A stretch of DNA of 64,000 nucleotides, taken from positions 1,152,001 to 1,216,000 of the forward strand of contig CAWIAD010000001.1 in assembly GCA_963833985.1 (NCBI GenBank). Reading direction: 5' to 3'. Positions 1 through 64,000 of the stretch are shown in pieces; positions within the stretch are counted from its first letter, which is position 1; each line of letters starts with the position of its first letter. The notes beneath the pieces were generated by a model that was given only the letters and a program-made list of their open reading frames with translations, did not search any database and was not told the DNA's origin. Origin of the DNA: an uncultured Planctomycetaceae bacterium (GTDB lineage: Bacteria; Planctomycetota; Planctomycetia; Isosphaerales; Isosphaeraceae). The translations under genes and the position numbers were made by a program.

Positions 1-537
1 GGTTGGTGCACCGCGACCTGAAGCCTGCGAATCTCTTCGCCGCTCGCCGTGGCAACCTGTACGACTTCACCAAGGTTCTCGACTTCGGTCTCGTGTTGTC
101 CCCGCCCAACCAGTCGACAGCCGAGTCCAGCCGCGAAAGTGACATCGCCGGCTCGCCCCTCTACATGGCACCAGAGCAGGCCACCGGCGCCTGCGCGGCC
201 CGATGCTCGGGCCGACGTCTACGGGCTGGGCGCAATCGCCTATTACCTGCTGACCGGCCGCGCCCCGTTTGCCGGGCCAACCGCGATGGCCGTGATGATT
301 GTCGTGGCGCGCGACCCTGTCGAGCCTCCATCCCGTCACCGGCCTGGGCTTCCGTCCGACCTGGAACGCATCATCCTGCGCTGCCTGGCCAAATCCCCCG
401 AGGAACGCTATCCGGACGTTGCTGCCCTGGACCACGAACTCGCCGGCTGCGCCGCCGCCGGCGAGTGGAGCTTCGACCGCGCCGCCGCCTGGTGGAAGGC
501 TCAGGGTGGCATGACTGCCAGATGCAGGGGCGGGTGA
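1..537 (+). CDS. Ser/Thr protein kinase, C-terminal part (truncated by window; frameshift near 190)
   Basis: HRDLKPAN, DFG and GSPLYMAPEQ in the frame starting at 3; continues as ADVYGLGAIAYYLLTGRAPF...RCLAKSPEERY in frame 49..537. Confidence 0.85.
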
Positions 538-1014
538 TTCGGGGCTGGAAGAGATCGCATGATGGGCCGTGGAGTGCGAACGTCCCGCGGCGCGGCCACG
601 ACCATGCCGAGCCAGAAACCTGGGATGATGCGATGGCGCTGGCCGAACCAGTCTGTCTGGCCAGAAGTTGCGGCCGGCGGACCTGCACCACTCCCTGCGT
701 GAGGGATCCTTGGTGTAATTCCGCCTGTCAGGCGGCCAGGGCGAGGCATTACCATAAGCCGCAAGTGTTCAGCACTTGCGGCATTCCTCAGCTCCCGGCG
801 ACGCGGGAGTCGAGCGGACCGGGATCCGATGAACCGCAATTAATTCACGATGCCTTGACTCCCAAGCGGACTTGACTTAAAAATGATACGATGCAGCAGA
901 CGGCGCAAGATTAAGATCCGTTAACGATTGTCATGGATTGGCAGTTCCTATCATTCTCTGGCGAATGCGATTCATGGGGATGATCATTGACGGAGCGTTG
1001 TTTTCCGTAGAGGA

Positions 1015-1383
1015 ATGGGCGTGATCAGACGGCTCGTAGTGTCCTGGAAAGACGCGTCCTTTGCGCTCGTCGCTGCGATCGTGTGGTTGTCCACAGGGCT
1101 CGTGAGTTCCTCGGGTGTCAGCCCCGATTCCGTGACGATGGCTCGTTTCAAGATGAGCGCGGCGGTGCCGGAGCTGGTGCCGATCATGGATTTGATCGAG
1201 GTCAAGGATCACGAATCTCAAGAGGACGACGATCGCGAATCTCGGGAAGAAGATCCTGACCCTTCCGGGCTGCCGGGTACGTGGCTCTTTTCGGCTCTAT
1301 CCGTCCCTTTCTCTCAAATCGCACCGTTCCGCCGTGTCCCTTTCCCGGTTGTCGCACCTTCGAGCCGCCCGCTCCGTTGCTGA
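1015..1383 (+). CDS. small hypothetical exported/leader-like ORF upstream of the RND operon
   Basis: Hydrophobic N-terminus, acidic stretch, ends ...SSRPLRC; co-oriented with the efflux operon. Confidence 0.45.
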   Translation: MGVIRRLVVSWKDASFALVAAIVWLSTGLVSSSGVSPDSVTMARFKMSAAVPELVPIMDLIEVKDHESQEDDDRESREEDPDPSGLPGTWLFSALSVPFSQIAPFRRVPFPVVAPSSRPLRC

Positions 1384-1574
1384 CGAAAGTGCCCTCCCCT
1401 TTCGCCGAGCCATGAGTGCCTTTCTCCCGGGAAAAGGCCGGGCTGGGCTGTAGCGGGTTATTCCCCCGCAAGTCATCTCTGCGAACAACGCCTGCGCGAT
1501 CGCGTGAGCGCCTGTTCTGTTCGATGCCGAATACGAACCTTTAGCCCGCCACACCTCAAGTGGGAGTTTGCGCG

Positions 1575-2823
1575 ATGAATCCGATCAAGTTCGCCAGGCG
1601 ACGACCCGTCACGACTCTCATACTCATCGCCGTGCTGACAAGTGGTGGCTTCCTGGGATTGTCCAAGATGCGGGCCGATACCTTTCCGGAACCCAGTTCG
1701 CCTCAAATCCACAGCTATCTCGACTCTTTTGGCATGTACGCCAGGCGGGTGAAAAACTACGCCGCTCGCCAGTATGCGTCCTACTCCCAGGGGCACGAGA
1801 AGGTGCACCAGGAGGAGGAACGTAAGATCGTGGTCACCAGCCCGAAAGTAATGGACGTCACCGTCACCCAGCCGTTTGTCTGCCAGATCCATTTCGAAGC
1901 AGCACATCGATGTTTGTGCGATGGAGAATGGTTATCTCCTGGAGATCCCGGTGAGTGAGGGCCAGATGGTCAAGAAGGGCGACTTGATGTTCAAGCTCCT
2001 ACCGGTTGTGTACACGGCAAAACTGGACGCCGAGCTGGCCGAAGCCCGGCTGGCAGAGCTGGAATACAAGAACACCGAGAGTTTGTTCAGGAAACAGGCA
2101 GTCGTCTCTCAGAATGAGGTGCTCTTGTTCAAGGCCAAGCTGGACAGGGCGAGGGCCAAGGCAGACCTGGCACGGGCCGAATTGGCCTTCACGGAGGTCA
2201 GAGCACCTTTCGAGGGTATTGTCGACCGCAGGCATGAGCAGCTCGGTAGCCTCATCAAGGAGGGGGACATACTCACGACCCTGTCGGACAACAGTGTGAT
2301 GTGGGTCTATTTCAACGTCACCGAGGCGCAGTACCTCGAATACAAGGGCCTCCCGGATCAGGACAAGAAGGATCAGAAGATCAAGCTCAAACTGGCGAAC
2401 GGGACCATCTTCCCGGTCACCGGCGCAATCGGTGCGATCGAGGCTCAGTTCAACAACCAGACCGGGAACATCGCGTTCCGGGCGGATTTTGCGAACCCGG
2501 AGCGTCTGCTGCGCCACGGTCAGACGGGCACCATTCTCATCAGCAGGACGCTCAAGGATGCACTGGTGATCCCGCAACGGGCGACGTTCGAGATCCTCGA
2601 CAAGCGATACGCCTGGGTCGTCGGCGAGGACGACGTGGTCCATCAGAGCCTGATCACCATCAAGCACGTGCTGGACGATATCTTCGTCATCGACAGCGGA
2701 CTCGAAGTGAAAGACAGGATCGTGCTGGAAGGAGTTCGAGAGGTTCATGACGGCGAGAAGGTGAAATACGAGATTCGTGAGCCGGACGAGGCCCTCAAGA
2801 ACCAGAAGTTTCACGCGGAATAG
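1575..2823 (+). CDS. RND efflux periplasmic adaptor (MFP), frameshift near 1893
   Basis: GYLLEIPVSEGQMVKKGDLMF, VRAPFEGIV, LSDNSVMWVYFNV; N-terminal frame 1575.. joins the 1876..2823 frame if one T is removed at CCATTTCG. Confidence 0.85.
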
Positions 2824-2876
2824 CTTTTTCTTACGGGTATTCTCGCCACCGACCTCGACGAGCCAGTTCCCGAACC

Positions 2877-5800
2877 ATGTTCACAAGAATCCTCCACCGG
2901 CCGGCGTTTGCGATCGTTCTTTCGATCATCATCCTCTTCCTGGGAGTGATGGGGATCAAGACTCTGCCGATCGCGCAGTTCCCCGACATCGCACCGCCCA
3001 CCGTGATGGTTTCCATTTCTTATCCCGGCGCCAGTGCCAATGTGCTGGTGGAATCGGTTCTGATTCCGCTGGAGCAATCCATCAACGGCGTCCAGAACAT
3101 GCGCTATATCTCGTCTTCCGCGACGAGTGCCGGCGAGGCGGCGATCATCATCTACTTCGAGCCGGGCACAGATCCAAATATCAACGTGGTTAACGTACAG
3201 AACCGGGTGAACATCGTCCTCTTTCAGCTTCCACCCCTGGTGGTGCGGGAGGGGATCCTTGTCAGCCAGGTCGTTCCTAGTATGCTCATGTACGTGAATA
3301 TCTACAGCACGGATCCAAACGCCGATCAGAAGGACCTCTTCAACTTTGCCAACGTCTACGTCATGCCCCGGCTGAAGCGCATCAAGGGGATGGGCATCCC
3401 CAGGAATCTCGGCAACCGCATCTTCGCGATGCGGGTCTGGCTGAATCCGGATCGCATGCGCGCCTACAGCCTTTCCTCCGACGATGTCATGAAGGCGCTG
3501 TCAGAGCAAAGCATCATAGGTTCGCCCGGTCGACTCGGCCAGGCCACGGGGAAAACGTCTCAATCCAAGGAATACGTGCTGACCTACATCGGACGCTTCA
3601 ACAAGCCAGAGCAGTACGGAAATATCATTCTGAAAGCGAATCCCGACGGGGAGATCCTGCGAATCAAGGACGTCGGTGAAGTGGAGCTGGGGCCTCAATT
3701 CTTCGACATTTACTCGGATATCAACGGGCACCCCGCGGCGTCCGTCGTGCTCAAGCAGGCTCCCGGTTCCAACGCCGCCGAGGTGATCGAGGCGATCAAG
3801 ACGGAGCTTGAGCTGATCAAGAAGGAATCGTTCCCCACCGGCATGGACTACGAATTCGCCTACGACGTCTCCAAGTTCCTCGACGCCTCGATCGAAAAGG
3901 TGCTGCACACCTTGCTCGAGGCGTTCATACTTGTGTCGCTCGTTGTCTATATGTTCCTCGGGGATATACGATCCACGTTGATCCCGACGCTCGCGGTTCC
4001 GGTGTCCCTGGTCGGGACCTTCTTCGTCCTGCAACTCATGGGCCTGTCGATCAACTTGATCACGCTTTTTGCGATGGTTCTGGCGATCGGTGTGGTGGTC
4101 GACGATGCCATTGTGGTGGTCGAGGCCGTGCATGCCAAGATGGCCCAGAAGCACTTGTCTCCCTACCGGGCGACCATGGAGGTTGTGCACGAGATCTCTG
4201 GCGCCATCATTGCCATCACCCTCGTGATGACGTCCGTTTTCGTACCGGTGACGTTCATTCCCGGCGCAGTGGGCACATTCTACCGCCAGTTCGGGATCAC
4301 GATGGCCACCTCAATCATCCTGTCCGGACTGGTGGCCCTGACGCTGACGCCGGTCCTCTGTGCGATGATTCTCAAGCCCCACCCGCACACGGGCAATGGC
4401 AATGGCAATGGCAATGGCGACCACACCGACACCGATGAGCACACGATCACTGACAACGGCGTCAGCCACGAAGAAAAGCCGCACGGAATGGGACTCAAGG
4501 TGCTCTTTGCTCTGGGAGGGTTGCTTGTCCTGGGAGGAGTCACATACGTAGCCTACGAACTGTGGGGACCGATCGGATTTCTGCTCATTCTCCTGCCGTT
4601 CGTGCAGCGTCCTTTCGACCGCGCCGTGGAGAGGGTCACGGGCGGTTATGCCGCGATTGTGCGGGGGATCGCCACGCGACGCGTGTTCACCATGGCCGTC
4701 GTCGCGGCCTTTGCCGCCGGCATCGTCCTTGTCAACACGAAGCTCGCGACAGGCTTTATCCCCGGCGAGGACCAGGGCATCATCTACGCCGTGCTTCAAA
4801 CGCCTCCAGGCTCGACACTCGAGTACACCAACGACAAGTCCCAAAAACTCGAAACCATCGCCAAGCAGATCCCCGAAGTCACCTCGGTCACCTCACTGGC
4901 CGGTTACGAGGTCCTGACCGAGGGCCGCGGCTCGAACTCGGGAACCTGTATCATCAACCTGAAAACCTGGTCCGACCGAAAGCGGACCGCACGCCAGATC
5001 ATCATGGATCTCGAGGAAAAATCCCGTGAGATCAGCAACGTGAAACTCGAGTTCTTTGAGCCACCCGCCGTTCCCGGCTTCGGCACTGCCGGCGGTATCT
5101 CGATGCTCGTGCTGGACAAGACCTTCTCCGCGGATTACGTACGGCTCGGAGAAGTGACCGAGAAATTCATGGCCGCACTGAAAAAGCGCAAGGAGGTGAC
5201 GAACCTGTTCACCTTCTACGCCGCAAACTACCCGCAGTACGAACTGATCATCAACAACGACGTCGCCATGCAGAAGGGCGTGTCGATCAAGACCGCGATG
5301 GACAACCTCAACATCCTCATTGGCAGTACCTGGGAGCAGGGATTCATTCGCTTCAACCAGTTCTTCAAGGTATTCGTCCAGGCCAAGCCGGAGTTCCGAC
5401 GCTATCCGGAAGATCTGGACACCCTGTTCGTCAAGAACGACAAGGGGGAGATGGTGCCCTACTCGGCGTTCATGACGCGCGTCAAGAAACAGGGCCTGAA
5501 TGAGATCACCCGGTACAACCTCTACACTTCGGCCGCAATTCAGCTTGCACCGGCTCCGGGCTTCAGCACCGGGCAGGCAATCCAGGCAATCAAGGAAGTG
5601 GGCGCCCAGACGCTGCCTCGTGGTTTCGACGTCGGCTGGTCCGGCCTTTCTTACGATGAGTCAAAGAAGGGGAATGAGGCTGTTTACATTTTCCTCATAG
5701 TCATCGCCTTCGTCTATCTCGTGCTGATTGCCCAGTACGAGAGCTTCATCCTGCCTCTCGCCGTGATCCTTTCACTTCCGGTCGGGCTCTTCGGCTCCTT

Positions 5801-6263
5801 CCTCTGCTTGCAGGCCATGGGCCTCGCGAACGATGTCTATGCCCAGATTGGTCTGGTCATGCTGGTGGGTCTGCTGGGTAAGAACGCCATCCTGATCGTG
5901 GAATTCGCGGTCCAGAGACGACGGGAGGGGGTGTCTCTCTGGGATGCGGCGGTGGAAGGCGGAAAGTTGCGTTTCCGGCCGATTCAGATGACCTCCTTCG
6001 CCTTCATCGCCGGCCTCCTTCCGCTGGTCGTGGCCACCGGCGCCGGGGCGATCGGCAATCGAACCATCGGCACCACGGGAGCCGGCGGCATGCTCGTCGG
6101 CACGGTCTTCGGTGTCCTGATCATCCCGGGCCTCTACTACCTGTTCGGCCAGCTTGACGGCGGGCGCAAACTTCTCAAAGACGAGACCACTGAACCTCTC
6201 ACCGAGCGTTTCGGACACCACGAACACGTCGAGCACCACGAGCACCACGAAAACCACGAGTGA
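2877..6263 (+). CDS. RND efflux permease (AcrB/HAE1 family)
   Basis: LPIAQFPDIAPP, GVVVDDAIVVVE, KNAILIVEFA, LRFRPIQMTS; His-rich C-terminus. Confidence 0.95.
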   Translation: MFTRILHRPAFAIVLSIIILFLGVMGIKTLPIAQFPDIAPPTVMVSISYPGASANVLVESVLIPLEQSINGVQNMRYISSSATSAGEAAIIIYFEPGTDPNINVVNVQNRVNIVLFQLPPLVVREGILVSQVVPSMLMYVNIYSTDPNADQKDLFNFANVYVMPRLKRIKGMGIPRNLGNRIFAMRVWLNPDRMRAYSLSSDDVMKALSEQSIIGSPGRLGQATGKTSQSKEYVLTYIGRFNKPEQYGNIILKANPDGEILRIKDVGEVELGPQFFDIYSDINGHPAASVVLKQAPGSNAAEVIEAIKTELELIKKESFPTGMDYEFAYDVSKFLDASIEKVLHTLLEAFILVSLVVYMFLGDIRSTLIPTLAVPVSLVGTFFVLQLMGLSINLITLFAMVLAIGVVVDDAIVVVEAVHAKMAQKHLSPYRATMEVVHEISGAIIAITLVMTSVFVPVTFIPGAVGTFYRQFGITMATSIILSGLVALTLTPVLCAMILKPHPHTGNGNGNGNGDHTDTDEHTITDNGVSHEEKPHGMGLKVLFALGGLLVLGGVTYVAYELWGPIGFLLILLPFVQRPFDRAVERVTGGYAAIVRGIATRRVFTMAVVAAFAAGIVLVNTKLATGFIPGEDQGIIYAVLQTPPGSTLEYTNDKSQKLETIAKQIPEVTSVTSLAGYEVLTEGRGSNSGTCIINLKTWSDRKRTARQIIMDLEEKSREISNVKLEFFEPPAVPGFGTAGGISMLVLDKTFSADYVRLGEVTEKFMAALKKRKEVTNLFTFYAANYPQYELIINNDVAMQKGVSIKTAMDNLNILIGSTWEQGFIRFNQFFKVFVQAKPEFRRYPEDLDTLFVKNDKGEMVPYSAFMTRVKKQGLNEITRYNLYTSAAIQLAPAPGFSTGQAIQAIKEVGAQTLPRGFDVGWSGLSYDESKKGNEAVYIFLIVIAFVYLVLIAQYESFILPLAVILSLPVGLFGSFLCLQAMGLANDVYAQIGLVMLVGLLGKNAILIVEFAVQRRREGVSLWDAAVEGGKLRFRPIQMTSFAFIAGLLPLVVATGAGAIGNRTIGTTGAGGMLVGTVFGVLIIPGLYYLFGQLDGGRKLLKDETTEPLTERFGHHEHVEHHEHHENHE

Positions 6264-6752
6264 CAGACATGCGAAGCGGTTGATGGCAATGCTGGTTGGC
6301 AGACACCGGCATTATCATATGAAGACGCAGTTGTGCATGCATATCTAAACGTTCATGACGGGATTTCACAGTGCCGGTCTCGCTGAGTCGCGCGACTTCC
6401 GTCGCTGGATTTCGCGCCGTTCTCCAATCCTTCTGTTCGTTCGCGCGGATTCTCGGACTTATCGGTACAACCGGTAAAGTTCTCCCCCCCTATCGGTCGA
6501 ATGTAGAGACTGGATCGTTCGCGCGGGACGTGCTGTTCGTCGTGCCGTCCAGCGTCGATTCTTCTTTCCCTCACGCGGGGCTGGAACCAGAGTTGCCGGT
6601 ATCCTGCGACGGAGCGAGGGGCCTGGAAAACTGATTTTCAGCCCGGGAGAGAAGAGTTTTCAAGGACCGGATGCGAACGCAATTGCCCAATTGTACACCG
6701 GTTGGCAAACGAACGCTGCTGATCCTGGTCCGGGACCTCAAGGACGAGGTTT

Positions 6753-8642
6753 ATGATCTTGCAGGAAGGCTGGTTACGCACGAAGCAGTTGAGGCGGGTC
6801 TCTACGATCGGCATCGTTTGCGGCTTTCTGCTGGTTTTGCCGTCGTGTGGAATCCCCGGGCTACGCCCTGCGGCTCCGTTACCAGCTCTACCGCAAGACT
6901 TTAACGGAGCGGCCAGCGAGGAGAACTCATCCCAGGTTCGGATCGAGGAGTTCTTCGATGATCCACTGCTGACACGTCTGATCAGCCAGGCCCTGGCAGG
7001 CAGCCAGGAGTTAAGAATCCTGAATGAGGACATCCAGATTGCCAATAACGAGGTTTTGGGTCGGTCGGGTGCGTATCTTCCCTTCGCTGGACTCGGAGGC
7101 AGCGCGGGACTGGAGAAGCTCAGCGGATTCACTCCTCTGGGAGCCGCTGAGCGGCAACTCGATTATCTTCCTGGCAAAGGATTTCCCGACTGGTCGGGCA
7201 ATTTTCTTCTGGCCGCCAACATTTCCTGGCAAGTGGACATCTGGAGGCAATTGCGGAATGCCCGGGACGCGGCGAAGCTGCGCTACTTTGCCACCAGTGA
7301 GGGGCGGAACTACACGGTGACCCGGCTCGTCGCGGAGGTCGCCGAAAATTATTATATGCTGATCGCACTCGATAAACGACTTGAAAACCTGGATAACATC
7401 ATTGCCCTTCAAACAAAAAGTCTCGAGATTGCCAGGGCGAAGAAGGAAGCAGCGCGCGGCAGCCAGCTGCCTGTCCTCCGCTTTCAGGCCGAGGTCGCCA
7501 GAAACCAGAGTGAAAAGCTCATCGTCAGTCAGGACATCGTCCAGGTAGAGAACCGTATCAACTTCCTCGTTGGTCGCTTCCCGCAGGCTGTCGAACGCTA
7601 CAAGGGGGATTTCATCAATCTGAACTTGCGTGCCCTGAGCGTTGGGCTCCCCATGCAATTGCTCCATAACAGGCCCGATATCCGTCAAGCCGAGCGTGAG
7701 CTGGCGGCGACCGGGCTCGACGTGAAGGTTGCCCGTGCCCGCTTCTTTCCGCAACTGGCCGTTGCGGGCCCCATTGGCCCCGCCGGGCCGTACAGCCCCA
7801 TCGGCTTCCAGGCTTTTAACCCGAGATATCTTTTCTTCACTCCAGAATCATTCCTCGCCAGTGTTGCTTTTGACTTTGTCGGCCCAGTCATCAACAGGAG
7901 GGCCATCCAGGCCGACTACCTGAGCGCGAACGCGCGGCAACTCCAGGCCGTTTACAATTACCAGCGCGTCATCCTGAACGCCTTTGCCGAGGTGATCAAC
8001 CGCATCTCGAAGGTGCAGAAGTACGGTAGGAGTATCGAGATCAGGAAGCAGCAGGTGCAATCGCTCGTGGCATCCGTCGAAGCCGCGAGCGACCTTTTTC
8101 AGAACCCCCGCGCCGGATTAGAGGTCGACTACCTGGACGTGCTCACCGCCCAGCGCGACCTCTGGGATGCCAGAAGGGTACTGATCGACACCAAGCAGGA
8201 GCAACTGTCTGCTGTCGTGAATGCCTATCAGGCGCTCGGCGGAGGCGGCTACCTGTTGCCGACGCCTCCTCCGAAACCGGTACACGGTCATCATTGGCGA
8301 AGCTACTGGGGGATCCCAAAACTGGGACATGCGGCTGCACCTCATCCGGGACCGCTCCCACCTCCGCCGCCGAACGGTCCAGCACCGCCTCCCGCATCGA
8401 CGCCGCCAGTTAATCCGGGACCGCTTCCCGTACCAGCACCGGCACCGCCCAGCGGTCCCGGACCATTTCCACCGGGGGCGCCATCAGGCGGTCCGGAGCC
8501 GCCTCCCGCGCCGGCTGCGGAAAAGCTTCCGGAACCGCTTGCAGCTCCGGAAAACGGAACAGGGGCAGCAGGAGGAACAGGCGCAGGAGCAGCAGGAACG
8601 GGGGCAGGAACCGTTCCAAATGGAGGTCAACCTCCGCGTTGA
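6753..8642 (+). CDS. TolC/NodT-family outer membrane factor lipoprotein with Pro/Gly-rich tail
   Basis: Lipobox-like LPSC, SWQVDIWRQLR, LLHNRPDIRQAERELAA, YQALGGG; downstream of the RND permease. Confidence 0.9.
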   Translation: MILQEGWLRTKQLRRVSTIGIVCGFLLVLPSCGIPGLRPAAPLPALPQDFNGAASEENSSQVRIEEFFDDPLLTRLISQALAGSQELRILNEDIQIANNEVLGRSGAYLPFAGLGGSAGLEKLSGFTPLGAAERQLDYLPGKGFPDWSGNFLLAANISWQVDIWRQLRNARDAAKLRYFATSEGRNYTVTRLVAEVAENYYMLIALDKRLENLDNIIALQTKSLEIARAKKEAARGSQLPVLRFQAEVARNQSEKLIVSQDIVQVENRINFLVGRFPQAVERYKGDFINLNLRALSVGLPMQLLHNRPDIRQAERELAATGLDVKVARARFFPQLAVAGPIGPAGPYSPIGFQAFNPRYLFFTPESFLASVAFDFVGPVINRRAIQADYLSANARQLQAVYNYQRVILNAFAEVINRISKVQKYGRSIEIRKQQVQSLVASVEAASDLFQNPRAGLEVDYLDVLTAQRDLWDARRVLIDTKQEQLSAVVNAYQALGGGGYLLPTPPPKPVHGHHWRSYWGIPKLGHAAAPHPGPLPPPPPNGPAPPPASTPPVNPGPLPVPAPAPPSGPGPFPPGAPSGGPEPPPAPAAEKLPEPLAAPENGTGAAGGTGAGAAGTGAGTVPNGGQPPR

Positions 8643-8811
8643 TCACCCGTCGATGAGCGTTTTCTGCCTTCCGGTGGTGAGGCACGACGCTGATCTCACG
8701 CGCGTGCGATTGGTCCAACGGGGACTGCGGTCAGCTCGGCGGACGAGACTCGCAGTGGAATCTCAGGAGGCCGCGGAGGCAGTGGAGATCCACCAGCCTG
8801 CGCGAAGAAGA

Positions 8812-9390
8812 ATGGCACGCGAAGAATTGAATATAAGTAGATGTACCGTAACGTTGCACGTCGTGTCAAGTCTTGATGGCTTCATTGCCAGGCACGACAA
8901 CAGCATCTCGTGGCTCGACAATTCCGGAGACGTCTACGACGACGGGATTTCTGAAGCGAGTGCTGAAGGAATCGTCGAGGCTATCGACTGCTATGTGCTG
9001 GGATCGCGCACGTATGAGCACGCCCTTCAGCTCGGCTGGCCCTATGGTGATACTCCGACCGTGGTGGTCACCAGTAGAGAACTGCCGTCCACGAGGAAGA
9101 GCGTGGAGTTCTATTCGGGCGATCTCAAACGTCTGGTTGAGGACATACTCGCCCCCCGATATAGAAGCATCTGGCTTGTCGGAGGGGCCATGCTGTGCCA
9201 GAGTTTTCTCAGGCTGGACCTGGTGGATGAAATCAGATTGGCGGTCATGCCGGTCTTGCTGGGCGACGGCCTGCGCCTGTTCGGTCATTCCAGCACGGAA
9301 AGGCGATGGCGCCTGAAGGACGTCATCGCTTTCAAGACCGGAATCGTTGAGTTGGCGTATGGGCGCGAAACAAGCAGTTGCTCACCCTGA
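8812..9390 (+). CDS. dihydrofolate reductase/RibD C-terminal family protein
   Basis: SSLDGFIAR, LGSRTYE, IWLVGGAML, LVDEIRLAVMPVLLGDGLRLF. Confidence 0.85.
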   Translation: MAREELNISRCTVTLHVVSSLDGFIARHDNSISWLDNSGDVYDDGISEASAEGIVEAIDCYVLGSRTYEHALQLGWPYGDTPTVVVTSRELPSTRKSVEFYSGDLKRLVEDILAPRYRSIWLVGGAMLCQSFLRLDLVDEIRLAVMPVLLGDGLRLFGHSSTERRWRLKDVIAFKTGIVELAYGRETSSCSP

Positions 9391-9492
9391 AAGACGGCTG
9401 AGACCGCCGGCAGGCACGTTTCCGGCCGGGTGGCGCCAGGGGATGGGATTGCTCCTCTGGGCTCCCATGGATTGGTACTCGGATGCGGCCGA

Positions 9493-10493
9493 TCATGGTG
9501 CATCACCGGGTGGCCGTTCGGGATTCGGCGTGGGAACGAAGCTGCGACGCACGGCCGGGGAGAAGCCAAGGCCGGTGGTCAGCGAGATGGCCACCGTGGC
9601 CGTCTCGACCTTCTCGGGCACGGTCATCCGGAGAGTGCAGGTCTCGAGCTTGCTGGCAAGCTGGTAATACGTCTGGTGCAGCGACCCGCTCGAGCCCGAC
9701 CCGCTCTGTCTCGCCTGGACTGGCTTCCCGTCAGTCCCGAGGAAAGCGATGTCTCTCACCCCCATCAACGGACCCTGATGGAACAGGACAACCTGTGTTC
9801 CCTCTTGCGCGCCTTGCCGCAGGCCCATCATCTCGTCTTCATCGGACAGACTGGCGATGATCATGGGAAACGGACTCGTGGTGATCTTGTCCAGCTTGAG
9901 ATTCACGTTCTTCTGCTCCACCTGCTTTTCACCCTGAAGATACGCCAGAACCAGGCTGGCCTCGATGCGAATCGTGTTTGCGCCGCTTGCCGGTAACTGG
10001 GCCGAATGTATTGTGACGGTCGCGCGATGGCCTCCAGGATCGACGTCCGCCTCGAAAGTCGGTTCCATCACCCCGGGCGGCAGCAGGCCATTTCCCTGTG
10101 CAGCGTCCAGGTTCTCGAGCAGGTTGGTGCCCCGGTCGTCGGTCAGCCGTGTGAGCCGGCATTCTTTGGTCCGGACGCTCTGGATCAGCCGATTCGGCTC
10201 GTCCACCAGGAAGGTGAGAGTCGTGCCTTCTCTCGGCACAGCCTGGTTCCCGAAGCCCATGGGCGCGGAAACCTGGCTCGAGGACCTGTGTGCGGAGGCT
10301 CCGGCTTGACCAGGTGCAGACGCAGGAGCGTGACCCGGGGCGGGCCCTTGAGGCTCCGGGAATCCCCGGCCTCGGCCGGCGGTTCCGGATGCGATTTCGA
10401 GAGCTGGGCCTCGAGGACCGGCGACATCGTAGCCAGCCAGGCCGCCACTCCGGTCACGATTCCAGGTGCGCACCAGCGTGCTGAATGGCTCAT
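9493..10493 (-). CDS. hypothetical exported protein (frameshift near 10290)
   Basis: Signal-like MSHSARWCAPGIVTGVAAWLA in the 10185..10652 frame; continues in the 9493..10575 frame (GTTLTFLVDEP...LTDDRGTNLL). Confidence 0.55.
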
Positions 10494-10528
10494 GTTCACT
10501 CCCGCCTTGATTGTGCACGTTCCGGGCG

Positions 10529-10620
10529 ATGTCTGCCGCAGCCACCACAGACATCGCTGAGTATACCCGGCGCATCCCGTCGCAACTTCAGGAGATTCTC
10601 GAGCAGATGAGGACCAAGGC
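10529..10620 (+). pseudogene. N-terminal fragment resembling YdhG/DUF1801 proteins
   Basis: MSAAATTDIAEYTRRIPSQLQEILEQMRT resembles the DUF1801 start; similarity stops at the GGCGAGTTTCGGGGACACC motif. Confidence 0.35.
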
Positions 10621-10897
10621 GAGTTTCGGGGACACCCGACGTGCTTGCTCATCGCCAGGGTCCGCTCAAGATCTCGCGAACAGGCGCTCGGAGAAACTGC
10701 GGCACAGGCGCTCCAGCTCCAGATCGCTGAGTGTTAGCTCGGCGAGGTGGCGGACAGCGGGAGCCCAACCACGGGACACACAGAAGGTACGGATCAAAGC
10801 AGACAGTGCGATACGAGTGCTTAATAGTGGATCTTTGATGGGCGTATAGAACGCACCTATACTGAGTCATTGACTCTCGGTCTTGTCGGATCGGGAC

Positions 10898-11018
10898 AAC
10901 CACAAAGGGCACGAAGAACACAAAGAAAGAGCAAACGCAAGAAAGAGCAAACACCAGGGACACTCCGACACCTTGAGGTATCCTGGTTTTCTTGGTGACC
11001 TTCGTGTCCTTGGTGGTT
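10898..11018. repeat. imperfect inverted-repeat (REP-like) element
   Basis: AACCACAAAGGGCACGAAGAACACAAAGAAA ... TTTCTTGGTGACCTTCGTGTCCTTGGTGGTT, about 30-nt arms. Confidence 0.7.
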
Positions 11019-11057
11019 CCAATTTCCTTCTGCTGTGGATGTGTCCCATGCCCCGGT

Positions 11058-11365
11058 TCACGCGCGGACGAACTGGTGTCGTGGCAATCTTCGCACCAGG
11101 CGCTTCGGCTCCAGGACGCGGAGAGTTAGCTCGGCGGGATGACGGACGGGGGTCTCGTCGGGGGCGGTGTGGAGCTCGCGGACCAGGGGGCCAAGCTCTT
11201 CGAGGATGTCGTCCACCGTTTCGACGAGCCTGCCACCGTCACGGATGAGGCGATGGCAGCCGCGACTCGTGATGCTGTCGACGGGGCCCGGGACGGTGAA
11301 GACCTCGCGGTTCTGCTCCATGGCGTGGTGCGCGGTGGAGAGCGAGCCGCTCTTCGGGGCGGCCT
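11058..11365 (-). pseudogene. dprA: orphan dprA 3' fragment C (internal deletion)
   Basis: [22 protein letters not shown]...HQFVRA* matches the C-terminus of dprA 16194..17390; lacks the SDQERSLL...QVLATL segment. Confidence 0.9.
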
Positions 11366-12134
11366 TACCGTGATTACGCAAATACCGAAGCATAACGTAT
11401 GAAGTTTACGCTGCGGAAACTGGCCAGACTTGCTATGGACGGGATTCGAATCCCGATTTGAATCGGGAAAGTCGCCGGTGGTTCACCCGCTCAGGAGTTT
11501 GTCGATGCTGGCGGGCACGTTAAGTCGAAGCGGTGAATCCGTGGCTTCCAATCGACCACCACGAATTCGTGAGCCGCTTCATGATCGTTCAACACCAGCG
11601 TACAGGGGTTGTCCAACTTGAACGAGATAAGTACCTCATCGCGTCGTATGGTGCACCGGACCAGAGGACACCTGTGCAAGGATTTGTCCTCGGTATTCGC
11701 TCCGGGTTGTGATTGACCCCATGCCGCGAGACTCAGGCGGACCACATACCGCGATGCGGAGATAGGTAGGATGTCTCAGCAAATCGGCGGCACCAGCCAC
11801 CGGCCGGTCAACCGCATGTCGTTTTGACAGTTCCGGTCGACGCGATCGGTGTCGCGTTAAAGCCACGGTGTAGCCAAAAAACAACCTGAACCAGCCATCC
11901 GGCCCTCAGAGTGCGAAAAAACGCGTGAATGCCTGGAATGAATCACCGCCCATCGCTAAGCTTCCTGGGTCTACATGCCTCAACTCAGATTAAGTGCGAC
12001 TCGCATAGCCGTCAGATCAAGTCATGGTGCCCTACGCCCTCCCTGTCATTGGGACATGGTAAGCGGAGACAGAGCGCGATCCAACTGTCGAATCCCCAGC
12101 AGAGGGGGATGTTGCAAAATGTGAGAGGTATCTC

Positions 12135-12770
12135 ATGAAACGGTCAGTGTTGTGGGCGGCGGTTCTGCTCATCGGAGCACTGGAGGAATCAAAGGCGGGG
12201 GAGATCTACTGGCCCGTGACAGGTCAGTCGTATCCTACACCCACGGGCCCCTTTCTTACCGTTCCGTATGACGCGACACTTTTCTTGCAGCCAGTCGGCG
12301 GCAGCGCGGGTGCCATTACTGAGTTTGGAATTGGCACGTCAATTCAGGACCATATTGCTTACTTCACTGGCTTGCCCTTCAATCCGAGCCCACCCGGCGC
12401 AGTCGAGGTGGGTTATGTCACTGCGGGAACCAGCCTCAATTTTTACGAGAAGTCAGACTGGCTGGGCGGCACGTACTGGGCGTTCTCCAACCAGTATGCG
12501 ACGGACCTTGCTTCCTTCATTGCATTCTGGGATCCGACCCTGAGTTTTAGTTCCACCGGGAGTATTGTCCAGCAAACCAGCCCCACGACGTGGGTGCTGC
12601 ACCTGGATGATGCCGCGTCCTTTCTTGTAGATGATAATAACTACGACGTGTTGATGCAGGTGACTCTGATCCCCGCTGCCGTACCCGAACCCTCGTCCCT
12701 GAATATGTTCATCGTCTCGCTTCTCGGATCGATCGGTTTTGCCTGGCGACGTCGGAAGCAGCTTGCTTGA
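12135..12770 (+). CDS. PEP-CTERM sorting domain protein
   Basis: Signal peptide; C-terminal VPEPSS + hydrophobic helix + RRRK. Confidence 0.9.
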   Translation: MKRSVLWAAVLLIGALEESKAGEIYWPVTGQSYPTPTGPFLTVPYDATLFLQPVGGSAGAITEFGIGTSIQDHIAYFTGLPFNPSPPGAVEVGYVTAGTSLNFYEKSDWLGGTYWAFSNQYATDLASFIAFWDPTLSFSSTGSIVQQTSPTTWVLHLDDAASFLVDDNNYDVLMQVTLIPAAVPEPSSLNMFIVSLLGSIGFAWRRRKQLA

Positions 12771-13234
12771 AACCGAATGGTCGGAGTGACCAGGACTGCC
12801 AGTGTCAATCAACTTTCACAGTGGCGTTTTCTGCCGTCCAGTGAGAAACGGTACGGACGTCAGTGAATCGCAACGGAGGTCACTGGGTGTGACGACGGCC
12901 TGCATTCGTTCCTGGTTTAATGTAGACGGGGACATTGCATTGCGGGTGTCTGGGTGTGGGGGATGCCAGTTCGTTGTTTTGGTTGCAACTTGCATTTGGA
13001 AAAGGCACCGAGGTACTCGGCGGAGTGCCGCGGCGGCGCCACCTTGCACCTGCAAAAAACCTCGCCGTCGCGTGAGCCAACGCCCGGCGGAGTATTGTTG
13101 ACCGTAGTGAGGGCCATGAATGCTCGATCGACAAACTTGCACAGTTTGTCGCGACCAGGACCGAACATCGCTCGGGTCCGGCTCTGGCGTGTTCCGGGGA
13201 CGCTTTGGAAAAATCAAAGCCCGGCCTGCGGAGG

Positions 13235-13712
13235 TCATGCTCGCACGAATTGGTGGCCGGGAAGCCGGCGCACCAGGCGTTTGAGCTCCAGGACGCTCAA
13301 TGTCGCCATGACCTGCGAGGCGGTGAGTCTGGTGGCCGAGATCAGCTCGTCCACCCCGACAGGATGGTTGTCGAGCTGGCCCAGCAGCGACCGCTCCTGA
13401 TCGCTGAGAGCGAGCTCGGCGGGATGACGGACGGGGGTCTCATCGGGGGCGGTGTGGAGCTCGCGGACCAGGGGGCCAAGCTCTTCGAGGATGTCGTCCA
13501 CCGTTTCGACAAGGCGCGCGCCGTCGCGGATGAGGCGATGGCAGCCGCGGCTGGCGATGCTGTCGACGGGTCCGGGGACGGCGAAGACCTCGCGATTCTG
13601 CTCCATGGCATGATGAGCCGTGGAGAGCGAGCCGCTCCGCGGGGCGGCCTCGACCACGACCACACCAAGACATAAGCCGGAAATGATGCGGTTGCGCTGG
13701 GGAAACCGGCCA
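13235..13712 (-). pseudogene. dprA: orphan dprA 3' fragment B (in frame, about 158 codons)
   Basis: FPQRNRIISGLCLGVVVVEAAPRSG...PGHQFVRA*; near-identical protein to the intact dprA C-terminus with many synonymous changes. Confidence 0.95.
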
Positions 13713-13861
13713 GACTTACTAGTGGTGCATGTGCCCGGCTGAGTGTACCGATGTTGCCAGTAGCGGGCGCGGCGGCGACCGCTGGGGAAGCGGGTCTACG
13801 TGGCGCGAGGGTGCCGCTGGCGATGCAGCCACTACCCCAGGCGCCAGGCTGATGTCCAAGC

Positions 13862-13930
13862 CTAGGGAGTTGCATATAGTATCCCCGGAACATAGGGAGT
13901 TGCGTATGGTGTTTCCGGAACTTCCGGAAC
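13862..13930 (+). repeat. tandem degenerate 30-nt repeat (TAGGGAGTTGC-TAT-GT-T--CCGGAAC)
   Basis: CTAGGGAGTTGCATATAGTATCCCCGGAAC followed by ATAGGGAGTTGCGTATGGTGTTTCCGGAAC; inverted counterpart at 15743-15776. Confidence 0.75.
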
Positions 13931-14223
13931 ATCTCGAGGAGATCGGAGGGCTTGGTAGCGAGAACCGGTGTACGATTCCCATTTGTTGCTTGGCTGATAA
14001 CAGAGATTCCGATATAATTTAGTGGGCCAGCGTGCTCCGGTACTGTCCTCCGTGCCCCTGCTGTTCAGCTTGCCATCTTCCAACCAAGAGATCGGGCACC
14101 TCTCATGTCGCAGCCGATTGGGGGAGCGATTCGCGGCGGCAACGGCTCCGCTCCAGCCGACGCTTCCCCATCCCGTGGTGAAGCCGCTTCGTCCAAGGAA
14201 GTGCATTTCTAAGGGGACCGACC

Positions 14224-15318
14224 ATGGACATTTCTTATGCGATGGCGATCGGAATCATCGTCGCCTCAGTATTTGGGCCAGGTGAAGATCTCTCGACAGA
14301 GGCAAAGAAAGCCCGCGAGAAGGACTATCACGAGTTTCTTCTCACGTACTTCAACCGTACTGGAGGAGAACAACGGGGCTGGACATCTTACGCGCCGCGC
14401 TTCCTTGAATTTGCTGAACGCGTCCCTGAGGACGAAGTCGGGTTTGACGCGTCGCAATGGATCGTCAGGTGGGATCCCGTAGGGAACGGGAGATCTGAAA
14501 GGGCTCTGTCTCTGCTAGCAAAGCATCATTATAGTTGCAGCCACAGAGACCTAATTCGACTCCTCGTCTCCCCGAAGTTCTTTGGAGTTGGTTCAGATAA
14601 TGTGGTCCATGTGCTTCGGTCGATTGCTGGTGCTGACCGAAAGAACAAACAAGTCACTGCCGAGGCCTCTCTGGCCATTGCTCAGTTCCTTTTCAACCGA
14701 GCCGAACTTGTTCGCCTAGTAAAAGCAGATCCCGGCGGCTCCCTCGCTCGCAGCCTTGAGGGCTGGTATGGAACATCTTATGTGGCCGACCTTCGGTCTC
14801 GCGACCCCAATGCCGAGAAAGCCAGCGGGCAATCGTGCTTTGAGCAAGCGCGAAAACGATTCCCGGAATTCATCAAGAGCCACTGCAGCTATGGAGACTC
14901 GTCGAAACACACGGTGGGACTGGACATCGATGGAAAGATTCTAAAGCTTGCCGATTACGACGACAGAGTCGTGGTGATTTGCTTTTGGGGGCAATCATGC
15001 CCGCCCTGCAGGGAGATGATTCCTTCGGAAAAAAAGCTCGTAGCTCGCATGAAGGACAAGCCATTCACCTTGCTTGGCGTGGCCTGCGATGCCGACATGC
15101 AGAGCACCAAGACGTACATCATAAAAAACGGAATTACATGGAAAACATGGTGGGACGGCGGCCCCACTCATCCAATCCTCGAAGAGTGGGATGTCCGCGA
15201 GCTTCCAACTGTGATCGTGATGGACAGTCAGCACGTGATCCGATATCGGGACATTCGAGGCGAGGAGCTTGAAGCGGCCGTCGTCTCATTGCTGGAAGAG
15301 GCCAAACTCCCGCATTAG
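14224..15318 (+). CDS. TlpA/thioredoxin-like disulfide reductase
   Basis: VVVICFWGQSCPPCREMIP (CxxC), WDVRELPTVIVMD; lower GC than the core genes. Confidence 0.85.
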   Translation: MDISYAMAIGIIVASVFGPGEDLSTEAKKAREKDYHEFLLTYFNRTGGEQRGWTSYAPRFLEFAERVPEDEVGFDASQWIVRWDPVGNGRSERALSLLAKHHYSCSHRDLIRLLVSPKFFGVGSDNVVHVLRSIAGADRKNKQVTAEASLAIAQFLFNRAELVRLVKADPGGSLARSLEGWYGTSYVADLRSRDPNAEKASGQSCFEQARKRFPEFIKSHCSYGDSSKHTVGLDIDGKILKLADYDDRVVVICFWGQSCPPCREMIPSEKKLVARMKDKPFTLLGVACDADMQSTKTYIIKNGITWKTWWDGGPTHPILEEWDVRELPTVIVMDSQHVIRYRDIRGEELEAAVVSLLEEAKLPH

Positions 15319-15376
15319 TTATTTTAGCGTCATAGAACACGCCGACCGAATCGCGGTTTGCCTCGCGCAGCTGATG

Positions 15377-15745
15377 TCAACTGCCCTTGCGGTTAACCCG
15401 GATCGAGAGGTATCTGAAAACACCACCGGCCGCCAGGGCAGTCATGGCACCAAGAAAGGACCAATACGACATCGGCGATAATGACGACGAGCTCTGATCG
15501 CTTCGGATTTCCGGCAGTCCGAAGGAGGCGAGTGTGAATCGTGCCTGGTCGGGCGAGCGTAGTTCGTCAAAATCGAGGAAGTTGAAGGTATGAAGACCGT
15601 CAGGGGAATCTATAGTGGCAGTTACTGGGCGAGGTATTGATCCGTCGTGTGGGTGCTGGAATTCGGTCACCCCATGAATGGTCTTGCCCTTGAAGGTCCG
15701 GGACAGATTGCTCTCATACTCCTTGATCACCCAAGCCTGATCGGC
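15377..15745 (-). pseudogene. C-terminal fragment of a membrane-anchored hypothetical protein
   Basis: FTLASFGLPE...C-terminal TM + basic tail; coding-like sequence begins abruptly at the GTATGGTGTCCCCGGAACTC motif. Confidence 0.45.
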
Positions 15746-15789
15746 GAGTTCCGGGGACACCATACTCAATTCTTGCCGCCATAGGGAGG

Positions 15790-15960
15790 TCACGCCCGCA
15801 CAAACTGATGCCCCCGGCAATCGTCGGACCAGGCGTTTTAGCTCCAGCACGCTGAGCGTCGCCAGGACCTGCGAGGCGGTCAGTCCGGTGCGGACGATCA
15901 GCTCGTCGAGGCAGAAGGGTGCACTTGCAAGCGGGCCCAGGAGCGAGGCTCCTGATCGCC
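15790..15960 (-). pseudogene. dprA: orphan dprA 3' fragment A (short, degenerate)
   Basis: [32 protein letters not shown], then HQFVRA* after a 1-nt shift. Confidence 0.9.
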
Positions 15961-16193
15961 GGGGAGCCGATACGACGACGAAGCGAGATTCAACATCGAC
16001 TCGCCCCCGTTGCTGCATCCTGTTTAAAACTAGAAATGATGTGATATGCAGAACAGAAGATAGTAGTATGTACATGCGATGCTGTTAGCCAGACTGTCTG
16101 AGTACTCCCGATAGATGCATGCAAGCATTTTGTGGTTCATACTCTACACTTTCGAAAACCCCGCTTGGGCGGGAATCGGTCTGGGTGGCGATT

Positions 16194-17390
16194 CTACGCC
16201 CGGATGAACTGGTGGCCGGGGAGGCGGCGGACCAGGCGCTTGAGCTCGAGTACGGAAAGGGTTGCCAGGACCTGAGATGCAGTGAGCCCCGTGCGGACGA
16301 TCAGCTCGTCGACGCCGGAGGGTGCACTTTCAAGCTGGCCCAGGAGCGACCGTTCCTGATCGCTGAGGGCCAGCTCGGCGGGATGGCGGACAGCGGGCTC
16401 ATCGGGGGCGGTGTGGACCTCGCGCACCAGCGGTCCCAGCTCTTCGAGGATGTCGTCGACGGTTTCCACGAGCCGTGCACCGTCGCGGATCAGGCGATGG
16501 CAGCCGCGGCTGCACAGGCTGTCGACCGGGCCGGGGACGGCGAAGACCTCGCGGTTCTGTTCCATCGCGTGGTTGGCCGTGGAAAGCGAGCCGCTCCGGG
16601 GCGCCGCCTCGACCACGACGACGCCAAGACATAAACCGGAAATAATGCGATTGCGCTGCGGGAAGAGGCCGGCGATGGGGCCCTGGCGCATCGGCAGCTC
16701 GGAGAGGACGGCGCCGCGGGCGGCAACCTCGTTGGCCAGCTCGCCGTGCTCGGAGGGGTAAACCTGCTCCAGGCCGTTGGCCAGCACCGCGATCGTCCGG
16801 CCGCCGGCCTTCAGCGCGCCGCGGTGCGCGGCCGCGTCGATGCCGCGAGCCAGGCCAGAGACGATCGTGAAGCCGGTCCGCGCCAGCGACGCGGCCAGCT
16901 TCTCCGCGATGCGCAGGCCGTACGGGGTGCATCGCCGCGAGCCCACCAGGGCGATGGCAAGCTGGTCGCGCGGCTCGAGCGTGCCGCGCACGTAGAGCAG
17001 GGCGGGCGGGTCGGGGATCTCCAGCAGGGGAGGCGGATAGGGCGGATCGCCACGCGGGAGCAGATCGACGCCGTGCTGGCGGCAGAGCGCGATCTCGACC
17101 GCGGCGTCCAGCTCCTTGCGGGCCTGATGGACCTTCTCGGCCACTTTCGGGCCGATACCGGCCACGCCCCGGAGCGCGGAGAGCGAGGCGTCGAGAACCC
17201 GGCCGGCCGTTCCGAATCGCTCCAGCAGGGCACCAAAGAGGTGCGGACCCACGCCGGGCACGAGCGTGAGCAGGATCAGGTCACTCAGGTCGTCGGGTGT
17301 TGCAGGCCGATCCAAGTCACGCTCCGGTCGTGGAGTACAGTGGTCGTCAGGTCCGGCGATCGACGGAGATCGAGGAGATCGACTGGTCAC
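16194..17390 (-). CDS. dprA: DNA-processing protein DprA
   Basis: IALVGSRRCTPYG, IVSGLARGIDAAAH, FPQRNRIISG, C-terminal winged helix; GTGA overlap with aroB. Confidence 0.97.
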   Translation of the reverse strand: MTSRSPRSPSIAGPDDHCTPRPERDLDRPATPDDLSDLILLTLVPGVGPHLFGALLERFGTAGRVLDASLSALRGVAGIGPKVAEKVHQARKELDAAVEIALCRQHGVDLLPRGDPPYPPPLLEIPDPPALLYVRGTLEPRDQLAIALVGSRRCTPYGLRIAEKLAASLARTGFTIVSGLARGIDAAAHRGALKAGGRTIAVLANGLEQVYPSEHGELANEVAARGAVLSELPMRQGPIAGLFPQRNRIISGLCLGVVVVEAAPRSGSLSTANHAMEQNREVFAVPGPVDSLCSRGCHRLIRDGARLVETVDDILEELGPLVREVHTAPDEPAVRHPAELALSDQERSLLGQLESAPSGVDELIVRTGLTASQVLATLSVLELKRLVRRLPGHQFIRA

Positions 17391-18526
17391 CTGGATACGG
17401 CGTCGAGCACCGCCCGGACGTCTTCGGGTCTGGCGGCGTCGGTCAGCTCGACGTGCCCGAGGGCCCTCGGCAGCACAAACCGCACCTTGCCGCGCTGGTT
17501 CTTCTTGTCTCGGCCCATGGCCTCAAGCAGGCCCTCGAGATCGAGACCGGCGATCGTGACCGGCAGCCCGAATCGCTCCAGCAGCCCGCGCACGCGCGCG
17601 GTGACCGCGGAGCTGATCCAGCCCAGGCGTTCGGCCAGCAGGCACTCGGCCACCATGCCGGCCGACACGGCCTCGCCATGCTGGAAGGCGCCGCCGTAGC
17701 CGGCAACCGCCTCGATGGCGTGAGCCACGGTATGGCCGAAGTTGAGCACGGCTCGCACGCCGGTCTGCTCGCACTCGTCACGGGCGACCACGTCGGCCTT
17801 CAGCTCGCAGCAACGGGCGATGATGGATCGCAGGCTCGCGCTGTCGCGGGCGAGGATCGCCCCGGCGCTGGTTTCGAGCATCGTGAAGAATGCCGCGTCG
17901 AGGATGACCCCGTACTTGACCACCTCGGCCAGGCCGCAGCGGAGCTCGCGGTCGGGGAGCGTGGCCAGGGTGTCCGTGTCGATCCAGACCCCGACCGGCT
18001 GGTGGAAGGCACCGATGACGTTCTTGGCCCGGGGGTGGTTGACGCCCACCTTGCCGCCGACGGAGCTGTCGACCTGGGCCAGCAGGGTGGTCGGCAGCAT
18101 GAGCAGGGGGAGCCCGCGCGTGAAGGTGGCGGCGACGAAGCCGGCGAGGTCGCCGATGACACCTCCGCCCAGCGCCACCACCAGGGTATGGCGGTCGGCC
18201 TGCATGGCGACCAGCTCGTCGTAGAGGGCGACGGCGTGCGCCACGGACTTGGTCGGCTCGCCGGGGGGGAGCACCGCCAGGCGGCAGCCGACCCCGGCCG
18301 ATGCGAGCGCGTCCCGGCAAAGCGGGAGGGCCGGCAGTCCGGCCACATTGTCGTCGGTGACCAGAAGTGCGGACCGGCAGGCCTTGCCGGCCCAGGTGGC
18401 ATCGAGCGCCGCGCGGGCGAAACGGCCAAGCCCTGCGGGATCGTCACTGCTGATCCGGACCTCGTAGGCGCGCGGACCCAGCGGCACGGCCACCTGGATC
18501 TCGGGTCCGGGATAGGTCACTGGCAT
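17387..18526 (-). CDS. aroB: 3-dehydroquinate synthase
   Basis: LGGGVIGDLAGF, PTTLLAQVDSSVGGK, LNFGHT, HGEAV, DKK. Confidence 0.97.
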   Translation of the reverse strand: MPVTYPGPEIQVAVPLGPRAYEVRISSDDPAGLGRFARAALDATWAGKACRSALLVTDDNVAGLPALPLCRDALASAGVGCRLAVLPPGEPTKSVAHAVALYDELVAMQADRHTLVVALGGGVIGDLAGFVAATFTRGLPLLMLPTTLLAQVDSSVGGKVGVNHPRAKNVIGAFHQPVGVWIDTDTLATLPDRELRCGLAEVVKYGVILDAAFFTMLETSAGAILARDSASLRSIIARCCELKADVVARDECEQTGVRAVLNFGHTVAHAIEAVAGYGGAFQHGEAVSAGMVAECLLAERLGWISSAVTARVRGLLERFGLPVTIAGLDLEGLLEAMGRDKKNQRGKVRFVLPRALGHVELTDAARPEDVRAVLDAVSR

Positions 18527-18734
18527 GCGGAATGCTAACTCCTGAGGAAGAACGTCGAGAAATCCTCGCCGTCGGGTCAAGTCAGTTTAACATGCGCGCG
18601 GCGATCGCCTGAAGAGCGTGCAGCTCGGACCCGGACACGGCTGGTCGCGTTGCCTCCCCGTAACGATATGGATAGGATATGGTAGCAAGGTCGTGTCCCG
18701 AGTGGCGATTGTTACCCACTTCGAGTGGCCCACC

Positions 18735-19817
18735 ATGAGCGATCCTCTGACGTGGTCCCCGATCCGTCTGGGCCGCTGGTTCGGAACGACGGTCAAGGTT
18801 CACATCTTCCTGATCCTGTTCGTCGCCACCGAACTCTTGATGGCCCTGCTGGCCACCAAGGCGGAGGACGGCTTTCGCCGCCTGCCCCAGACCGCGTGCT
18901 GGCTCTCGCTGCTCTTGCTGGCCCTGGCCATCCATGAGCTGGGCCATGCCCTCGTCGCCTACTGGCTGGACTGCGAGCAGGATGACGTTCACCTCTGGCC
19001 GCTGGGGAACCTGGTCGGGCCGTCGCTGTCGCCACGCTCCAGCGAGCACTTTCTGGTGGCGCTGGCGGGGCCGGTGGCCAGCGGGTCACTCTGCCTGGGC
19101 ATCGCCGTGGCGCTGAACCTGTTCACCGGCGCTCGCTTTGTCTGGAACCCGTTCGGTCAGCCCACGGACTCCGGCGCGCCGATGCTGGCCAGCGGCACCC
19201 TGGCCGTGCCGCTCTCGCCGGTCTGGGTCATCGGCTGGTTCGGCTACCTGAACTATCTCCTGTTCCTGGTGAACCTGCTGCCGGCCTTGCCGTTCGACGG
19301 CGGCCGGATGTTCCGAGCCTACCTCTCCAGCACGTCGCTGGTGTCCGCCCGGGACAGCAATTACGCTCCCTGGACGGCACGCGCCACGGCGGCCATCCTG
19401 TTCCTGACCGGGCTGGTGCGGCTGCTGGTGAAGTGGCGGGCGGACGGCATCACGGTCATCATGCTCGCGCTCTTGATCGAGCTCCTGGTGAGGACCGAGT
19501 CGCGGATGCTCGAGGACGGCGGTTATTTCGAGGATGGCGTCTTCGGCTACGATTTCTCGGAGGGTTACACCAGCCTGGAAAACAGTGCCGCCAAGGTCCG
19601 GCCGTACAAGGAAAGCGCGCTGCGGCGCTGGCGGCGGCGGCGCTCCGAGCTGCGCCGGCAAAGGCGTCTGGTGCGCGAGGCTGCCGAGGAACGGCGCATG
19701 GACGAGATCCTTGACAAGCTGCATCGCGAAGGCCGCACAGCGCTGACCGACGAGGAGCACCGCTTCCTGGTGCGCGTCAGCACGCGCTATCGCAACCGCC
19801 AGAAGACCCGGGAATGA
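18735..19817 (+). CDS. site-2 protease (M50) family protein
   Basis: HELGH, NLLPALPFDGG; C-terminal MDEILDKLHREG. Confidence 0.9.
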   Translation: MSDPLTWSPIRLGRWFGTTVKVHIFLILFVATELLMALLATKAEDGFRRLPQTACWLSLLLLALAIHELGHALVAYWLDCEQDDVHLWPLGNLVGPSLSPRSSEHFLVALAGPVASGSLCLGIAVALNLFTGARFVWNPFGQPTDSGAPMLASGTLAVPLSPVWVIGWFGYLNYLLFLVNLLPALPFDGGRMFRAYLSSTSLVSARDSNYAPWTARATAAILFLTGLVRLLVKWRADGITVIMLALLIELLVRTESRMLEDGGYFEDGVFGYDFSEGYTSLENSAAKVRPYKESALRRWRRRRSELRRQRRLVREAAEERRMDEILDKLHREGRTALTDEEHRFLVRVSTRYRNRQKTRE

Positions 19818-19886
19818 CGAATCGCTGGCCCTCTGTCGTTTCCTCCCTCCCTCGCGTCCATTCTGGACCGCTCCGGAAACCCACGC

Positions 19887-20357
19887 ATGACGACCCGATC
19901 GCAGGCCGCGCGGCCGAAGCAGCCAGGCCGATCCGAGCTCAAGCCGGGACAGTGCCTGTGCGATTTCTGCACCGGCAAGTGCTGCCGCTACTTTTCGCTG
20001 CCCATCGACACCCCGAACACCTGGGACGACTACGATTCGATCCGCTGGTACCTGGCCCACGGCCAGACCCTGGTGTACGTGGTGAAGGAGCAGTGGTACC
20101 TGCTGGTCAAGACCCGCTGCCAGTACCTGGCCCCGGACAACCGTTGCCGCATCTACCTGAGCCGCCCCAAGATCTGCCGCGAGTACACGACCGACGATTG
20201 CGAGTATGACGAGGGCTGGTCGTTCACCAAGGTGTTCGAGACCCCCGAGCAGATCTGGGAGTACGCCGAAGCCGTGCTTCCCCCTCGCCGGCGGCGCAAG
20301 CCCGCCCCGGGCGGCGGCCTGCCAATTCTCCAGCCCGCGGGTGGTCGCGCCCGTTGA
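19887..20357 (+). CDS. YkgJ-family Cys-cluster protein
   Basis: CDFCTGKCC...CQYL...CRIYLSRPKICREY. Confidence 0.9.
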   Translation: MTTRSQAARPKQPGRSELKPGQCLCDFCTGKCCRYFSLPIDTPNTWDDYDSIRWYLAHGQTLVYVVKEQWYLLVKTRCQYLAPDNRCRIYLSRPKICREYTTDDCEYDEGWSFTKVFETPEQIWEYAEAVLPPRRRRKPAPGGGLPILQPAGGRAR

Positions 20358-20460
20358 CCGCGGACGGGAAAACTGCATGATAGAGTCCAAGTGGTTGGCT
20401 CTTCGCGGCTTGCGGATCTGCCGGAAGGCCCGGTCCGACCACGGCGCTGGCAGTTCGACA

Positions 20461-21081
20461 ATGGCCATACGGTCAAACCACTACGAAGCTGCCTTCGAGG
20501 CCTACATTCGCGGCTTGCGAGTGCCGTGCGTGGCCGTCGACGAGGCCCGGCGCGCCATCTTCGGCGAGGACGGGCTGAAGAACCCCGATTTTCTGCTCTA
20601 TCCCCGGTTCGCCACGAACCTGGTGGTGGAAGTGAAAGGGAAACGAGGCAAGAATGCAAGGGGCCGGCGTGACTGGGAAAACTGGGTGACCACCGATGAT
20701 CTCGACGGCCTGGTGCGCTGGCAGGCCATGTTCGGACCCGGGTTCCGCTCGCTGCTGGCGTTCGTGTACGCGGAGTCACCGCAAGCCTTTCCGCTTCCCC
20801 GGGACAGTGGCGCCTTTGAGTTCCGCGGGCTCGAATACCGCTTCTGGGGGGTGGGCCTGGATGATTACGTGGCTCACCTCAGGTCCCGCGGGCCGGCCTG
20901 GAAAGCCGTCGCCATGGCGCGCGCGGCATTCCGCCGCCGGGTCCGCCCGCTCCATGAATGGCTGCCGATGGCCGCGACTGCTCCCCGTAAACCCAAACCC
21001 GTCAAGGAAACTGAACGATGCGGCAGAACCGACCTTCCTGGATCTCCAGGTTTGCGGCCGCGGTACTGGCGGTGGGCCTGA
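20461..21081 (+). CDS. HYExAFE family protein (PD-(D/E)xK-like)
   Basis: NHYEAAFE, KNPDFL, VEVKG. Confidence 0.85.
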   Translation: MAIRSNHYEAAFEAYIRGLRVPCVAVDEARRAIFGEDGLKNPDFLLYPRFATNLVVEVKGKRGKNARGRRDWENWVTTDDLDGLVRWQAMFGPGFRSLLAFVYAESPQAFPLPRDSGAFEFRGLEYRFWGVGLDDYVAHLRSRGPAWKAVAMARAAFRRRVRPLHEWLPMAATAPRKPKPVKETERCGRTDLPGSPGLRPRYWRWA

Positions 21082-21224
21082 TCATGGCCCCGGCCGCCAG
21101 GGCGCAGGTTGAGGAAAGCACCGGGGGCGGCGATTCCAAGGGCCGCCCGCTGGACGGCTACATCGCCACCGGCATGCTCTGCGGGCTGGCCCTGTTCATC
21201 ATCGCCAAGTCGGCCCGGCGCTGA
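21018..21224 (+). CDS. small membrane protein
   Basis: Signal peptide plus C-terminal TM ending AKSARR. Confidence 0.55.
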   Translation: MRQNRPSWISRFAAAVLAVGLIMAPAARAQVEESTGGGDSKGRPLDGYIATGMLCGLALFIIAKSARR

Positions 21225-21283
21225 AGGCCAACGCTCAGGGCGCACCGGCTCATGTTTCCTCGTGGCAGCCAGGGAGGCCGGCC

Positions 21284-22432
21284 ATGTCTCCGGACTGGGA
21301 TGCGCTGCGTGCCGCCGAGTTCCCCGTCGCGCTGCGCTGGGCGTATTTCGACCACGCCGCCGTGGCGCCCCTGCCGCACCGCTCCGCGGAGATGCTCCGC
21401 GCCTGGGCGCAGGACCAGGAGCAGAACGGCGTCGTGGACTGGCCGGTCTGGGGAGATCGCCTCGAGGCCGTGCGCGACCGCATCGCCCGCTTGATCGGCG
21501 CCAGCCGCGACGAGATCGCCTTCGTGAGTTCGACGACCCAGGGGATCGGCCTGGTGGCCGAGGGGTTCCCCTGGAACCACGGCGACAGCGTGGTGATTCC
21601 GGCCGAGGAATACCCGTCGAACATCTACCCCTGGATGAACCTTGCCAGCCGGGGAGTCTCGGTGCGTCTGGTCCCCGGCCGGGACGGGCGGATCTGGCCG
21701 GAAGACCTGGCCGCGGCGATGGACCGGACGACGCGAGTGCTGGCGGTCAGCCACGTGGAGTTTTCTTCCGGCTTCCGCAACGACCTCGATGAGCTGGGGG
21801 AAATCTGCCGGGTGCGCGGTGTGGCGCTGTTCGTGGACGCAATTCAGGGGCTAGGCCCGCTCCTTGTGGACGTCGGCCGCACGCCCATCGATTTCCTGGC
21901 CGCCGACGGCCACAAGTGGCTGCTCGGGCCCGAGGGCGCGGGGCTGCTTTACATTCGCGGCCACTGGATCGATCGGCTGCGACCGATCGGAGTCGGCTGG
22001 CACAGCGTCGTCGGGTCGTACAACTCGCCGGAAATCGACTTCCAGTTGAAGCCCAGCGCCCAGAGGTGGGAAGGGGGGTCGTTCAACATGGCCGGCTTGC
22101 AGGCGCTGGGGGCGAGCCTCAGCCTGTTCGAGGAGATCGGCGTCCCGGCGGTCTCGGCGCGGATCCTCGAGCGTGCCGAGGCGGTCCGCGAGCTGGCGGC
22201 CCGTGCCGGGTGGCGGCTCTTCGGCTCCAGCCGGCCTGCCGATCACGCGGGCATCGTCGCCCTCGAGCATGACGATCTGCCCGCCGAGCAGGCCGCTCGC
22301 GCCCTCAAGGAACGCGGGATCGTGGTGGCCGCTCGCCGCGGTAAGCTGCGCATCAGCCCGCACATTTACAACTCGGATGACGATCTTGAGCGTCTCGAAG
22401 CGGCACTGGTAGAGTGTCGCCGTCTTGTCTGA
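21284..22432 (+). CDS. class V aminotransferase / cysteine desulfurase-like PLP enzyme
   Basis: YFDHAAVAP, VDAIQ, DGHKWLLGPEG, RISPHIYN. Confidence 0.92.
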   Translation: MSPDWDALRAAEFPVALRWAYFDHAAVAPLPHRSAEMLRAWAQDQEQNGVVDWPVWGDRLEAVRDRIARLIGASRDEIAFVSSTTQGIGLVAEGFPWNHGDSVVIPAEEYPSNIYPWMNLASRGVSVRLVPGRDGRIWPEDLAAAMDRTTRVLAVSHVEFSSGFRNDLDELGEICRVRGVALFVDAIQGLGPLLVDVGRTPIDFLAADGHKWLLGPEGAGLLYIRGHWIDRLRPIGVGWHSVVGSYNSPEIDFQLKPSAQRWEGGSFNMAGLQALGASLSLFEEIGVPAVSARILERAEAVRELAARAGWRLFGSSRPADHAGIVALEHDDLPAEQAARALKERGIVVAARRGKLRISPHIYNSDDDLERLEAALVECRRLV

Positions 22433-22476
22433 GCCCATCACGGTCGCACTCGGCCGCAGATACGACGAGGTCAGCC

Positions 22477-23013
22477 ATGGTCCAGCGCAGTACCGACCCG
22501 TTCCGCACCGCGGTGTTCGCGGGCACGTTCGACCCGCTCACTCTCGGCCACCTCGACGTGATTCGCCGCGGCCGGGTACTTTTCGACCATCTCGTGGTCG
22601 GCATCGGCGTGAACCCGGGCAAGTCCTCGCTGTTCAGCGTGGACGAGCGGATTGCCCTGGCCACCGCAGTGGTTGAGCCCTTTCGCAACGTCTCGGTCGA
22701 CCGTTTCGACGAGCTGACCGTGCAGTACGTACGGCGGATCGGCGCCCGGGTGATCCTCCGCGGCCTGCGCACACTGACCGACATGGAGTATGAGTTCGGC
22801 ATGACGCTCACGAACCACCGGCTCGATCCTGAGATCGAGACGGTCTTCCTCATGGCCGACGGCGAGTACTCGCACATCTCCAGCTCGCTGATCAAGCAGG
22901 TGGCCCGGTTCGGCGGTGCCGATGCGCTCCAGCGGTTCGTGCCGGAGGCGCTGATCGAGCCGATCCTGAACAAGATGAACACGCCCGATGCAGCCGAGCT
23001 GGCCCGCTGGTAG
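22477..23013 (+). CDS. coaD: phosphopantetheine adenylyltransferase
   Basis: AVFAGTFDPLTLGHLDVI, RGLR, ISSSLIK. Confidence 0.97.
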   Translation: MVQRSTDPFRTAVFAGTFDPLTLGHLDVIRRGRVLFDHLVVGIGVNPGKSSLFSVDERIALATAVVEPFRNVSVDRFDELTVQYVRRIGARVILRGLRTLTDMEYEFGMTLTNHRLDPEIETVFLMADGEYSHISSSLIKQVARFGGADALQRFVPEALIEPILNKMNTPDAAELARW

Positions 23014-23052
23014 GCCGCTGCCGCGGCGTCGCAGGCAAGCCGCACCGGCTGG

Positions 23053-23784
23053 TCAGGCGGGCTCGTTCCCGCCCCAGCCCTTGGGAATGAAGAGGTCCCG
23101 TGACCACTGGCGCAGACCGAGGCCGCGCGAACGGACCGCGTCGTGGAGGCACTTCAGCGCCTTCCAGGAACGGTCGAAGCTGGAATAGCTGAGCCATCCG
23201 GCGAACTCGTCGTCGTCGGAGTGCGAGCGTGAGGTGATGACGCGGCTGGAAACGACCATGTGGTCGAAGACGTCGTTGAGATCGGCGACGATGGCAGCCG
23301 CCTCCTTGACGCCCGCGGCTCCGAGGGCGCGGCCGAGGGCCGGGTCCGGCCAGCTCAGGTTCAGGCTACAGCTCAGGAACCGATCCTCATCGGGTTGCTT
23401 CCGGCTCAGCCAGAGATAGGCGGCTTCATCCCAGAGGTAGCGGACGCAGAGGTGTTCGACCCCGATGATACGGTGTGCGGGGAGGTCCTGGTCGTGGATA
23501 CCTCCGCGGACGGTCTCGGCGCTGGGCTCATGCGGCCGGCCGGTGCCGGCAGGCGGGGCCGCCTGATTGCGGGGCGGCTCGGCCCGGGTGGCGCGGAGCA
23601 CGCGGGCCGTGCTGAGCATCTCGTAAGACTGGACCAGTACGCGGAAGGCCCATTCGTCTCCCCCGGCGTCGGGGTGGAAGGTCTTGGCCTTGCGGCGGTA
23701 GGCGTCGCGAATCTGCTCCAGCGTGGCATCGGCCGGCACGCCGAGCACCGCGAGCGGGTCGATCTCGAAGCTGAAGGAAGCCAA
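23053..23784 (-). CDS. J-domain protein
   Basis: DPLAVLGV...AYRRKAKTFHPDAGGD. Confidence 0.85.
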   Translation of the reverse strand: MASFSFEIDPLAVLGVPADATLEQIRDAYRRKAKTFHPDAGGDEWAFRVLVQSYEMLSTARVLRATRAEPPRNQAAPPAGTGRPHEPSAETVRGGIHDQDLPAHRIIGVEHLCVRYLWDEAAYLWLSRKQPDEDRFLSCSLNLSWPDPALGRALGAAGVKEAAAIVADLNDVFDHMVVSSRVITSRSHSDDDEFAGWLSYSSFDRSWKALKCLHDAVRSRGLGLRQWSRDLFIPKGWGGNEPA

Positions 23785-23931
23785 GGAGAAGCCCTCACCC
23801 GTCCTGTTCGTTTGGATCGCGCTGTGTCACTCTACCATGGAACGTGGCGCGGCCCTCGTCAATGGCGTGGCCGTGCCGCCTCGCTCGTGCCGCGCCCGTC
23901 CGCTCTGGCACCGCCTGGCCGTGCGGGCCGG

Positions 23932-24999
23932 TCAGGAGTCTCCCGCGGTCATCCGGCCGTTTCCAAGTCGGCTACGCAAATACGTGGCACGGGCGACGTT
24001 GCGCTCTTCAACCCCGAGCTCCGAGCCGCGCAGCTTCTGGAGGAAGGCGGGCTGGGTCTGAATGAACAGTTCGTTCACCGTGGCGATGGAGAGATCGTCG
24101 ATGAGGCCGAGGTTGATGCCCATGCGCACGCTCGAGAGCAGCAGCATGGTCTCCTCGCTGGAAATCGTCTGGGCGGTCTTGAGCACGCCGTAGGCGCGGC
24201 TGACCTGGTCGTGCAGGTGCTGCCGGCGCTCGGTGACCAGCGTTTGCCGGGCCTGCCGCTCGTAGAGCAGCACCTGGGGAACCACGTCGTTGAGAATGCG
24301 GATCAGCTCCTGCTCGCTCTTGCCCAGGGTTTGCTGATTGGAGATCTGGTAGAAGTCACCGAAGGCCTGGCTCCCCTCGCCGTAGAGCCCGCGTACCGCC
24401 AGGTTGATCTTCTGGAGGGCGCGGAAGACCTTGTCGATCTGCTTGGTCTGCACCAGACCCGGCAGATGGAGCATGACGCCCACGCGGATCCCGGTGCCCA
24501 CGTTGGTCGGGCAGGCGGTCAGGTATCCGAGCGCGGGGTTGAACGCGAAGGCGAGGTTCTCCTCGAGCTGGTCGTCCAGCGAGTTGATCTCATCCCAGAC
24601 CTCGTGGAGCCGGAACCCGGAGAGCATGTACTGGATGCGCAGGTGGTCTTCCTCGTTGACCATGATGGCGACGTTTTCCTGCGAGCTGATGGCCACGCCG
24701 CGCGGCCCCTCGTTGCTGGAGAGCTCGCGGGAGATGATCTGCCGCTCCACCAGGAACTGCCGGTCCAGCGGGGACAGGCCGTTCACGTCCAGGTAGTCCA
24801 GCTCGAGCTTGGCCGAGGTGATGGCCGAGCGGAAGTGCGATTCGATCTCCACTTTTTCCGACCGGCTGCCGCGGTTGGTGAACGGGAAGTCGGCGAGGTT
24901 CCGCGCCAGCCGGATCCGCGAGCACATCACGATATCGCTTTCCGGTCCCGTGCCGCGGAGCCATTCGCCCGAGGTTCTCGTCAGGTCGTCCAGAGTCAT
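23932..24999 (-). CDS. mcsB: protein arginine kinase
   Basis: SRIRLARNL, MVNEEDHLRIQ, GYLTACPTNVGTG, QISNQ. Confidence 0.95.
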   Translation of the reverse strand: MTLDDLTRTSGEWLRGTGPESDIVMCSRIRLARNLADFPFTNRGSRSEKVEIESHFRSAITSAKLELDYLDVNGLSPLDRQFLVERQIISRELSSNEGPRGVAISSQENVAIMVNEEDHLRIQYMLSGFRLHEVWDEINSLDDQLEENLAFAFNPALGYLTACPTNVGTGIRVGVMLHLPGLVQTKQIDKVFRALQKINLAVRGLYGEGSQAFGDFYQISNQQTLGKSEQELIRILNDVVPQVLLYERQARQTLVTERRQHLHDQVSRAYGVLKTAQTISSEETMLLLSSVRMGINLGLIDDLSIATVNELFIQTQPAFLQKLRGSELGVEERNVARATYLRSRLGNGRMTAGDS

Positions 25000-25481
25000 G
25001 CGTGGGTGTCCTTGAGGCGAAGCTGGTCCCGCAGCCGCGCGGCTTCTTCGTAATCCTCGCGGGCGATGGCTTCGCGAAGCTGGGACCTGAGTCGGAGCCG
25101 CTCGATCGCGCCGGGGCGCTTGCGGGCCCCTTTGCCGACATGCCGGGTGGCGCCGTGCACCCGCTGAAGGAGCGGCAGCAGCCCGCGGCCGAAGATCTGG
25201 TAGTCCTGCGGGCAGCCCAGCCGGCCCTGCGCCCGGAACTCCATGTACTTCAGTCCGCAGACCGGGCAGGAGAGCTCCGCGAGCTCGCCCACCAGCTCGC
25301 CGACGTTGGCGAGAATGAGGTTTTGCACGACCGCGTCCAGCGCCAGGTTCGGTGGCGCATCGGGGAACGCCAGGCCCGCCTTCTTGGCACAGGAAAGACA
25401 GAGGTAAAGCTCCTGGCGCTTGCCCCCTTTTCTCTCCGTCAGGTGGACCGACGCTTCGTTCTTGCACCGCTGGCAAATCAT
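24996..25481 (-). CDS. mcsA: McsA-like protein (CxxC + UVR domain)
   Basis: MICQRC, CLSC, CPVCG, GRLGCPQDY, EDYEEAARLRD. Confidence 0.9.
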   Translation of the reverse strand: MICQRCKNEASVHLTERKGGKRQELYLCLSCAKKAGLAFPDAPPNLALDAVVQNLILANVGELVGELAELSCPVCGLKYMEFRAQGRLGCPQDYQIFGRGLLPLLQRVHGATRHVGKGARKRPGAIERLRLRSQLREAIAREDYEEAARLRDQLRLKDTHA

Positions 25482-25539
25482 GAGCGCGCGACTTTCTGGA
25501 GGAAACCGGCAGACCATGGCAAGCGAAAATATTTTGAAA

Positions 25540-26047
25540 TCAACGGACCTGGTCCTGCTCGATCGACCTGATCTTGTCCCGCAGCCGGGCCGCCGTCTCG
25601 TAGTCCTCGGCGGCCACGGCGCGATTCGAGCTCGTTGCGCAACTGGATGAGGGTGGTCTGCTGCTGGGTATTCCGCGGCGCCCGCCGGGGCACCTTGCCG
25701 GAGTGCCGGGTCTCGCCGTGGATGCTCTCCAGCAGTGGCATGAGCTGGTCGTGGAAGATCTCGTAGTCGAACGGGCAGCCCAGCCTGCCCGAGGTCCGGA
25801 ATTCGAGGAACGTGATCTGGCAGACCGGACACACCTCCTTGTCCGCGGGCGAGGGCTCGCGCAGGGGAGGCTTCTCGATCAGCTTCTTCGCCAGGCCGCC
25901 GATGGACGGGGGATCCAGCGTGTCGTCGGGGGGTGCCAGGTGCTGGCGGGCGTGCTCGTCGCAGAAGTGATATTCCTTGTGCTTACCCTTCTCGATAATG
26001 TCAGTGATGTGAAAGGTTGCAGGTTTCGCACATTTTTGACATTTCAT
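25540..26047 (-). CDS. mcsA: McsA-like protein, second copy (frameshift near 25627)
   Basis: MKCQKC, CPVC, GRLGCPFDY; removing one base restores ELNRAVAAEDYETAARLRDKI. Confidence 0.85.
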
Positions 26048-26169
26048 GAAAACACTCCGCCCGCCCCGTGCGATACCCGCAGAAAAAAAAGCTCACCCCA
26101 GCACGATCCGCCGAACCCGTTCGAGACCACGATCGAGTGCCGGGTGCCGGGAAGCAAGTCGATAATTCA

Positions 26170-26197
26170 ATTGTAATTACCCCCCCCGGGGTGTCAA
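26170..26197 (-). promoter_or_regulatory. sigma70-type promoter for mcsA-mcsA-mcsB
   Basis: Minus strand TTGACA-N16-TACAAT, about 120 nt upstream of the mcsA start. Confidence 0.65.
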
Positions 26198-26290
26198 GAA
26201 ACGCGAGTCGTCGCCTTGCCCGCCCGGAGCCGGGCTGGTAATGTCCTGGATGTTGCATTCTGGCCGCCCGAGACGACGGTGACCGCCCCG

Positions 26291-27790
<1,500 letters not shown>

Positions 27791-27819
27791 ACGCCCGCCC
27801 GGCAGCTCTCCGGCCCGGG

Positions 27820-30100
27820 TCACCGCTGGTTCCGTTCCTCCTGGGCAAGCGCCGGCGCGATCGTCACGGACCCGTGAATGTCGACGGGGTTGGGCCCGGC
27901 ATGGATCGAGAGCTGGAACGAGATCGTCCGACCGGGCGGTACGCCGGGTACTGGAGACTTGCTGGAAGCGGTGTTTCCGGGCTCGGAGCGATCCGCGACT
28001 GAGACCTGCGCGCCGCAGGCAGTGGTCGGCGGCGGTGAGGCAGCCGGCACTGCCGGAATAGGCGTGGCCGGCTGCCACGTCGTGTCCCCGTGCGGCTCAA
28101 CCACGGTGATCCTCTCATAGTCCAGCAGCGTCCCCCTGGCTTCCTCGAGGGCAACGATCGAGATGTTGTAGGTGGATTTGAACTGTGCCTCCTGGGCCAC
28201 GGCCTGGGCATACTGGGCCACGGCGTCGAGGTGGCGGTCGAGCGTGATCCGCCCGTGATCGTAGGCTCCGCGCTGGGCTTCGACCCCCTGCGCCGCGGCG
28301 TTGCGGAGCCGCTTCGCGACCTGGTACTGCTTGTAATTGGCGTCAAGCTCGAGGAAGAACCGGGCCAACGAGTGTGTCGCCTGGTGGGTGACCTGCGTCA
28401 AGGCCTGTGAATCGAGCACGTTCAGTTGCCGCGGTGCGGGGCTGGTGTTCCGGGTTTTCGACGCCGGGTCAACCGCATCCGGCAGGAAGCTGTGCAGGAC
28501 CGCCTCGGAGATGGCCCCTGTTGTCGAGTTTTCGGCCTCCGTCCTGGTCTGGACGACGTCCGGCTGCTTCTGGAGCATCAATGCGAGACTGCGATCCCAG
28601 TCCGGCTCGAGCTTCTCCTCCGCGGGAACGCTCACCGGCACGATGCGGCGTGTGTCGGCAGTTGGCAGCTTCATGACATCTCGAAGTCGCCGCTCCACGG
28701 TCAGCACATCGGACACTTTCATGACCAGATCGAGACGGAACTGCTCCAGCCGCTGGCTGGCCTCCGCAACTTCGGCGACGGTTCCACGCTGGGCGGTGAG
28801 TTTCTGTTGCTCGGGCTTGAGGACGTCTTCTGTGAGCCGGACGGCCTGCTCGGCGGCCCAGAGAGCGACGAGCTGCTGGCACAGCATCCAGTATTGCTGC
28901 TCGATGGAGCGCACCAGCGCCATGACCTCGGACCGGAACCTCTGGGTGCTGGCCTTGCCGTCCGCGGGCTGAACGGTGCAATCCGCCGCGCGGGGCCTGG
29001 CCGGAGAGTCTTGCTCGCGTGTCGGCTCCGGCGAATCGGGTGCCTGCCCGCCGGTGCCGCTCACGTGGATTGTGTGTGAGTTCTCCAGCCCAATGCGAAT
29101 CGCCTCACGCAGCGAGAGCGGCCAGGCGTTCGCGCCGAATTTCTCCGGCTCGTGAAAGGGCGCAGGCGGCGCGGCCGCTGATCGGACCGGCCCATCGTGA
29201 GCCGCCGTGCCCGGCCTTTTCGGGTCCCCGGCCGCAACCCACGCGGCCGTGCCCAGGCCCGTCGCGAGCACGAGGACGGCGCACACCAGGGCTGCCGCGG
29301 TTTTCAGCTTGCTCAGAATCATCACCTGGAACACTCCTTTGACGAGGGCACGGACCGGCGCCGGGAACGACCCGGCCACGAGACCATCCTCAAGCGCACG
29401 GGTCGCCTGCGCAATCTCCAGCGCGTGACCGACGTTCCCCGTGACCTCACCCGCGAGGGTCACGCCGGACAGGCCCGGTGGCGCCAGGCCGGCACGGACG
29501 AGACGCCGGCGCAGCCGCTCACGGCCGCGGGCGCGCCAGCATTTGACGGTTCCCACCGGCCGGCCGATCCGCCGCGCCACCTCCTCACAGGTCAGTCCTT
29601 GAAGATCGCAGAGCACGATCACGGCGCGGTAGCGTTCGGGCAGGCGGTCGATCTCCGCGTGCAGAGTTTGCTCCCATCCTTCATCGGCTGGCGGAGGGAC
29701 CGCCTCGTGGACGTCGGCCCGCTCGGCCGCCCTTTGTTCCGCGCGCCGTCTGCGCACGGAAGCGGCCCGGGCGCACGCGGCAGTGCGGAGGGCCACCTGG
29801 TGCAGCCAGGGCCCCAGGGAATCGCGCACCCAGAGCCCGCGCAACTTGCGGATCAACACCAGGAACGTCGCCTGGAAGGCGTCGAGCGCCTCGTGCGGGT
29901 CCGCGAGCCGTGATCGGCAAACGCGCGAGCACCATCGCACCGTGCCGCTCCACGAGCGCCGCGAAGGCCAGCTCCGCGGCCTCGCGCTCACCGGTGGCAT
30001 ACCGCTCCAGCAACTGGCCGTCGCTGAGATCGCAGACGACCCCGATCTGAAACAAGGTACTGATCTGTCGCCGGACCGTCCTGTCCACCGTCGTCGCCAC
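27820..30100 (-). CDS. ECF sigma factor with TM helix and TolC/OEP-like C-terminal extension (frameshift near 29925)
   Basis: SDGQLLERY...AFAALVERHG | DAFQATFLVL...LGPWL...IDRLPERYR...GTVK; then a TM segment and WPLSLREAIRIGLENS helical domain. Confidence 0.8.
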
Positions 30101-30798
30101 GGGTGCAGTCCTCAGCCCCGAGAAGGTCGATTCAACGTGAGTAATGTTCCCACGACGAGTGCAGGTTGCAAGTTTTCTCGGAAAAGACCCGGGCGACGCC
30201 TGCGTGATCAGCGGCAAGTCTACAGTCCGGAAGGAAATACGTCGATCCGGCTGACAACGATTCCTGGCTGGCGATCTGGTTACTTTTTTCACCCATCCCG
30301 GAGCCGGGCGCGGATCGCCGGCTGGCTCCGGTCGCGCAGGAGTCGGGGAGGATCATCTCCGGAGGCCGGAGGCCACCTCACATCGGGGCGTCGTATCGTA
30401 TCCGGCCGAGCGCGCCATGCCGAGGCAGCTCGGACATGCCTGTAGATCTCGGCACGGCCCAGTCCGGCGGAGGGGAGGATGTAGTCTCGGTAAGTCCAGG
30501 ATGCCGCTTTCGCGCAGGAAGACGCAGGAGGCGGAATGACCAGGGGCATATGACAGGTTTCCTCGCCGAGCGATGCTTCGGTCGGCCAGCCTTCCCGGTG
30601 CTCAATGGCTTTCATGGATTCTTAACGCTATGCCGAATTCGCGAACTTGACGTTCCCGGATTGCATTGTTGGAACTGACCCGGGATGTGACAATTGGAGC
30701 ACGGGCATGGCCAATCGCGCGACCGCTTCCCGCGATCGGATTCCGCCATCGCTGTTGAAGGAGCCCGCGCCGGCGCGGCCGAACCGCCAGCGACGCCG

Positions 30799-30912
30799 GC
30801 GGCTAAATAGCTCCCCGTAAGAGGGAAAGTGTGGAACGGTCGCCCTCGGCCGTCCTAAGCCAGCCGAGGGCGGCTGGCCCACATTCCAAGAGGCGAGGAT
30901 CCATTTAGCCGC
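30799..30912. repeat. REP-doublet/MITE-like element, copy 1
   Basis: 10-bp terminal inverted repeat GCGGCTAAAT/ATTTAGCCGC; two internal inverted GCCCTCGGC-containing stem-loops; related copy at 47187-47263. Confidence 0.75.
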
Positions 30913-30933
30913 GTCAAGCCGGGAGAACAATCC

Positions 30934-33900
30934 ATGGGCGTTCCGGAACCCACCGACGGCCCGACCATGCCGGGCGCTCGGACGACCACGACCGCCGGAA
31001 GCGATGGCTCGTCGCGCACCGCAGGTCCTGGCCCGCCCGGGCTCGTACGGACTGAGCGCCGGGAGATGTCGGAGGGGGCTCCCCAGGCGCCCCCCTCGGG
31101 AGCGCCGACGATCGACCTGTCCGATCCCGCCGCTACGACGGTACGAAGCGGCTCACCGGCCGTGGCGGGGCCGCCCGCCCCGCGGGGGGCTGAGCTCGGT
31201 CCAGCACTCGAAGGAACTCTCACGGTCGCCAGGCCGGGTGAACCCCGGGAAGTACTGACCGTCGCGAAACCGGCCGGTGGACCGCCGCCGGCTGCCCGGG
31301 ACAGACCTCTGCCGACGATCGAAGGCTACCAGATCCTGGGCGAGCTCGGGCGCGGGGGCATGGGCGTGGTCTACCTCGCCCAACAGGTCCAACTGAACCG
31401 CCCGTGTGCCCTGAAGATGATCCTGGCCGGGGCCCATGCCGGCGACCTCGCCACCTCCCGCTTCCTGGCCGAGGCGCAGGCCGTCGCCCGCTTGCAGCAC
31501 CCCAACATCGTGCAGATCCACCACATCAGCGAGGCCGACGGGCTCCCCTACTTCGAGCTGGAGTACGTCGAGGGGGGCAGCCTGCGGAAGCAGCTTGACG
31601 GCACTCCCTGGCCGGCCCTGCGGGCGGCGGGGCTCGTCGAAGTCCTGGCGCGGGGCGTCGCCGAGGCGCACCGGATCGGCATCGTCCACCGCGATTTGAA
31701 GCCGGACAACGTCCTGCTGGCGGCCGATGGCACGCCCAAGATCACTGACTTCGGCCTGGCCAAGTCGCTGGAGGGCGACAGCGGCCTGACGGCGACCGAC
31801 TCGATCATGGGCTCGCCCAGCTACATGGCGCCCGAACAGGCCGAGGGGAAGGCCAAGCAGGTCGGGCCGAGCGCCGACATCTATGCCCTGGGGGCAATCC
31901 TGTACGAGCTCCTGACCGGCCGGCCGCCGTTTCGGGCCGCGACGGTCCTGGAGACGTTGGAGCAGGTCAGGGCGACCGAGCCGGTGCCGCCGTCGCGGCT
32001 GGTGCCCGGCCTGTCGCGGGACATCGACACGATCGCGCTGAAGTGCCTTCAGAAGGAACCCGAAAGGCGCTATGATTCGGCGGCCGCGCTCGCCGACGAC
32101 CTTCTCCGCTGCCTCAACGGCGAGCCGATCCACGCCCGGCCGGTGGGCGACCTGGAGCGCCTGGTCCGGTGGGCCCGCCGCCATCCGTTGCCGGCCGGCC
32201 TGACTGCCCTTGCCGTGCTGTCCCTGGCGGCCGGGACCGTCGTATCGACCTACTTCAAGATCCAGGCCGACGCGCGTGCTACCGACGCCCATAACGCGGC
32301 CGTGCAGGCGAAGGCCAGCGCCATCGAGGCCGATCGCCGCCGGGGCGAGGCCGAGGCCGCCGGGGCAGAAGCACGCGACCGGCTCAGCCGCCTGAACATC
32401 GCCACCGGCACTCGGTACCTCGACGCGGGCGATGCCGACAGCGCCCTGCTCTGGTACGCCCGGGCCTGGAGCACGGACAAAGACCCGGCGGCCGAGGAGA
32501 GCCATCGACTGCGGGTGGGCGCGGCGCTGGCGGCGCGGCCGGAGCTCGTTGGCCTTGGAGTCCACAACGGCCTGGTCTCCGACGCCGTCTTCAGTCCTGA
32601 CGGCACCCGCATCCTGACCCGACTGGAGGGGCCGGAAGCGTACATCTGGGACTACGAGCGAGGGCGCCTGGCGGTGCCGCCTCTGCGGCATGACGCCAAG
32701 GTCTGGCACGCCGCCTGGAGCCACGACGGCACCGTCGTGGCGACCGCGTCGGACGACGGCACCGCCCGGATCTGGAGCGCCCGCGACGGTCACCGTATCC
32801 GGAACCTGTGCCATCCCGGCCCTGTCCGCTGGCTCGCGTTCGCACCGGGCTCTGCCCGGCTGGCAACCGCGTGCACCGACGGCAAGGTGCGGACCTGGGA
32901 CACGGTGGCCGGCACTGAGGCCGGACCGCCGCTGGAACTGACGCAGGCGGTCCAGTACGTCGCCTACAGCGGCGACGGGACGAAGCTCCTCACGGCCGAT
33001 CAATCGGGCTCCGCCCGCGTCTGGGACGCCGGCACTCGCAAGCCGCTGACACCGTCCCTGCCGCACGCCGCCCAGGACGCGATCGACCTCGAGTACGGAT
33101 ACCGCCGCTACCCCGCGTTCAGCCCGGACGGTACGCGCGTCCTCACCGCCGAGAAAGCCGTGCACGTCTGGGACGCGGCCACCGGAGAGCGCCGGCTGGG
33201 CCCTCACGCCGTGAAGAACCGCGTCACGTCGCTGGGCTGGAGCCCCGACGGGACGCGCATCGTGCTTACCCTGGACCCGGTCTTCTCGGCGACAATCCTC
33301 TCGGCGCACGACGGCTCGGTGGAGGCTGAGTTGCGGCACCCTCGTGCCGTCCAGAACGCCGTCTTCGACCCTCGGGGTGAGCGCCTGCTGAGTTGCAGTT
33401 CCGGCGCGGTCGTCCACCTCTGGGACCTCCGTAGCCGGCTGCCTCTGTGGTCGGGTCAGCGGTGTGCCTCGTGGGGCCGGGCGCTGGCCTTCACGCGGGA
33501 CGGCCGGCGCTGCCTGGCGTCGAGCGAGGACGGGACGGTCCGCGTCTGGTCGCTGGAGCCGACGGGGGGATTCCGGCCTTACGATTTCTCGGATGGCCAG
33601 GCGCACCGGCTGAGAGCCGTCGTGGGCCCGGACGGGAGGCGCCGGGCCTTCGACCCTTCCGGCCGGATCGAGGCGCGGTTCGGGGGTGCCACACCGAAGG
33701 TCGTGGAGATTGCCGGCAGGGACGCGGCCGGGCCGATCCGCCGCTTCGACCACCCCGGCCCGGTCCAGGCCGCCTTCTTCACCGCGGATGGCCGCACGCT
33801 CTTCGCGGTCATGAAGGATCACGGCATCCTCCGGTGGGATGTCGCGCGGGGCGAGGCGTCGGGGCCCCTCTTCCGGCCGGAAGCACTTGAGACCGGCGAC

Positions 33901-34764
33901 CTGCCCCACCTGATCTTCAAGCGGGACAGGTTCCGCACCAGCCGTGACGGGGCCGTCCTCATCCTGGTCGACGATGCCGAAGCACTTCAGGTCTGGGATG
34001 CGACGGCCGGCCGTTGCCTGCTGGGCCCCCTGCGGACCTCGAAGGAGGTTCCGGTCGTCTTCGGCGCCCGGGAGAGCGCTGGGCGGGTCACGAACGCGGC
34101 GGTGAGCCCGGATGGCCGCCGGGTGGCCGCGGCGTCCGCCAGCACCGGGACGCTCGCTGTCTGGGACGTCCCGGGCGGTCGGCTCTTACACGAACATCCG
34201 CAACGTTTCCGGGGCGTGCCCGACGGCCTGGAGTTCAGCCCGGATGGCCGGTGGGTCCTCGTCACCGCGAGCGACACGGTCGCGCGGGTCTGGGACGCCG
34301 AGACCGGGCAACTGGCCGGTCGGCCCTTGCACCATCCCTCCTCGGTCCGCGCCGGCGACCTCGCGCCGGACGGGCGACGGGTCGTGACCCAGGCGAAGCT
34401 CGGGATCTATCTCTGGGACCGGACCACCGGGGACCTCTTGTCGCGTCTCGCGTTCCCCGGGGGCGTATTCGCCAGGACCGATGAAGTTCAACCCCGGTTC
34501 GGCGCCGACGGTCTTCGCCTCAGCTTGACCGATGGGACCACGACCGTGGCGTCCAGGTTCCCCGAGTTCCGTACCCCCGAGACCGCACTGGCTCCGCTGG
34601 CGGAACTCTTGACCTGCCAGCGGCTCGACGAATTCGGCGGGGCCGAGTACCTGGATCAAGGCGCGATCCTGGCCAACCCGGGCCGGTATCGCCGAGCGTG
34701 GCTCACACTGCGCGAGCGTGAAGACGACCCGGCGGCTCAGCCCGCGGGTACCAGGATCCCTTGA
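30934..34764 (+). CDS. Ser/Thr kinase with WD40 repeats
   Basis: LGRGGMGVVY, HRDLKPDN, DFG, many SPDG...VWD repeats. Confidence 0.95.
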   Translation: MGVPEPTDGPTMPGARTTTTAGSDGSSRTAGPGPPGLVRTERREMSEGAPQAPPSGAPTIDLSDPAATTVRSGSPAVAGPPAPRGAELGPALEGTLTVARPGEPREVLTVAKPAGGPPPAARDRPLPTIEGYQILGELGRGGMGVVYLAQQVQLNRPCALKMILAGAHAGDLATSRFLAEAQAVARLQHPNIVQIHHISEADGLPYFELEYVEGGSLRKQLDGTPWPALRAAGLVEVLARGVAEAHRIGIVHRDLKPDNVLLAADGTPKITDFGLAKSLEGDSGLTATDSIMGSPSYMAPEQAEGKAKQVGPSADIYALGAILYELLTGRPPFRAATVLETLEQVRATEPVPPSRLVPGLSRDIDTIALKCLQKEPERRYDSAAALADDLLRCLNGEPIHARPVGDLERLVRWARRHPLPAGLTALAVLSLAAGTVVSTYFKIQADARATDAHNAAVQAKASAIEADRRRGEAEAAGAEARDRLSRLNIATGTRYLDAGDADSALLWYARAWSTDKDPAAEESHRLRVGAALAARPELVGLGVHNGLVSDAVFSPDGTRILTRLEGPEAYIWDYERGRLAVPPLRHDAKVWHAAWSHDGTVVATASDDGTARIWSARDGHRIRNLCHPGPVRWLAFAPGSARLATACTDGKVRTWDTVAGTEAGPPLELTQAVQYVAYSGDGTKLLTADQSGSARVWDAGTRKPLTPSLPHAAQDAIDLEYGYRRYPAFSPDGTRVLTAEKAVHVWDAATGERRLGPHAVKNRVTSLGWSPDGTRIVLTLDPVFSATILSAHDGSVEAELRHPRAVQNAVFDPRGERLLSCSSGAVVHLWDLRSRLPLWSGQRCASWGRALAFTRDGRRCLASSEDGTVRVWSLEPTGGFRPYDFSDGQAHRLRAVVGPDGRRRAFDPSGRIEARFGGATPKVVEIAGRDAAGPIRRFDHPGPVQAAFFTADGRTLFAVMKDHGILRWDVARGEASGPLFRPEALETGDLPHLIFKRDRFRTSRDGAVLILVDDAEALQVWDATAGRCLLGPLRTSKEVPVVFGARESAGRVTNAAVSPDGRRVAAASASTGTLAVWDVPGGRLLHEHPQRFRGVPDGLEFSPDGRWVLVTASDTVARVWDAETGQLAGRPLHHPSSVRAGDLAPDGRRVVTQAKLGIYLWDRTTGDLLSRLAFPGGVFARTDEVQPRFGADGLRLSLTDGTTTVASRFPEFRTPETALAPLAELLTCQRLDEFGGAEYLDQGAILANPGRYRRAWLTLREREDDPAAQPAGTRIP

Positions 34765-34840
34765 ACCGGGCAGGCTTGCTGCCGGGCCACACCGGTTACG
34801 ACGCGTCGATGGCGACTATCCTCTCCTTCAGAAAGAGAAC

Positions 34841-35971
34841 ATGCACATTTGCCGTGGAAATCGGAGTGGCGGCCGGGGGTTCACGCTGATCGAGCTGCTG
34901 GTGGTCATCGCGATCATCGGCGTGCTGATCGCCCTGCTCTTGCCGGCCGTGCAGGCGGCACGCGAGGCGGCTCGCCGCACCCAGTGCACCAGCAACCTGA
35001 AGCAACTGGCCCTGGCGGCGAGCAACTACGAGTCCGCCAACGGCTGCCTCCCCGGCGGGTCCTACTCCAACTATAACGGGGGCACGCCGGCAAAGGGCTG
35101 CGCCAACAGCGTGGCCCCGTGTGCCTTCCCGGAGAACTTCAGCGTCTTCGTGCGGATGCTGCCCTACACCGAGCAGTCGGCGATGTATAACGCGGTCAAC
35201 TTTCACTTCACGTCTTCAAACTTCGAGAATATCACCATCGCCGGCGTGCACCTGAACATCCTGACGTGCCCGAGCGACACGCGTAATGACCCTGTGCCAC
35301 TGGTCGAGGGCGCCGCGGACTCCTCGTTCAACCTCATCGCAGGCACCCCGCCCCCCGGCAACTGGCTCCAGTGCTACAGCAGCTATGCCGGCAACGCCGG
35401 GACGTGGGACTACGGGACCACCACGCTGACCAATCGCGCCGTGCGAGCCATGTACAACGGCGTCATTTACAACGATAGTAGCACCTCCATCGCCCAGGTG
35501 ACCGACGGCACCAGCAACACGATGCTCTTCGCCGAGCACAGCCACTTTCTGGAGACTCTGAACGACCCAGGTTTCTACGTCTCCGACAATTCGTGGCAGT
35601 CGGGCCGCTGGTACGACACGCTCTTCTGCACGCTCTACCCGATGGGACTGAATCTCCAGGCAATACCCGCTCAGATCAACGGCCCGTTCGGCTATTACTC
35701 CAGCACCGTCGCGAACAGCTTGCATCCCGGCGGCGCCAGTTTCGCCTTCTGTGATGGATCGGTGCGCTTTCTCAAGTCCACGATCAACACATGGATTGTC
35801 AGCGGGAGCAGTACCGACCCCGGCCGTAATGCCATCCCTGACGGCTCGACAACCCTGGCAGTCAGCAACCCCAGCGGGACGGTCCACCTGTTCGGCTCAG
35901 CCCAGCTCGGAGTCTACCAGAAGCTCTCGACACGGGCTGGGGGCGAGGTCGTCAGCTCCGACCAGTATTGA
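34841..35971 (+). CDS. DUF1559 prepilin-type N-terminal protein
   Basis: GFTLIELLVVIAIIGVLIALLLPAVQAAREAARR; HPGGASFAFCDGSVRF. Confidence 0.95.
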   Translation: MHICRGNRSGGRGFTLIELLVVIAIIGVLIALLLPAVQAAREAARRTQCTSNLKQLALAASNYESANGCLPGGSYSNYNGGTPAKGCANSVAPCAFPENFSVFVRMLPYTEQSAMYNAVNFHFTSSNFENITIAGVHLNILTCPSDTRNDPVPLVEGAADSSFNLIAGTPPPGNWLQCYSSYAGNAGTWDYGTTTLTNRAVRAMYNGVIYNDSSTSIAQVTDGTSNTMLFAEHSHFLETLNDPGFYVSDNSWQSGRWYDTLFCTLYPMGLNLQAIPAQINGPFGYYSSTVANSLHPGGASFAFCDGSVRFLKSTINTWIVSGSSTDPGRNAIPDGSTTLAVSNPSGTVHLFGSAQLGVYQKLSTRAGGEVVSSDQY

Positions 35972-36216
35972 TTCCGACCACTCGCGGCAACGAAGGGCCG
36001 GCCGAGGTACTTCCAGGAACCGACGGTGGAGCCTCCGGCAGCCCTGACCTGGGCACGCAGCCATTGCGCGTCCGGTCTGGTCGTCTGGAACCAGCGACAC
36101 GCGTCATTGAAGAAGTGTGCCGGAATCAACTCACAGTCGGTCGAGCGCGGCCAGGGTCAACCGATCGCCAGGGTCCGGTTCGTCGCATAAGCACACGCCG
36201 GATGGACTGGCCTCCC

Positions 36217-36603
36217 CTATGCCTCGAGACTGTCCGAGGGGTCGGCCAGGTAGAGACCAACGATTTCCAGCTCTCGCCCCTGGCGGACGTCCGTGCCTGG
36301 CTGGCCGCAGCGCGGGCAGTAGAAGCTCTGAGTTCCCGGCAGCTGCACCTCGGCCTGGCACGATTCGCAGAAGATGATGACCGGCACTTCCTCGACCACC
36401 AGCCGCGTTCCGGCCAGCGGCGTGTCTGCCGTCACCAGGTCATAACAGAAGAGCAGCGAGTCTTTCACGACACCGGCGAGCGGTCCCAGCCGCAGGTGAA
36501 TCTCGGTGATTCGCCGGCCCGCGATCTGCGCGCGGCCGGTCTCCGATTCAATGGTATCGAGCGCGGTCGTGACCAGGCTCTCGGCAATGGCTAGCTCATG
36601 CAC
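36217..36603 (-). CDS. hypA: hydrogenase maturation nickel metallochaperone
   Basis: MHELAIAESL, CESC, CPRCG, GRELEI. Confidence 0.9.
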   Translation of the reverse strand: MHELAIAESLVTTALDTIESETGRAQIAGRRITEIHLRLGPLAGVVKDSLLFCYDLVTADTPLAGTRLVVEEVPVIIFCESCQAEVQLPGTQSFYCPRCGQPGTDVRQGRELEIVGLYLADPSDSLEA

Positions 36604-36757
36604 GATCCACCTCGAAGTCCAAGGACCTGCGACAGAACGCAACTCCACCCGTATCATCTCCGGGAGCGGCCGACTCCCCGGTCGTCGCCGTGTCGGCCCT
36701 GTTGTCGCTGGCCGACCGGCTCAGGCAACGAAAGCAATCGACCCCAGGATATCACTC

Positions 36758-36952
36758 ATGCGCGACCGCCTGGACCAATCAGTCCCCCCCCCGCGCTGCG
36801 TGACGCCGCCCGGCCCACGCCCCGGCGTCTCGATCTGGCCGACGCTCACGACGGATCAGCAACAGATCCTGCTCCACGCCCTCAGCCGACTGCTCGCCCG
36901 GCGCCTGCCCGTCGCGCCCGACGCCAAGGAGGTGCGCGATGAGCGAAACTGA
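36758..36952 (+). CDS. small ORF overlapping the recombinase start
   Basis: IWPTLTTDQQQILLHALSRLL...KEVRDE; carries the GGAGG RBS of the recombinase. Confidence 0.45.
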   Translation: MRDRLDQSVPPPRCVTPPGPRPGVSIWPTLTTDQQQILLHALSRLLARRLPVAPDAKEVRDERN

Positions 36953-38570
36953 ACCCACCCTGCGGCCCCGGCCCTTCGAGTCCGGGAAGATCACCGACGC
37001 CCATTGGGCCAGGCTGGCTGTCGTCTACGTCCGCCAGTCCACGCCCCAGCAGGTCGCCGAAAACCGCGAGTCACTCGTCCGCCAGTACGCCCTGGCCGAG
37101 CATGCCCGCGCCCTGGGCTGGCCTGCCGATCGGGTCCTCGTCATCGACCCGGACCTCGGGCAGAGCGCACGCACCGCCGAGGCCCGGCTCGGCTTCCAGC
37201 GCCTGCTGGCCGAGGTCAGCATGGACCATGTCGGGCTCGTCCTGGGACTGGAGATGAGCCGCCTCTCCTGGTCCTGCAAGGACTGGCACCAGCTCCTGGA
37301 GCTCTGCGGCCTCTTCGGCGCCCTTCTGGCCGACCAGGACGGCGTCTACGACCCGTCCGACGCCAACGACGGGCTCGTGCTCGGCCTGAAGGGCCAGATC
37401 TCGGAACTGGAGCTGCATACGATTCGTAGCCGCCTGGTCCGCGGCAAGCTGAACAAGGCCCGCCGCGGCGAGCTGATCATCAACGCTCCGATCGGCTACG
37501 TCAAGACACCGGCCGGCGGCCTGGCGCTCGACTCCGACGACCAGGTCCGAGCCGTCGTCCGGCTCCTCTTCGAGAAATTCGACGAGCTGGGGACCGCCCA
37601 TGCTGTCACGCGCTACCTGAGGCTCAATCACATCCGGCTCGGCATCCGCCCCCACGACGGGCCGAATCGCGGCAACCTCGAATGGCGCCCGGCGCTGGTC
37701 AGCACCGTCTATCGCATCCTCACCCATCCGGCCTACGCCGGGACAGACGCTTACGGTCGCACCCCGATTGAACCGAGGCGCCGCCGCAATGACCAGCCGG
37801 GCATCCGCCGCGCCCCCATGGCGGAATGGGCCGTCACCCTGCACGATCGCCTGCCGGCGTACATTTCGAGGGGGCAGGACCTCCGCAACACCGAGCGCAT
37901 CCGCCTGAACCGCACCACCGCTTCGACCCCGGGCCATGTGCGCCGGGGCGGCGCCCTGCTGTGCGGGATCGTCTTCTGCGGGCGGTGCGGGCGACGGATG
38001 GGCGTGGTCTACAGCTCCAAGTCCTGGCCGCGCTACCATTGCGGCGCGCACCATCAACCCGGAGAGTCCTGGGCCTGCCGCGGGATCTCGGCGGCGGCCC
38101 TGGACGCCGCCGTCGCCGATCACGTCCTGCAGGCGCTGGCGCCCGCCGGGATCGAGCTGAGCCTCACCGGCACCGGGGATATCGAGCGGGAGCGGGCTCG
38201 GCTGGATGCCCACTGGAAGGCCGATCTGCAGCGCGGCGGGTACGAGGCCCGGCTCGCCGAGCGGAGCGACCGGGCGGTCGATCCGGAGAACCGCCCTCGT
38301 GGTGCGCACGCTGGAGCAGCGGTGGGAGGAAGCGCTGCGGCGCGAGCAGCAGTTGCAGGAGGGGTACGATCGCTTCCGGCGGGAATCGCCACGGCGGCTG
38401 ACCTGGGAGGAACTCGACCGCATGCGTGCGCGGGTCGCCGATATCCCTTCCCTCTGGTACGCCGCCGAGACCCCGGCGGCGGACCGAAAGGAGATCATCC
38501 ACGCCCTGGTTGAGCGGGTGACCGTGACAGTCGCCGGGGACTCCGAGAGCGTCCTCGTCCACCTCTGGTG
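36939..38570 (+). pseudogene. large serine recombinase, decayed (frameshift near 38290, truncated)
   Basis: YVRQST catalytic motif, EMSRL, Zn-ribbon CGRCG, AVDPENR; frameshift then an early stop. Confidence 0.85.
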
Positions 38571-38855
38571 ACTCTCGCCACTCGGCGCTGGTGCGACGAG
38601 CGTCCCTGCGCGGTATCATCTGAAGCTGGCGATCACCGGATACGTATACGTCTGACGACCGCCCGACGAGCGGCTGATCATTGTCCGATGTGTGAAGGGC
38701 GAATATTTCCATCGCATCAACAAGGCCGGCGATGCTAGTTAATAATCTACGTGTGTGATTCATAGAATCATATCGATCTAAAATGTCTTAACGAGATCAA
38801 TGCTCATCTGGGATATTGTGGCCGAGAGCATGCATGCAACACGAGGAGGCAACAC

Positions 38856-39838
<983 letters not shown>

Positions 39839-39883
39839 ACCGTACGCCATCCCCACTTCTATAATGATGCCGGGGAGGACTTC

Positions 39884-41419
39884 ATGAGCACCATTGCTGC
39901 CCCCGATCGATTGCCTGCAACATCCTCGCGTTCGGCTCACGCGCTGAACCTGATCGGCGGAGTCTGGGTCGAGGGACGTGGGGAGACGAGCCGGGACATC
40001 TACAATCCGGCGGACTCGGCCGAGATGTTGGCGCCGGTGCGCGAGGCCGCGCCGGAGCAGGTGGACGAGGCATGCGCCGCCGCCGCCCAGGCCTTCCCTG
40101 GCTGGCGCGCCACTCCGGCGCCGGATCGCGCCCACGTCCTGTTCAAGTTCCGGGATCTGCTGGAAAAGAACTTCTCGGACGTGGCACACAGCATCGTCCG
40201 CGAAAACGGCAAGCTGTTGAGCGAGGCGCGCGGCTCGCTGCGGCGCGGGCTCGACGTCGTCGACTTCGCCTGCGGCATCCCCTCCCAGATGATGGGACAG
40301 AGCCTGACCGACGTTTCGCGGGATATCGACTGCCTCACCACCCGCGAACCCATGGGCGTGGTGGTCGGCATTCCGCCGTTCAATTTTCCGGCCCTGATTC
40401 CGCTCTGGATGATGTCGGTCGCTGTCGCCTGCGGGAACACGTTCCTCCTCAAGCCTGCCGAGAAGGCGCCGCTCACTGGCACCCGACTCGTGGAGATGTT
40501 CGCCGATGCCGGCTTGCCGACCGGCGTCGTCGGCGTCGTGCAGGGGAGCAAGGAAGTCAGCGAACGTCTCATCGCCAACCCGCATGTCCAGGCGGTTTCC
40601 TTCGTCGGCACCTCGGCTGTGGCGGAGTCGGTCTACCGCACCGCAGCGACTCACGGCAAGCGAGTTCAGGCGCACGGCGGGGCGAAGAACCATCTGCTCG
40701 TCCTGCCCGATGCCGACCTGGAGCGCATCTTGCCCGACCTGATCGGGTCGTGCTTCGGCTCCGCGGGACAGCGCTGCCTCGCCGGGAGCGTGCTGGTGGC
40801 GGTCGGAGATCGAGCGCGACAGGACGCCGTCGCCGACGCCTTCATTCGCGCGGCGGGTAAACTGAATCTGGGAGACGGCCTGGACGAGGACGCGACGCTC
40901 GGCCCCGTGGTGAACCCGGTCGAAGAAAAGCGGATCCGGGCCGCGATCGAGCGAGGGGAGGTGGAAGGGGCCCGGCTCCGCCTCGACGGCCGTTCCCAAA
41001 CCGTACCCCACAGACCGCGGGGTTGCTTCATCGGGCCGACAATCCTTGACGACGTGACACCGGAGATGTTCGTCGGCCGGGAGGAGATTTTTGGTCCGGT
41101 GGTGAGCCTGATGCGCGCCCCGGACCTGGATACGGCGATCACGTTGGCGAACCGCAGCCGATACGGCAACACGGCTTGCCTCTTCACGCAATCCGGGGCG
41201 GCGGCCCGCACGTTCCGCGAACGCATCCAGGCCGGAATGCTCGGCCTCAATGTCGCCGTGCCGGCACCGATGGGGTTCTTTCCGTTCGGCGGCTGGAAGA
41301 ATTCAATATACGGATATTTCAATACGCAGGGTGCTGACGCCGTTGCTTTCTACACGCGAAAGAAAGTGATGACGGAACGCTGGTTCGGCTCTGAGGCGCC
41401 GAAGGATGGATGGGTTTGA
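39884..41419 (+). CDS. mmsA: CoA-acylating methylmalonate-semialdehyde dehydrogenase
   Basis: PFNFP, LKPAE, SFVGTS, GGAKNH, GQRCLAGS, EEIFGPV. Confidence 0.88.
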   Translation: MSTIAAPDRLPATSSRSAHALNLIGGVWVEGRGETSRDIYNPADSAEMLAPVREAAPEQVDEACAAAAQAFPGWRATPAPDRAHVLFKFRDLLEKNFSDVAHSIVRENGKLLSEARGSLRRGLDVVDFACGIPSQMMGQSLTDVSRDIDCLTTREPMGVVVGIPPFNFPALIPLWMMSVAVACGNTFLLKPAEKAPLTGTRLVEMFADAGLPTGVVGVVQGSKEVSERLIANPHVQAVSFVGTSAVAESVYRTAATHGKRVQAHGGAKNHLLVLPDADLERILPDLIGSCFGSAGQRCLAGSVLVAVGDRARQDAVADAFIRAAGKLNLGDGLDEDATLGPVVNPVEEKRIRAAIERGEVEGARLRLDGRSQTVPHRPRGCFIGPTILDDVTPEMFVGREEIFGPVVSLMRAPDLDTAITLANRSRYGNTACLFTQSGAAARTFRERIQAGMLGLNVAVPAPMGFFPFGGWKNSIYGYFNTQGADAVAFYTRKKVMTERWFGSEAPKDGWV

Positions 41420-41487
41420 TCGAGCGGGCTAGCCGGCAGCGTCAGCGACCGGACACCGACGGGCTCTGTAATCGGAGGGATGGAACA

Positions 41488-42435
41488 ATGGTAGAGAGCG
41501 ACAACCTTCGCGATACGAGGATAGCCCTCAACAACGGATCCGGTGCGATCCCCGCCCTCGGTTTTGGCACACTGATTCCCGACCCCGTGGCAACCAGAAC
41601 CGCGACCATGGCGGCGCTGGAGGCAGGATTTCGCATGCTCGACGCTGCGGAACGCTATCGAAATGAAAAGGAGGTCGGCGAAGCGATGCAGGAGGTGTTC
41701 GCGGCGGGGAAGATCAAGCGGGAGGACGTCTTTATCGCCACGAAACTCTGGAATAACAATCATCGTCCCGAACGCGTTAAACCCGCCTTCGAGGCCAGTC
41801 TCAAGAAACTCCAAATCGACTACGTCGATCTCTATCTCATCCACACGCCCTTTGCCTTCCAACCCGGAGACGAGCAAGATCCGAGGGATGCGAACGGCGA
41901 TGTGATTTATGACAAAGGGGTGACATTGCTGGATACATGGAGGGCGTTGGAGGATCTCGTGGACGAGGGCAAGTGCAAGGCGATCGGATTGTCCGACGTC
42001 AGCCTGGATCAGACGCAAGAGATCTTCGAGGCGGGGAGGATCAAGCCCGCCGTTGTTCACGTGGAATCCCATCCGTATCTCCCGCAATGGGACCTCTTGG
42101 ACTATTGCAGGAAGAATGGCATCGTGTTGCAAGCGTTCGCAGCGCTGGGGCATAGTAGCGAGCCCAAGTTGCTGGAAGATCCTGTGATTACCGCGATCGC
42201 CAAGCGAGTCAACAAGACCCCGGCGCAGGTCTTGCTCGCCTGGGCCATCCAGCGCGGCACGGCCCTCCTGACCACCTCGAAGACCCCCAGCCGGATCAAG
42301 GAGAACTTTGAAGTCTCCACCCTTCCTCAAGACGCCATGCGGGAGATTAGCGAAGGAATCAAGTCGCGGGTCAGGTTTAATGCCGTTGTAGAGACCGGCG
42401 TTCCCGGATTCATTCCGAGGGCGAAGGGAAGTTGA
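41488..42435 (+). CDS. aldo/keto reductase
   Basis: IPALGFGT, DAAERYRNE, TKLWNNNH, DLYLIHTP. Confidence 0.92.
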   Translation: MVESDNLRDTRIALNNGSGAIPALGFGTLIPDPVATRTATMAALEAGFRMLDAAERYRNEKEVGEAMQEVFAAGKIKREDVFIATKLWNNNHRPERVKPAFEASLKKLQIDYVDLYLIHTPFAFQPGDEQDPRDANGDVIYDKGVTLLDTWRALEDLVDEGKCKAIGLSDVSLDQTQEIFEAGRIKPAVVHVESHPYLPQWDLLDYCRKNGIVLQAFAALGHSSEPKLLEDPVITAIAKRVNKTPAQVLLAWAIQRGTALLTTSKTPSRIKENFEVSTLPQDAMREISEGIKSRVRFNAVVETGVPGFIPRAKGS

Positions 42436-42560
42436 GGCGGCAATCACTCCCACAGATGAGCGTTCAAGTTTTCAGGCTTGGGCATTCGAGGTGTCGAGCG
42501 AGGGGCCGAGCTCCCCAGACCACCTATGATAGGAGCGTATCTTTGAGAAATCGACGAGTG

Positions 42561-44138
42561 ATGCTCCTCGTGGCGGTCCTGCTCCCCGTCGCCGCGGCCT
42601 GCGTGCAACGGGCCCTATTCGGCCTGCCGCAGGTGCCCGTCGGTCCCGAGGTGGCTCCCGAGGCCGCCACGCCCCACGGCTTCCCGGCGTGGCTCCGGAT
42701 CACCCATTACGTCAACTTCCTGTTCCTCATCCTGCTCGTCCGCAGCGGCCTGCAGATCCTCATGGACCACCCTCGGCTGTACTGGAACGTCCACTGCACG
42801 CCCGACACCGAGTGGCTGCGGCTGACGCCGATCGACGTGCCGAAGGACCGCGTGTGGACGGCCAACGACGACAACCGCTACCTCTCTCCCTGGATCGGCC
42901 TGCCCGGCTACCGGTTCACCGTCGGCATGGCCCGGCACTGGCACTTCCTGAGCGTGCTGTTCTGGGTGGGCAACGGCTGTGTCTTCGTAGCCCTGCTCTT
43001 CGGGACTACGCAATGGAGGCGGCTGGTGCCGACCTCCTGGTCGATCGTGCCTGATGCCTGGGCCGTCTTCGTCCATTACGCCACGTTCCACCTGCCGCCC
43101 GAGCCGAACGGGTGCTACCGCTACAACGCTCTCCAGCAGTTGTCCTACTTCGCGGTGGTTTTCCTCCTGGCCCCCCTGGCGATTCTGACCGGGCCCTCTA
43201 TGTCGCCGGCCCTGACCAGTCGATTCGCGTGGTATCCGAAGCTGCCCGGCAACCGCCAGATCGGCCGGTCACTCCACTTCCTCATCATGTGCGCCTTCGT
43301 CGCCTTCCTCATCGGCCATGTGACCATGGTGGTCCTTACCGGGCTCATGCGGAACATGAACCATATCGTTCTCGGCACGGACGATACCGGCCCGCTCGGG
43401 CTGTACCTGGGCCTGGTGGGCCTCGGCGTGGTCCTGGCGCTCAACGCGCTGGCCAACGGAATGTCGTGGTGGTATCCCCGGACCGTCCAGCATCTCGCTC
43501 GGGCGATCGTCACGCCCGTCATGGAGCTCCTGCTCGATCGCGCCGTTCCGGTCGCGGAGTTCCGCCGTGAGGACATCTCGCCCTACTTCTGGCCGAACGG
43601 CAAGCTGCCCACCAGCGACGAATGGAAGACCCTCGCCGCCGATGACTTCAGGGACTACCGCCTCAAGGTCTCCGGCCTGGTGGAGAACCCGGTCGAACTG
43701 TCGCTGGACGAGATCCGCGCGATCGGCAAGAAGACCCAGATCACGCTGCATCACTGCATTCAGGGCTGGTCGGGCATCGCCGAGTGGGGCGGGCTTCCCA
43801 TGGCGGAGTTGATCAAGCTGGTCCGGCCGAAGCCGGAGGCGGGGGTGGCCGCGTTCTACTCGTTCGGCGAAGGCAAGGATGGGGGCCAGTACTACGACTG
43901 CCACTCGCTGGAGAACCTCATGCACCGCCAGACGTTGCTGGCCTACGAGATGAACGGCGAGCCGCTCAAGACGCTGCACGGGGCGCCCCTGCGGCTGCGG
44001 GTCGAGAACCAGCTCGGCTTCAAGATGGTCAAGTGGATCCGGGATATCGAGTTCTGCGAGAGCCACAAGGCTTTCGGCGAGGGGGAGGGCGGCCACCACG
44101 AGGACCATGAGTTCTTCGGCGAGCTGGCCAATATCTGA
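42561..44138 (+). CDS. cytochrome b-like TM domain fused to a sulfite-oxidase-family molybdopterin domain
   Basis: TM helices with His residues; HHCIQGWS, LLAYEMNG, HGAPLRL, GFKMVKWI. Confidence 0.88.
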   Translation: MLLVAVLLPVAAACVQRALFGLPQVPVGPEVAPEAATPHGFPAWLRITHYVNFLFLILLVRSGLQILMDHPRLYWNVHCTPDTEWLRLTPIDVPKDRVWTANDDNRYLSPWIGLPGYRFTVGMARHWHFLSVLFWVGNGCVFVALLFGTTQWRRLVPTSWSIVPDAWAVFVHYATFHLPPEPNGCYRYNALQQLSYFAVVFLLAPLAILTGPSMSPALTSRFAWYPKLPGNRQIGRSLHFLIMCAFVAFLIGHVTMVVLTGLMRNMNHIVLGTDDTGPLGLYLGLVGLGVVLALNALANGMSWWYPRTVQHLARAIVTPVMELLLDRAVPVAEFRREDISPYFWPNGKLPTSDEWKTLAADDFRDYRLKVSGLVENPVELSLDEIRAIGKKTQITLHHCIQGWSGIAEWGGLPMAELIKLVRPKPEAGVAAFYSFGEGKDGGQYYDCHSLENLMHRQTLLAYEMNGEPLKTLHGAPLRLRVENQLGFKMVKWIRDIEFCESHKAFGEGEGGHHEDHEFFGELANI

Positions 44139-44184
44139 CTCGGCGCGTCAGTAGGCCCCCGGTCGGACGGGAGGCCCCCTCGCA

Positions 44185-44326
44185 GATCAAGGAGCACTTT
44201 GAGGTCTCCACCCTTCCCCCAGACGCCATGCGGGAGATTAGCGAAGGGATCAAGTCGCGGATCCGGTTTAATGCTGTTGTAGACACCGGCGTTCCCGGGT
44301 TCATTCCGAGAGGAAAGGGAGGTTGA
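44185..44326 (+). pseudogene. orphan duplicate of the 3' end of AKR 41488..42435
   Basis: About 142 nt with about 14 mismatches to 42294-42435, including the stop codon. Confidence 0.9.
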
Positions 44327-44424
44327 GACGGGGTGGCTGTCAGGGAGTTGTCGCGCCTCAAGGATACCCGCATTGAGGGGGCGCGTGGCCTCCAACATGG
44401 ATTCTTTCGGCGGGAGGAGTCACC

Positions 44425-45075
44425 ATGTACGACCTTGAGCAGGTGATCCGAGAGCGCCATTCGACGCGGCTGTTTTTGCCACGGCCAGTGCCGCGGGCAT
44501 TGGTCGATGAGGCTCTCGTCCTGGCCCAGCACGCGCCGTCGAACTCCGACATCCAGCCCTGGCACATGGTGTTCGCATCCGGGCCGCCTCGCGACCGGCT
44601 CGTCAAGGCCCTTCTCGAGGAGGCCCAGCGTCGGCCACCCAACATTCCGCCCCTGCCCGAGGCGTTTCGGCACTATCGCCGCGAGCTGGGCGCCCAAGTC
44701 TACGGGGCGATGGGAATCGCCCGCGAGGACAAGGCGGGCCATGACGCCGCTGTCTTGCGCAACTGGGAATTCTTCCGCGCACCGCTTGCCGGCATCGTCT
44801 GCATGCACAGGGACCTCGGCCTGGCGGACGCCCTGGGTGTGGGGATGTACCTGCAGACGTTGCTGCTGGCCTTGACTGCACGAGGCCTGGGCACTTGCGT
44901 CGAGGTCTCGATCGCAGGGTATCCCGAGATCGTCCGCGCGCAGTTGTCGATCCCGGCGGAACTATCGATCCTGTGTGGCCTGGCAGTCGGCTACCCCGAC
45001 CCCGACTTCCCCGCCAATAAGCTGCACATCGGCCGCGAGGCCATCGAGAAGAACGTGGTGTTCCTCGACAACTGA
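44425..45075 (+). CDS. nitroreductase
   Basis: RHSTRLF, APSNSDIQPW, ARGLGTC, GLAVGYPD. Confidence 0.92.
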   Translation: MYDLEQVIRERHSTRLFLPRPVPRALVDEALVLAQHAPSNSDIQPWHMVFASGPPRDRLVKALLEEAQRRPPNIPPLPEAFRHYRRELGAQVYGAMGIAREDKAGHDAAVLRNWEFFRAPLAGIVCMHRDLGLADALGVGMYLQTLLLALTARGLGTCVEVSIAGYPEIVRAQLSIPAELSILCGLAVGYPDPDFPANKLHIGREAIEKNVVFLDN

Positions 45076-45216
45076 TCCGGAGGAGAACTCGGACAGGCAT
45101 TCTTCATCGTATGTGCGGAGGTGTATCACGACCATGAATTCCATCAATCCGGGTGTGTCACTCCGACCGGAGGTCCCTTCCTGACGGGTTGCCACTGACC
45201 TCCCATGATCGGACCC

Positions 45217-47136
45217 TCACGCGGGGTGCGGATCGAAGCCCAGCCCGATCAGGCGCATCCGCGTCTCATCCTCGCAGAGCAGTTTCCGGAACGCGGCGAC
45301 CGCCGGCAGCTCCCAGCGGTCGGCCGGGACCGCGAAATCGTACCGCTCCGTCCGCAGTGGCTGGAACTCCAGGCCGTACAGCCTGGCCACCGGCTCGATG
45401 GCCACGCCCCAGTCGGCGCACTCCTGGCTCACGGCCGCGGCGACGGCATTGTGCGACCGTACCTCGACCGCCCAACCCGCCGGCCGGCGTCCGCGCAGCA
45501 AGCCATCCAGCAGGACCCGAGTTCCGGAGCCTCGGTTCCGGTTCACCATCAGGCAGGAGGGAAGCGAGCATGCCAGGTCCACGGCCTCGGCCACGGAGCG
45601 CCCGGCGAATCGATCGTCCTGGTGGCGGAAGACCAGCCCCTGCATCCGCCCGTATCCCGGAAGCAGGCGCACGCCGTCGGGCAGGAATGGGACGTTATAT
45701 GTGTCGGTTTCCGGGTCCAGCAGGTGCACGCCGGCCAGGTGGCATTCGCCTCGTGCGGCCGCGTCGAGCCCTCCCTGCGAGCCAACCCAGAGCGTCTTGG
45801 AACGAAAATGGCGCCGGGCCATCTCACCCAGCAGGTAGTCCAGTCCGACGCAGTGCGAGCCGATCACGATGAGGCTCGCGGGCTCCACGTCGCGCCCCAG
45901 CGGCGTGACCTGCACCCGCTCACCGGCATCCACGAACTCCTGCCGGCGGGGAATGACAATGAAGCCGTCGGCCCGGCTGAAAGTCGTGACCGAGCCCGAT
46001 CCCTTGCCCATGGGATACGCACTCAATCCGTCGCCCAGCGGAACAAGACTCACCAGCAGATACTCCGTGCGGCCCCGCTCGCTGTTGCAACGCACGGCCA
46101 TGGTGGCGTCAATGGCCGCCCGTGCTGAGCCTCCGCGGCCGGCAAGCTGGCGGAGCACCGGAGCGACGAACTCGTGAAACGTGAAGATCGCCGAGGTGGG
46201 AAAGCCCGGCAGGATCGCAACGGGAGTGCTTCCCACGGCACCCAGGCAGACGGGCTTGCCGGGCTTGAGGGCCACCCCGTGCACGACGATTCCCGGTGCC
46301 TGCCTGGCGATGACGCGATAGGACAGATCGCCCCCGCCCTTGCTCGTCCCACCGCTGAGGATGACCAGGTCTGCCTGCTCCCGCCCGCGCTCCACGGCAG
46401 CCGCGAGCGCAGGCTCGTCGTCGCCCACGATCCCCAGGGGGATGGGCAGTCCGCCAAGCTCCCGCACGGCGTCGGCCAGCAGCGTGGCGTTCGCGTCATA
46501 CACGGCCGCGGGCCTGGCAGGCGAGCCGGGTGCGATTATCTCATCACCCGTCGACACGATCGCCACCCGCGGCTGTCGTACGACGCTCACACGGCAGCAT
46601 CCAATGGCGGCGAGCAGCCCGGTCTCGCGCGCCGTCAGGCTGGTCCCGCGCCGCAGTACGGTCTCGCCGCGCGCCACGTCCGAACCCGCGAAGCTGAGAT
46701 GCGCGCCCGGGGCCGCGGGGCGGGTGACGGCCAGGATGTCGCCCTCGATGCGGGCATGTTCGACCATGAGCACCGCGTTGGCCCCGCGCGGCAGCATGCC
46801 TCCGGTCGCAATGGGCATCGCCGTGCCCGACTCCACTGGATGGGTCGGCACAACCCCCGCGGGCACTTCCTCGCGGGTCAGCCGCAGCCGAATGACCGCG
46901 TCCTCCGAGGCCCCGAAGGTCTCCTCGGCGCAGAGCGCATAGCCATCGACGTTCGAGCGGTCGAAGGCCGGCACGTCCACCTCGGAGGCCAGGTCCGCGG
47001 CCAGCACCCTGCCCAGTGCCGCGGACAAGGGGACCTGCTCGGAACCAAGCGGTTCGGGGCCGATGGCATCCCACCAGCGCCGTTCCGCCGTGTCCCGGTC
47101 CACCACCTCCAGAAACTGCTGCTGCTCGCGTGCCAT
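45217..47136 (-). CDS. moeA: MoeA fused to a periplasmic-binding-type domain
   Basis: FDRSNVDGYA, STGDE, SGGTSKG, KPGKP, C-terminal GSHC...NRNRGSGTR. Confidence 0.92.
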   Translation of the reverse strand: MAREQQQFLEVVDRDTAERRWWDAIGPEPLGSEQVPLSAALGRVLAADLASEVDVPAFDRSNVDGYALCAEETFGASEDAVIRLRLTREEVPAGVVPTHPVESGTAMPIATGGMLPRGANAVLMVEHARIEGDILAVTRPAAPGAHLSFAGSDVARGETVLRRGTSLTARETGLLAAIGCCRVSVVRQPRVAIVSTGDEIIAPGSPARPAAVYDANATLLADAVRELGGLPIPLGIVGDDEPALAAAVERGREQADLVILSGGTSKGGGDLSYRVIARQAPGIVVHGVALKPGKPVCLGAVGSTPVAILPGFPTSAIFTFHEFVAPVLRQLAGRGGSARAAIDATMAVRCNSERGRTEYLLVSLVPLGDGLSAYPMGKGSGSVTTFSRADGFIVIPRRQEFVDAGERVQVTPLGRDVEPASLIVIGSHCVGLDYLLGEMARRHFRSKTLWVGSQGGLDAAARGECHLAGVHLLDPETDTYNVPFLPDGVRLLPGYGRMQGLVFRHQDDRFAGRSVAEAVDLACSLPSCLMVNRNRGSGTRVLLDGLLRGRRPAGWAVEVRSHNAVAAAVSQECADWGVAIEPVARLYGLEFQPLRTERYDFAVPADRWELPAVAAFRKLLCEDETRMRLIGLGFDPHPA

Positions 47137-47186
47137 CACCGACACCCCGCTCCCGGCCCTCGGCATTCATGTCACCGCAGACCACT

Positions 47187-47263
47187 CTAAATAGATCCTC
47201 GCCTCTTGGAATGTGGGCCAGTCGCCCTCGGCTGGCTCGCTTTCCTTCGTACGGGGAGCTATT
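47187..47263. repeat. REP-doublet/MITE-like element, copy 2 (internally deleted, opposite orientation)
   Basis: CTAAATAGATCCTCGCCTCTTGGAATGTGGGCCAGTCGCCCTCGGCTGGCT...ACGGGGAGCTATT matches the reverse complement of 30803-30908. Confidence 0.8.
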
Positions 47264-48503
47264 GGGAATCATACCGCCAGACTGTCACGCTGGCTCCGGC
47301 GGCGTAACCTTCCAGGTCGGCGGGGACGAGCACGAACCCATCGGCGCGGGTGGTGCTGGAGAGGATCGAAGCACCGCCGATCGCCAGGGGCTCGGCCTGG
47401 CCGTCCACCAGACGTACCCGGGCGTAATCGACGCGTCCCAGCTCCGACGAGAGCTTGTGGCGAAGCGGCAGCGTGACGGCGTGATACGGCCAGTCCGCGG
47501 GCCGCCCGCCCAGGCGGCGGATCATTCGGCCCGCGAACAGGTCATAGGCGCACAGGCAGCTCACCGGATTGCCCGGCAGCAGGACGACCGGGACGCCCCG
47601 CACGAATCCCAGGCCGGTCGGACTGGCGGGCCGCAGCGCCACGCCGTGCACCTCCAGGCTGCCCAGCCGCGCGACGATTCCCGGGGCATGGTCCTCGGGA
47701 CCCGTCGAGCTGCCACCGGAGACGAGCACCACGTCGGAGCACCCGGCGGACTCGGCCAGTGCCGCCTCGATGAGCTCGACGCTGTCTGTGAGGGGACCGA
47801 CCACGCGCGGCAGGCCGCCGTCGCGGCAGGCGAGGGCCGCGAGCATCACGGAATTCATGTCGGCGATCCGATCGTCCCGGGGCGGTGTCCCCGGCGGCAG
47901 CAGCTCATCGCCGGTGACGACGATGGTCACGATCGGCCGACTGACGACCGGAATCGATGACTTCCCCAGTGCGCTCAGCAGCCCCAGGTCCTGGGGACGC
48001 AGGACCCTGCCGGCGGTGAGCACAGGTGCTCCTTCGGACAGGTCCTCCCCTTTACGGCTCACGTGCCGGGCCGGCGGGATGGGCTCGACAACCCGGATCT
48101 CGCCCCCTTGCCGGCGCGTGACCTCCACGGGCACGACCGCATCGGCGCCGGGGGGCATCGGAGCCCCGGTGGCGATCTCCACGGCCTGGCCCGGCCCGAC
48201 GTTTCCCGCAAACCGCCGGCCGGGCCGGGAACGCCCCACGACCTGGAAGAGCGCCGGCGTGTAGCCATCGGCGCCGAAGGTTTCCTCACCGCGGACCGCA
48301 TAGCCATCCATCGCGGCCCGGTCGAACGGCGGCACCGCCGAGCACGCCCGGATGTCCAAGGCCAGAACGCGACCCGACGCCGCGGCAAGCGGCACCTGCT
48401 CCGTGTCGAGCCCGCTGGTCCGCTCGTCGATCAGCGCCAGGACCTCGTCCACGGAGCTCCGGCTGCGGAAACCTCTCCATCTCGGGTCGTGCTGTTGCTC
48501 CAT
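47259..48503 (-). CDS. moeA: molybdopterin molybdotransferase MoeA
   Basis: FDRAAMDGYA, IATGAPMP, TGDEL, SGGSS, LPGNP. Confidence 0.93.
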   Translation of the reverse strand: MEQQHDPRWRGFRSRSSVDEVLALIDERTSGLDTEQVPLAAASGRVLALDIRACSAVPPFDRAAMDGYAVRGEETFGADGYTPALFQVVGRSRPGRRFAGNVGPGQAVEIATGAPMPPGADAVVPVEVTRRQGGEIRVVEPIPPARHVSRKGEDLSEGAPVLTAGRVLRPQDLGLLSALGKSSIPVVSRPIVTIVVTGDELLPPGTPPRDDRIADMNSVMLAALACRDGGLPRVVGPLTDSVELIEAALAESAGCSDVVLVSGGSSTGPEDHAPGIVARLGSLEVHGVALRPASPTGLGFVRGVPVVLLPGNPVSCLCAYDLFAGRMIRRLGGRPADWPYHAVTLPLRHKLSSELGRVDYARVRLVDGQAEPLAIGGASILSSTTRADGFVLVPADLEGYAAGASVTVWRYDSQ

Positions 48504-48774
48504 CGGCAATCCCACCCGTTCGTCGCACCCGGTGCGCGCCCGGCGCCGCAGAGCGCAAGGCTCGATCGTCTGTCATTCTAAAGGACATTCTCGGCCGGCA
48601 AGTGCCCTTTTCCCGACCCAGTGCTTGCAATCGTGATGAACAGGAGTCACGTTGGACATCGTCTGACCCGCCGCGCTGCTTAGAATGTCCGGCGGGCACT
48701 ACCGGCGTGCTGCACGGGATCGACGATCGAGGAAGCTTCGCCTCGGAAAACCGAGGCCAGACAGCGAGGGTGCC

Positions 48775-49833
48775 ATGCGTGGCGACACGCCGATCGCGCG
48801 TCAGTGGAAGCTGCTCAGGATGCTTGGCTGTCGGCGTCTCGGCTTGACCATACAAGAGATGAGCACAGAAACGGGAGTCGGGATCAAGACCATCCGGCGC
48901 GATCTGGACTTTTTCCGCGGCCTTGGCTTCCCCTTGACGGAGCACGTGTGCGAACGGGGCCTCAAGCGGTGGCGACTGGCGGGTGCGCACGTGGAACCGC
49001 CCCTGGCATTCAGGCTCGACGAGGCGATTGCCCTCTACCTGGGCCGGCACCTCATGGACCCGCTGGCAGGAACGCCTTTGTGGGACGCCGCGCAGAGTTC
49101 CTTCCGCAAGATCAAGGCGACGCTCGGCGAAAAGGCCCTCGAGTACATCGAGTCCTTTCGCGGCTTTTACCACCAGACGTCCGTCGGCACCAGCTCCTAC
49201 GCCGCCAAGGCCGAGGTGATCGACGCGATCATGGTCGCACTGGAGGACCGGAAGGCAGTACACATTGCCTACCAGTCCCTCAGGGCCACGGAGCCGGCGA
49301 CCCGAGACATCTATCCCTATGGTTTCATCTACCACCGCGGTAGCCTCTACCTGGCGGCCTTCGCACCCGAGCACGACCGGGTCAAGACCTACAAGGTCGA
49401 TCGCGTCGAGAGCGTCGAGGTCAGCAACCGGCGCTTCGAGCGACCCGCGGACTTCGACCTCGACCGGTTTCTCTCAGGCTCGTTCGGGGTCTTCGAGGGC
49501 GAGGGCGATCTCCTGACGGTGTGCGTCCGCTTTGCGCCGTGCGTGTCGCGGTACGTCAGGGAAGCGCACTGGCACTCCAGCCAGGAGCTCACCCCTCAAA
49601 CCGATGGCAGCCTGCTCGCCCGGTTCCACCTCAACAGCCTCGAGGAATTCAGGGCCTGGATCCTCGGCTTCGGCTCGAACGCTCTCGTGTTGCAGCCGAC
49701 CTCCCTGCGCACCGAGATAGCGGCGGAGGTCGGGCTCATGCTCCGTATGTACGGGCAGGAAGTTGGTGCTGGAGATGACATGAAAGCGTTCGATGATGGG
49801 AATCAGGTCAGGTCTGTGCCAGCGGACAAATGA
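48775..49833 (+). CDS. WYL-domain transcriptional regulator (HTH-WYL-WCX)
   Basis: KTIRRDLDFF HTH; SLYLAAF...KTYKVDRV; AWILGFG; directly upstream of cas genes. Confidence 0.92.
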   Translation: MRGDTPIARQWKLLRMLGCRRLGLTIQEMSTETGVGIKTIRRDLDFFRGLGFPLTEHVCERGLKRWRLAGAHVEPPLAFRLDEAIALYLGRHLMDPLAGTPLWDAAQSSFRKIKATLGEKALEYIESFRGFYHQTSVGTSSYAAKAEVIDAIMVALEDRKAVHIAYQSLRATEPATRDIYPYGFIYHRGSLYLAAFAPEHDRVKTYKVDRVESVEVSNRRFERPADFDLDRFLSGSFGVFEGEGDLLTVCVRFAPCVSRYVREAHWHSSQELTPQTDGSLLARFHLNSLEEFRAWILGFGSNALVLQPTSLRTEIAAEVGLMLRMYGQEVGAGDDMKAFDDGNQVRSVPADK

Positions 49834-49897
49834 GGACGATCGATCCTCAGCGTCATTGCCTTGCGCGAAAGCAGTGCGATCCCGAGGGAGTCATTCC

Positions 49898-50524
49898 ATG
49901 CCAGTCGTTGACCTTGCCTTCGAGCTTGCAGGCAACTCGCTGCCCGTGGACCACGGTTATGAGCTTTTCTCCGCCATTTGCCGCGTCGTCCCGCGTCTGC
50001 ACGGCGACCGGCACATCGGCGTGCATGCCATTCGTGGTCAGGCGGCGAGCGCGGGAACAATCTTGCTCGGAGGCCGCTCGCGCTTGCGGGTGCGCTTGCC
50101 CTCGGAGGAGATCGCGGCTTACCTGGCGCTGGCCGGTTCGGCTCTCGACGTGAACGGCCATCGGCTCCGCGTCGGCATCCCGCACGTCGAGTCACTGATC
50201 CCTACCGCGAACCTGTCCGCACGCATCGTGACCTTCAAGGCCATGGTCGAGCCCGACCCGTTCCTGGCCTGTGTGCGCCGCCATCTGACCGCGCTCGGCG
50301 TTTCCGGCGACCCTCAGCTCGTCCCCTCGACGCGGGAACCCTGGACCGGCCGCCCTTTCCGCCGCGTCCTCCGCGTCAAGGGCCGAGCCATCGTCGGCTA
50401 TGCCCTGCGAGTCCTCGCCTTGACGGCGGAGGAGTCGGTCCTGATCCAGGAGCGCGGTCTCGGGGGGCGAAGGCGATTTGGATGCGGCGTCTTCCTGCCA
50501 TTGAAGGAGGTGAACCCTCGATGA
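49898..50524 (+). CDS. cas6: type I MYXAN-like Cas6 (copy a)
   Basis: VDLAFEL...PVDHGYELFSAI; G-loop GLGGRRRFGCGVF. Confidence 0.92.
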   Translation: MPVVDLAFELAGNSLPVDHGYELFSAICRVVPRLHGDRHIGVHAIRGQAASAGTILLGGRSRLRVRLPSEEIAAYLALAGSALDVNGHRLRVGIPHVESLIPTANLSARIVTFKAMVEPDPFLACVRRHLTALGVSGDPQLVPSTREPWTGRPFRRVLRVKGRAIVGYALRVLALTAEESVLIQERGLGGRRRFGCGVFLPLKEVNPR

Positions 50525-52920
50525 ACACAGACATTTTGTGGGCCAAGAGCAAGCAGCACGAGGAGCAATACCACCCGTCCATGTCGCTCTCCGGTCACCT
50601 GTCGGATGTCCTTGAGGCGGCGATCCGGATCATAGACTCCACCGGTGACGAGCAGCTTCGGGCACTTGGTCTGGACCCGGAGCGGTACGGAGATCGACTG
50701 AGGCGATGCGTGCGGTTGGCCGCGGCCCTCCACGATATCGGCAAGGCAAACGACCATTTTCAGGGAATGATTCGCGGCAAGCGCGATGTGCGTCAGAACC
50801 CGCAGGGCGTACGGCACGAATGGGTGTCGGTTCTGATGCTACGGACACTCAGGGACTGGCTTCTACCGGTATTCGATAAGGCCGAATGCGACTTCGACAT
50901 CGTGGAATGGGCCGTATCCGCACACCACCCAGCTCGCGATCACCAAAGCCCTCCCCCCTCGTGTCCGCCAGGGGCGGGTCCGGAGATAACGCTCCTCACA
51001 GGTCATGACGAGATCCAAGGAATTCTCGACTGGGTTCAAGAAACATTCGAGATTGCCGCCCTCCAACCGAAGCACGGCTCCGAGAAGCGACCACTCGTTG
51101 GCCCGGAAAACGCGTTCACGGAGCTTGCGATTTGGGCGAAGTCGGCTCGCCGCACCTGGAATCGAATGCGTGGCGATAAAGAGGCCTCGCGGTTCGTCGC
51201 CGCGGTCAAGGCCTGTCTGATCGCCGCCGACGTGGCGGGCTCGGTGCTGCCGAGGTCCGGGGTGGACGGATCGACGGATTGGAATTGGATTGCAAGGGCC
51301 TTATCGAACCTGCCGAAATCGGGCGACGTCCAGAAGATCGCCGATCATCGCCTGGACGGCAAACCACCCCGCGAATTCCAGCAAGCGGTCGGGGCTTCTC
51401 ACTGGCCGGTCACTTACGTCAAGGCGGGTTGCGGGACCGGCAAGACCGTGGCCGCATACCTCTGGGCCGCTGTCAACCACCCGACACGCCGGCTCTTCTT
51501 CTGCTATCCCACGACGGGCACGGCCACGGAGGGGTTCAAGGATTACCTGTTCGAGCCGGACGGAGAGCTGGGAGATCTCGGCGCCAGGCTGTTCCACAGC
51601 CGGCGGGACGTGGACTTCGACATCATCCTCGGCACGGGTGCAGACTCGCCGCATGCCGAGGCTGACTCGGCCGCGCGGCTGGAAGCGCTGGAAGCCTGGT
51701 CCACACCCATCGTCGCCTGTACGGTCGATACTGTCCTTGGGCTGGTTCAGAATAACAGGCGCGGTCTCTTTGCCTGGCCCGCTCTCGCCCAGTCGGCCTT
51801 CGTCTTCGACGAGATCCACGCCTACGACGACCGGCTCTTCGGAGCACTGCTCCGGTTCCTTCGAGACCTCCACGGGCTCCCTTGCCTGTTAATGACTGCC
51901 AGCTTGCCGAAGCCGCGCGAGGAGGCGCTCTTTCGGACGATCCGGGATGTCCACGACCTGGACCTGCGGCCGATCGAGGGCCCGCGGGAGCTCCAATTAC
52001 TGCCGCGCTACCATAGGCTGAACGCACCCGGCAATGACCCGCTTCCCCTCGTACAGGCCGAGCTCAGGGCCGGCGGCAAGGTGCTCTGGGTCTGCAACAC
52101 GGTGAGCCGTGTGATGGATGCGGCCGACCGCGCCAGCCAGCTCAATCCGCTCATTTACCATAGCCGGTTTCGCTACGTGGATCGTGTTGAGCGGCACAAG
52201 CGAGTTGTCGAGGCCTTCACTCCCGAACACCATGGCCCCGCGCTCGCGATTTGCAGCCAGGTCGCCGAGATGAGCCTGGATCTGAAGGGTTGCACGCTGC
52301 TCGTCACCGACCTGGCGCCGGTTCCGTCCCTGATCCAGCGGTTGGGAAGGCTGAACCGCCAGGCCGCGCCTGGCAACCCGACCAGGCCATTCGTCGTGGT
52401 GGAGCAAGACGAGAGCTCGCGCGACAGGCACCTTCCTTATGCCGCAGGCGACCTGGACGCGGCCCGGACCTGGCTGGAACGTCTGCCGGAATCGGAGATC
52501 AGCCAGCAGCATCTTGCCGATCACTGGGAGCAACTGGCCGAGAAACCGCCAGAACTCGTGCCGAGCGCCTGGCTCGATGGCGGCCCGTCGACAATTGTCA
52601 CGGATCTGCGCGAACCGTCGCAGGGGATCACGGTGATTCTGGATACCGCGGAGTACCCGGATCACCGTGCGCTCCTGCGTTACGATAACCGGATCCGCGA
52701 GTTGCGTCGCAGGGCGCGCGCCGACCAGCGCAGCCTGAGCCGAGAAGAACGGAAGCCACTCCCGGGGGAGCAGGATCGCCTGGCAGCCGTGACGCTGCCA
52801 ATGCCTCCACCTCACGCTCACATCAGGTGGCGCGAGTGGACGCGCTACAAGAGCATACCGGTCGCGCCAGCCGAAGCCATCCACTATGACCTCGAACGAG
52901 GTGCCCGATGGAACGCCTGA
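50521..52920 (+). CDS. cas3: Cas3 HD nuclease-helicase
   Basis: LHDIGKAN, AGCGTGKT, DEIH, MTAS, QVAEMSLDL, QRLGRLNR. Confidence 0.96.
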   Translation: MNTDILWAKSKQHEEQYHPSMSLSGHLSDVLEAAIRIIDSTGDEQLRALGLDPERYGDRLRRCVRLAAALHDIGKANDHFQGMIRGKRDVRQNPQGVRHEWVSVLMLRTLRDWLLPVFDKAECDFDIVEWAVSAHHPARDHQSPPPSCPPGAGPEITLLTGHDEIQGILDWVQETFEIAALQPKHGSEKRPLVGPENAFTELAIWAKSARRTWNRMRGDKEASRFVAAVKACLIAADVAGSVLPRSGVDGSTDWNWIARALSNLPKSGDVQKIADHRLDGKPPREFQQAVGASHWPVTYVKAGCGTGKTVAAYLWAAVNHPTRRLFFCYPTTGTATEGFKDYLFEPDGELGDLGARLFHSRRDVDFDIILGTGADSPHAEADSAARLEALEAWSTPIVACTVDTVLGLVQNNRRGLFAWPALAQSAFVFDEIHAYDDRLFGALLRFLRDLHGLPCLLMTASLPKPREEALFRTIRDVHDLDLRPIEGPRELQLLPRYHRLNAPGNDPLPLVQAELRAGGKVLWVCNTVSRVMDAADRASQLNPLIYHSRFRYVDRVERHKRVVEAFTPEHHGPALAICSQVAEMSLDLKGCTLLVTDLAPVPSLIQRLGRLNRQAAPGNPTRPFVVVEQDESSRDRHLPYAAGDLDAARTWLERLPESEISQQHLADHWEQLAEKPPELVPSAWLDGGPSTIVTDLREPSQGITVILDTAEYPDHRALLRYDNRIRELRRRARADQRSLSREERKPLPGEQDRLAAVTLPMPPPHAHIRWREWTRYKSIPVAPAEAIHYDLERGARWNA

Positions 52921-53014
52921 CGGCATCAATGAATGGGGACTTACCCCGAGATTCGGTTATTTCGCAAGTACCTCATTGCTCAACGCCTTGCGGCGATCCT
53001 GGTACAGATTGCGG
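52906..53014 (-). CRISPR. degenerate mini-array (repeat-spacer-repeat), antisense to cas genes; putative cas-regulating crRNA-like RNA
   Basis: Minus strand CCGCAATCTGTACCAGGATCGCCGCAAGGCGTTGAGCAA + 35-nt spacer (52941-52975) + GTCCCCATTCATTGATGCCGTCAGGCGTTCCATCG; both repeats keep the GCC-N4-GGC hairpin of the main repeat. Confidence 0.8.
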
Positions 53015-53025
53015 TCCTTTCTTAG

Positions 53026-53052
53026 TTGACACCAAGGGGGCTCGAATGTCAA
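53026..53052. promoter_or_regulatory. inverted TTGACA-N15-TGTCAA element between the mini-array and the sigma-like ORF
   Basis: Exact hexamer inverted repeat; no clean -10 at canonical spacing on either strand. Confidence 0.45.
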
Positions 53053-53057
53053 TAGTT

Positions 53058-53095
53058 ATGTGAGGAACCTGAGAAATAAGGAGCCACCCCGGTGA
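53058..53095 (+). promoter_or_regulatory. putative Cascade target (ATG PAM + partial protospacer) over the RBS of ORF 53092
   Basis: ATG|TGAGGAACCTGAGAAATAA vs spacer TGAGGTACTTGCGAAATAA; RBS AAGGAG at 53078-53083. Confidence 0.75.
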
Positions 53096-53337
53096 GAGAC
53101 ATAGACCTCGTTGACGAGATTACCATGTTCCTAAGGTCCACGACAGCCTATCGGATCTGTCGGCCATACGGTGCTGAGCCGCGTGATGCACTTGGCGAAA
53201 TCTACCTCCGCTTGCTCGGCGGCGCCAGTAAGCCGATTCGAAAGCCGACGGCATGGGTGAGGACGAACGCGACTTTTCTTCTCCGGAATTACCTGCGGCG
53301 CGAGAACAGCCGACTCTACCAGCCCTCGGAGATCTAA
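53092..53337 (+). CDS. sigma-70 region 2-like polypeptide
   Basis: DALGEIYLRLL...PTAWVRTNATFLLRNYLRRE resembles ECF sigma2; AAGGAG RBS, GTG start. Confidence 0.6.
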   Translation: MRDIDLVDEITMFLRSTTAYRICRPYGAEPRDALGEIYLRLLGGASKPIRKPTAWVRTNATFLLRNYLRRENSRLYQPSEI

Positions 53338-53338
53338 C

Positions 53339-53617
53339 ATGCCCCTCTTTTCTCTCCAATCGCTTCAATCTCTGGGAACTGACTTTAAGGACGAGGCCAG
53401 GTATGCCCTTGAGTCATTCGAGCTTCGCGATCTTGTGGCTCGGGAGCTCATGCGACTCCCCCAGCGGGAGAGGGAAGCCATAACGGCCCTCGCCGGTCTC
53501 AGCACCGAGTCATGCCGATCTGTTGCTCGAAAACACGGCGTGTCAGCGCAGACGGTTTCCAATTGGGCCAAGGAGGCTCAGCGCAAGTTGCGTCCCAAGC
53601 TGGAGGCTTACGCGTGA
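53339..53617 (+). CDS. sigma-70 region 4-like HTH polypeptide
   Basis: LMRLPQREREAI...SVARKHGVSAQTVSNWAKEAQRKLR; GTGA overlap with cas6b. Confidence 0.75.
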   Translation: MPLFSLQSLQSLGTDFKDEARYALESFELRDLVARELMRLPQREREAITALAGLSTESCRSVARKHGVSAQTVSNWAKEAQRKLRPKLEAYA

Positions 53618-54219
53618 GGTTCGTACTCGATATTTGTTGGCCGCTCTTACCTCCAGGGCGATTCCCCGTTCACTACCAATATTATCTGCTAGCCAGTCTC
53701 TCGCGAATAGTGCCCGAGATTCACTCCACCCCCACCCTGGGTGTCCATCCGATTCGTGGAATGAAGTCCGCCCTCGGGTTTCTGGAAATCGATCGGCGCA
53801 GTGCGGTAACACTCAGAGCACCTGCCGAGGTTCTTCCGACGCTGGTCCCGTTAGGAGGAAAGAAACTCGACATCGGCGGGTGTCAAGTCCGGCTGGGCGT
53901 TCCACGACTCACCGCCCTGGCGCCCGCAGAGCGCCTTCGAGCCGACCTCGTCACTATCAAAGGATACATGTCGATGCCCGAATTCGAGTCGGGGGTAAGG
54001 AGACAGCTGTCCGCGCTTGGGATGAGCGATGAAGTCCGTGCGGAGGTTGGGCGTCGACGGGTCGTCCAGATACGGGGACAGACCATCGTCGGCTTCGGCC
54101 TTCGCCTCTCCGGTCTCTCCGAGGACGAGTCGGTCCGAGTTCAGCAGTACGGACTCGGGGGACGGCGACACTTCGGCTGCGGCCTATTCCAACCTGACTT
54201 GACGGAGATAACGTCGTGA
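53614..54219 (+). CDS. cas6: type I MYXAN-like Cas6 (copy b)
   Basis: PVHYQYYLLASLSR, GVHPIRG, G-loop GLGGRRHFGCGLF; GTGA overlap with cas8. Confidence 0.9.
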   Translation: MRFVLDICWPLLPPGRFPVHYQYYLLASLSRIVPEIHSTPTLGVHPIRGMKSALGFLEIDRRSAVTLRAPAEVLPTLVPLGGKKLDIGGCQVRLGVPRLTALAPAERLRADLVTIKGYMSMPEFESGVRRQLSALGMSDEVRAEVGRRRVVQIRGQTIVGFGLRLSGLSEDESVRVQQYGLGGRRHFGCGLFQPDLTEITS

Positions 54220-55910
54220 AGGGCGCTGAAAAGAAAACGAGGTTACAAGAGGGTCCAAGCCATTTGACCATGCGCCTCTTCGCCCCGGGTATGTCGGTCC
54301 TGCACCGCGCTGGGCTGGGCGGGCTGGCCTGCACGCTGAATGCGGTGGAAGATCGGCATCGAAGCGGGCTGTTGCGCCCCGAGCGATTGCCCGCGCCGTT
54401 CGAGGGCGACAAGCCCCCCTGGGAGATCGACGAGCAGTCGGTGACGCTCCGGTTCGGCAAGCCCGAGAACGCGGGCGAGTACCTGAGGAAGCTTTTCGAG
54501 TTTGCCTTTCAAATTCGCAAGGACGGCCTGATCAGCCTGCCTGGGCAATTCCAAGGGGAGTTATCGGCAGCCGTGCTCGCCGACTTGCAATTGGGGCTCA
54601 CGCTGACGTTCTTGCAGCACGGCCGGGTTCGGGCTCTTGCGAAGGAGGCCACCGTAGCCAGCTATGATACTGACGGAGATGGTGTTCCCGGAGTCGTGGT
54701 CCAGTACAAGAAGTGCTCGGCGTTCAAGCACCAGAAGGGCTGGGAATCGCTGGTTGGCGGCAGTGGCGCCCTGGTATCCGGTTCCATCGCTGTCGATGGG
54801 CCCATCAGTCCCGGCTCGGTCGTGAGGCACGTGGCATACACCGGCGATACGGGTATCGAGGATCCTCCGGAGCGGATGCTTCCTCTGTACTTCGCGCTCG
54901 TCGGCTGCCTGGCCCTGCCCGTGAACCGTGGCGTCGCGGCGCTCATCGTTCCGGATGTCACGGACCTCTCCGAGTTCGTCCTCGATCGTGCGGCGATGAC
55001 CCCGACAACAGCAACGCAGTGCCAGATCGCCGGTGCCGCCGACGCCGCCTTCAGCGCCCAGGTGCGAATCCGCCGCAATCCAAGGAGATCCGCCGAGGTG
55101 GAGTCGAGGGCTCGCCAGGCGCTGTCTGGGTCCGCAATCCCGGCATGCTACGCCATGACCTTCACGCCGACTCCCTGGGCCAGTCAGCAGAAGTCTCGCG
55201 TGGCGACGATCATCGTTCCTCAGGGAGAGAAGCGAACGCTGGACCTCTACGAGCGAGCCGCCACTCACCTGCCCGCAAGGATTGCGACTCGCACGGTCCG
55301 AGAATCGACCGGGCGTGGCAAGCAGCGCACGGTGACCGAGCGCCAGGAGTCGTTCCGAGCCGATAGCATTGTCCGCCCCCTGGTCGCCGAGAACCTGGCA
55401 TTGGGCCGCCCCTGGTATTCCGGGTTCGTGAAACTACTGACCAAGACAAACCCAGCGACCGGCAACCCTTACCGCAACCAACTTCCCTTCGAGCGCGGAG
55501 GATTGAATGCCATGATTTCAGATCCCCAGATGTGGGACGACCGGGGAGAGGAGCTTATCGTCAAGGCCGTCCACGAGGCCATCCGGCAGACCCTTGGCCG
55601 GATCAAGCAGGAGACCGATGGGCCGGGGAACAAGCCGCCCTCACAGGCGACCAAGAACCGCTGGACGAGGTTCCAGGAGAAACTGCGGCTCTCGCTGGCC
55701 GAATCGAAAACCCCAAACGACGCCCGCCATGCCCTGTGCAATCTGTTCAGCCGGGCTGGCCGCGTGCCCGCTCTGGCCGAGTATTGGCAGCTTGTGCTGC
55801 CCAAGCTCGCCGACCGCCGCTGGCAACTGACGCGCGACCTGGCCTTGCTCGCCCTCGCGAGCTATTCCGGCAGATCCAGCGAAAACGGTGACGAACAACC
55901 TCAACAGTGA
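54216..55910 (+). CDS. cas8: Cas8 large subunit (Cas8a1/Cmx1, MYXAN-like)
   Basis: APGMSVLHRAGLGGL, TFLQH, PWASQQKSR, DLALLALASY; position before cas7. Confidence 0.88.
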   Translation: MKGAEKKTRLQEGPSHLTMRLFAPGMSVLHRAGLGGLACTLNAVEDRHRSGLLRPERLPAPFEGDKPPWEIDEQSVTLRFGKPENAGEYLRKLFEFAFQIRKDGLISLPGQFQGELSAAVLADLQLGLTLTFLQHGRVRALAKEATVASYDTDGDGVPGVVVQYKKCSAFKHQKGWESLVGGSGALVSGSIAVDGPISPGSVVRHVAYTGDTGIEDPPERMLPLYFALVGCLALPVNRGVAALIVPDVTDLSEFVLDRAAMTPTTATQCQIAGAADAAFSAQVRIRRNPRRSAEVESRARQALSGSAIPACYAMTFTPTPWASQQKSRVATIIVPQGEKRTLDLYERAATHLPARIATRTVRESTGRGKQRTVTERQESFRADSIVRPLVAENLALGRPWYSGFVKLLTKTNPATGNPYRNQLPFERGGLNAMISDPQMWDDRGEELIVKAVHEAIRQTLGRIKQETDGPGNKPPSQATKNRWTRFQEKLRLSLAESKTPNDARHALCNLFSRAGRVPALAEYWQLVLPKLADRRWQLTRDLALLALASYSGRSSENGDEQPQQ

Positions 55911-55931
55911 ACTTCCTGGAGAAAAAAACCC

Positions 55932-56819
55932 ATGAGCCTGCACGTATTCGCGAACTTCGTGACACCCTTTGGCGCGGCGGCCAATAACCGGGCCGAGACC
56001 GAGGGCAACATCACGACCCTTCAAAAGCTCGTCTGGATGGGGGAGACACACACCACCGTGAGCGCCGAGGCCATCCGCTTTGCTCTTCGAAGGCGACTCG
56101 CTTCCCTTGATGAGCGGGGTTCGAACCGCAAGTGGGACGAGGACGAGAGGAACAACACCTGGCAGGACTGGACATTCAAGGGATGGACCTCGAAGGGCGG
56201 CGAGACATTCATCGACGACGACCTGCTCGGCTTCATGACCGCCGAGGCCGCGAAGGAAGAAGGCGAGTCGGGCACCGCCAACGTCCGCCGGGCGGTGCTG
56301 GAGGTGACGCGGGCCGTATCGCTCACCCCGTGGTCGGGTGACGTCACGTTCAATGCAGCATCGCCGGGCGCCACACCCTCGGCACAGAAGAAAGGGAGCA
56401 ACCCGGTGCCATACGGCACCGAGGTCCACGCGACTCGCTACCAGTACGGCATCGCGCTGACGCCCGAGCGGCTTCGCGACAGCTCCCGGGCGGCGAAGGC
56501 CATCGAGGCGCTCTGCAATCTCGGCACGGTCGCCGGTAATCACGGCCGTTTTCTTTTCGACTTCTCACCCGACGCCGTCGTCTTCCGCATCACCCAGGAT
56601 CCCGCGCCACGCCTGCTGTACTGCTTCGAGACAGCGGATGACGGCAAGAGCATCATCGCCCCGCGCCTGGAGGCCCGCGTCAGCGCTGGCGACATCGACA
56701 GCAGCGAGCTGATCATCGCGGGGGTCAAGGTCCAGGGTGTCGATACGGAAAAGGGCGTGAAGGCCGCCTGCGCCCAGGCCGTCACCAGGATCAACGAGTC
56801 CTTGAAGGCCAAGAGGTAA
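55932..56819 (+). CDS. cas7: Cas7/DevR
   Basis: AANNRAETEGNITTLQK, TVSAEAIRFALR, FIDDDLLGFM, VAGNHGRFLFDFSP. Confidence 0.93.
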   Translation: MSLHVFANFVTPFGAAANNRAETEGNITTLQKLVWMGETHTTVSAEAIRFALRRRLASLDERGSNRKWDEDERNNTWQDWTFKGWTSKGGETFIDDDLLGFMTAEAAKEEGESGTANVRRAVLEVTRAVSLTPWSGDVTFNAASPGATPSAQKKGSNPVPYGTEVHATRYQYGIALTPERLRDSSRAAKAIEALCNLGTVAGNHGRFLFDFSPDAVVFRITQDPAPRLLYCFETADDGKSIIAPRLEARVSAGDIDSSELIIAGVKVQGVDTEKGVKAACAQAVTRINESLKAKR

Positions 56820-56822
56820 TCC

Positions 56823-57458
56823 ATGCTCGGCTTGTACGTTACCGTTCCGATCGCCTGCTTCCGGAAAGGTCTGGCGCGGGAGTATCTCGAGACCGAGCCC
56901 CTGCCACCGCCCGCGACGTGCTACGGCTTCCTGCTCTCGTTGGTCGGTGAAACCGATCGGCGGCGGCACATCGGTGCTCGCGTTTGCCCCGCCCTGCTCA
57001 ACAAGCCGGAGATGAGCGTCGTCATCAGGACCGTCTGGCGCGTCAAGAAGACGCCCCTGGGCTCGTCGGGAAATACCCGGCCTGACTATCAGCAACTTCT
57101 CTCGCCGATCCGTCTGCTCATCTGGCTCGACTCCTCCGAGGAAAAGGGCGAGCAGCCAGGGCTGGAAGACCGCGTATCCGTCGCGCTTGACGAGCCTGGC
57201 CGCATTTCCCGGTTCGGCGGCCTCTCCCTCGGCGAGAGCACGCACCTGGTTGATGAGGTTCGGCGCCCACGCGCCGGCGACGACGAAGACGTTCCAGCGC
57301 GGGCGTATCTCCTGGCCGAACGGGGACGCCTGTCGCTGCCGGTCTGGGTTGACCATGTCGGATCGGCCGGCACCCGCTTCGCGGTCGGGGAGCTTGTCGA
57401 TCAGCACGGAATGAAGCCGCCGGATCGAATCCGGATGCCCATCATTACTCCAACATAG
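56823..57458 (+). CDS. cas5: Cas5/DevS
   Basis: VPIACFRKGLAREYLET...PPPATCYGFLLSLVGE, GGLSLGESTHLVD. Confidence 0.93.
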   Translation: MLGLYVTVPIACFRKGLAREYLETEPLPPPATCYGFLLSLVGETDRRRHIGARVCPALLNKPEMSVVIRTVWRVKKTPLGSSGNTRPDYQQLLSPIRLLIWLDSSEEKGEQPGLEDRVSVALDEPGRISRFGGLSLGESTHLVDEVRRPRAGDDEDVPARAYLLAERGRLSLPVWVDHVGSAGTRFAVGELVDQHGMKPPDRIRMPIITPT

Positions 57459-57491
57459 ATCGGGCCTGTACGGTCCCGAGAAGGAGCTTCG

Positions 57492-59150
57492 ATGCCAGAA
57501 CAACCGCTCGACGGTCGCGCTACCCGTCTGCGCGTGATGTCCCTGCACGCCCTGGCCTACTGCCAGCGTCTTTTCTACCTGGAGGAGGTCGAGGAGATTC
57601 GCGTCGCCGACGAGCGCGTCTTCGCCGGTCGCGAGCTGCATGCGTCGCTCGAGGCCGGTGAGGACGGGGAGCGAACGCAACTTGAACTCGAAGACCGCGA
57701 CCTGGGACTGGTGGGCAAGGTCGACGCCCTCCGGAAACGGGATGGATCGCTGGTGCCTTATGAGCACAAGCGAGGGAAGTCGTGCAAGCTTGACGGGCAG
57801 GCCCATGCCTGGCCGTCCGACCGGCTCCAGGTCATCGCCTATGCCGTGCTCATCGAGTCCGCCTTCGGTCAGACCATTCCCGAGGGCCGGGTTCGCTACC
57901 ACGCCGACCACGCCACGGTGCGCATTCCCATCGACGCGCAGGCCCGCCAGGACCTGGACGATGCCATCGCGACGGCACGCCGGCTGAGCGAGTCGACCGA
58001 GCGACCCCCTGTCACCGACAACGAGCGGCTCTGTGCGAAGTGCTCGCTGGCGCCGGTGTGCCTGCCCGAGGAGAGCCGGCTCGTCGAGGACAACGGACGT
58101 CAGCCGGTCCGGCTCTTCCCGCCAGATCGCGATGGGACGACGCTTCATGTCGTGACGCCGGGCGCCCGCGTCGGCCGCAGCGCGGAGACACTCACGATCA
58201 CCTTGCCCGACGTCACCCCTCCCTCGCGCCACCCGATCCGCGGCATCGACTCCGTGCTCCTCCATGGTCATGTCCAGGCGACGACCCAGGCACTGAGCCT
58301 CTGTGTCGATCACGACATTCCCGTTCACTGGTTGACGACAACCGGCCGCCATGTCGCGAGCCTGACCGCCTCGGCCGGCCAGGTCCAGCGCCGGGTGCGG
58401 CAGTATCGCGCCCTTGCGGATGAGGCGGCCTGCCTGCGGCTCGCCCGCGCCCTGGTGCGTGCCAAGATCGAGGGCCAGCACCGCTACCTCCTCCGCGCCT
58501 CGCGTGGCGACGACTCCCAGCGCGACGCCATGGAGGCCGATCTCGTCCTGCTTCGCTCGGCCCTCTTGAGCCTGGACCAGGCAGCGGATCGCGACTCTCT
58601 TCGAGGTCACGAGGGCTCCGCCGCCGTGGGATACTTCGGCGGGCTCGGCCGGCTTCTGGTCGCCTCGGTACCCGACTCGCTGCGGTATTCCACCCGCAGC
58701 CGGCGGCCTCCCCTGGACCGCTTCAATGCCCTGCTCAGCTTCGGCTACGGCCTGCTGCACACGGCCGTCATGCGGGCCATCCTGGCAAGCGGCCTGGAGC
58801 CCTCGCTGGGCTTTTTCCACACCCCGCGCAGCGCCGCGTATCCGCTGGTGCTCGACCTCATGGAACTGTTCCGGGTCATCCTCTGGGACATGGTGGTCAT
58901 CGGCTCCCTGAACCGCGGCCAGTGGGATCCGGACGCCGACTTCCTCGTCACCAAGGCGAAGGTCTGGCTTTCCGAGGACGGCCGCAAGAAGGCGATCAAC
59001 CTGTTCGAGTCGCGCCTTGACGAGACCTGGAAGCACCCGGTCCTCGGTTACTCGCTCTCCTACGCACGGACCCTGGAACTGGAGGCCCGGCTCCTGGAGA
59101 AGGAGTGGAGCGGCGAGTCCGGACTCTTCGCACGCCTGCGGATTCGCTGA
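57492..59150 (+). CDS. cas1: Cas4-Cas1 fusion
   Basis: YCQRLFY, GKVD, EHKRG, CAKCSLAPVCLP (Cas4); LRGHEG, RRPPLDRFNALLSFGY, LDLMELFR (Cas1). Confidence 0.95.
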   Translation: MPEQPLDGRATRLRVMSLHALAYCQRLFYLEEVEEIRVADERVFAGRELHASLEAGEDGERTQLELEDRDLGLVGKVDALRKRDGSLVPYEHKRGKSCKLDGQAHAWPSDRLQVIAYAVLIESAFGQTIPEGRVRYHADHATVRIPIDAQARQDLDDAIATARRLSESTERPPVTDNERLCAKCSLAPVCLPEESRLVEDNGRQPVRLFPPDRDGTTLHVVTPGARVGRSAETLTITLPDVTPPSRHPIRGIDSVLLHGHVQATTQALSLCVDHDIPVHWLTTTGRHVASLTASAGQVQRRVRQYRALADEAACLRLARALVRAKIEGQHRYLLRASRGDDSQRDAMEADLVLLRSALLSLDQAADRDSLRGHEGSAAVGYFGGLGRLLVASVPDSLRYSTRSRRPPLDRFNALLSFGYGLLHTAVMRAILASGLEPSLGFFHTPRSAAYPLVLDLMELFRVILWDMVVIGSLNRGQWDPDADFLVTKAKVWLSEDGRKKAINLFESRLDETWKHPVLGYSLSYARTLELEARLLEKEWSGESGLFARLRIR

Positions 59151-59184
59151 CGAGAATGACCGCCAGATCAGCAAGGAACGACCC

Positions 59185-59484
59185 TTGAACGACGCACGGT
59201 GGTGGCTGGTTTGCTATGATGTTCGCGACCCGGTTCGATTACGCCGCACCGCCCGGATTTTGGAGGGCGCGGGGGAGCGGATTCAGTACTCCGTCTTCCG
59301 CTGCTGGCTGAGCCCCACCCAGATGAACGAGCTGCGCTGGAACCTGACCGAGGTCCTGGAGCCCGAGGACGATGTATTGCTGATACCGCTCTGCCCGCGC
59401 TGTGTCCGGGGCATGGCCACGACCCACACCGCGACCAAGGTTCCGGACTGGCCCGCGGGTCCGGAATCCCACTCGATCGTCTAA
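59185..59484 (+). CDS. cas2: Cas2
   Basis: WLVCYDVRDPVRLRR...ERIQYSVFRC; in-frame TTG start after AAGGA. Confidence 0.93.
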   Translation: MNDARWWLVCYDVRDPVRLRRTARILEGAGERIQYSVFRCWLSPTQMNELRWNLTEVLEPEDDVLLIPLCPRCVRGMATTHTATKVPDWPAGPESHSIV

Positions 59485-59749
59485 CTTCGATTTCGCGGAT
59501 TCAAGCATCTGGTTCCGTGCCCCGGCTGACGCGGCAATCCTCGCCTGAAGTATCCAGCACAAAAGGGTTTACGTCTCTTTGGCAATTCGGAAGATCCATG
59601 ACTTTCCCGAAAGTCTTGCAGTACAAGCATTTGGGGAGGCTCTTCGGGAAGAAGCTTGAACGAGGGGAGCCCCACGATCATGTATCTCGCTGATGCGCTT
59701 GATCGACTGAGTCGCAAGTCGTTATCATGGTACAGGATATGATGGGGGA
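59485..59749 (+). promoter_or_regulatory. CRISPR leader
   Basis: Lower-GC non-coding segment between cas2 and the first repeat. Confidence 0.75.
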
Positions 59750-62700
59750 CCGCCCTCGACCATGACGCCGAAAGGCGTTGAGCACTCATGGCCTCATCGG
59801 CGTCGATCTCCGAAAAGCCCCGCCCTCGACCATGACGCCGAAAGGCGTTGAGCACAAGGCCGGCGGCTGGGACCACAGCCGAAATCACCCCCGCCCTCGA
59901 CCATGACGCCGAAAGGCGTTGAGCACGAATACCCGACGAGATCATCGTGCTGGTGCCCTATCCGCCCTCGACCATGACGCCGAACGGCGTTGAGCACATG
60001 GCAATAGCTTCTGGTCGCGCCAGGTCGAGATGCCGCCCTCGACCATGACGCCGAAAGGCGTTGAGCACCCCTTTTTCTCGCCGTGCTGAATCGCCGTGGC
60101 GATCCGCCCTCGACCATGACGCCGAAAGGCGTTGAGCACAGAACGGGATGCACCCATAGTCGTGCGGCTCCTGGCCGCCCTCGACCATGACGCCGAAAGG
60201 CGTTGAGCACACCCGGCCGCGGCTGCGGTGCGGTCGAACCCGGATTGACCGCCCTCGACCATGACGCCGAAAGGCGTTGAGCACGAAACCGCCCCTGGGC
60301 CCTTACCACCAAGTAACGCCCGCCCTCGACCATGACGCCGAAAGGCGTTGAGCACATCGAACAGACCGCCGATCACGCCAAGCCGGCCGACCGAGCCCGC
60401 CCTCGACCATGACGCCGAAAGGCGTTGAGCACATCCTAACGACCCGAGCACATATAACACCGCGGACATCCGCCCTCGACCATGACGCCGAAAGGCGTTG
60501 AGCACACCGGCCGGCGGCGATCCGGTCGCGGACGCACGGTGACCGCCCTCGACCATGACGCCGAAAGGCGTTGAGCACGTTGAGGAACATCACCCCGTCG
60601 TCCCGCAGCACTCGCCCGCCCTCGACCATGACGCCGAAAGGCGTTGAGCACACGGCACGCCGAACAACGCCAACCCCATCAATGTGCCCGCCCTCGACCA
60701 TGACGCCGAAAGGCGTTGAGCACCGGCCTCGCCCTGGCGGACGTGGAGATCAGCGCAGCCCGCCCTCGACCATGACGCCGAAAGGCGTTGAGCACAACGT
60801 GAACGTCCCGGTGGTCAACACCGGCGACGCCCCGCCCTCGACCATGACGCCGAAAGGCGTTGAGCACGTGCTATTATTGAGTCAGTGGAGATGAGTCCTG
60901 AACCGCCCTCGACCATGACGCCGAAAGGCGTTGAGCACGAGCTGCGTGCGGATGCGCGTGTGGCGGAGCTGCCGTTCCGCCCTCGACCATGACGCCGAAA
61001 GGCGTTGAGCACGCTACCGCACCCACATTGTGCCGCTGGCCCACGAGGCCGCCCTCGACCATGACGCCGAAAGGCGTTGAGCACTCTACCGTTCGATGAT
61101 TCCCGGCGGCGCGTTCCTGCCCGCCCTCGACCATGACGCCGAAAGGCGTTGAGCACGGTGATCGGCGACGAGATCATCCCCGGCTCGAAGCTCCGCCCTC
61201 GACCATGACGCCGAAAGGCGTTGAGCACGTCTCCTTCGCCACGAAGCGGGGGACAGTGATGCTCCGCCCTCGACCATGACGCCGAAAGGCGTTGAGCACG
61301 TCAACCAGCGCGCGCTTCATACTCTGGAACAGCGACCGCCCTCGACCATGACGCCGAAAGGCGTTGAGCACCAATTGCTGCCCGCCGCCGATCAGAGGCC
61401 GGTCCTCCGCCCTCGACCATGACGCCGAAAGGCGTTGAGCACCGGCCTCGATGGTCGGATGAGTCCCCAGGCTCGCCCGCCCTCGACCATGACGCCGAAA
61501 GGCGTTGAGCACGCCCCGTCCGGCCTGCACTGGGGTGCAAGCCAGCATCGCCCGCCCTCGACCATGACGCCGAAAGGCGTTGAGCACGCTCGCCGTTGCG
61601 CGGGCGATGGCAATCACAGGCGCCGCCCTCGACCATGACGCCGAAAGGCGTTGAGCACACGCTGGCCCGTCTTGGCCTCGGCCTGGTCGAGATCCCGCCC
61701 TCGACCATGACGCCGAAAGGCGTTGAGCACCCGAGATCGCCGGCATTGAGGTAGACGCCCGCAACCGCCCTCGACCATGACGCCGAAAGGCGTTGAGCAC
61801 CACCTACCTCACTTTCTCGTCAATCTGATAGGGTCCGCCCTCGACCATGACGCCGAAAGGCGTTGAGCACAGATCGAATCCAAGAGAGTCTCCTGGCTCT
61901 GGCAACCGCCCTCGACCATGACGCCGAAAGGCGTTGAGCACTACGGCAGTTCGTCCCATGTTCCCACTAATACATCCGCCCTCGACCATGACGCCGAAAG
62001 GCGTTGAGCACCACCCGATGTCCTCAAGGTCACTCGAACCCTGGTTCCGCCCTCGACCATGACGCCGAAAGGCGTTGAGCACTCCCCGAGATGCTCGTGA
62101 GCTTCGGCAATGAGATCCGCCCTCGACCATGACGCCGAAAGGCGTTGAGCACCCAGTGATTTTGATGGCGTGCGGCATCAGGTGAACAGCCCGCCCTCGA
62201 CCATGACGCCGAAAGGCGTTGAGCACCCCCCAGGCCGTGCAAGCTCCCGGGGACGTGGGCGCCGCCCTCGACCATGACGCCGAAAGGCGTTGAGCACTAC
62301 CTACACGCGGGGCGGCACCGGGATCACCTTGACCGCCCTCGACCATGACGCCGAAAGGCGTTGAGCACGGGTTGGTGGCGGTGACCGAGAGCGTGGTCGA
62401 GGTCCGCCCTCGACCATGACGCCGAAAGGCGTTGAGCACACCCGCAAGGGCCGGAACGTCGCGGCCTACCCGCCCGCCCTCGACCATGACGCCGAAAGGC
62501 GTTGAGCACTCGCCGGCAGTGTGCTGGATCCGCTGGATGCCGTTCCCGCCCTCGACCATGACGCCGAAAGGCGTTGAGCACAACTGCGGATCTTCATGCC
62601 CCGCGTGAGCCCGAAAGCCGCCCTCGACCATGACGCCGAAAGGCGTTGAGCACCAGAACCCCGACGCGCGGGTTGATGGCGAGCTGGGGCCGCCCTCGAC

Positions 62701-64000
62701 CATGACGCCGAAAGGCGTTGAGCACTATCGGCGGCCAAGGGCCAGGGCGGCAACGCCCGTCCGCCCTCGACCATGACGCCGAAAGGCGTTGAGCACAGCC
62801 GCCGGCGGACGGACCGCCGCAGAACGGCAAGCCGCCCTCGACCATGACGCCGAAAGGCGTTGAGCACACGATCCTCGGGCACTCGCCCGACATCGCGGAC
62901 CCGCCCTCGACCATGACGCCGAAAGGCGTTGAGCACATCCGCGTCGGCGACACGATCATCGCCGTGACGGTCCGCCCTCGACCATGACGCCGAAAGGCGT
63001 TGAGCACCTGGGCAGGCTGCCTCTTCGTCCCGTACTCCGGACCGCCCTCGACCATGACGCCGAAAGGCGTTGAGCACCCGAGACGATGGTCCAGGAGTTG
63101 CCAGTCCTTCAGCCGCCCTCGACCATGACGCCGAAAGGCGTTGAGCACCAGGAGCTGTCTCGTCCGACTCCCTCACCCAGATCGCCGCCCTCGACCATGA
63201 CGCCGAAAGGCGTTGAGCACGCGCTGGGCGTGGCGAGGCTCTTGAACGACCCCGGCCGCCCTCGACCATGACGCCGAAAGGCGTTGAGCACAGTTCACCC
63301 CGAGCCCAGACGACCTTGCTGACTACCCCGCCCTCGACCATGACGCCGAAAGGCGTTGAGCACATCGGTAAGGACTTCTGGATCGGCCGGCTGATCTGGT
63401 CCGCCCTCGACCATGACGCCGAAAGGCGTTGAGCACACCGTGCCGCCGCCCGGCCAGGCCGTCGGAGCGCCATCCCGCCCTCGACCATGACGCCGAAAGG
63501 CGTTGAGCACACCAGTTCGTGCAGCTCCCAACGGCCGTCAACCAGGCCGCCCTCGACCATGACGCCGAAAGGCGTTGAGCACACGGTAATAGCTTCTGGT
63601 CGCGCCAGGTCGAAATGTCCGCCCTCGACCATGACGCCGAAAGGCCTTGAGCACACATATTCGGCGCAGCGTGCCAGCGCAGCTTGCGCCCGCCCTCGAC
63701 CATGACGCCGAAAGGCGTTGAGCACCACTTCGACACCAGGCGGGATGCGCTCGCGGATCGCCCGCCCTCGACCATGACGCCGAAAGGCGTTGAGCACAAG
63801 GAGCTGGAGGAGAACCCGCCGGCCCGGCTGCCCCGCCCTCGACCATGACGCCGAAAGGCGTTGAGCACGGCGCTGGACGCCGCGGCGGTCGCCGTCGTCC
63901 TTCTGGCCCGCCCTCGACCATGACGCCGAAAGGCGTTGAGCACCGGTTTATCCGGCTGAAGAAGGCCGGGACAATCGGCCGCCCTCGACCATGACGCCGA
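59750..64000 (+). CRISPR. CRISPR array, 36-nt repeat CCGCCCTCGACCATGACGCCGAAAGGCGTTGAGCAC, about 60 repeats/59 spacers (continues beyond window)
   Basis: Manual count; spacers about 33-41 nt; hairpin CGCC-GAAA-GGCG then 8-nt TTGAGCAC handle; single-base variant repeats start at 59962 and 63619. Confidence 0.99.

What the first reader, a model, noticed from the sequence alone, without database searches (positions are those of the whole stretch)
52906..53095. Hidden antisense mini-CRISPR whose spacer targets the RBS of the adjacent sigma-like/cas6b/Cascade genes, with an ATG PAM
Seen: two degenerate repeats on the minus strand (53014-52976, and 52940-52906 overlapping the cas3 stop) keep the hairpin, and the first keeps a TTGAGCAA handle. 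They flank a 35-nt spacer, TGAGGTACTTGCGAAATAACCGAATCTCGGGGTAA. At 53061 the plus strand reads TGAGGAACCTGAGAAATAA, preceded by ATG: 16/19 identity, with mismatches only at positions 6, 12 and 9 (9 would be a rU:dG wobble), then pairing collapses. Established: type I Cascade does not pair every 6th position; ATG is the PAM reported for MYXAN-like I-B systems; PAM-proximal partial pairing gives binding without Cas3 cleavage, as in CreA/CreR-type regulators. Inference: Cascade loaded with this RNA represses the downstream genes and so senses its own level or its inhibition.
Basis: partly seen in the sequence, partly recalled or inferred. Interest (0 to 1): 0.92.

Follow-up and report, generated by a model that had tools for sequence, protein, structure and literature searches.

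The report
Cascade self-repressing mini-CRISPR guarding a sigma-like gene
A degenerate one-spacer CRISPR hidden between cas3 and the Cascade genes very probably makes a guide RNA that parks the system's own Cascade complex on the promoter of a sigma-factor-like gene and the Cascade operon; this kind of self-regulation is already known, here in a subtype where I found no published description.

Summary
On the minus strand at 52906-53014 lie a repeat-like psiR1, a 35-nt spacer and a psiR2 hairpin that overlaps the cas3 stop. psiR1 matches 18 of 20 bases of the repeat's 3' core, the only such match outside the array in the 10.2-Mb genome. Spacer bases 1-19 match 53061-53079 (+) at 16 of 19, behind an ATG.

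The locus is type I-B "MYXAN". Six of six loci carrying a sigma-like gene plus a second cas6 between cas3 and cas8 have the same antisense mini-array. Spacers and targets differ between loci but stay matched. PAMs are ATG in five and ATA in one. Three further loci carry the element at the operon head (ATG twice, ACG once).

Across all nine, the 15 ordinary positions among 1-17 match in 121 of 135 cells. Positions 6 and 12 match in 3 of 18, which is the type I Cascade signature. AYG, then ATA, is the published PAM preference of a MYXAN-type Cascade.

This is a CreR-type Cas-regulating RNA: a new member of a known kind. Its unusual feature is the first repressed gene, an ECF-like sigma factor that is usually split into two ORFs. 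No expression data were available, and repression is inferred.

The parts
52906..52940 (-). psiR2: degenerate distal repeat. Its hairpin core GATGCCGTCAGGCGTT lies at 52912-52927 and overlaps the cas3 stop codon (52918-52920).
   Evidence: The block AACGCCTGACGGCATCAA is invariant in the 4 group-A loci. It is absent from the cas3 ends of the loci without the sigma insertion listed.
52941..52975 (-). psiS: 35-nt spacer of the mini-array. Bases 1-19 (52975 down to 52957) match the target.
52976..53014 (-). psiR1: proximal repeat-like unit. Hairpin CGCC-GCAA-GGCG followed by the 8-nt 5'-handle TTGAGCAA (52976-52983).
52913..52983 (-). Predicted mature CreR-like RNA of about 71 nt (8-nt handle, 35-nt spacer, psiR2 up to the 3' base of its hairpin). 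Inferred from the canonical Cas6 cut; not observed.
   Evidence: Inference. A 71-nt crRNA with a full spacer-repeat unit is reported for a MYXAN-type I-B system (PMC11096372).
53026..53052 (.). Palindromic promoter-like element TTGACAC-N13-GTGTCAA between the mini-array and the target. It offers a TTGACA -35-like hexamer in both directions.
   Evidence: It is the only occurrence in the genome, found once on each strand at the same place. It recurs in the same gap in L019, L025, L038 and L034, 4 of the 5 other sigma-type loci. Promoter function is inferred; the sigma-70 consensus scan found no promoter.
53058..53060 (+). PAM ATG.
   Evidence: AYG/ATA preference of MYXAN-type Cascade.
53061..53079 (+). 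Partial protospacer, 16 of 19 identical to psiS, mismatches at positions 6, 9 and 12. It is followed by GGAG (53080-53083) and the GTG start at 53092.
53092..53337 (+). Sigma region-2-like ORF (81 aa), the first gene downstream of the target.
   Evidence: Pfam Sigma70_r2 E=2.2e-4, below cut-off. Aligns to the N half of the fused L025 protein, whose model finds ECF sigma factors first.
53339..53617 (+). Sigma region-4-like ORF (92 aa), starting 1 nt after the previous stop codon.
   Evidence: NCBIfam TIGR02937 7.4e-7 and Pfam Sigma70_r4 3e-4, both below cut-off. Alignment.
53614..54219 (+). Second cas6 (Cmx6 family). The longest ORF starts at 53512; the start at 53614, overlapping the sigma-4 stop, is inferred from the homologues.
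54216..57458 (+). cas8 (Cas8a1/Cmx1, 54216-55910), cas7 (55932-56819) and cas5 (56823-57458): the Cascade genes downstream in the same gene string.
   Evidence: all above the curated cut-offs.
50521..52920 (+). cas3 (HD plus helicase). Its last codons and stop lie inside psiR2. The start at 50521 is my estimate.
59750..64000 (+). Main CRISPR array. It runs on past the window: 90 repeats of 36 nt in the genome, spacers mostly 35-36 nt.

Best explanation
The stretch 52906-53014 (minus strand) is a CreR-type regulatory mini-CRISPR of a type I-B (MYXAN-variant) system.

It is probably transcribed leftwards from the palindromic element at 53026-53052. Cas6 would cut it at the two repeat-like hairpins to give an RNA of about 71 nt with the normal 8-nt 5' handle. 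The RNA would be loaded into Cascade (Cas8-Cas7-Cas5-Cas6).

Bases 1-19 of its spacer pair with the DNA at 53061-53079, next to an ATG PAM. This site lies between the promoter-like element and the ribosome-binding site of the first gene of the string sigma2-like / sigma4-like / cas6 / cas8 / cas7 / cas5.

Pairing stops after about 19 of 35 nt, so no full R-loop forms and Cas3 is not recruited. Cascade simply sits there and blocks transcription. The operon would then be held down in proportion to free, active Cascade. It would be released when Cascade is soaked up by array crRNAs or blocked by anti-CRISPRs.

Shown here: the anatomy, its uniqueness in the genome, its conservation, spacer-target covariation, the PAM and the sixth-position signature. 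Inferred: transcription, processing, loading, repression, the promoter, and co-transcription of the string.
For: 1. System type. Cas6/Cmx6, Cas8a1/Cmx1, Cas5/Cmx5, Cas7/DevR and Cas1-MYXAN all score above the curated cut-offs. All cas ORFs are open.

2. psiR1 is unique in the genome. psiR1 and psiR2 keep the repeat's hairpin in register.

3. Comparative test. A Cas7-anchored scan gave 20 loci. Of these, 17 hold the cas3-cas8 junction. 4 of the 17 have a sigma-like gene plus a second cas6 inserted there. All 4, plus the window and a metagenome locus L038, carry a solo antisense repeat-like unit in the cas3-sigma gap. That is 6 of 6.

4. In each of the 6, the spacer's best match within +-600 nt lies on the opposite strand, 82-125 nt upstream of the spacer (distances printed for 5 of the 6). 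The PAM is ATG in 5 and ATA in 1. Shuffled spacers did as well in 0 of 500 trials for 5 loci and 14 of 500 for L019.

5. Three more elements sit at the operon head, between the WYL regulator gene and a small ORF followed by cas6. L017 has an ATG PAM with mismatches at 6, 10 and 12. L012 has ACG with mismatches at 6 and 12. L022 has ATG with 10 of 12 matched and mismatches at 6 and 12.

6. Over all nine elements, positions 1-5, 7, 8 and 11 match in 9 of 9 while taking 2-4 different bases. Position 6 matches in 2 of 9 and position 12 in 1 of 9. Over positions 1-17 the sixth positions match in 3 of 18 cells against 121 of 135 for the rest. Fisher p is 2e-10; the loci are related, so this overstates.

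7. The PAMs fit the measured preference of a MYXAN-type I-B Cascade (AYG best, ATA close second; PMC11096372).

8. In the window's genome, the only site scoring 14 of 15 or better that also has a valid PAM is the one 86 nt from the spacer.

9. The genes behind the target overlap or abut, which fits one transcription unit.

10. The mechanism has been demonstrated experimentally for I-B, I-E and V-A CreR, and for an I-F1 mini-array.
Against: No RNA data: no RNA run was listed for this stretch, so transcription, strand and processing are unproven.

The sigma-70 consensus scan found no promoter in 52700-53700. The promoter assignment rests only on a conserved palindrome.

The whole 141-nt region does not fold better than shuffles (z = -1.09).

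psiR2 alone is not significantly repeat-like (316 of 5000 random segments score as well).

The system's own PAM could not be derived. No protospacers were found in the phage collection, in one viral-contig scan, or by local BLAST of 268 spacers.

L019's match is modest (12 of 15; 14 of 500 shuffles do as well). For L022 the ATG-flanked site is only the second-best hit under the 18-nt score.

The six sigma-type loci fall into two related groups, so they are not six independent observations.

In L023 and L034 the target lies about 100 nt upstream of the start codon. In L012 and L017 it is on the same strand as the mini-array. The geometry relative to the promoter is therefore not uniform.
Confidence: 0.82

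Rival explanations
1. Safeguard or alarm module (CreTA/CrePA-like) rather than plain autoregulation. On this reading the real regulated product is the sigma-like protein. It is kept silent by Cascade. When Cascade is lost or inhibited it is released, and it either harms the cell (addiction or abortive infection) or switches on other genes. This rival overlaps with the best explanation; it differs only in what the output is.
For: In all nine elements the target lies directly upstream of a small ORF that precedes cas6. In the six mid-operon loci that ORF is sigma-like.

The mini-array plus sigma-like gene plus cas6 occurs at two different places in the operon.

Protein cargo repressed by a CreA RNA is published (CrePA, abstract and outline read). 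Cargo genes, including transcriptional regulators, behind mini-arrays are published.
Against: No toxin-like family hit.

The Cascade genes follow in the same string with overlapping or abutting genes, so derepression raises Cascade too, which is plain autoregulation.

The palindromic promoter-like motif occurs nowhere else in the genome. The array leaders share motifs whether or not the locus has the sigma-like gene. No regulon is therefore visible.

The sigma-likeness of the L012, L017 and L022 ORFs is weak or absent.
Confidence: 0.25
2. A DNA or RNA inverted repeat with another role. The spacer and target form a 19-bp imperfect inverted repeat about 85 nt apart. It could be a cas3 terminator or attenuator, a 5'-UTR structure, or an operator for a dimeric regulator such as the neighbouring WYL protein.
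For: A terminator-like hairpin followed by a T-rich run is predicted on the plus strand at 52993-53012, inside psiR1. A WYL/WCX regulator gene lies upstream at 48685-49833. A true palindrome lies between the two arms.
Against: A stem or operator does not explain the following:
- the conserved A-Y-G or ATA triplet exactly 5' of the target arm in 9 of 9 elements;
- the free drift of positions 6 and 12 while positions 1-5 and 7-11 co-vary;
- the repeat-derived handle abutting position 1;
- the psiR2 hairpin at spacer distance.

In L012 and L017 the arms are direct, not inverted, so no stem can form there.
Confidence: 0.04
3. A decayed, functionless remnant of an old array or of a failed spacer acquisition.
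For: Both repeats are degenerate, and psiR2 alone is not significant. The published mini-array survey regards some mini-arrays as degraded repeats, for example those near type III loci.
Against: The element is kept in 6 of 6 sigma-type loci whose Cas7 proteins are only 63-80% identical to the window's. Spacer and target co-vary, the PAM is conserved, and blocks of psiR1 and psiR2 are invariant.
Confidence: 0.03

Closest known systems
CreR (Cas-regulating RNA) and CreA degenerate mini-CRISPRs (preprint 10.1101/2023.03.10.532045; abstract, passages and section 8 read)
   Same: A psiR1-psiS-psiR2 mini-array in a cas intergenic region. psiR1 keeps the 5'-handle bases and psiR2 keeps the 3' hairpin. 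The spacer is only PAM-proximally complementary to a site with the cognate PAM at or next to the effector-gene promoter. The proposed outcome is Cascade autorepression that senses crRNA load and anti-CRISPRs.
   Different: The subtype is the MYXAN variant of I-B in Planctomycetota. That text contains none of 'Myxan', 'Planctomyc', 'Gemmat', 'sigma' or 'Myxococc'. The first repressed gene is a sigma-like gene, not a cas gene. psiR2 overlaps the cas3 stop codon. Nothing has been shown experimentally here.
Regulatory mini-arrays / crRNA-like RNAs of Shmakov et al. (PMC10120712; abstract and sections 22 and 24 read)
   Same: A standalone repeat plus a degraded distal repeat. It is transcribed opposite to cas3. 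The seed lies next to the better repeat. The partial target carries a PAM in a cas promoter (cas6 for I-B). Mismatches at sixth positions are noted. Cargo genes, including transcriptional regulators, can sit between the mini-array and the cas genes.
   Different: Cargo regulation is described there for I-D clades. The main text does not mention a sigma factor or Planctomycetes. Only 2 small supplementary files were readable, and they hold no planctomycete term. Whether these loci are in the full data set is unknown.
Negative autoregulation of the Myxococcus xanthus dev operon by DevT/DevR/DevS (Cas8a1/Cas7/Cas5) (passages of 10.1101/2023.07.26.550624, and of review PMC8616872)
   Same: A Cascade of the same protein families (the DevR and DevS families hit). 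It represses its own operon about 10-fold. The first gene of that operon is a small non-Cas regulator (devI, 40 residues). The review calls the mechanism unknown.
   Different: No guide RNA is known there. The review states that matching spacers seem absent and that Cas6 and Cas3 activity is not needed. I could not reach a Myxococcus genome with these tools, so no mini-array was looked for there.
CrePA: a CreA-repressed protein toxin in Acinetobacter I-F (10.1101/2024.01.05.574328; abstract and outline only)
   Same: A protein-coding cargo gene whose promoter is repressed by a Cascade-type effector loaded with a degenerate crRNA.
   Different: The cargo here looks like a sigma factor, not a cell-division toxin. 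It is followed by the Cascade genes themselves.
[quoted passage not shown]
   Same: [quoted passage not shown]
   Different: DdvS has a membrane anti-sigma partner and activates the cas promoter. Here no anti-sigma gene is seen, and the sigma-like gene is itself the target of Cascade.

Membership tests
CreR / regulatory mini-array (crRNA-like RNA) | Two repeat-like units flank one spacer. The proximal unit keeps the 5'-handle bases and the distal unit keeps the Cas6 hairpin. | tested here: met
   The same layout is seen in 8 other loci.
CreR / regulatory mini-array (crRNA-like RNA) | Lies inside the cas locus, next to the promoter of the effector genes. | tested here: inconclusive
   The position between cas3 and the sigma/cas6/cas8 string is shown. 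The promoter itself is only inferred from a conserved palindrome. The consensus scan found none.
CreR / regulatory mini-array (crRNA-like RNA) | The spacer is only partly (PAM-proximally) complementary to a nearby site that carries the system's PAM. | tested here: met
   16 of 19, then no pairing; ATG PAM. The PAM class comes from a homologous system in the literature, not from this system's own protospacers.
CreR / regulatory mini-array (crRNA-like RNA) | Conserved in related loci, with spacer and target changing together. | tested here: met
   6 of 6 sigma-type loci and 3 operon-head loci. Positions 1-5, 7, 8 and 11 match in 9 of 9 while taking 2-4 different bases.
CreR / regulatory mini-array (crRNA-like RNA) | The RNA is made, processed by Cas6 and loaded into the effector, and it represses the target promoter. 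| not testable with these tools
   No RNA run was listed. No bench data exist.
CreR as opposed to CreA (no coupled toxin) | No toxin gene under the same control. | tested here: inconclusive
   The first controlled gene is sigma-like, with no toxin family hit. Its effect when overexpressed is unknown.
Type I-B CRISPR-Cas, MYXAN variant | Cas6/Cmx6, Cas8a1/Cmx1 (Csx13 N and C domains), Cas5/Cmx5/DevS, Cas7/DevR, Cas1-MYXAN fused to Cas4, Cas3 and Cas2, next to an array. | tested here: met
   Cas6, Cas8, Cas7, Cas5, Cas1-MYXAN and Cas2 score above the curated cut-offs, and the Cas3 core and HD domain models do too. Array. The gene order differs from the cas6-cas8 order of L003: here it is cas6-cas3-[sigma-cas6]-cas8.
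ECF (group 4) sigma-70 family | A sigma-2 domain and a sigma-4 domain joined by a linker. | tested here: inconclusive
   Pfam r2 2.2e-4 and r4 3e-4, and NCBIfam TIGR02937 7.4e-7, are all below the cut-offs. The AlphaFold model of the fused L025 form has pLDDT 88.5: two four-helix domains and a disordered linker at residues 73-94. The listed Foldseek hits are essentially all sigma-factor chains, ECF sigmas first, over 160-189 columns. However E is only 5e-3 to 0.3 and TM 0.27-0.41.
ECF (group 4) sigma-70 family | Binds core RNA polymerase and directs it to a cognate promoter. | not testable with these tools
   No data.

The most novel reading that the evidence does not exclude
The mini-CRISPR is the off-switch of a CRISPR-controlled sigma switch. 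Free Cascade loaded with this RNA silences a two-piece ECF-like sigma factor. It would then fire the palindromic, two-way promoter that drives both the guide RNA and the Cascade operon, and perhaps other genes. Cascade occupancy would thus become a burst-and-reset transcription programme. The mini-array, the sigma-like gene and cas6 would be a portable cassette, since they are found at two positions in the operon. The same logic, a hidden guide RNA, would explain the unexplained 10-fold self-repression of the Myxococcus dev operon by DevT/DevR/DevS.
Probability: 0.2. Interest if true: 0.8.

Novelty: new member of a known kind. Interest (0 to 1): 0.52.

Why it matters
It extends RNA-guided Cas autoregulation to the MYXAN branch of type I-B, in Planctomycetota. 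The comparative signature is unusually clean. From sequence alone it gives the PAM (AYG or ATA), the seed, and the unpaired sixth positions of this Cascade.

It also shows a conserved pairing of such a guide with an ECF-like sigma gene, usually split at the linker, as the first repressed gene. My library searches found no paper that links mini-arrays with sigma factors. Searches found no such mention in the two key papers.

It suggests a concrete experiment for an old question: how the MYXAN-type DevTRS proteins of Myxococcus repress their own operon. The review read calls that mechanism unknown.

Tried and rejected
Expression: no RNA holder was listed for 52300-53700.

PAM from protospacers, three attempts:
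- The array (59750-64000) against the phage collection gave only chance-level hits (E of 0.1 or worse).
- One viral-contig scan with the core shared by two near-identical spacers gave 0 matches.
- Local BLAST of 268 spacers from 12 arrays against the genome and all loci gave only short chance matches and spacer duplicates.

Known RNA families: Rfam with the E-value threshold on 52500-60500 matched only the array repeats, below gathering score (CRISPR-DR23 and DR33). Nothing matched at 52900-53100.

Promoter scan: none found in 52700-53700.

Relatives: 61 relatives and 401 genomes of the phylum, searched with Cas6, gave only distant loci (45% identity or less).

Other solo repeat-like hits with 3 mismatches were treated as chance. 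L013:3255 was examined and has no PAM-flanked target. L021:89, L029:4051, L033:4009, L025:2626 and L025:13309 were not followed up.

L003 is the closest non-sigma relative of the inserted Cas6. It has unrelated genes upstream and no mini-array.

The metagenome scan with the sigma-4 alignment gave 9 loci, of which only L038 is a true relative.

A sigma regulon was sought and not found. The palindrome is unique in the genome. Array leaders share motifs with or without the sigma gene.

Sigma-likeness of the operon-head ORFs: no Pfam hits. Profile matches are weak: L012 hhalign probability 44%, L017 hmmsearch E=0.015, and L022 only a 15-residue motif.

Myxococcus: none of the 14 control genomes holds a Cmx6 gene, so the dev operon could not be inspected.

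Earlier notes of this scan: nothing near this place.


Full report
1. WHAT IS IN THE WINDOW

The 3' part of the window holds a complete type I-B CRISPR-Cas locus of the MYXAN variant.

The genes run in this order on the plus strand:
- a WYL/WCX regulator gene, 48685-49833 (Pfam WYL 3.7e-17, WCX 2.4e-17);
- a first cas6, 49793-50524;
- cas3, about 50521-52920 (the start is my estimate);
- a 171-nt gap;
- two small ORFs, 53092-53337 and 53339-53617;
- a second cas6, up to 54219;
- cas8, cas7, cas5, a cas4-cas1 fusion and cas2;
- an array that starts at 59750.

Cas6/Cmx6, Cas8a1/Cmx1, Cas7/DevR, Cas5/Cmx5/DevS, Cas1-MYXAN and Cas2 all score above NCBIfam's curated cut-offs, as do the Cas3 core and HD domain models.

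The array has 90 repeats of 36 nt in the genome. Spacers are mostly 35-36 nt.

In 13 related arrays the 5' 14 nt of the repeat vary. The 3' 22 nt (hairpin plus GTTGAGCAC) are nearly constant. Together with the leader lying on the cas2 side, this fixes the plus strand as the crRNA strand and TTGAGCAC as the 8-nt 5' handle.

psiR1. On the minus strand, 52976-52995 matches the repeat's 3' 20 nt at 18 of 20. It is the only non-array hit in the window; 0.01 hits are expected. It is also the only hit with 3 or fewer mismatches outside the array in the whole 10.16-Mb genome. With three single-base insertions, the 39 nt at 52976-53014 align to the full repeat at 31 of 36. None of 5000 random segments scored as well.

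psiR2. 35 nt further on, 52906-52940 is not significantly repeat-like by itself (316 of 5000 random segments score as well). It does carry the hairpin core GAYGCC-N4-GGCG. About 5e-4 such cores are expected in a 30-nt window. It folds in the same register as a real repeat, and the hairpin contains the cas3 stop codon.

Spacer and target. Spacer bases 1-19 equal 53061-53079 on the plus strand at 16 of 19, with mismatches at positions 6, 9 and 12. ATG precedes the site at 53058-53060. GGAG follows at 53080-53083, and the GTG start of the first small ORF is at 53092. Scoring the 15 non-sixth positions of the first 18 nt over both strands of the genome, two sites besides the spacer itself reach 14. 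Only the one 86 nt away has an AYG or ATA PAM.

3. COMPARATIVE EVIDENCE

A Cas7-anchored scan of one genome per species gave 20 loci, nearly all from Planctomycetota MAGs.
- The usual gene order in these loci is (WYL)-cas6-cas3-cas8-cas7-cas5-cas4/1-cas2.
- Of the 17 loci that hold the cas3-cas8 junction, 4 have the two small ORFs plus a second cas6 inserted there, as the window does: L019, L023, L025 and L034.
- A metagenome scan with the second small ORF added L038.

All six of these loci have a solo, antisense repeat-like unit in the cas3-to-small-ORF gap.

In each, the downstream spacer's best match within +-600 nt is on the opposite strand. It lies 82-125 nt upstream of the spacer in the five loci for which one search printed the distance. 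The PAM is ATG in five loci and ATA in L038. Shuffled spacers did as well in 0 of 500 trials for five loci and in 14 of 500 for L019.

In the four closest loci, psiR1, psiR2 (AACGCCTGACGGCATCAA on the plus strand) and a palindrome are conserved blocks, while the spacer and target differ.

The psiR2 hairpin at the cas3 end is present in the six sigma-type loci. It is absent from the cas3 ends of the loci without the insertion listed.

Three more elements sit at the head of the operon, between the WYL gene and a small ORF that precedes cas6:
- L017 is a three-repeat mini-array. Its first spacer has an ATG-flanked target with mismatches at 6, 10 and 12.
- L012 has an ACG PAM with mismatches at 6 and 12, and then from position 17 on.
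- L022 has an ATG PAM with 10 of 12 matched and mismatches at 6 and 12. This site is only the second-best under the 18-nt score.

In L012 and L017 the target is on the same strand as the mini-array.

Tabulating all nine elements:
- Positions 1-5, 7, 8 and 11 match in 9 of 9 loci while taking two to four different bases.
- Position 6 matches in 2 of 9 and position 12 in 1 of 9.
- Over positions 1-17, sixth positions match in 3 of 18 cells and the others in 121 of 135.
- Matching decays after about position 17.

The loci are related, so Fisher's p of 2e-10 overstates. The pattern is nonetheless that of a type I crRNA-DNA hybrid in which every sixth base is flipped out.

4. THE PAM

I could not derive the PAM from protospacers. 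The passages read from PMC11096372 report on the Synechocystis 6714 type I-B system, which that paper calls Myxan. Its Cascade binds AYG best and ATA as a close second. The nine targets carry ATG seven times, ATA once and ACG once.

5. WHAT IS REPRESSED

The two small ORFs give sub-threshold hits:
- Sigma70 region 2 for the first ORF (2.2e-4);
- Sigma70 region 4 (3e-4) and TIGR02937 (7.4e-7) for the second.

In L025 the two parts are one 167-aa ORF. Its AlphaFold model has pLDDT 88.5. It shows two four-helix domains joined by a disordered linker at residues 73-94. The Foldseek rows listed are essentially all sigma-factor chains, led by the ECF sigmas SigL, SigH, SigE and AlgU, over 160-189 columns. 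The scores are weak, however (E 5e-3 and above, TM 0.27-0.41).

In the other five loci the gene is interrupted exactly at the linker, in a different way each time:
- the second part lies in a different reading frame in the window, L019, L023 and L034;
- an in-frame stop followed by a new ATG separates the parts in L038.

Both halves stay open and conserved. The genes abut or overlap through to cas6. I read this as a two-piece ECF-like sigma factor, not as decay. A natural two-subunit sigma, B. subtilis SigO-RsoA, is recalled from memory and comes from no call.

The inserted Cas6 proteins group together with L003, whose cas6 is followed directly by cas8 (support 90/84). The Cas6 proteins of the operon-head elements do not join that group.

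6. PROMOTER (INFERRED)

Between psiR1 and the PAM lies TTGACAC-N13-GTGTCAA at 53026-53052. This element is unique in the genome. It is present in the same gap in L019, L025, L038 and L034.

It offers a TTGACA hexamer in both directions. It would place one start about 6-8 nt before psiR1 and the other at about the first target base. The sigma-70 consensus scan found no promoter, so this remains a proposal.

7. MECHANISM AND RIVALS

Best reading (0.82): a CreR-type guide RNA loads Cascade, which binds the ATG-flanked site without Cas3 cleavage. Cascade thereby represses the sigma-like / cas6 / Cascade string, giving feedback on free Cascade.

Rivals:
- An alarm or safeguard reading, in which the sigma-like protein is the real output, overlaps with the best reading (0.25).
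- A plain inverted repeat or operator (0.04) does not explain the PAM, the sixth-position pattern, the handle, or the direct-orientation cases.
- A functionless remnant (0.03) does not fit the conservation.

8. COMPARISON WITH WHAT IS KNOWN

The mechanism is published.
- CreR preprint (abstract, passages and section 8 read): autorepression shown for I-B, I-E and V-A. creA-like elements were seen in I-C, I-D, I-F and I-U.
- Shmakov et al. (abstract and sections 22 and 24 read): mini-arrays transcribed opposite to cas3. Targets carry a PAM at the cas8, cas10d or (for I-B) cas6 promoters. Sixth-position mismatches are noted. Cargo genes include transcriptional regulators.
- Neither main text contains Myxan, Planctomyc, Gemmat, sigma or Myxococc. 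The two readable supplementary files hold no planctomycete term. Their full data sets were not visible to me.
- Library searches that combined mini-array or autorepression terms with 'sigma factor', and Planctomycetes with type I-B and ECF sigma, found no paper making this link.

Hence this is a new member of a known kind, with a conserved sigma-like first gene as its particular feature.

M. xanthus DevT/DevR/DevS (Cas8a1/Cas7/Cas5) repress their own operon about 10-fold. The review read says the mechanism is unknown. A hidden guide of the present kind is a testable candidate, but I could not inspect that genome.

9. LIMITS

- No expression data.
- No protospacer-derived PAM.
- The promoter and co-transcription are inferred.
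- The six sigma-type loci form two related groups.
- The sigma-likeness of the operon-head ORFs is weak.

Noticed in passing
window 53092-53617; L019 5360-5898; L023 2709-3216; L034 7094-7602; L038 7629-8219; L025 7178-7681: The ECF-like sigma gene is cut into a sigma-2-like and a sigma-4-like ORF exactly at the linker in 5 of 6 loci. The cut differs each time: a different reading frame in four loci and an in-frame stop in L038. The gene is fused only in L025. Both halves stay conserved. This may be a natural two-subunit sigma factor.
   Followed up: partly
window 48685-50524: A WYL/WCX-domain regulator gene overlaps the start of a first cas6 paralogue upstream of cas3. The locus therefore has two cas6 genes, about 39% identical, and two candidate regulators (WYL and sigma-like) as well as the guide RNA.
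   Followed up: partly
window 53026-53052: Palindrome TTGACAC-N13-GTGTCAA, unique in the 10-Mb genome and conserved in 4 of the 5 other sigma-type loci. It could be a two-way promoter or an operator for a dimeric regulator.
   Followed up: partly
L017 685-823 (minus strand): A three-repeat antisense mini-array. The first spacer has an ATG-flanked target 17 nt upstream of the downstream ORF's ATG. No match for the second spacer was listed within +-700 nt.
   Followed up: partly
window 59998-60032 and 63583-63618: Spacers 4 and 54 of the array are near-identical (26 nt shared). They start at the same position, as if the same protospacer was acquired twice from variant invaders.
   Followed up: partly
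G000:C1, array beyond the window (spacer 70): One apparent 107-nt 'spacer' contains a variant repeat (GGAAGG loop) that my pattern missed. This is the 90th repeat.
   Followed up: no
leaders: window 59530-59749 and the 220 nt upstream of the arrays in L018, L020, L025, L036, L037 and others: Array leaders share conserved blocks (for example TCTTTGACAA...GATGCTTGA, and GCTTGAAA about 40 nt before the first repeat), whether or not the locus has the sigma-like gene.
   Followed up: no
L021 3114-3506 (minus strand): The 1.1-kb gap between the WYL gene and cas6 holds a 130-aa ORF. By eye its N-terminus looks like a PIN-domain (VapC-type) protein. I ran no family search on it. It may be toxin-antitoxin cargo inside a cas locus.
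   Followed up: no
L025 4045-4729, 8325-9976, 11554-13217: In L025 the first cas6, cas8 and cas4/cas1 each appear as two tblastn pieces. These are likely frameshifts or assembly errors in that MAG.
   Followed up: no
window 10677-16609: Families of 84-300-nt direct repeats (80-88% identical, spaced 2.3-3.0 kb apart) suggest a tandem set of paralogous genes. They are unrelated to the CRISPR locus.
   Followed up: no
window 45217-48515 (minus strand): Two MoeA-type molybdopterin biosynthesis genes lie just upstream of the CRISPR-Cas locus. Repeat family D11 links them.
   Followed up: no

Follow-up and report, generated by a model that had tools for sequence, protein, structure and literature searches.

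Guides encoded within cas loci which repress the cas genes themselves have been described as CreR (10.1101/2023.03.10.532045) and as the mini-arrays of Shmakov et al. (10.1101/2023.03.03.530964). According to these reports, a degenerate two-repeat array lies between cas genes, its spacer has a partial, PAM-flanked match to a cas promoter (that of cas6 in type I-B), and the predicted outcome is autorepression by Cascade, which is lifted by anti-CRISPRs. Cargo genes, regulators among them, may lie behind the targets. In the related CreTA, CrePA and CRISIS systems, as these are presented (10.1101/2024.12.27.630466; PMC12737573), non-cas cargo within the locus comes under guide–Cascade repression, the cargo being a toxin or a defence system. 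ECF sigma factors, which usually autoregulate (PMC7826278), also have CRISPR connections. The DdvS/DdvA system of Myxococcus xanthus is reported to comprise an autoregulated ECF factor dedicated to CRISPR, whose cas operon reads into the array; by the same account it involves a membrane anti-sigma factor, a need for CarD–CarG, a type III-B target and an unsplit sigma factor, and no guide RNA brake is part of it (PMC6061681). Tn916 Sig7–Sig8, SigO–RsoA of B. subtilis and Gp55/Gp33 of T4 carry regions 2 and 4 on two chains, and a private promoter before the sigma genes themselves, positive feedback and possible priming by read-through are described for such split factors, Sig7–Sig8 being a self-activating example primed in this way (10.64898/2026.10.01.756105). 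MtvS1 and MtvS2 of Francisella are a proposed split sigma factor needed for cas expression; they are portrayed as YgfB-family proteins which act globally, are not of the sigma70 family by sequence and are not described in a cas operon (PMC13627669). Finally, in the published dCas12f–sigmaE system an ECF factor is encoded with a Cas effector and a self-targeting guide, and the nuclease-dead effector activates transcription about 46 bp downstream without promoter elements (PMC12259090).

The locus described here has something in common with each of these systems, and every component has a precedent; the module as a whole is real and conserved and would be a new form of CreR-type control. It shares all of the listed features of CreR and the Shmakov mini-arrays, but unlike what those reports describe, the first controlled gene here is a predicted sigma factor which would drive the promoter itself. 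Its cargo, held within the locus as in CreTA, CrePA and CRISIS, is a predicted transcription factor, theirs a toxin or a defence system. The predicted factor, like DdvS, would be CRISPR-dedicated and autoregulated, with a cas operon reading into the array. As in the known split factors, regions 2 and 4 reside on two chains and a private promoter, positive feedback and read-through priming are conceivable, although no CRISPR link is given for the former and region 4 comes first in Tn916 (Sig7; 10.64898/2026.10.01.756105), whereas here there is a collinear fission of one ECF factor of which fused relatives are extant. In contrast to dCas12f–sigmaE, the target abuts a ribosome site and cas3 is intact, a geometry which predicts repression. 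No description of a guide-repressed sigma factor in a cas operon was found in the literature searched. The word 'sigma' occurs nowhere in the main texts of the CreR and Shmakov et al. papers, nor in two small supplements of PMC10120712, whose large tables, like the CreR and CRISIS supplementary tables, may list such loci.

Layout of the locus and the mini-array guide

The window, a 64-kb stretch (64,000 nucleotides) of an uncultured Planctomycetaceae genome, contains a complete type I-B MYXAN system, the markers Cas8a1/Cmx1, DevR, DevS, Cmx6 and MYXAN Cas1 all scoring above cut-off. On the plus strand, a gene for a WYL-domain regulator (48685–49833; Pfam WYL/WCX) lies 5′ of cas6a (Cas6/Cmx6, 49898–50524; TIGR02807 above cut-off) and cas3 (HD and helicase, 50521–52920). 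An insert of 690 bp then separates cas3 from a second cas6, cas6b (53614–54219, GTG start), which is followed by cas8, cas7/DevR and cas5/DevS (54216–57458; NCBIfam above cut-off), a cas4/1 fusion with cas2 (57492–59484) and the main array of 90 repeats of 36 nt (59750–64000, extending beyond the window end). The insert holds two short ORFs. ORF1 (53092–53337; 81 aa, GTG start) has a GGAG site at 53080, and ORF2 (53339–53617; 92 aa, ATG start) has a GGAG of its own at 53328, inside the end of ORF1. The ORF2 stop overlaps the GTG of cas6b (53614) and the cas6b stop that of cas8 (54216), exactly as the first-pass annotation had it; from ORF1 through cas2, neighbouring genes overlap or are separated by no more than about 33 nt. 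That annotation had also recognized no anti-sigma gene nearby, which holds for the adjacent DNA, since the stretch running from the mini-array through the two ORFs to cas6b accommodates no further gene.

The two Cas6 paralogues are about 34% identical (49898–50524 and 53614–54219), and cas6b, present only with the module in the loci compared, may be tuned to degenerate repeats. Upstream of the main array, the leader contains one housekeeping-type promoter match (59699–59728; one found against 0.6 expected). A near-identical pair of spacers placed far apart in this array (59998–60032 and about 63582–63618) suggests repeated acquisition from related invaders. The genome carries a second CRISPR–Cas system (G000:C1:682000-700700; WYL, cas3, cas2, cas4/1 and a different repeat), which we take to be type I-G and in which there is no member of the split-sigma family; 23 of 24 nt are common to its spacer at G000:C1:682936-682959 and the fifth spacer of the main array (60069–60103), suggesting that both systems met the same invader. 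Elsewhere, a gene for an LRR protein (G000:C1:2067133-2068000) appears frame-shifted, a hint of indel errors in the assembly or of a pseudogene.

Between cas3 and ORF1, on the minus strand and thus divergent from the sigma–cas run, lies a mini-array of two repeats. Repeat 1 (52976–52998) consists of a hairpin and 3′ handle and matches the 3′ half of the main repeat; the degenerate repeat 2 (52905–52940), within which cas3 finds its stop codon, retains an identical 17-nt hairpin part in five of five loci. The handle and both hairpins are kept in all five loci, without compensatory changes. Rfam gave no match, and a single viral match to the repeat pattern was dismissed as chance. A weak terminator-like hairpin (52993–53012, plus strand) is present 3′ of cas3, with two such hairpins found against 0.8 expected; it would restrict read-through into the sigma genes.

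The 35-nt pseudo-spacer between the repeats (52941–52975) pairs through its first 19 nt (minus strand, from 52975) with 53061–53079 behind an ATG, mismatched at positions 6, 9 and 12 (16/19 matching). Of these positions, 6 and 12 are ones at which type I complexes tolerate mispairing. Together the PAM and protospacer occupy 53058–53079 on the plus strand, and the 3′ end of the target falls at the ORF1 ribosome site, with the ORF1 start codon 34 nt from the PAM. ATG is reported to be a PAM for type I-B (PMC9881144); an attempt to infer the PAM from self-matching spacers of the main array yielded no full-length match. Besides the spacer itself, 53061–53079 is the sole site in the 10.2-Mb genome with one mismatch or fewer over 16 scored positions, and the three sites with two mismatches all lack an ATG. 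The two ORFs had been proposed as the first target of the guide, and the pairing bears this out.

The same relationship recurs wherever DNA of a family locus is available. In five of five loci there is a partial, seed-side match of 14–19 nt with a PAM (ATG in four, ATA in one), at what is presumed to be a promoter position. Guides differ from their own targets by 1, 3, 1, 0 and 0 mismatches (positions 1–17, with 6 and 12 unscored) and from those of the other loci by 3–10, the close pair L012/L023 excepted (1 and 0); each of the five guides fits its own target best or equal best. Both the incompleteness of the match and the shorter spacers of four loci agree with a CreR-like mode in which the complex binds but does not cut. 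Given the target at the ORF1 ribosome site and gaps of at most about 33 nt from ORF1 to cas2, the guide is placed to repress the sigma and cas genes jointly, and there is strong reason to infer that guide and Cascade repress the sigma–cas run. This predicted control of the whole cas run, familiar from CreR logic, was overlooked in the first-pass annotation, as were fused full-length forms of the two ORFs.

A divergent ECF family, split and fused

On their own the ORFs give marginal signals. In Pfam, ORF1 matches Sigma70_r2 (E 2e-4, 21.4 bits, below the cut-off of 24) and ORF2 Sigma70_r4 (E 3e-4, 20.7 bits, below the cut-off of 24.1), the latter tying with generic HTH families. A word search for longer homologues of ORF1 found none among 108 candidates, albeit by a weak method, full-length members being found by a later search. 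A search with cas8 gave eight loci, in two of which counterparts of both ORFs occupy the equivalent position, and in one of these (L012) both halves are fused in a single gene of 167 aa. With the L012 protein as query against 1.84 billion representatives, 53 matches were obtained, of which 50 were kept after the removal of three HTH-repeat proteins: 10 full-length proteins, 18 N-halves and 22 C-halves.

The family as a whole is more readily placed. TIGR02937 (sigma70-ECF) picks up each of the 11 aligned full-length proteins at E<=0.001, and at least one of them scores above cut-off. A full-length family profile finds AlgU/RpoE in the PDB at E 4e-5, and the profile of the N-half alone recovered no sigma factor there. 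The predicted full-length structure comprises a sigma-4 domain and a sigma-2-like domain; the C-domain superimposes on region 4 of sigmaE (Z 8.9, rmsd 2.0, 68 aligned), and for the ORF1 model (pLDDT 89) sigma-2 domains rank first and lie within the top eight of 48,161 chains, though at modest scores (Z 5.8–6.5). Foldseek with the predicted structure returned nothing at E<=0.001, the matches listed being sigma factors or their complexes, and the language-model neighbours of the family are sigma70-family clusters (0.96–0.98). These profile, language-model and structure matches place the two ORFs in a small, divergent ECF family, ORF1 as its sigma-2 half and ORF2 as its sigma-4 half, and the sigma fold, which had been suggested for both halves from resemblance alone, is supported. 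The layout is also that of an ECF factor, with sigma-2 and sigma-4, no sigma-3 and a length of about 160–190 aa, the halves in the window adding up to 173 aa. Both domains reside on one chain in L012 and L021 and on two in the window, L005 and L023. Compared with what we take to be the ECF consensus, the family alignment shows substitutions at several characteristic residues of regions 2.2 and 4.2. The best conserved segment is the recognition helix motif QTVCNWA. Conserved cysteines (LCRxY, SCR and TVCNW) occur in 53092–53617 and across the family, and might place the sigma factor under redox or metal control.

Three of the five loci with DNA are therefore split and two fused, and in each of the three sequenced splits the adjacent genes carrying regions 2 and 4 both have a predicted ribosome site, that of the second ORF being its own and purine-rich. 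Forty of the 50 family proteins are halves with breaks confined to the linker, the sole exception, inside a domain, being one short C-terminal piece, and so the split probably evolved, although some database halves (P0002, P0043, P0051) may be contig-edge fragments. N-halves finish a few residues past an LRRE motif and C-halves begin within the linker. Third codon positions are 26–35% identical against 42–68% at first and second positions, in both halves. In the family tree, split and fused forms are intermixed, requiring seven changes, at least three of them forced by supported branches, and the closest relatives of the window's protein are likewise split (98/85 support with P0036). A programmed frameshift joining the halves is excluded by their relative frames, which are +1 in the window, +2 in L005 and 0 in L023, where a single in-frame stop separates them. 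The fused state of L012 is uncertain, since three of its cas genes have frameshift-like breaks; L021 is fused as well.

A promoter-like element and the readings it permits

Just 5′ of the PAM, and readable on both strands, four of the five loci have an element of the form T(T/A)GAC(A/G)-N15-(T/C)GTC(T/A)A, in the window the near-palindrome TTGACA-N15-TGTCAA (53026–53052), which is a candidate two-way promoter of the locus sigma factor or else an operator. The guide target sits between this conserved GACA-N15-YGTCWA element and the ribosome site of the sigma–cas run. Inverted half-site pairs at any spacing arise in about 1% of shuffles per locus. All three further family proteins with over-long N-termini, which read through the element, are compatible with it at the 15-nt spacing only, with shuffle rates of 0.8–1.9% and a pattern relaxed after these proteins had been inspected; the same three are also compatible with mini-array repeat 1. 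The geometry of sigmaE promoters is comparable. The layout resembles ECF promoters, and recognition by the locus sigma factor is predicted; for DdvS, the promoters are given as GTAA-n16-CGT (PMC6061681). Beyond the locus, the strict element occurs at three sites in this genome and one in each of two others, against 1–9 at control spacings, and it is absent from the intergenic DNA scanned around the second CRISPR–Cas system, which leaves no sign of a regulon outside the locus.

The explanation we favour is a feedback circuit inserted where cas3 meets cas8, and to its central claim, that a self-activating private sigma factor drives the operon and probably the guide too while Cascade with the guide represses in place of an anti-sigma factor, in the manner of CreR, we give about even chances. 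ORF1 and ORF2 would form a two-subunit ECF-type factor, a single chain in some relatives, which most likely recognizes GACA-N15-YGTCWA and transcribes itself along with cas6b-cas8-7-5-cas4/1-cas2, in positive feedback. It would probably fire the divergent mini-array as well, since the element reads alike on the opposite strand. Sigma activity and two-way firing are proposed with moderate confidence, for a module whose anatomy, conservation, fold and guide–target pairing are observed. Negative feedback would come from the guide once Cas6 has processed it: Cascade would bind over the predicted transcription start and leave the DNA uncut. Transcription is predicted to begin near 53058–53061 on the forward strand and near 53018 on the reverse. 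If Cascade were blocked, or drawn away by other crRNAs, the sigma factor would escape and cas expression be amplified until Cascade is restored; anti-CRISPR attack might then trigger an amplified cas burst, because Cascade and guide would stand in for the anti-sigma factor. Read-through from cas6a-cas3 could prime the loop, and toxicity of an unchecked sigma factor through competition for core is a plausible side effect. The earlier suggestion that Cascade and the mini-guide replace an anti-sigma factor agrees with a target placed to repress the sigma promoter, control presumably being at the level of transcription. Among the four outputs then offered, boosted cas transcription fits best, since the conserved promoter-like element lies only before the sigma–cas run, and activation of backup defence is left unsupported. 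A bolder version can be put forward only tentatively: a single two-way promoter read by the split sigma factor would fire both the cas operon and the guide that silences it, Cascade acting as an RNA-programmed anti-sigma factor, and inactivation by an anti-CRISPR would flip the loop to a flood of Cascade and, should that fail, to shutdown of the cell via polymerase competition, as a graded anti-anti-CRISPR response.

Other readings take the same features differently. The pair may be sigma-derived proteins which bind an operator as a second brake or tuner rather than as initiation factors, with ordinary CreR autorepression acting on a housekeeping promoter, a reading we consider unlikely but worth weighing. 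A housekeeping promoter is possible on the grounds that the left half-site is identical to the -35 consensus and, in L012, TATACT follows 19 nt further on, although a housekeeping promoter scan of the window found none at the element. The element is an inverted repeat, and in L021 its half-sites are 5 nt apart instead of 15, a difference of one helical turn that is easier to square with an operator than with a promoter; ORF2, moreover, scores equally for transposase-like HTH families and sigma-4, and conservation across the family is highest in its recognition helix. Yet a repressor would have no need of the sigma-2 half, which is kept and conserved in five loci, and 11 of 11 full-length members resemble whole ECF factors. 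A little less probable again is a toxin of the CreTA/CrePA/CRISIS type, in which the chief task of the sigma halves would be to soak up core RNA polymerase, halting or killing the cell once Cascade fails, by way of addiction or abortive infection, an outcome compatible with the favoured feedback circuit. Conservation of a DNA-recognition helix is needless for pure titration, the host has 110 sigma-2 matches as competitors, and the module is patchy, being absent from the sister locus L058; neither ORF has a PADLOC match at E<=0.1. What speaks for such a toxin is that, in the cases described, the first genes behind the guide target are toxins or defence genes, and that overproduced Sig7–8 and SigN are reported to kill, probably by core competition (10.64898/2026.10.01.756105).

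Recruitment of the sigma factor by Cascade for RNA-guided activation, as with dCas12f and sigmaE, was a further possibility raised at first and is now very doubtful for the sigma–cas genes, the target abutting the ribosome site. With the target so placed and the start codon 34 nt from the PAM, a start about 46 bp downstream, the distance described for dCas12f (PMC12259090), would fall inside ORF1; cas3 is intact besides, and a conserved promoter-like element is present. In favour of this reading, some guides in that precedent are directed at DNA upstream of rpoE-dcas12f (PMC12259090), and the translational coupling of the ORFs to cas6b and cas8 hints that the products assemble together. Cascade would also lie 5 nt upstream of the half-site on the minus strand and might from there influence the promoter of the mini-array. 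Just as improbable is the view that a CreR-controlled operon here carries an ECF gene which is in decay or was wrongly assembled. Fused relatives are known, the L023 split is one in-frame stop and there is an apparent frameshift elsewhere in this assembly, against which stand the linker-confined breaks of 40 half-proteins, dedicated ribosome sites and nearest tree relatives which are also split (98/85 with P0036). Least credible is that the released sigma factor induces a backup defence regulon at other sites in the genome: DdvS is described as governing both CBASS and CRISPR in M. xanthus (PMC11506125) and the present genome has a second CRISPR–Cas system, but the strict element is neither enriched in three genomes, which tells against the output claimed at first, nor present in the intergenic DNA scanned near that system.

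Distribution of the module and its meaning

The insert recurs in all five family loci with DNA, as the survey of homologous cas loci proposed at the outset has borne out, always in the order cas3, mini-array, element, target, sigma and cas6b, with cas6b the next gene after sigma in five of five. One of these, L005, comes from a Planctomycetota MAG (G165) of the same family as the window genome. Among four metagenome pattern matches, one (L024) was dropped as chance and two (L021 and L022) proved to be one locus. The module is rare. In 401 genomes of the host's class, with 28 MYXAN cas8 loci, it is present in two loci, with cas3 adjoining cas8 in 24 and a lone cas6 in two. A family member was found in one of 120 same-family genomes; among 40 related genomes there was none, only two weak generic matches to ORF2, and 12 weak matches in 400 genomes of the phylum (E 2e-10 to 9e-9) were taken as generic ECF factors. 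Two genome sets that overlap for the most part, one of 252 and the other of 267, contain the family only in the L012 genome, it is absent from four of five genomes behind the cas8 loci, and phages and plasmids gave no match.

In module-free loci the end of cas3 overlaps the start of cas8, and in module loci repeat 2 is placed after the corresponding point and provides the cas3 stop codon. No mini-arrays were found by simple patterns 5′ of cas6 in the module-free loci examined. The cas6b proteins form a separate branch among Cas6 proteins (87/92 support), and the module-bearing Cas8 proteins fall within one 12-member clade that includes module-free loci, L058 among them; the history is either one gain with losses or repeated insertion. 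In a further MYXAN cas8 operon (L007, 3200–7000) the upstream portion is replaced by several IS elements.

Known CreR circuits are simple negative feedback. If the proposed circuit is true, a self-activating sigma factor would turn relief of repression into a switch or a pulse, providing a new means of ECF control without an anti-sigma factor and a novel anti-anti-CRISPR strategy. The unit spans about 700 bp, and an orthogonal sigma–promoter pair taken from it and gated by Cascade could serve synthetic circuits. Within the family itself a sigma factor has been divided at its linker more than once, with split forms beside fused ones, and so offers a natural test of the tethering of sigma-2 to sigma-4.
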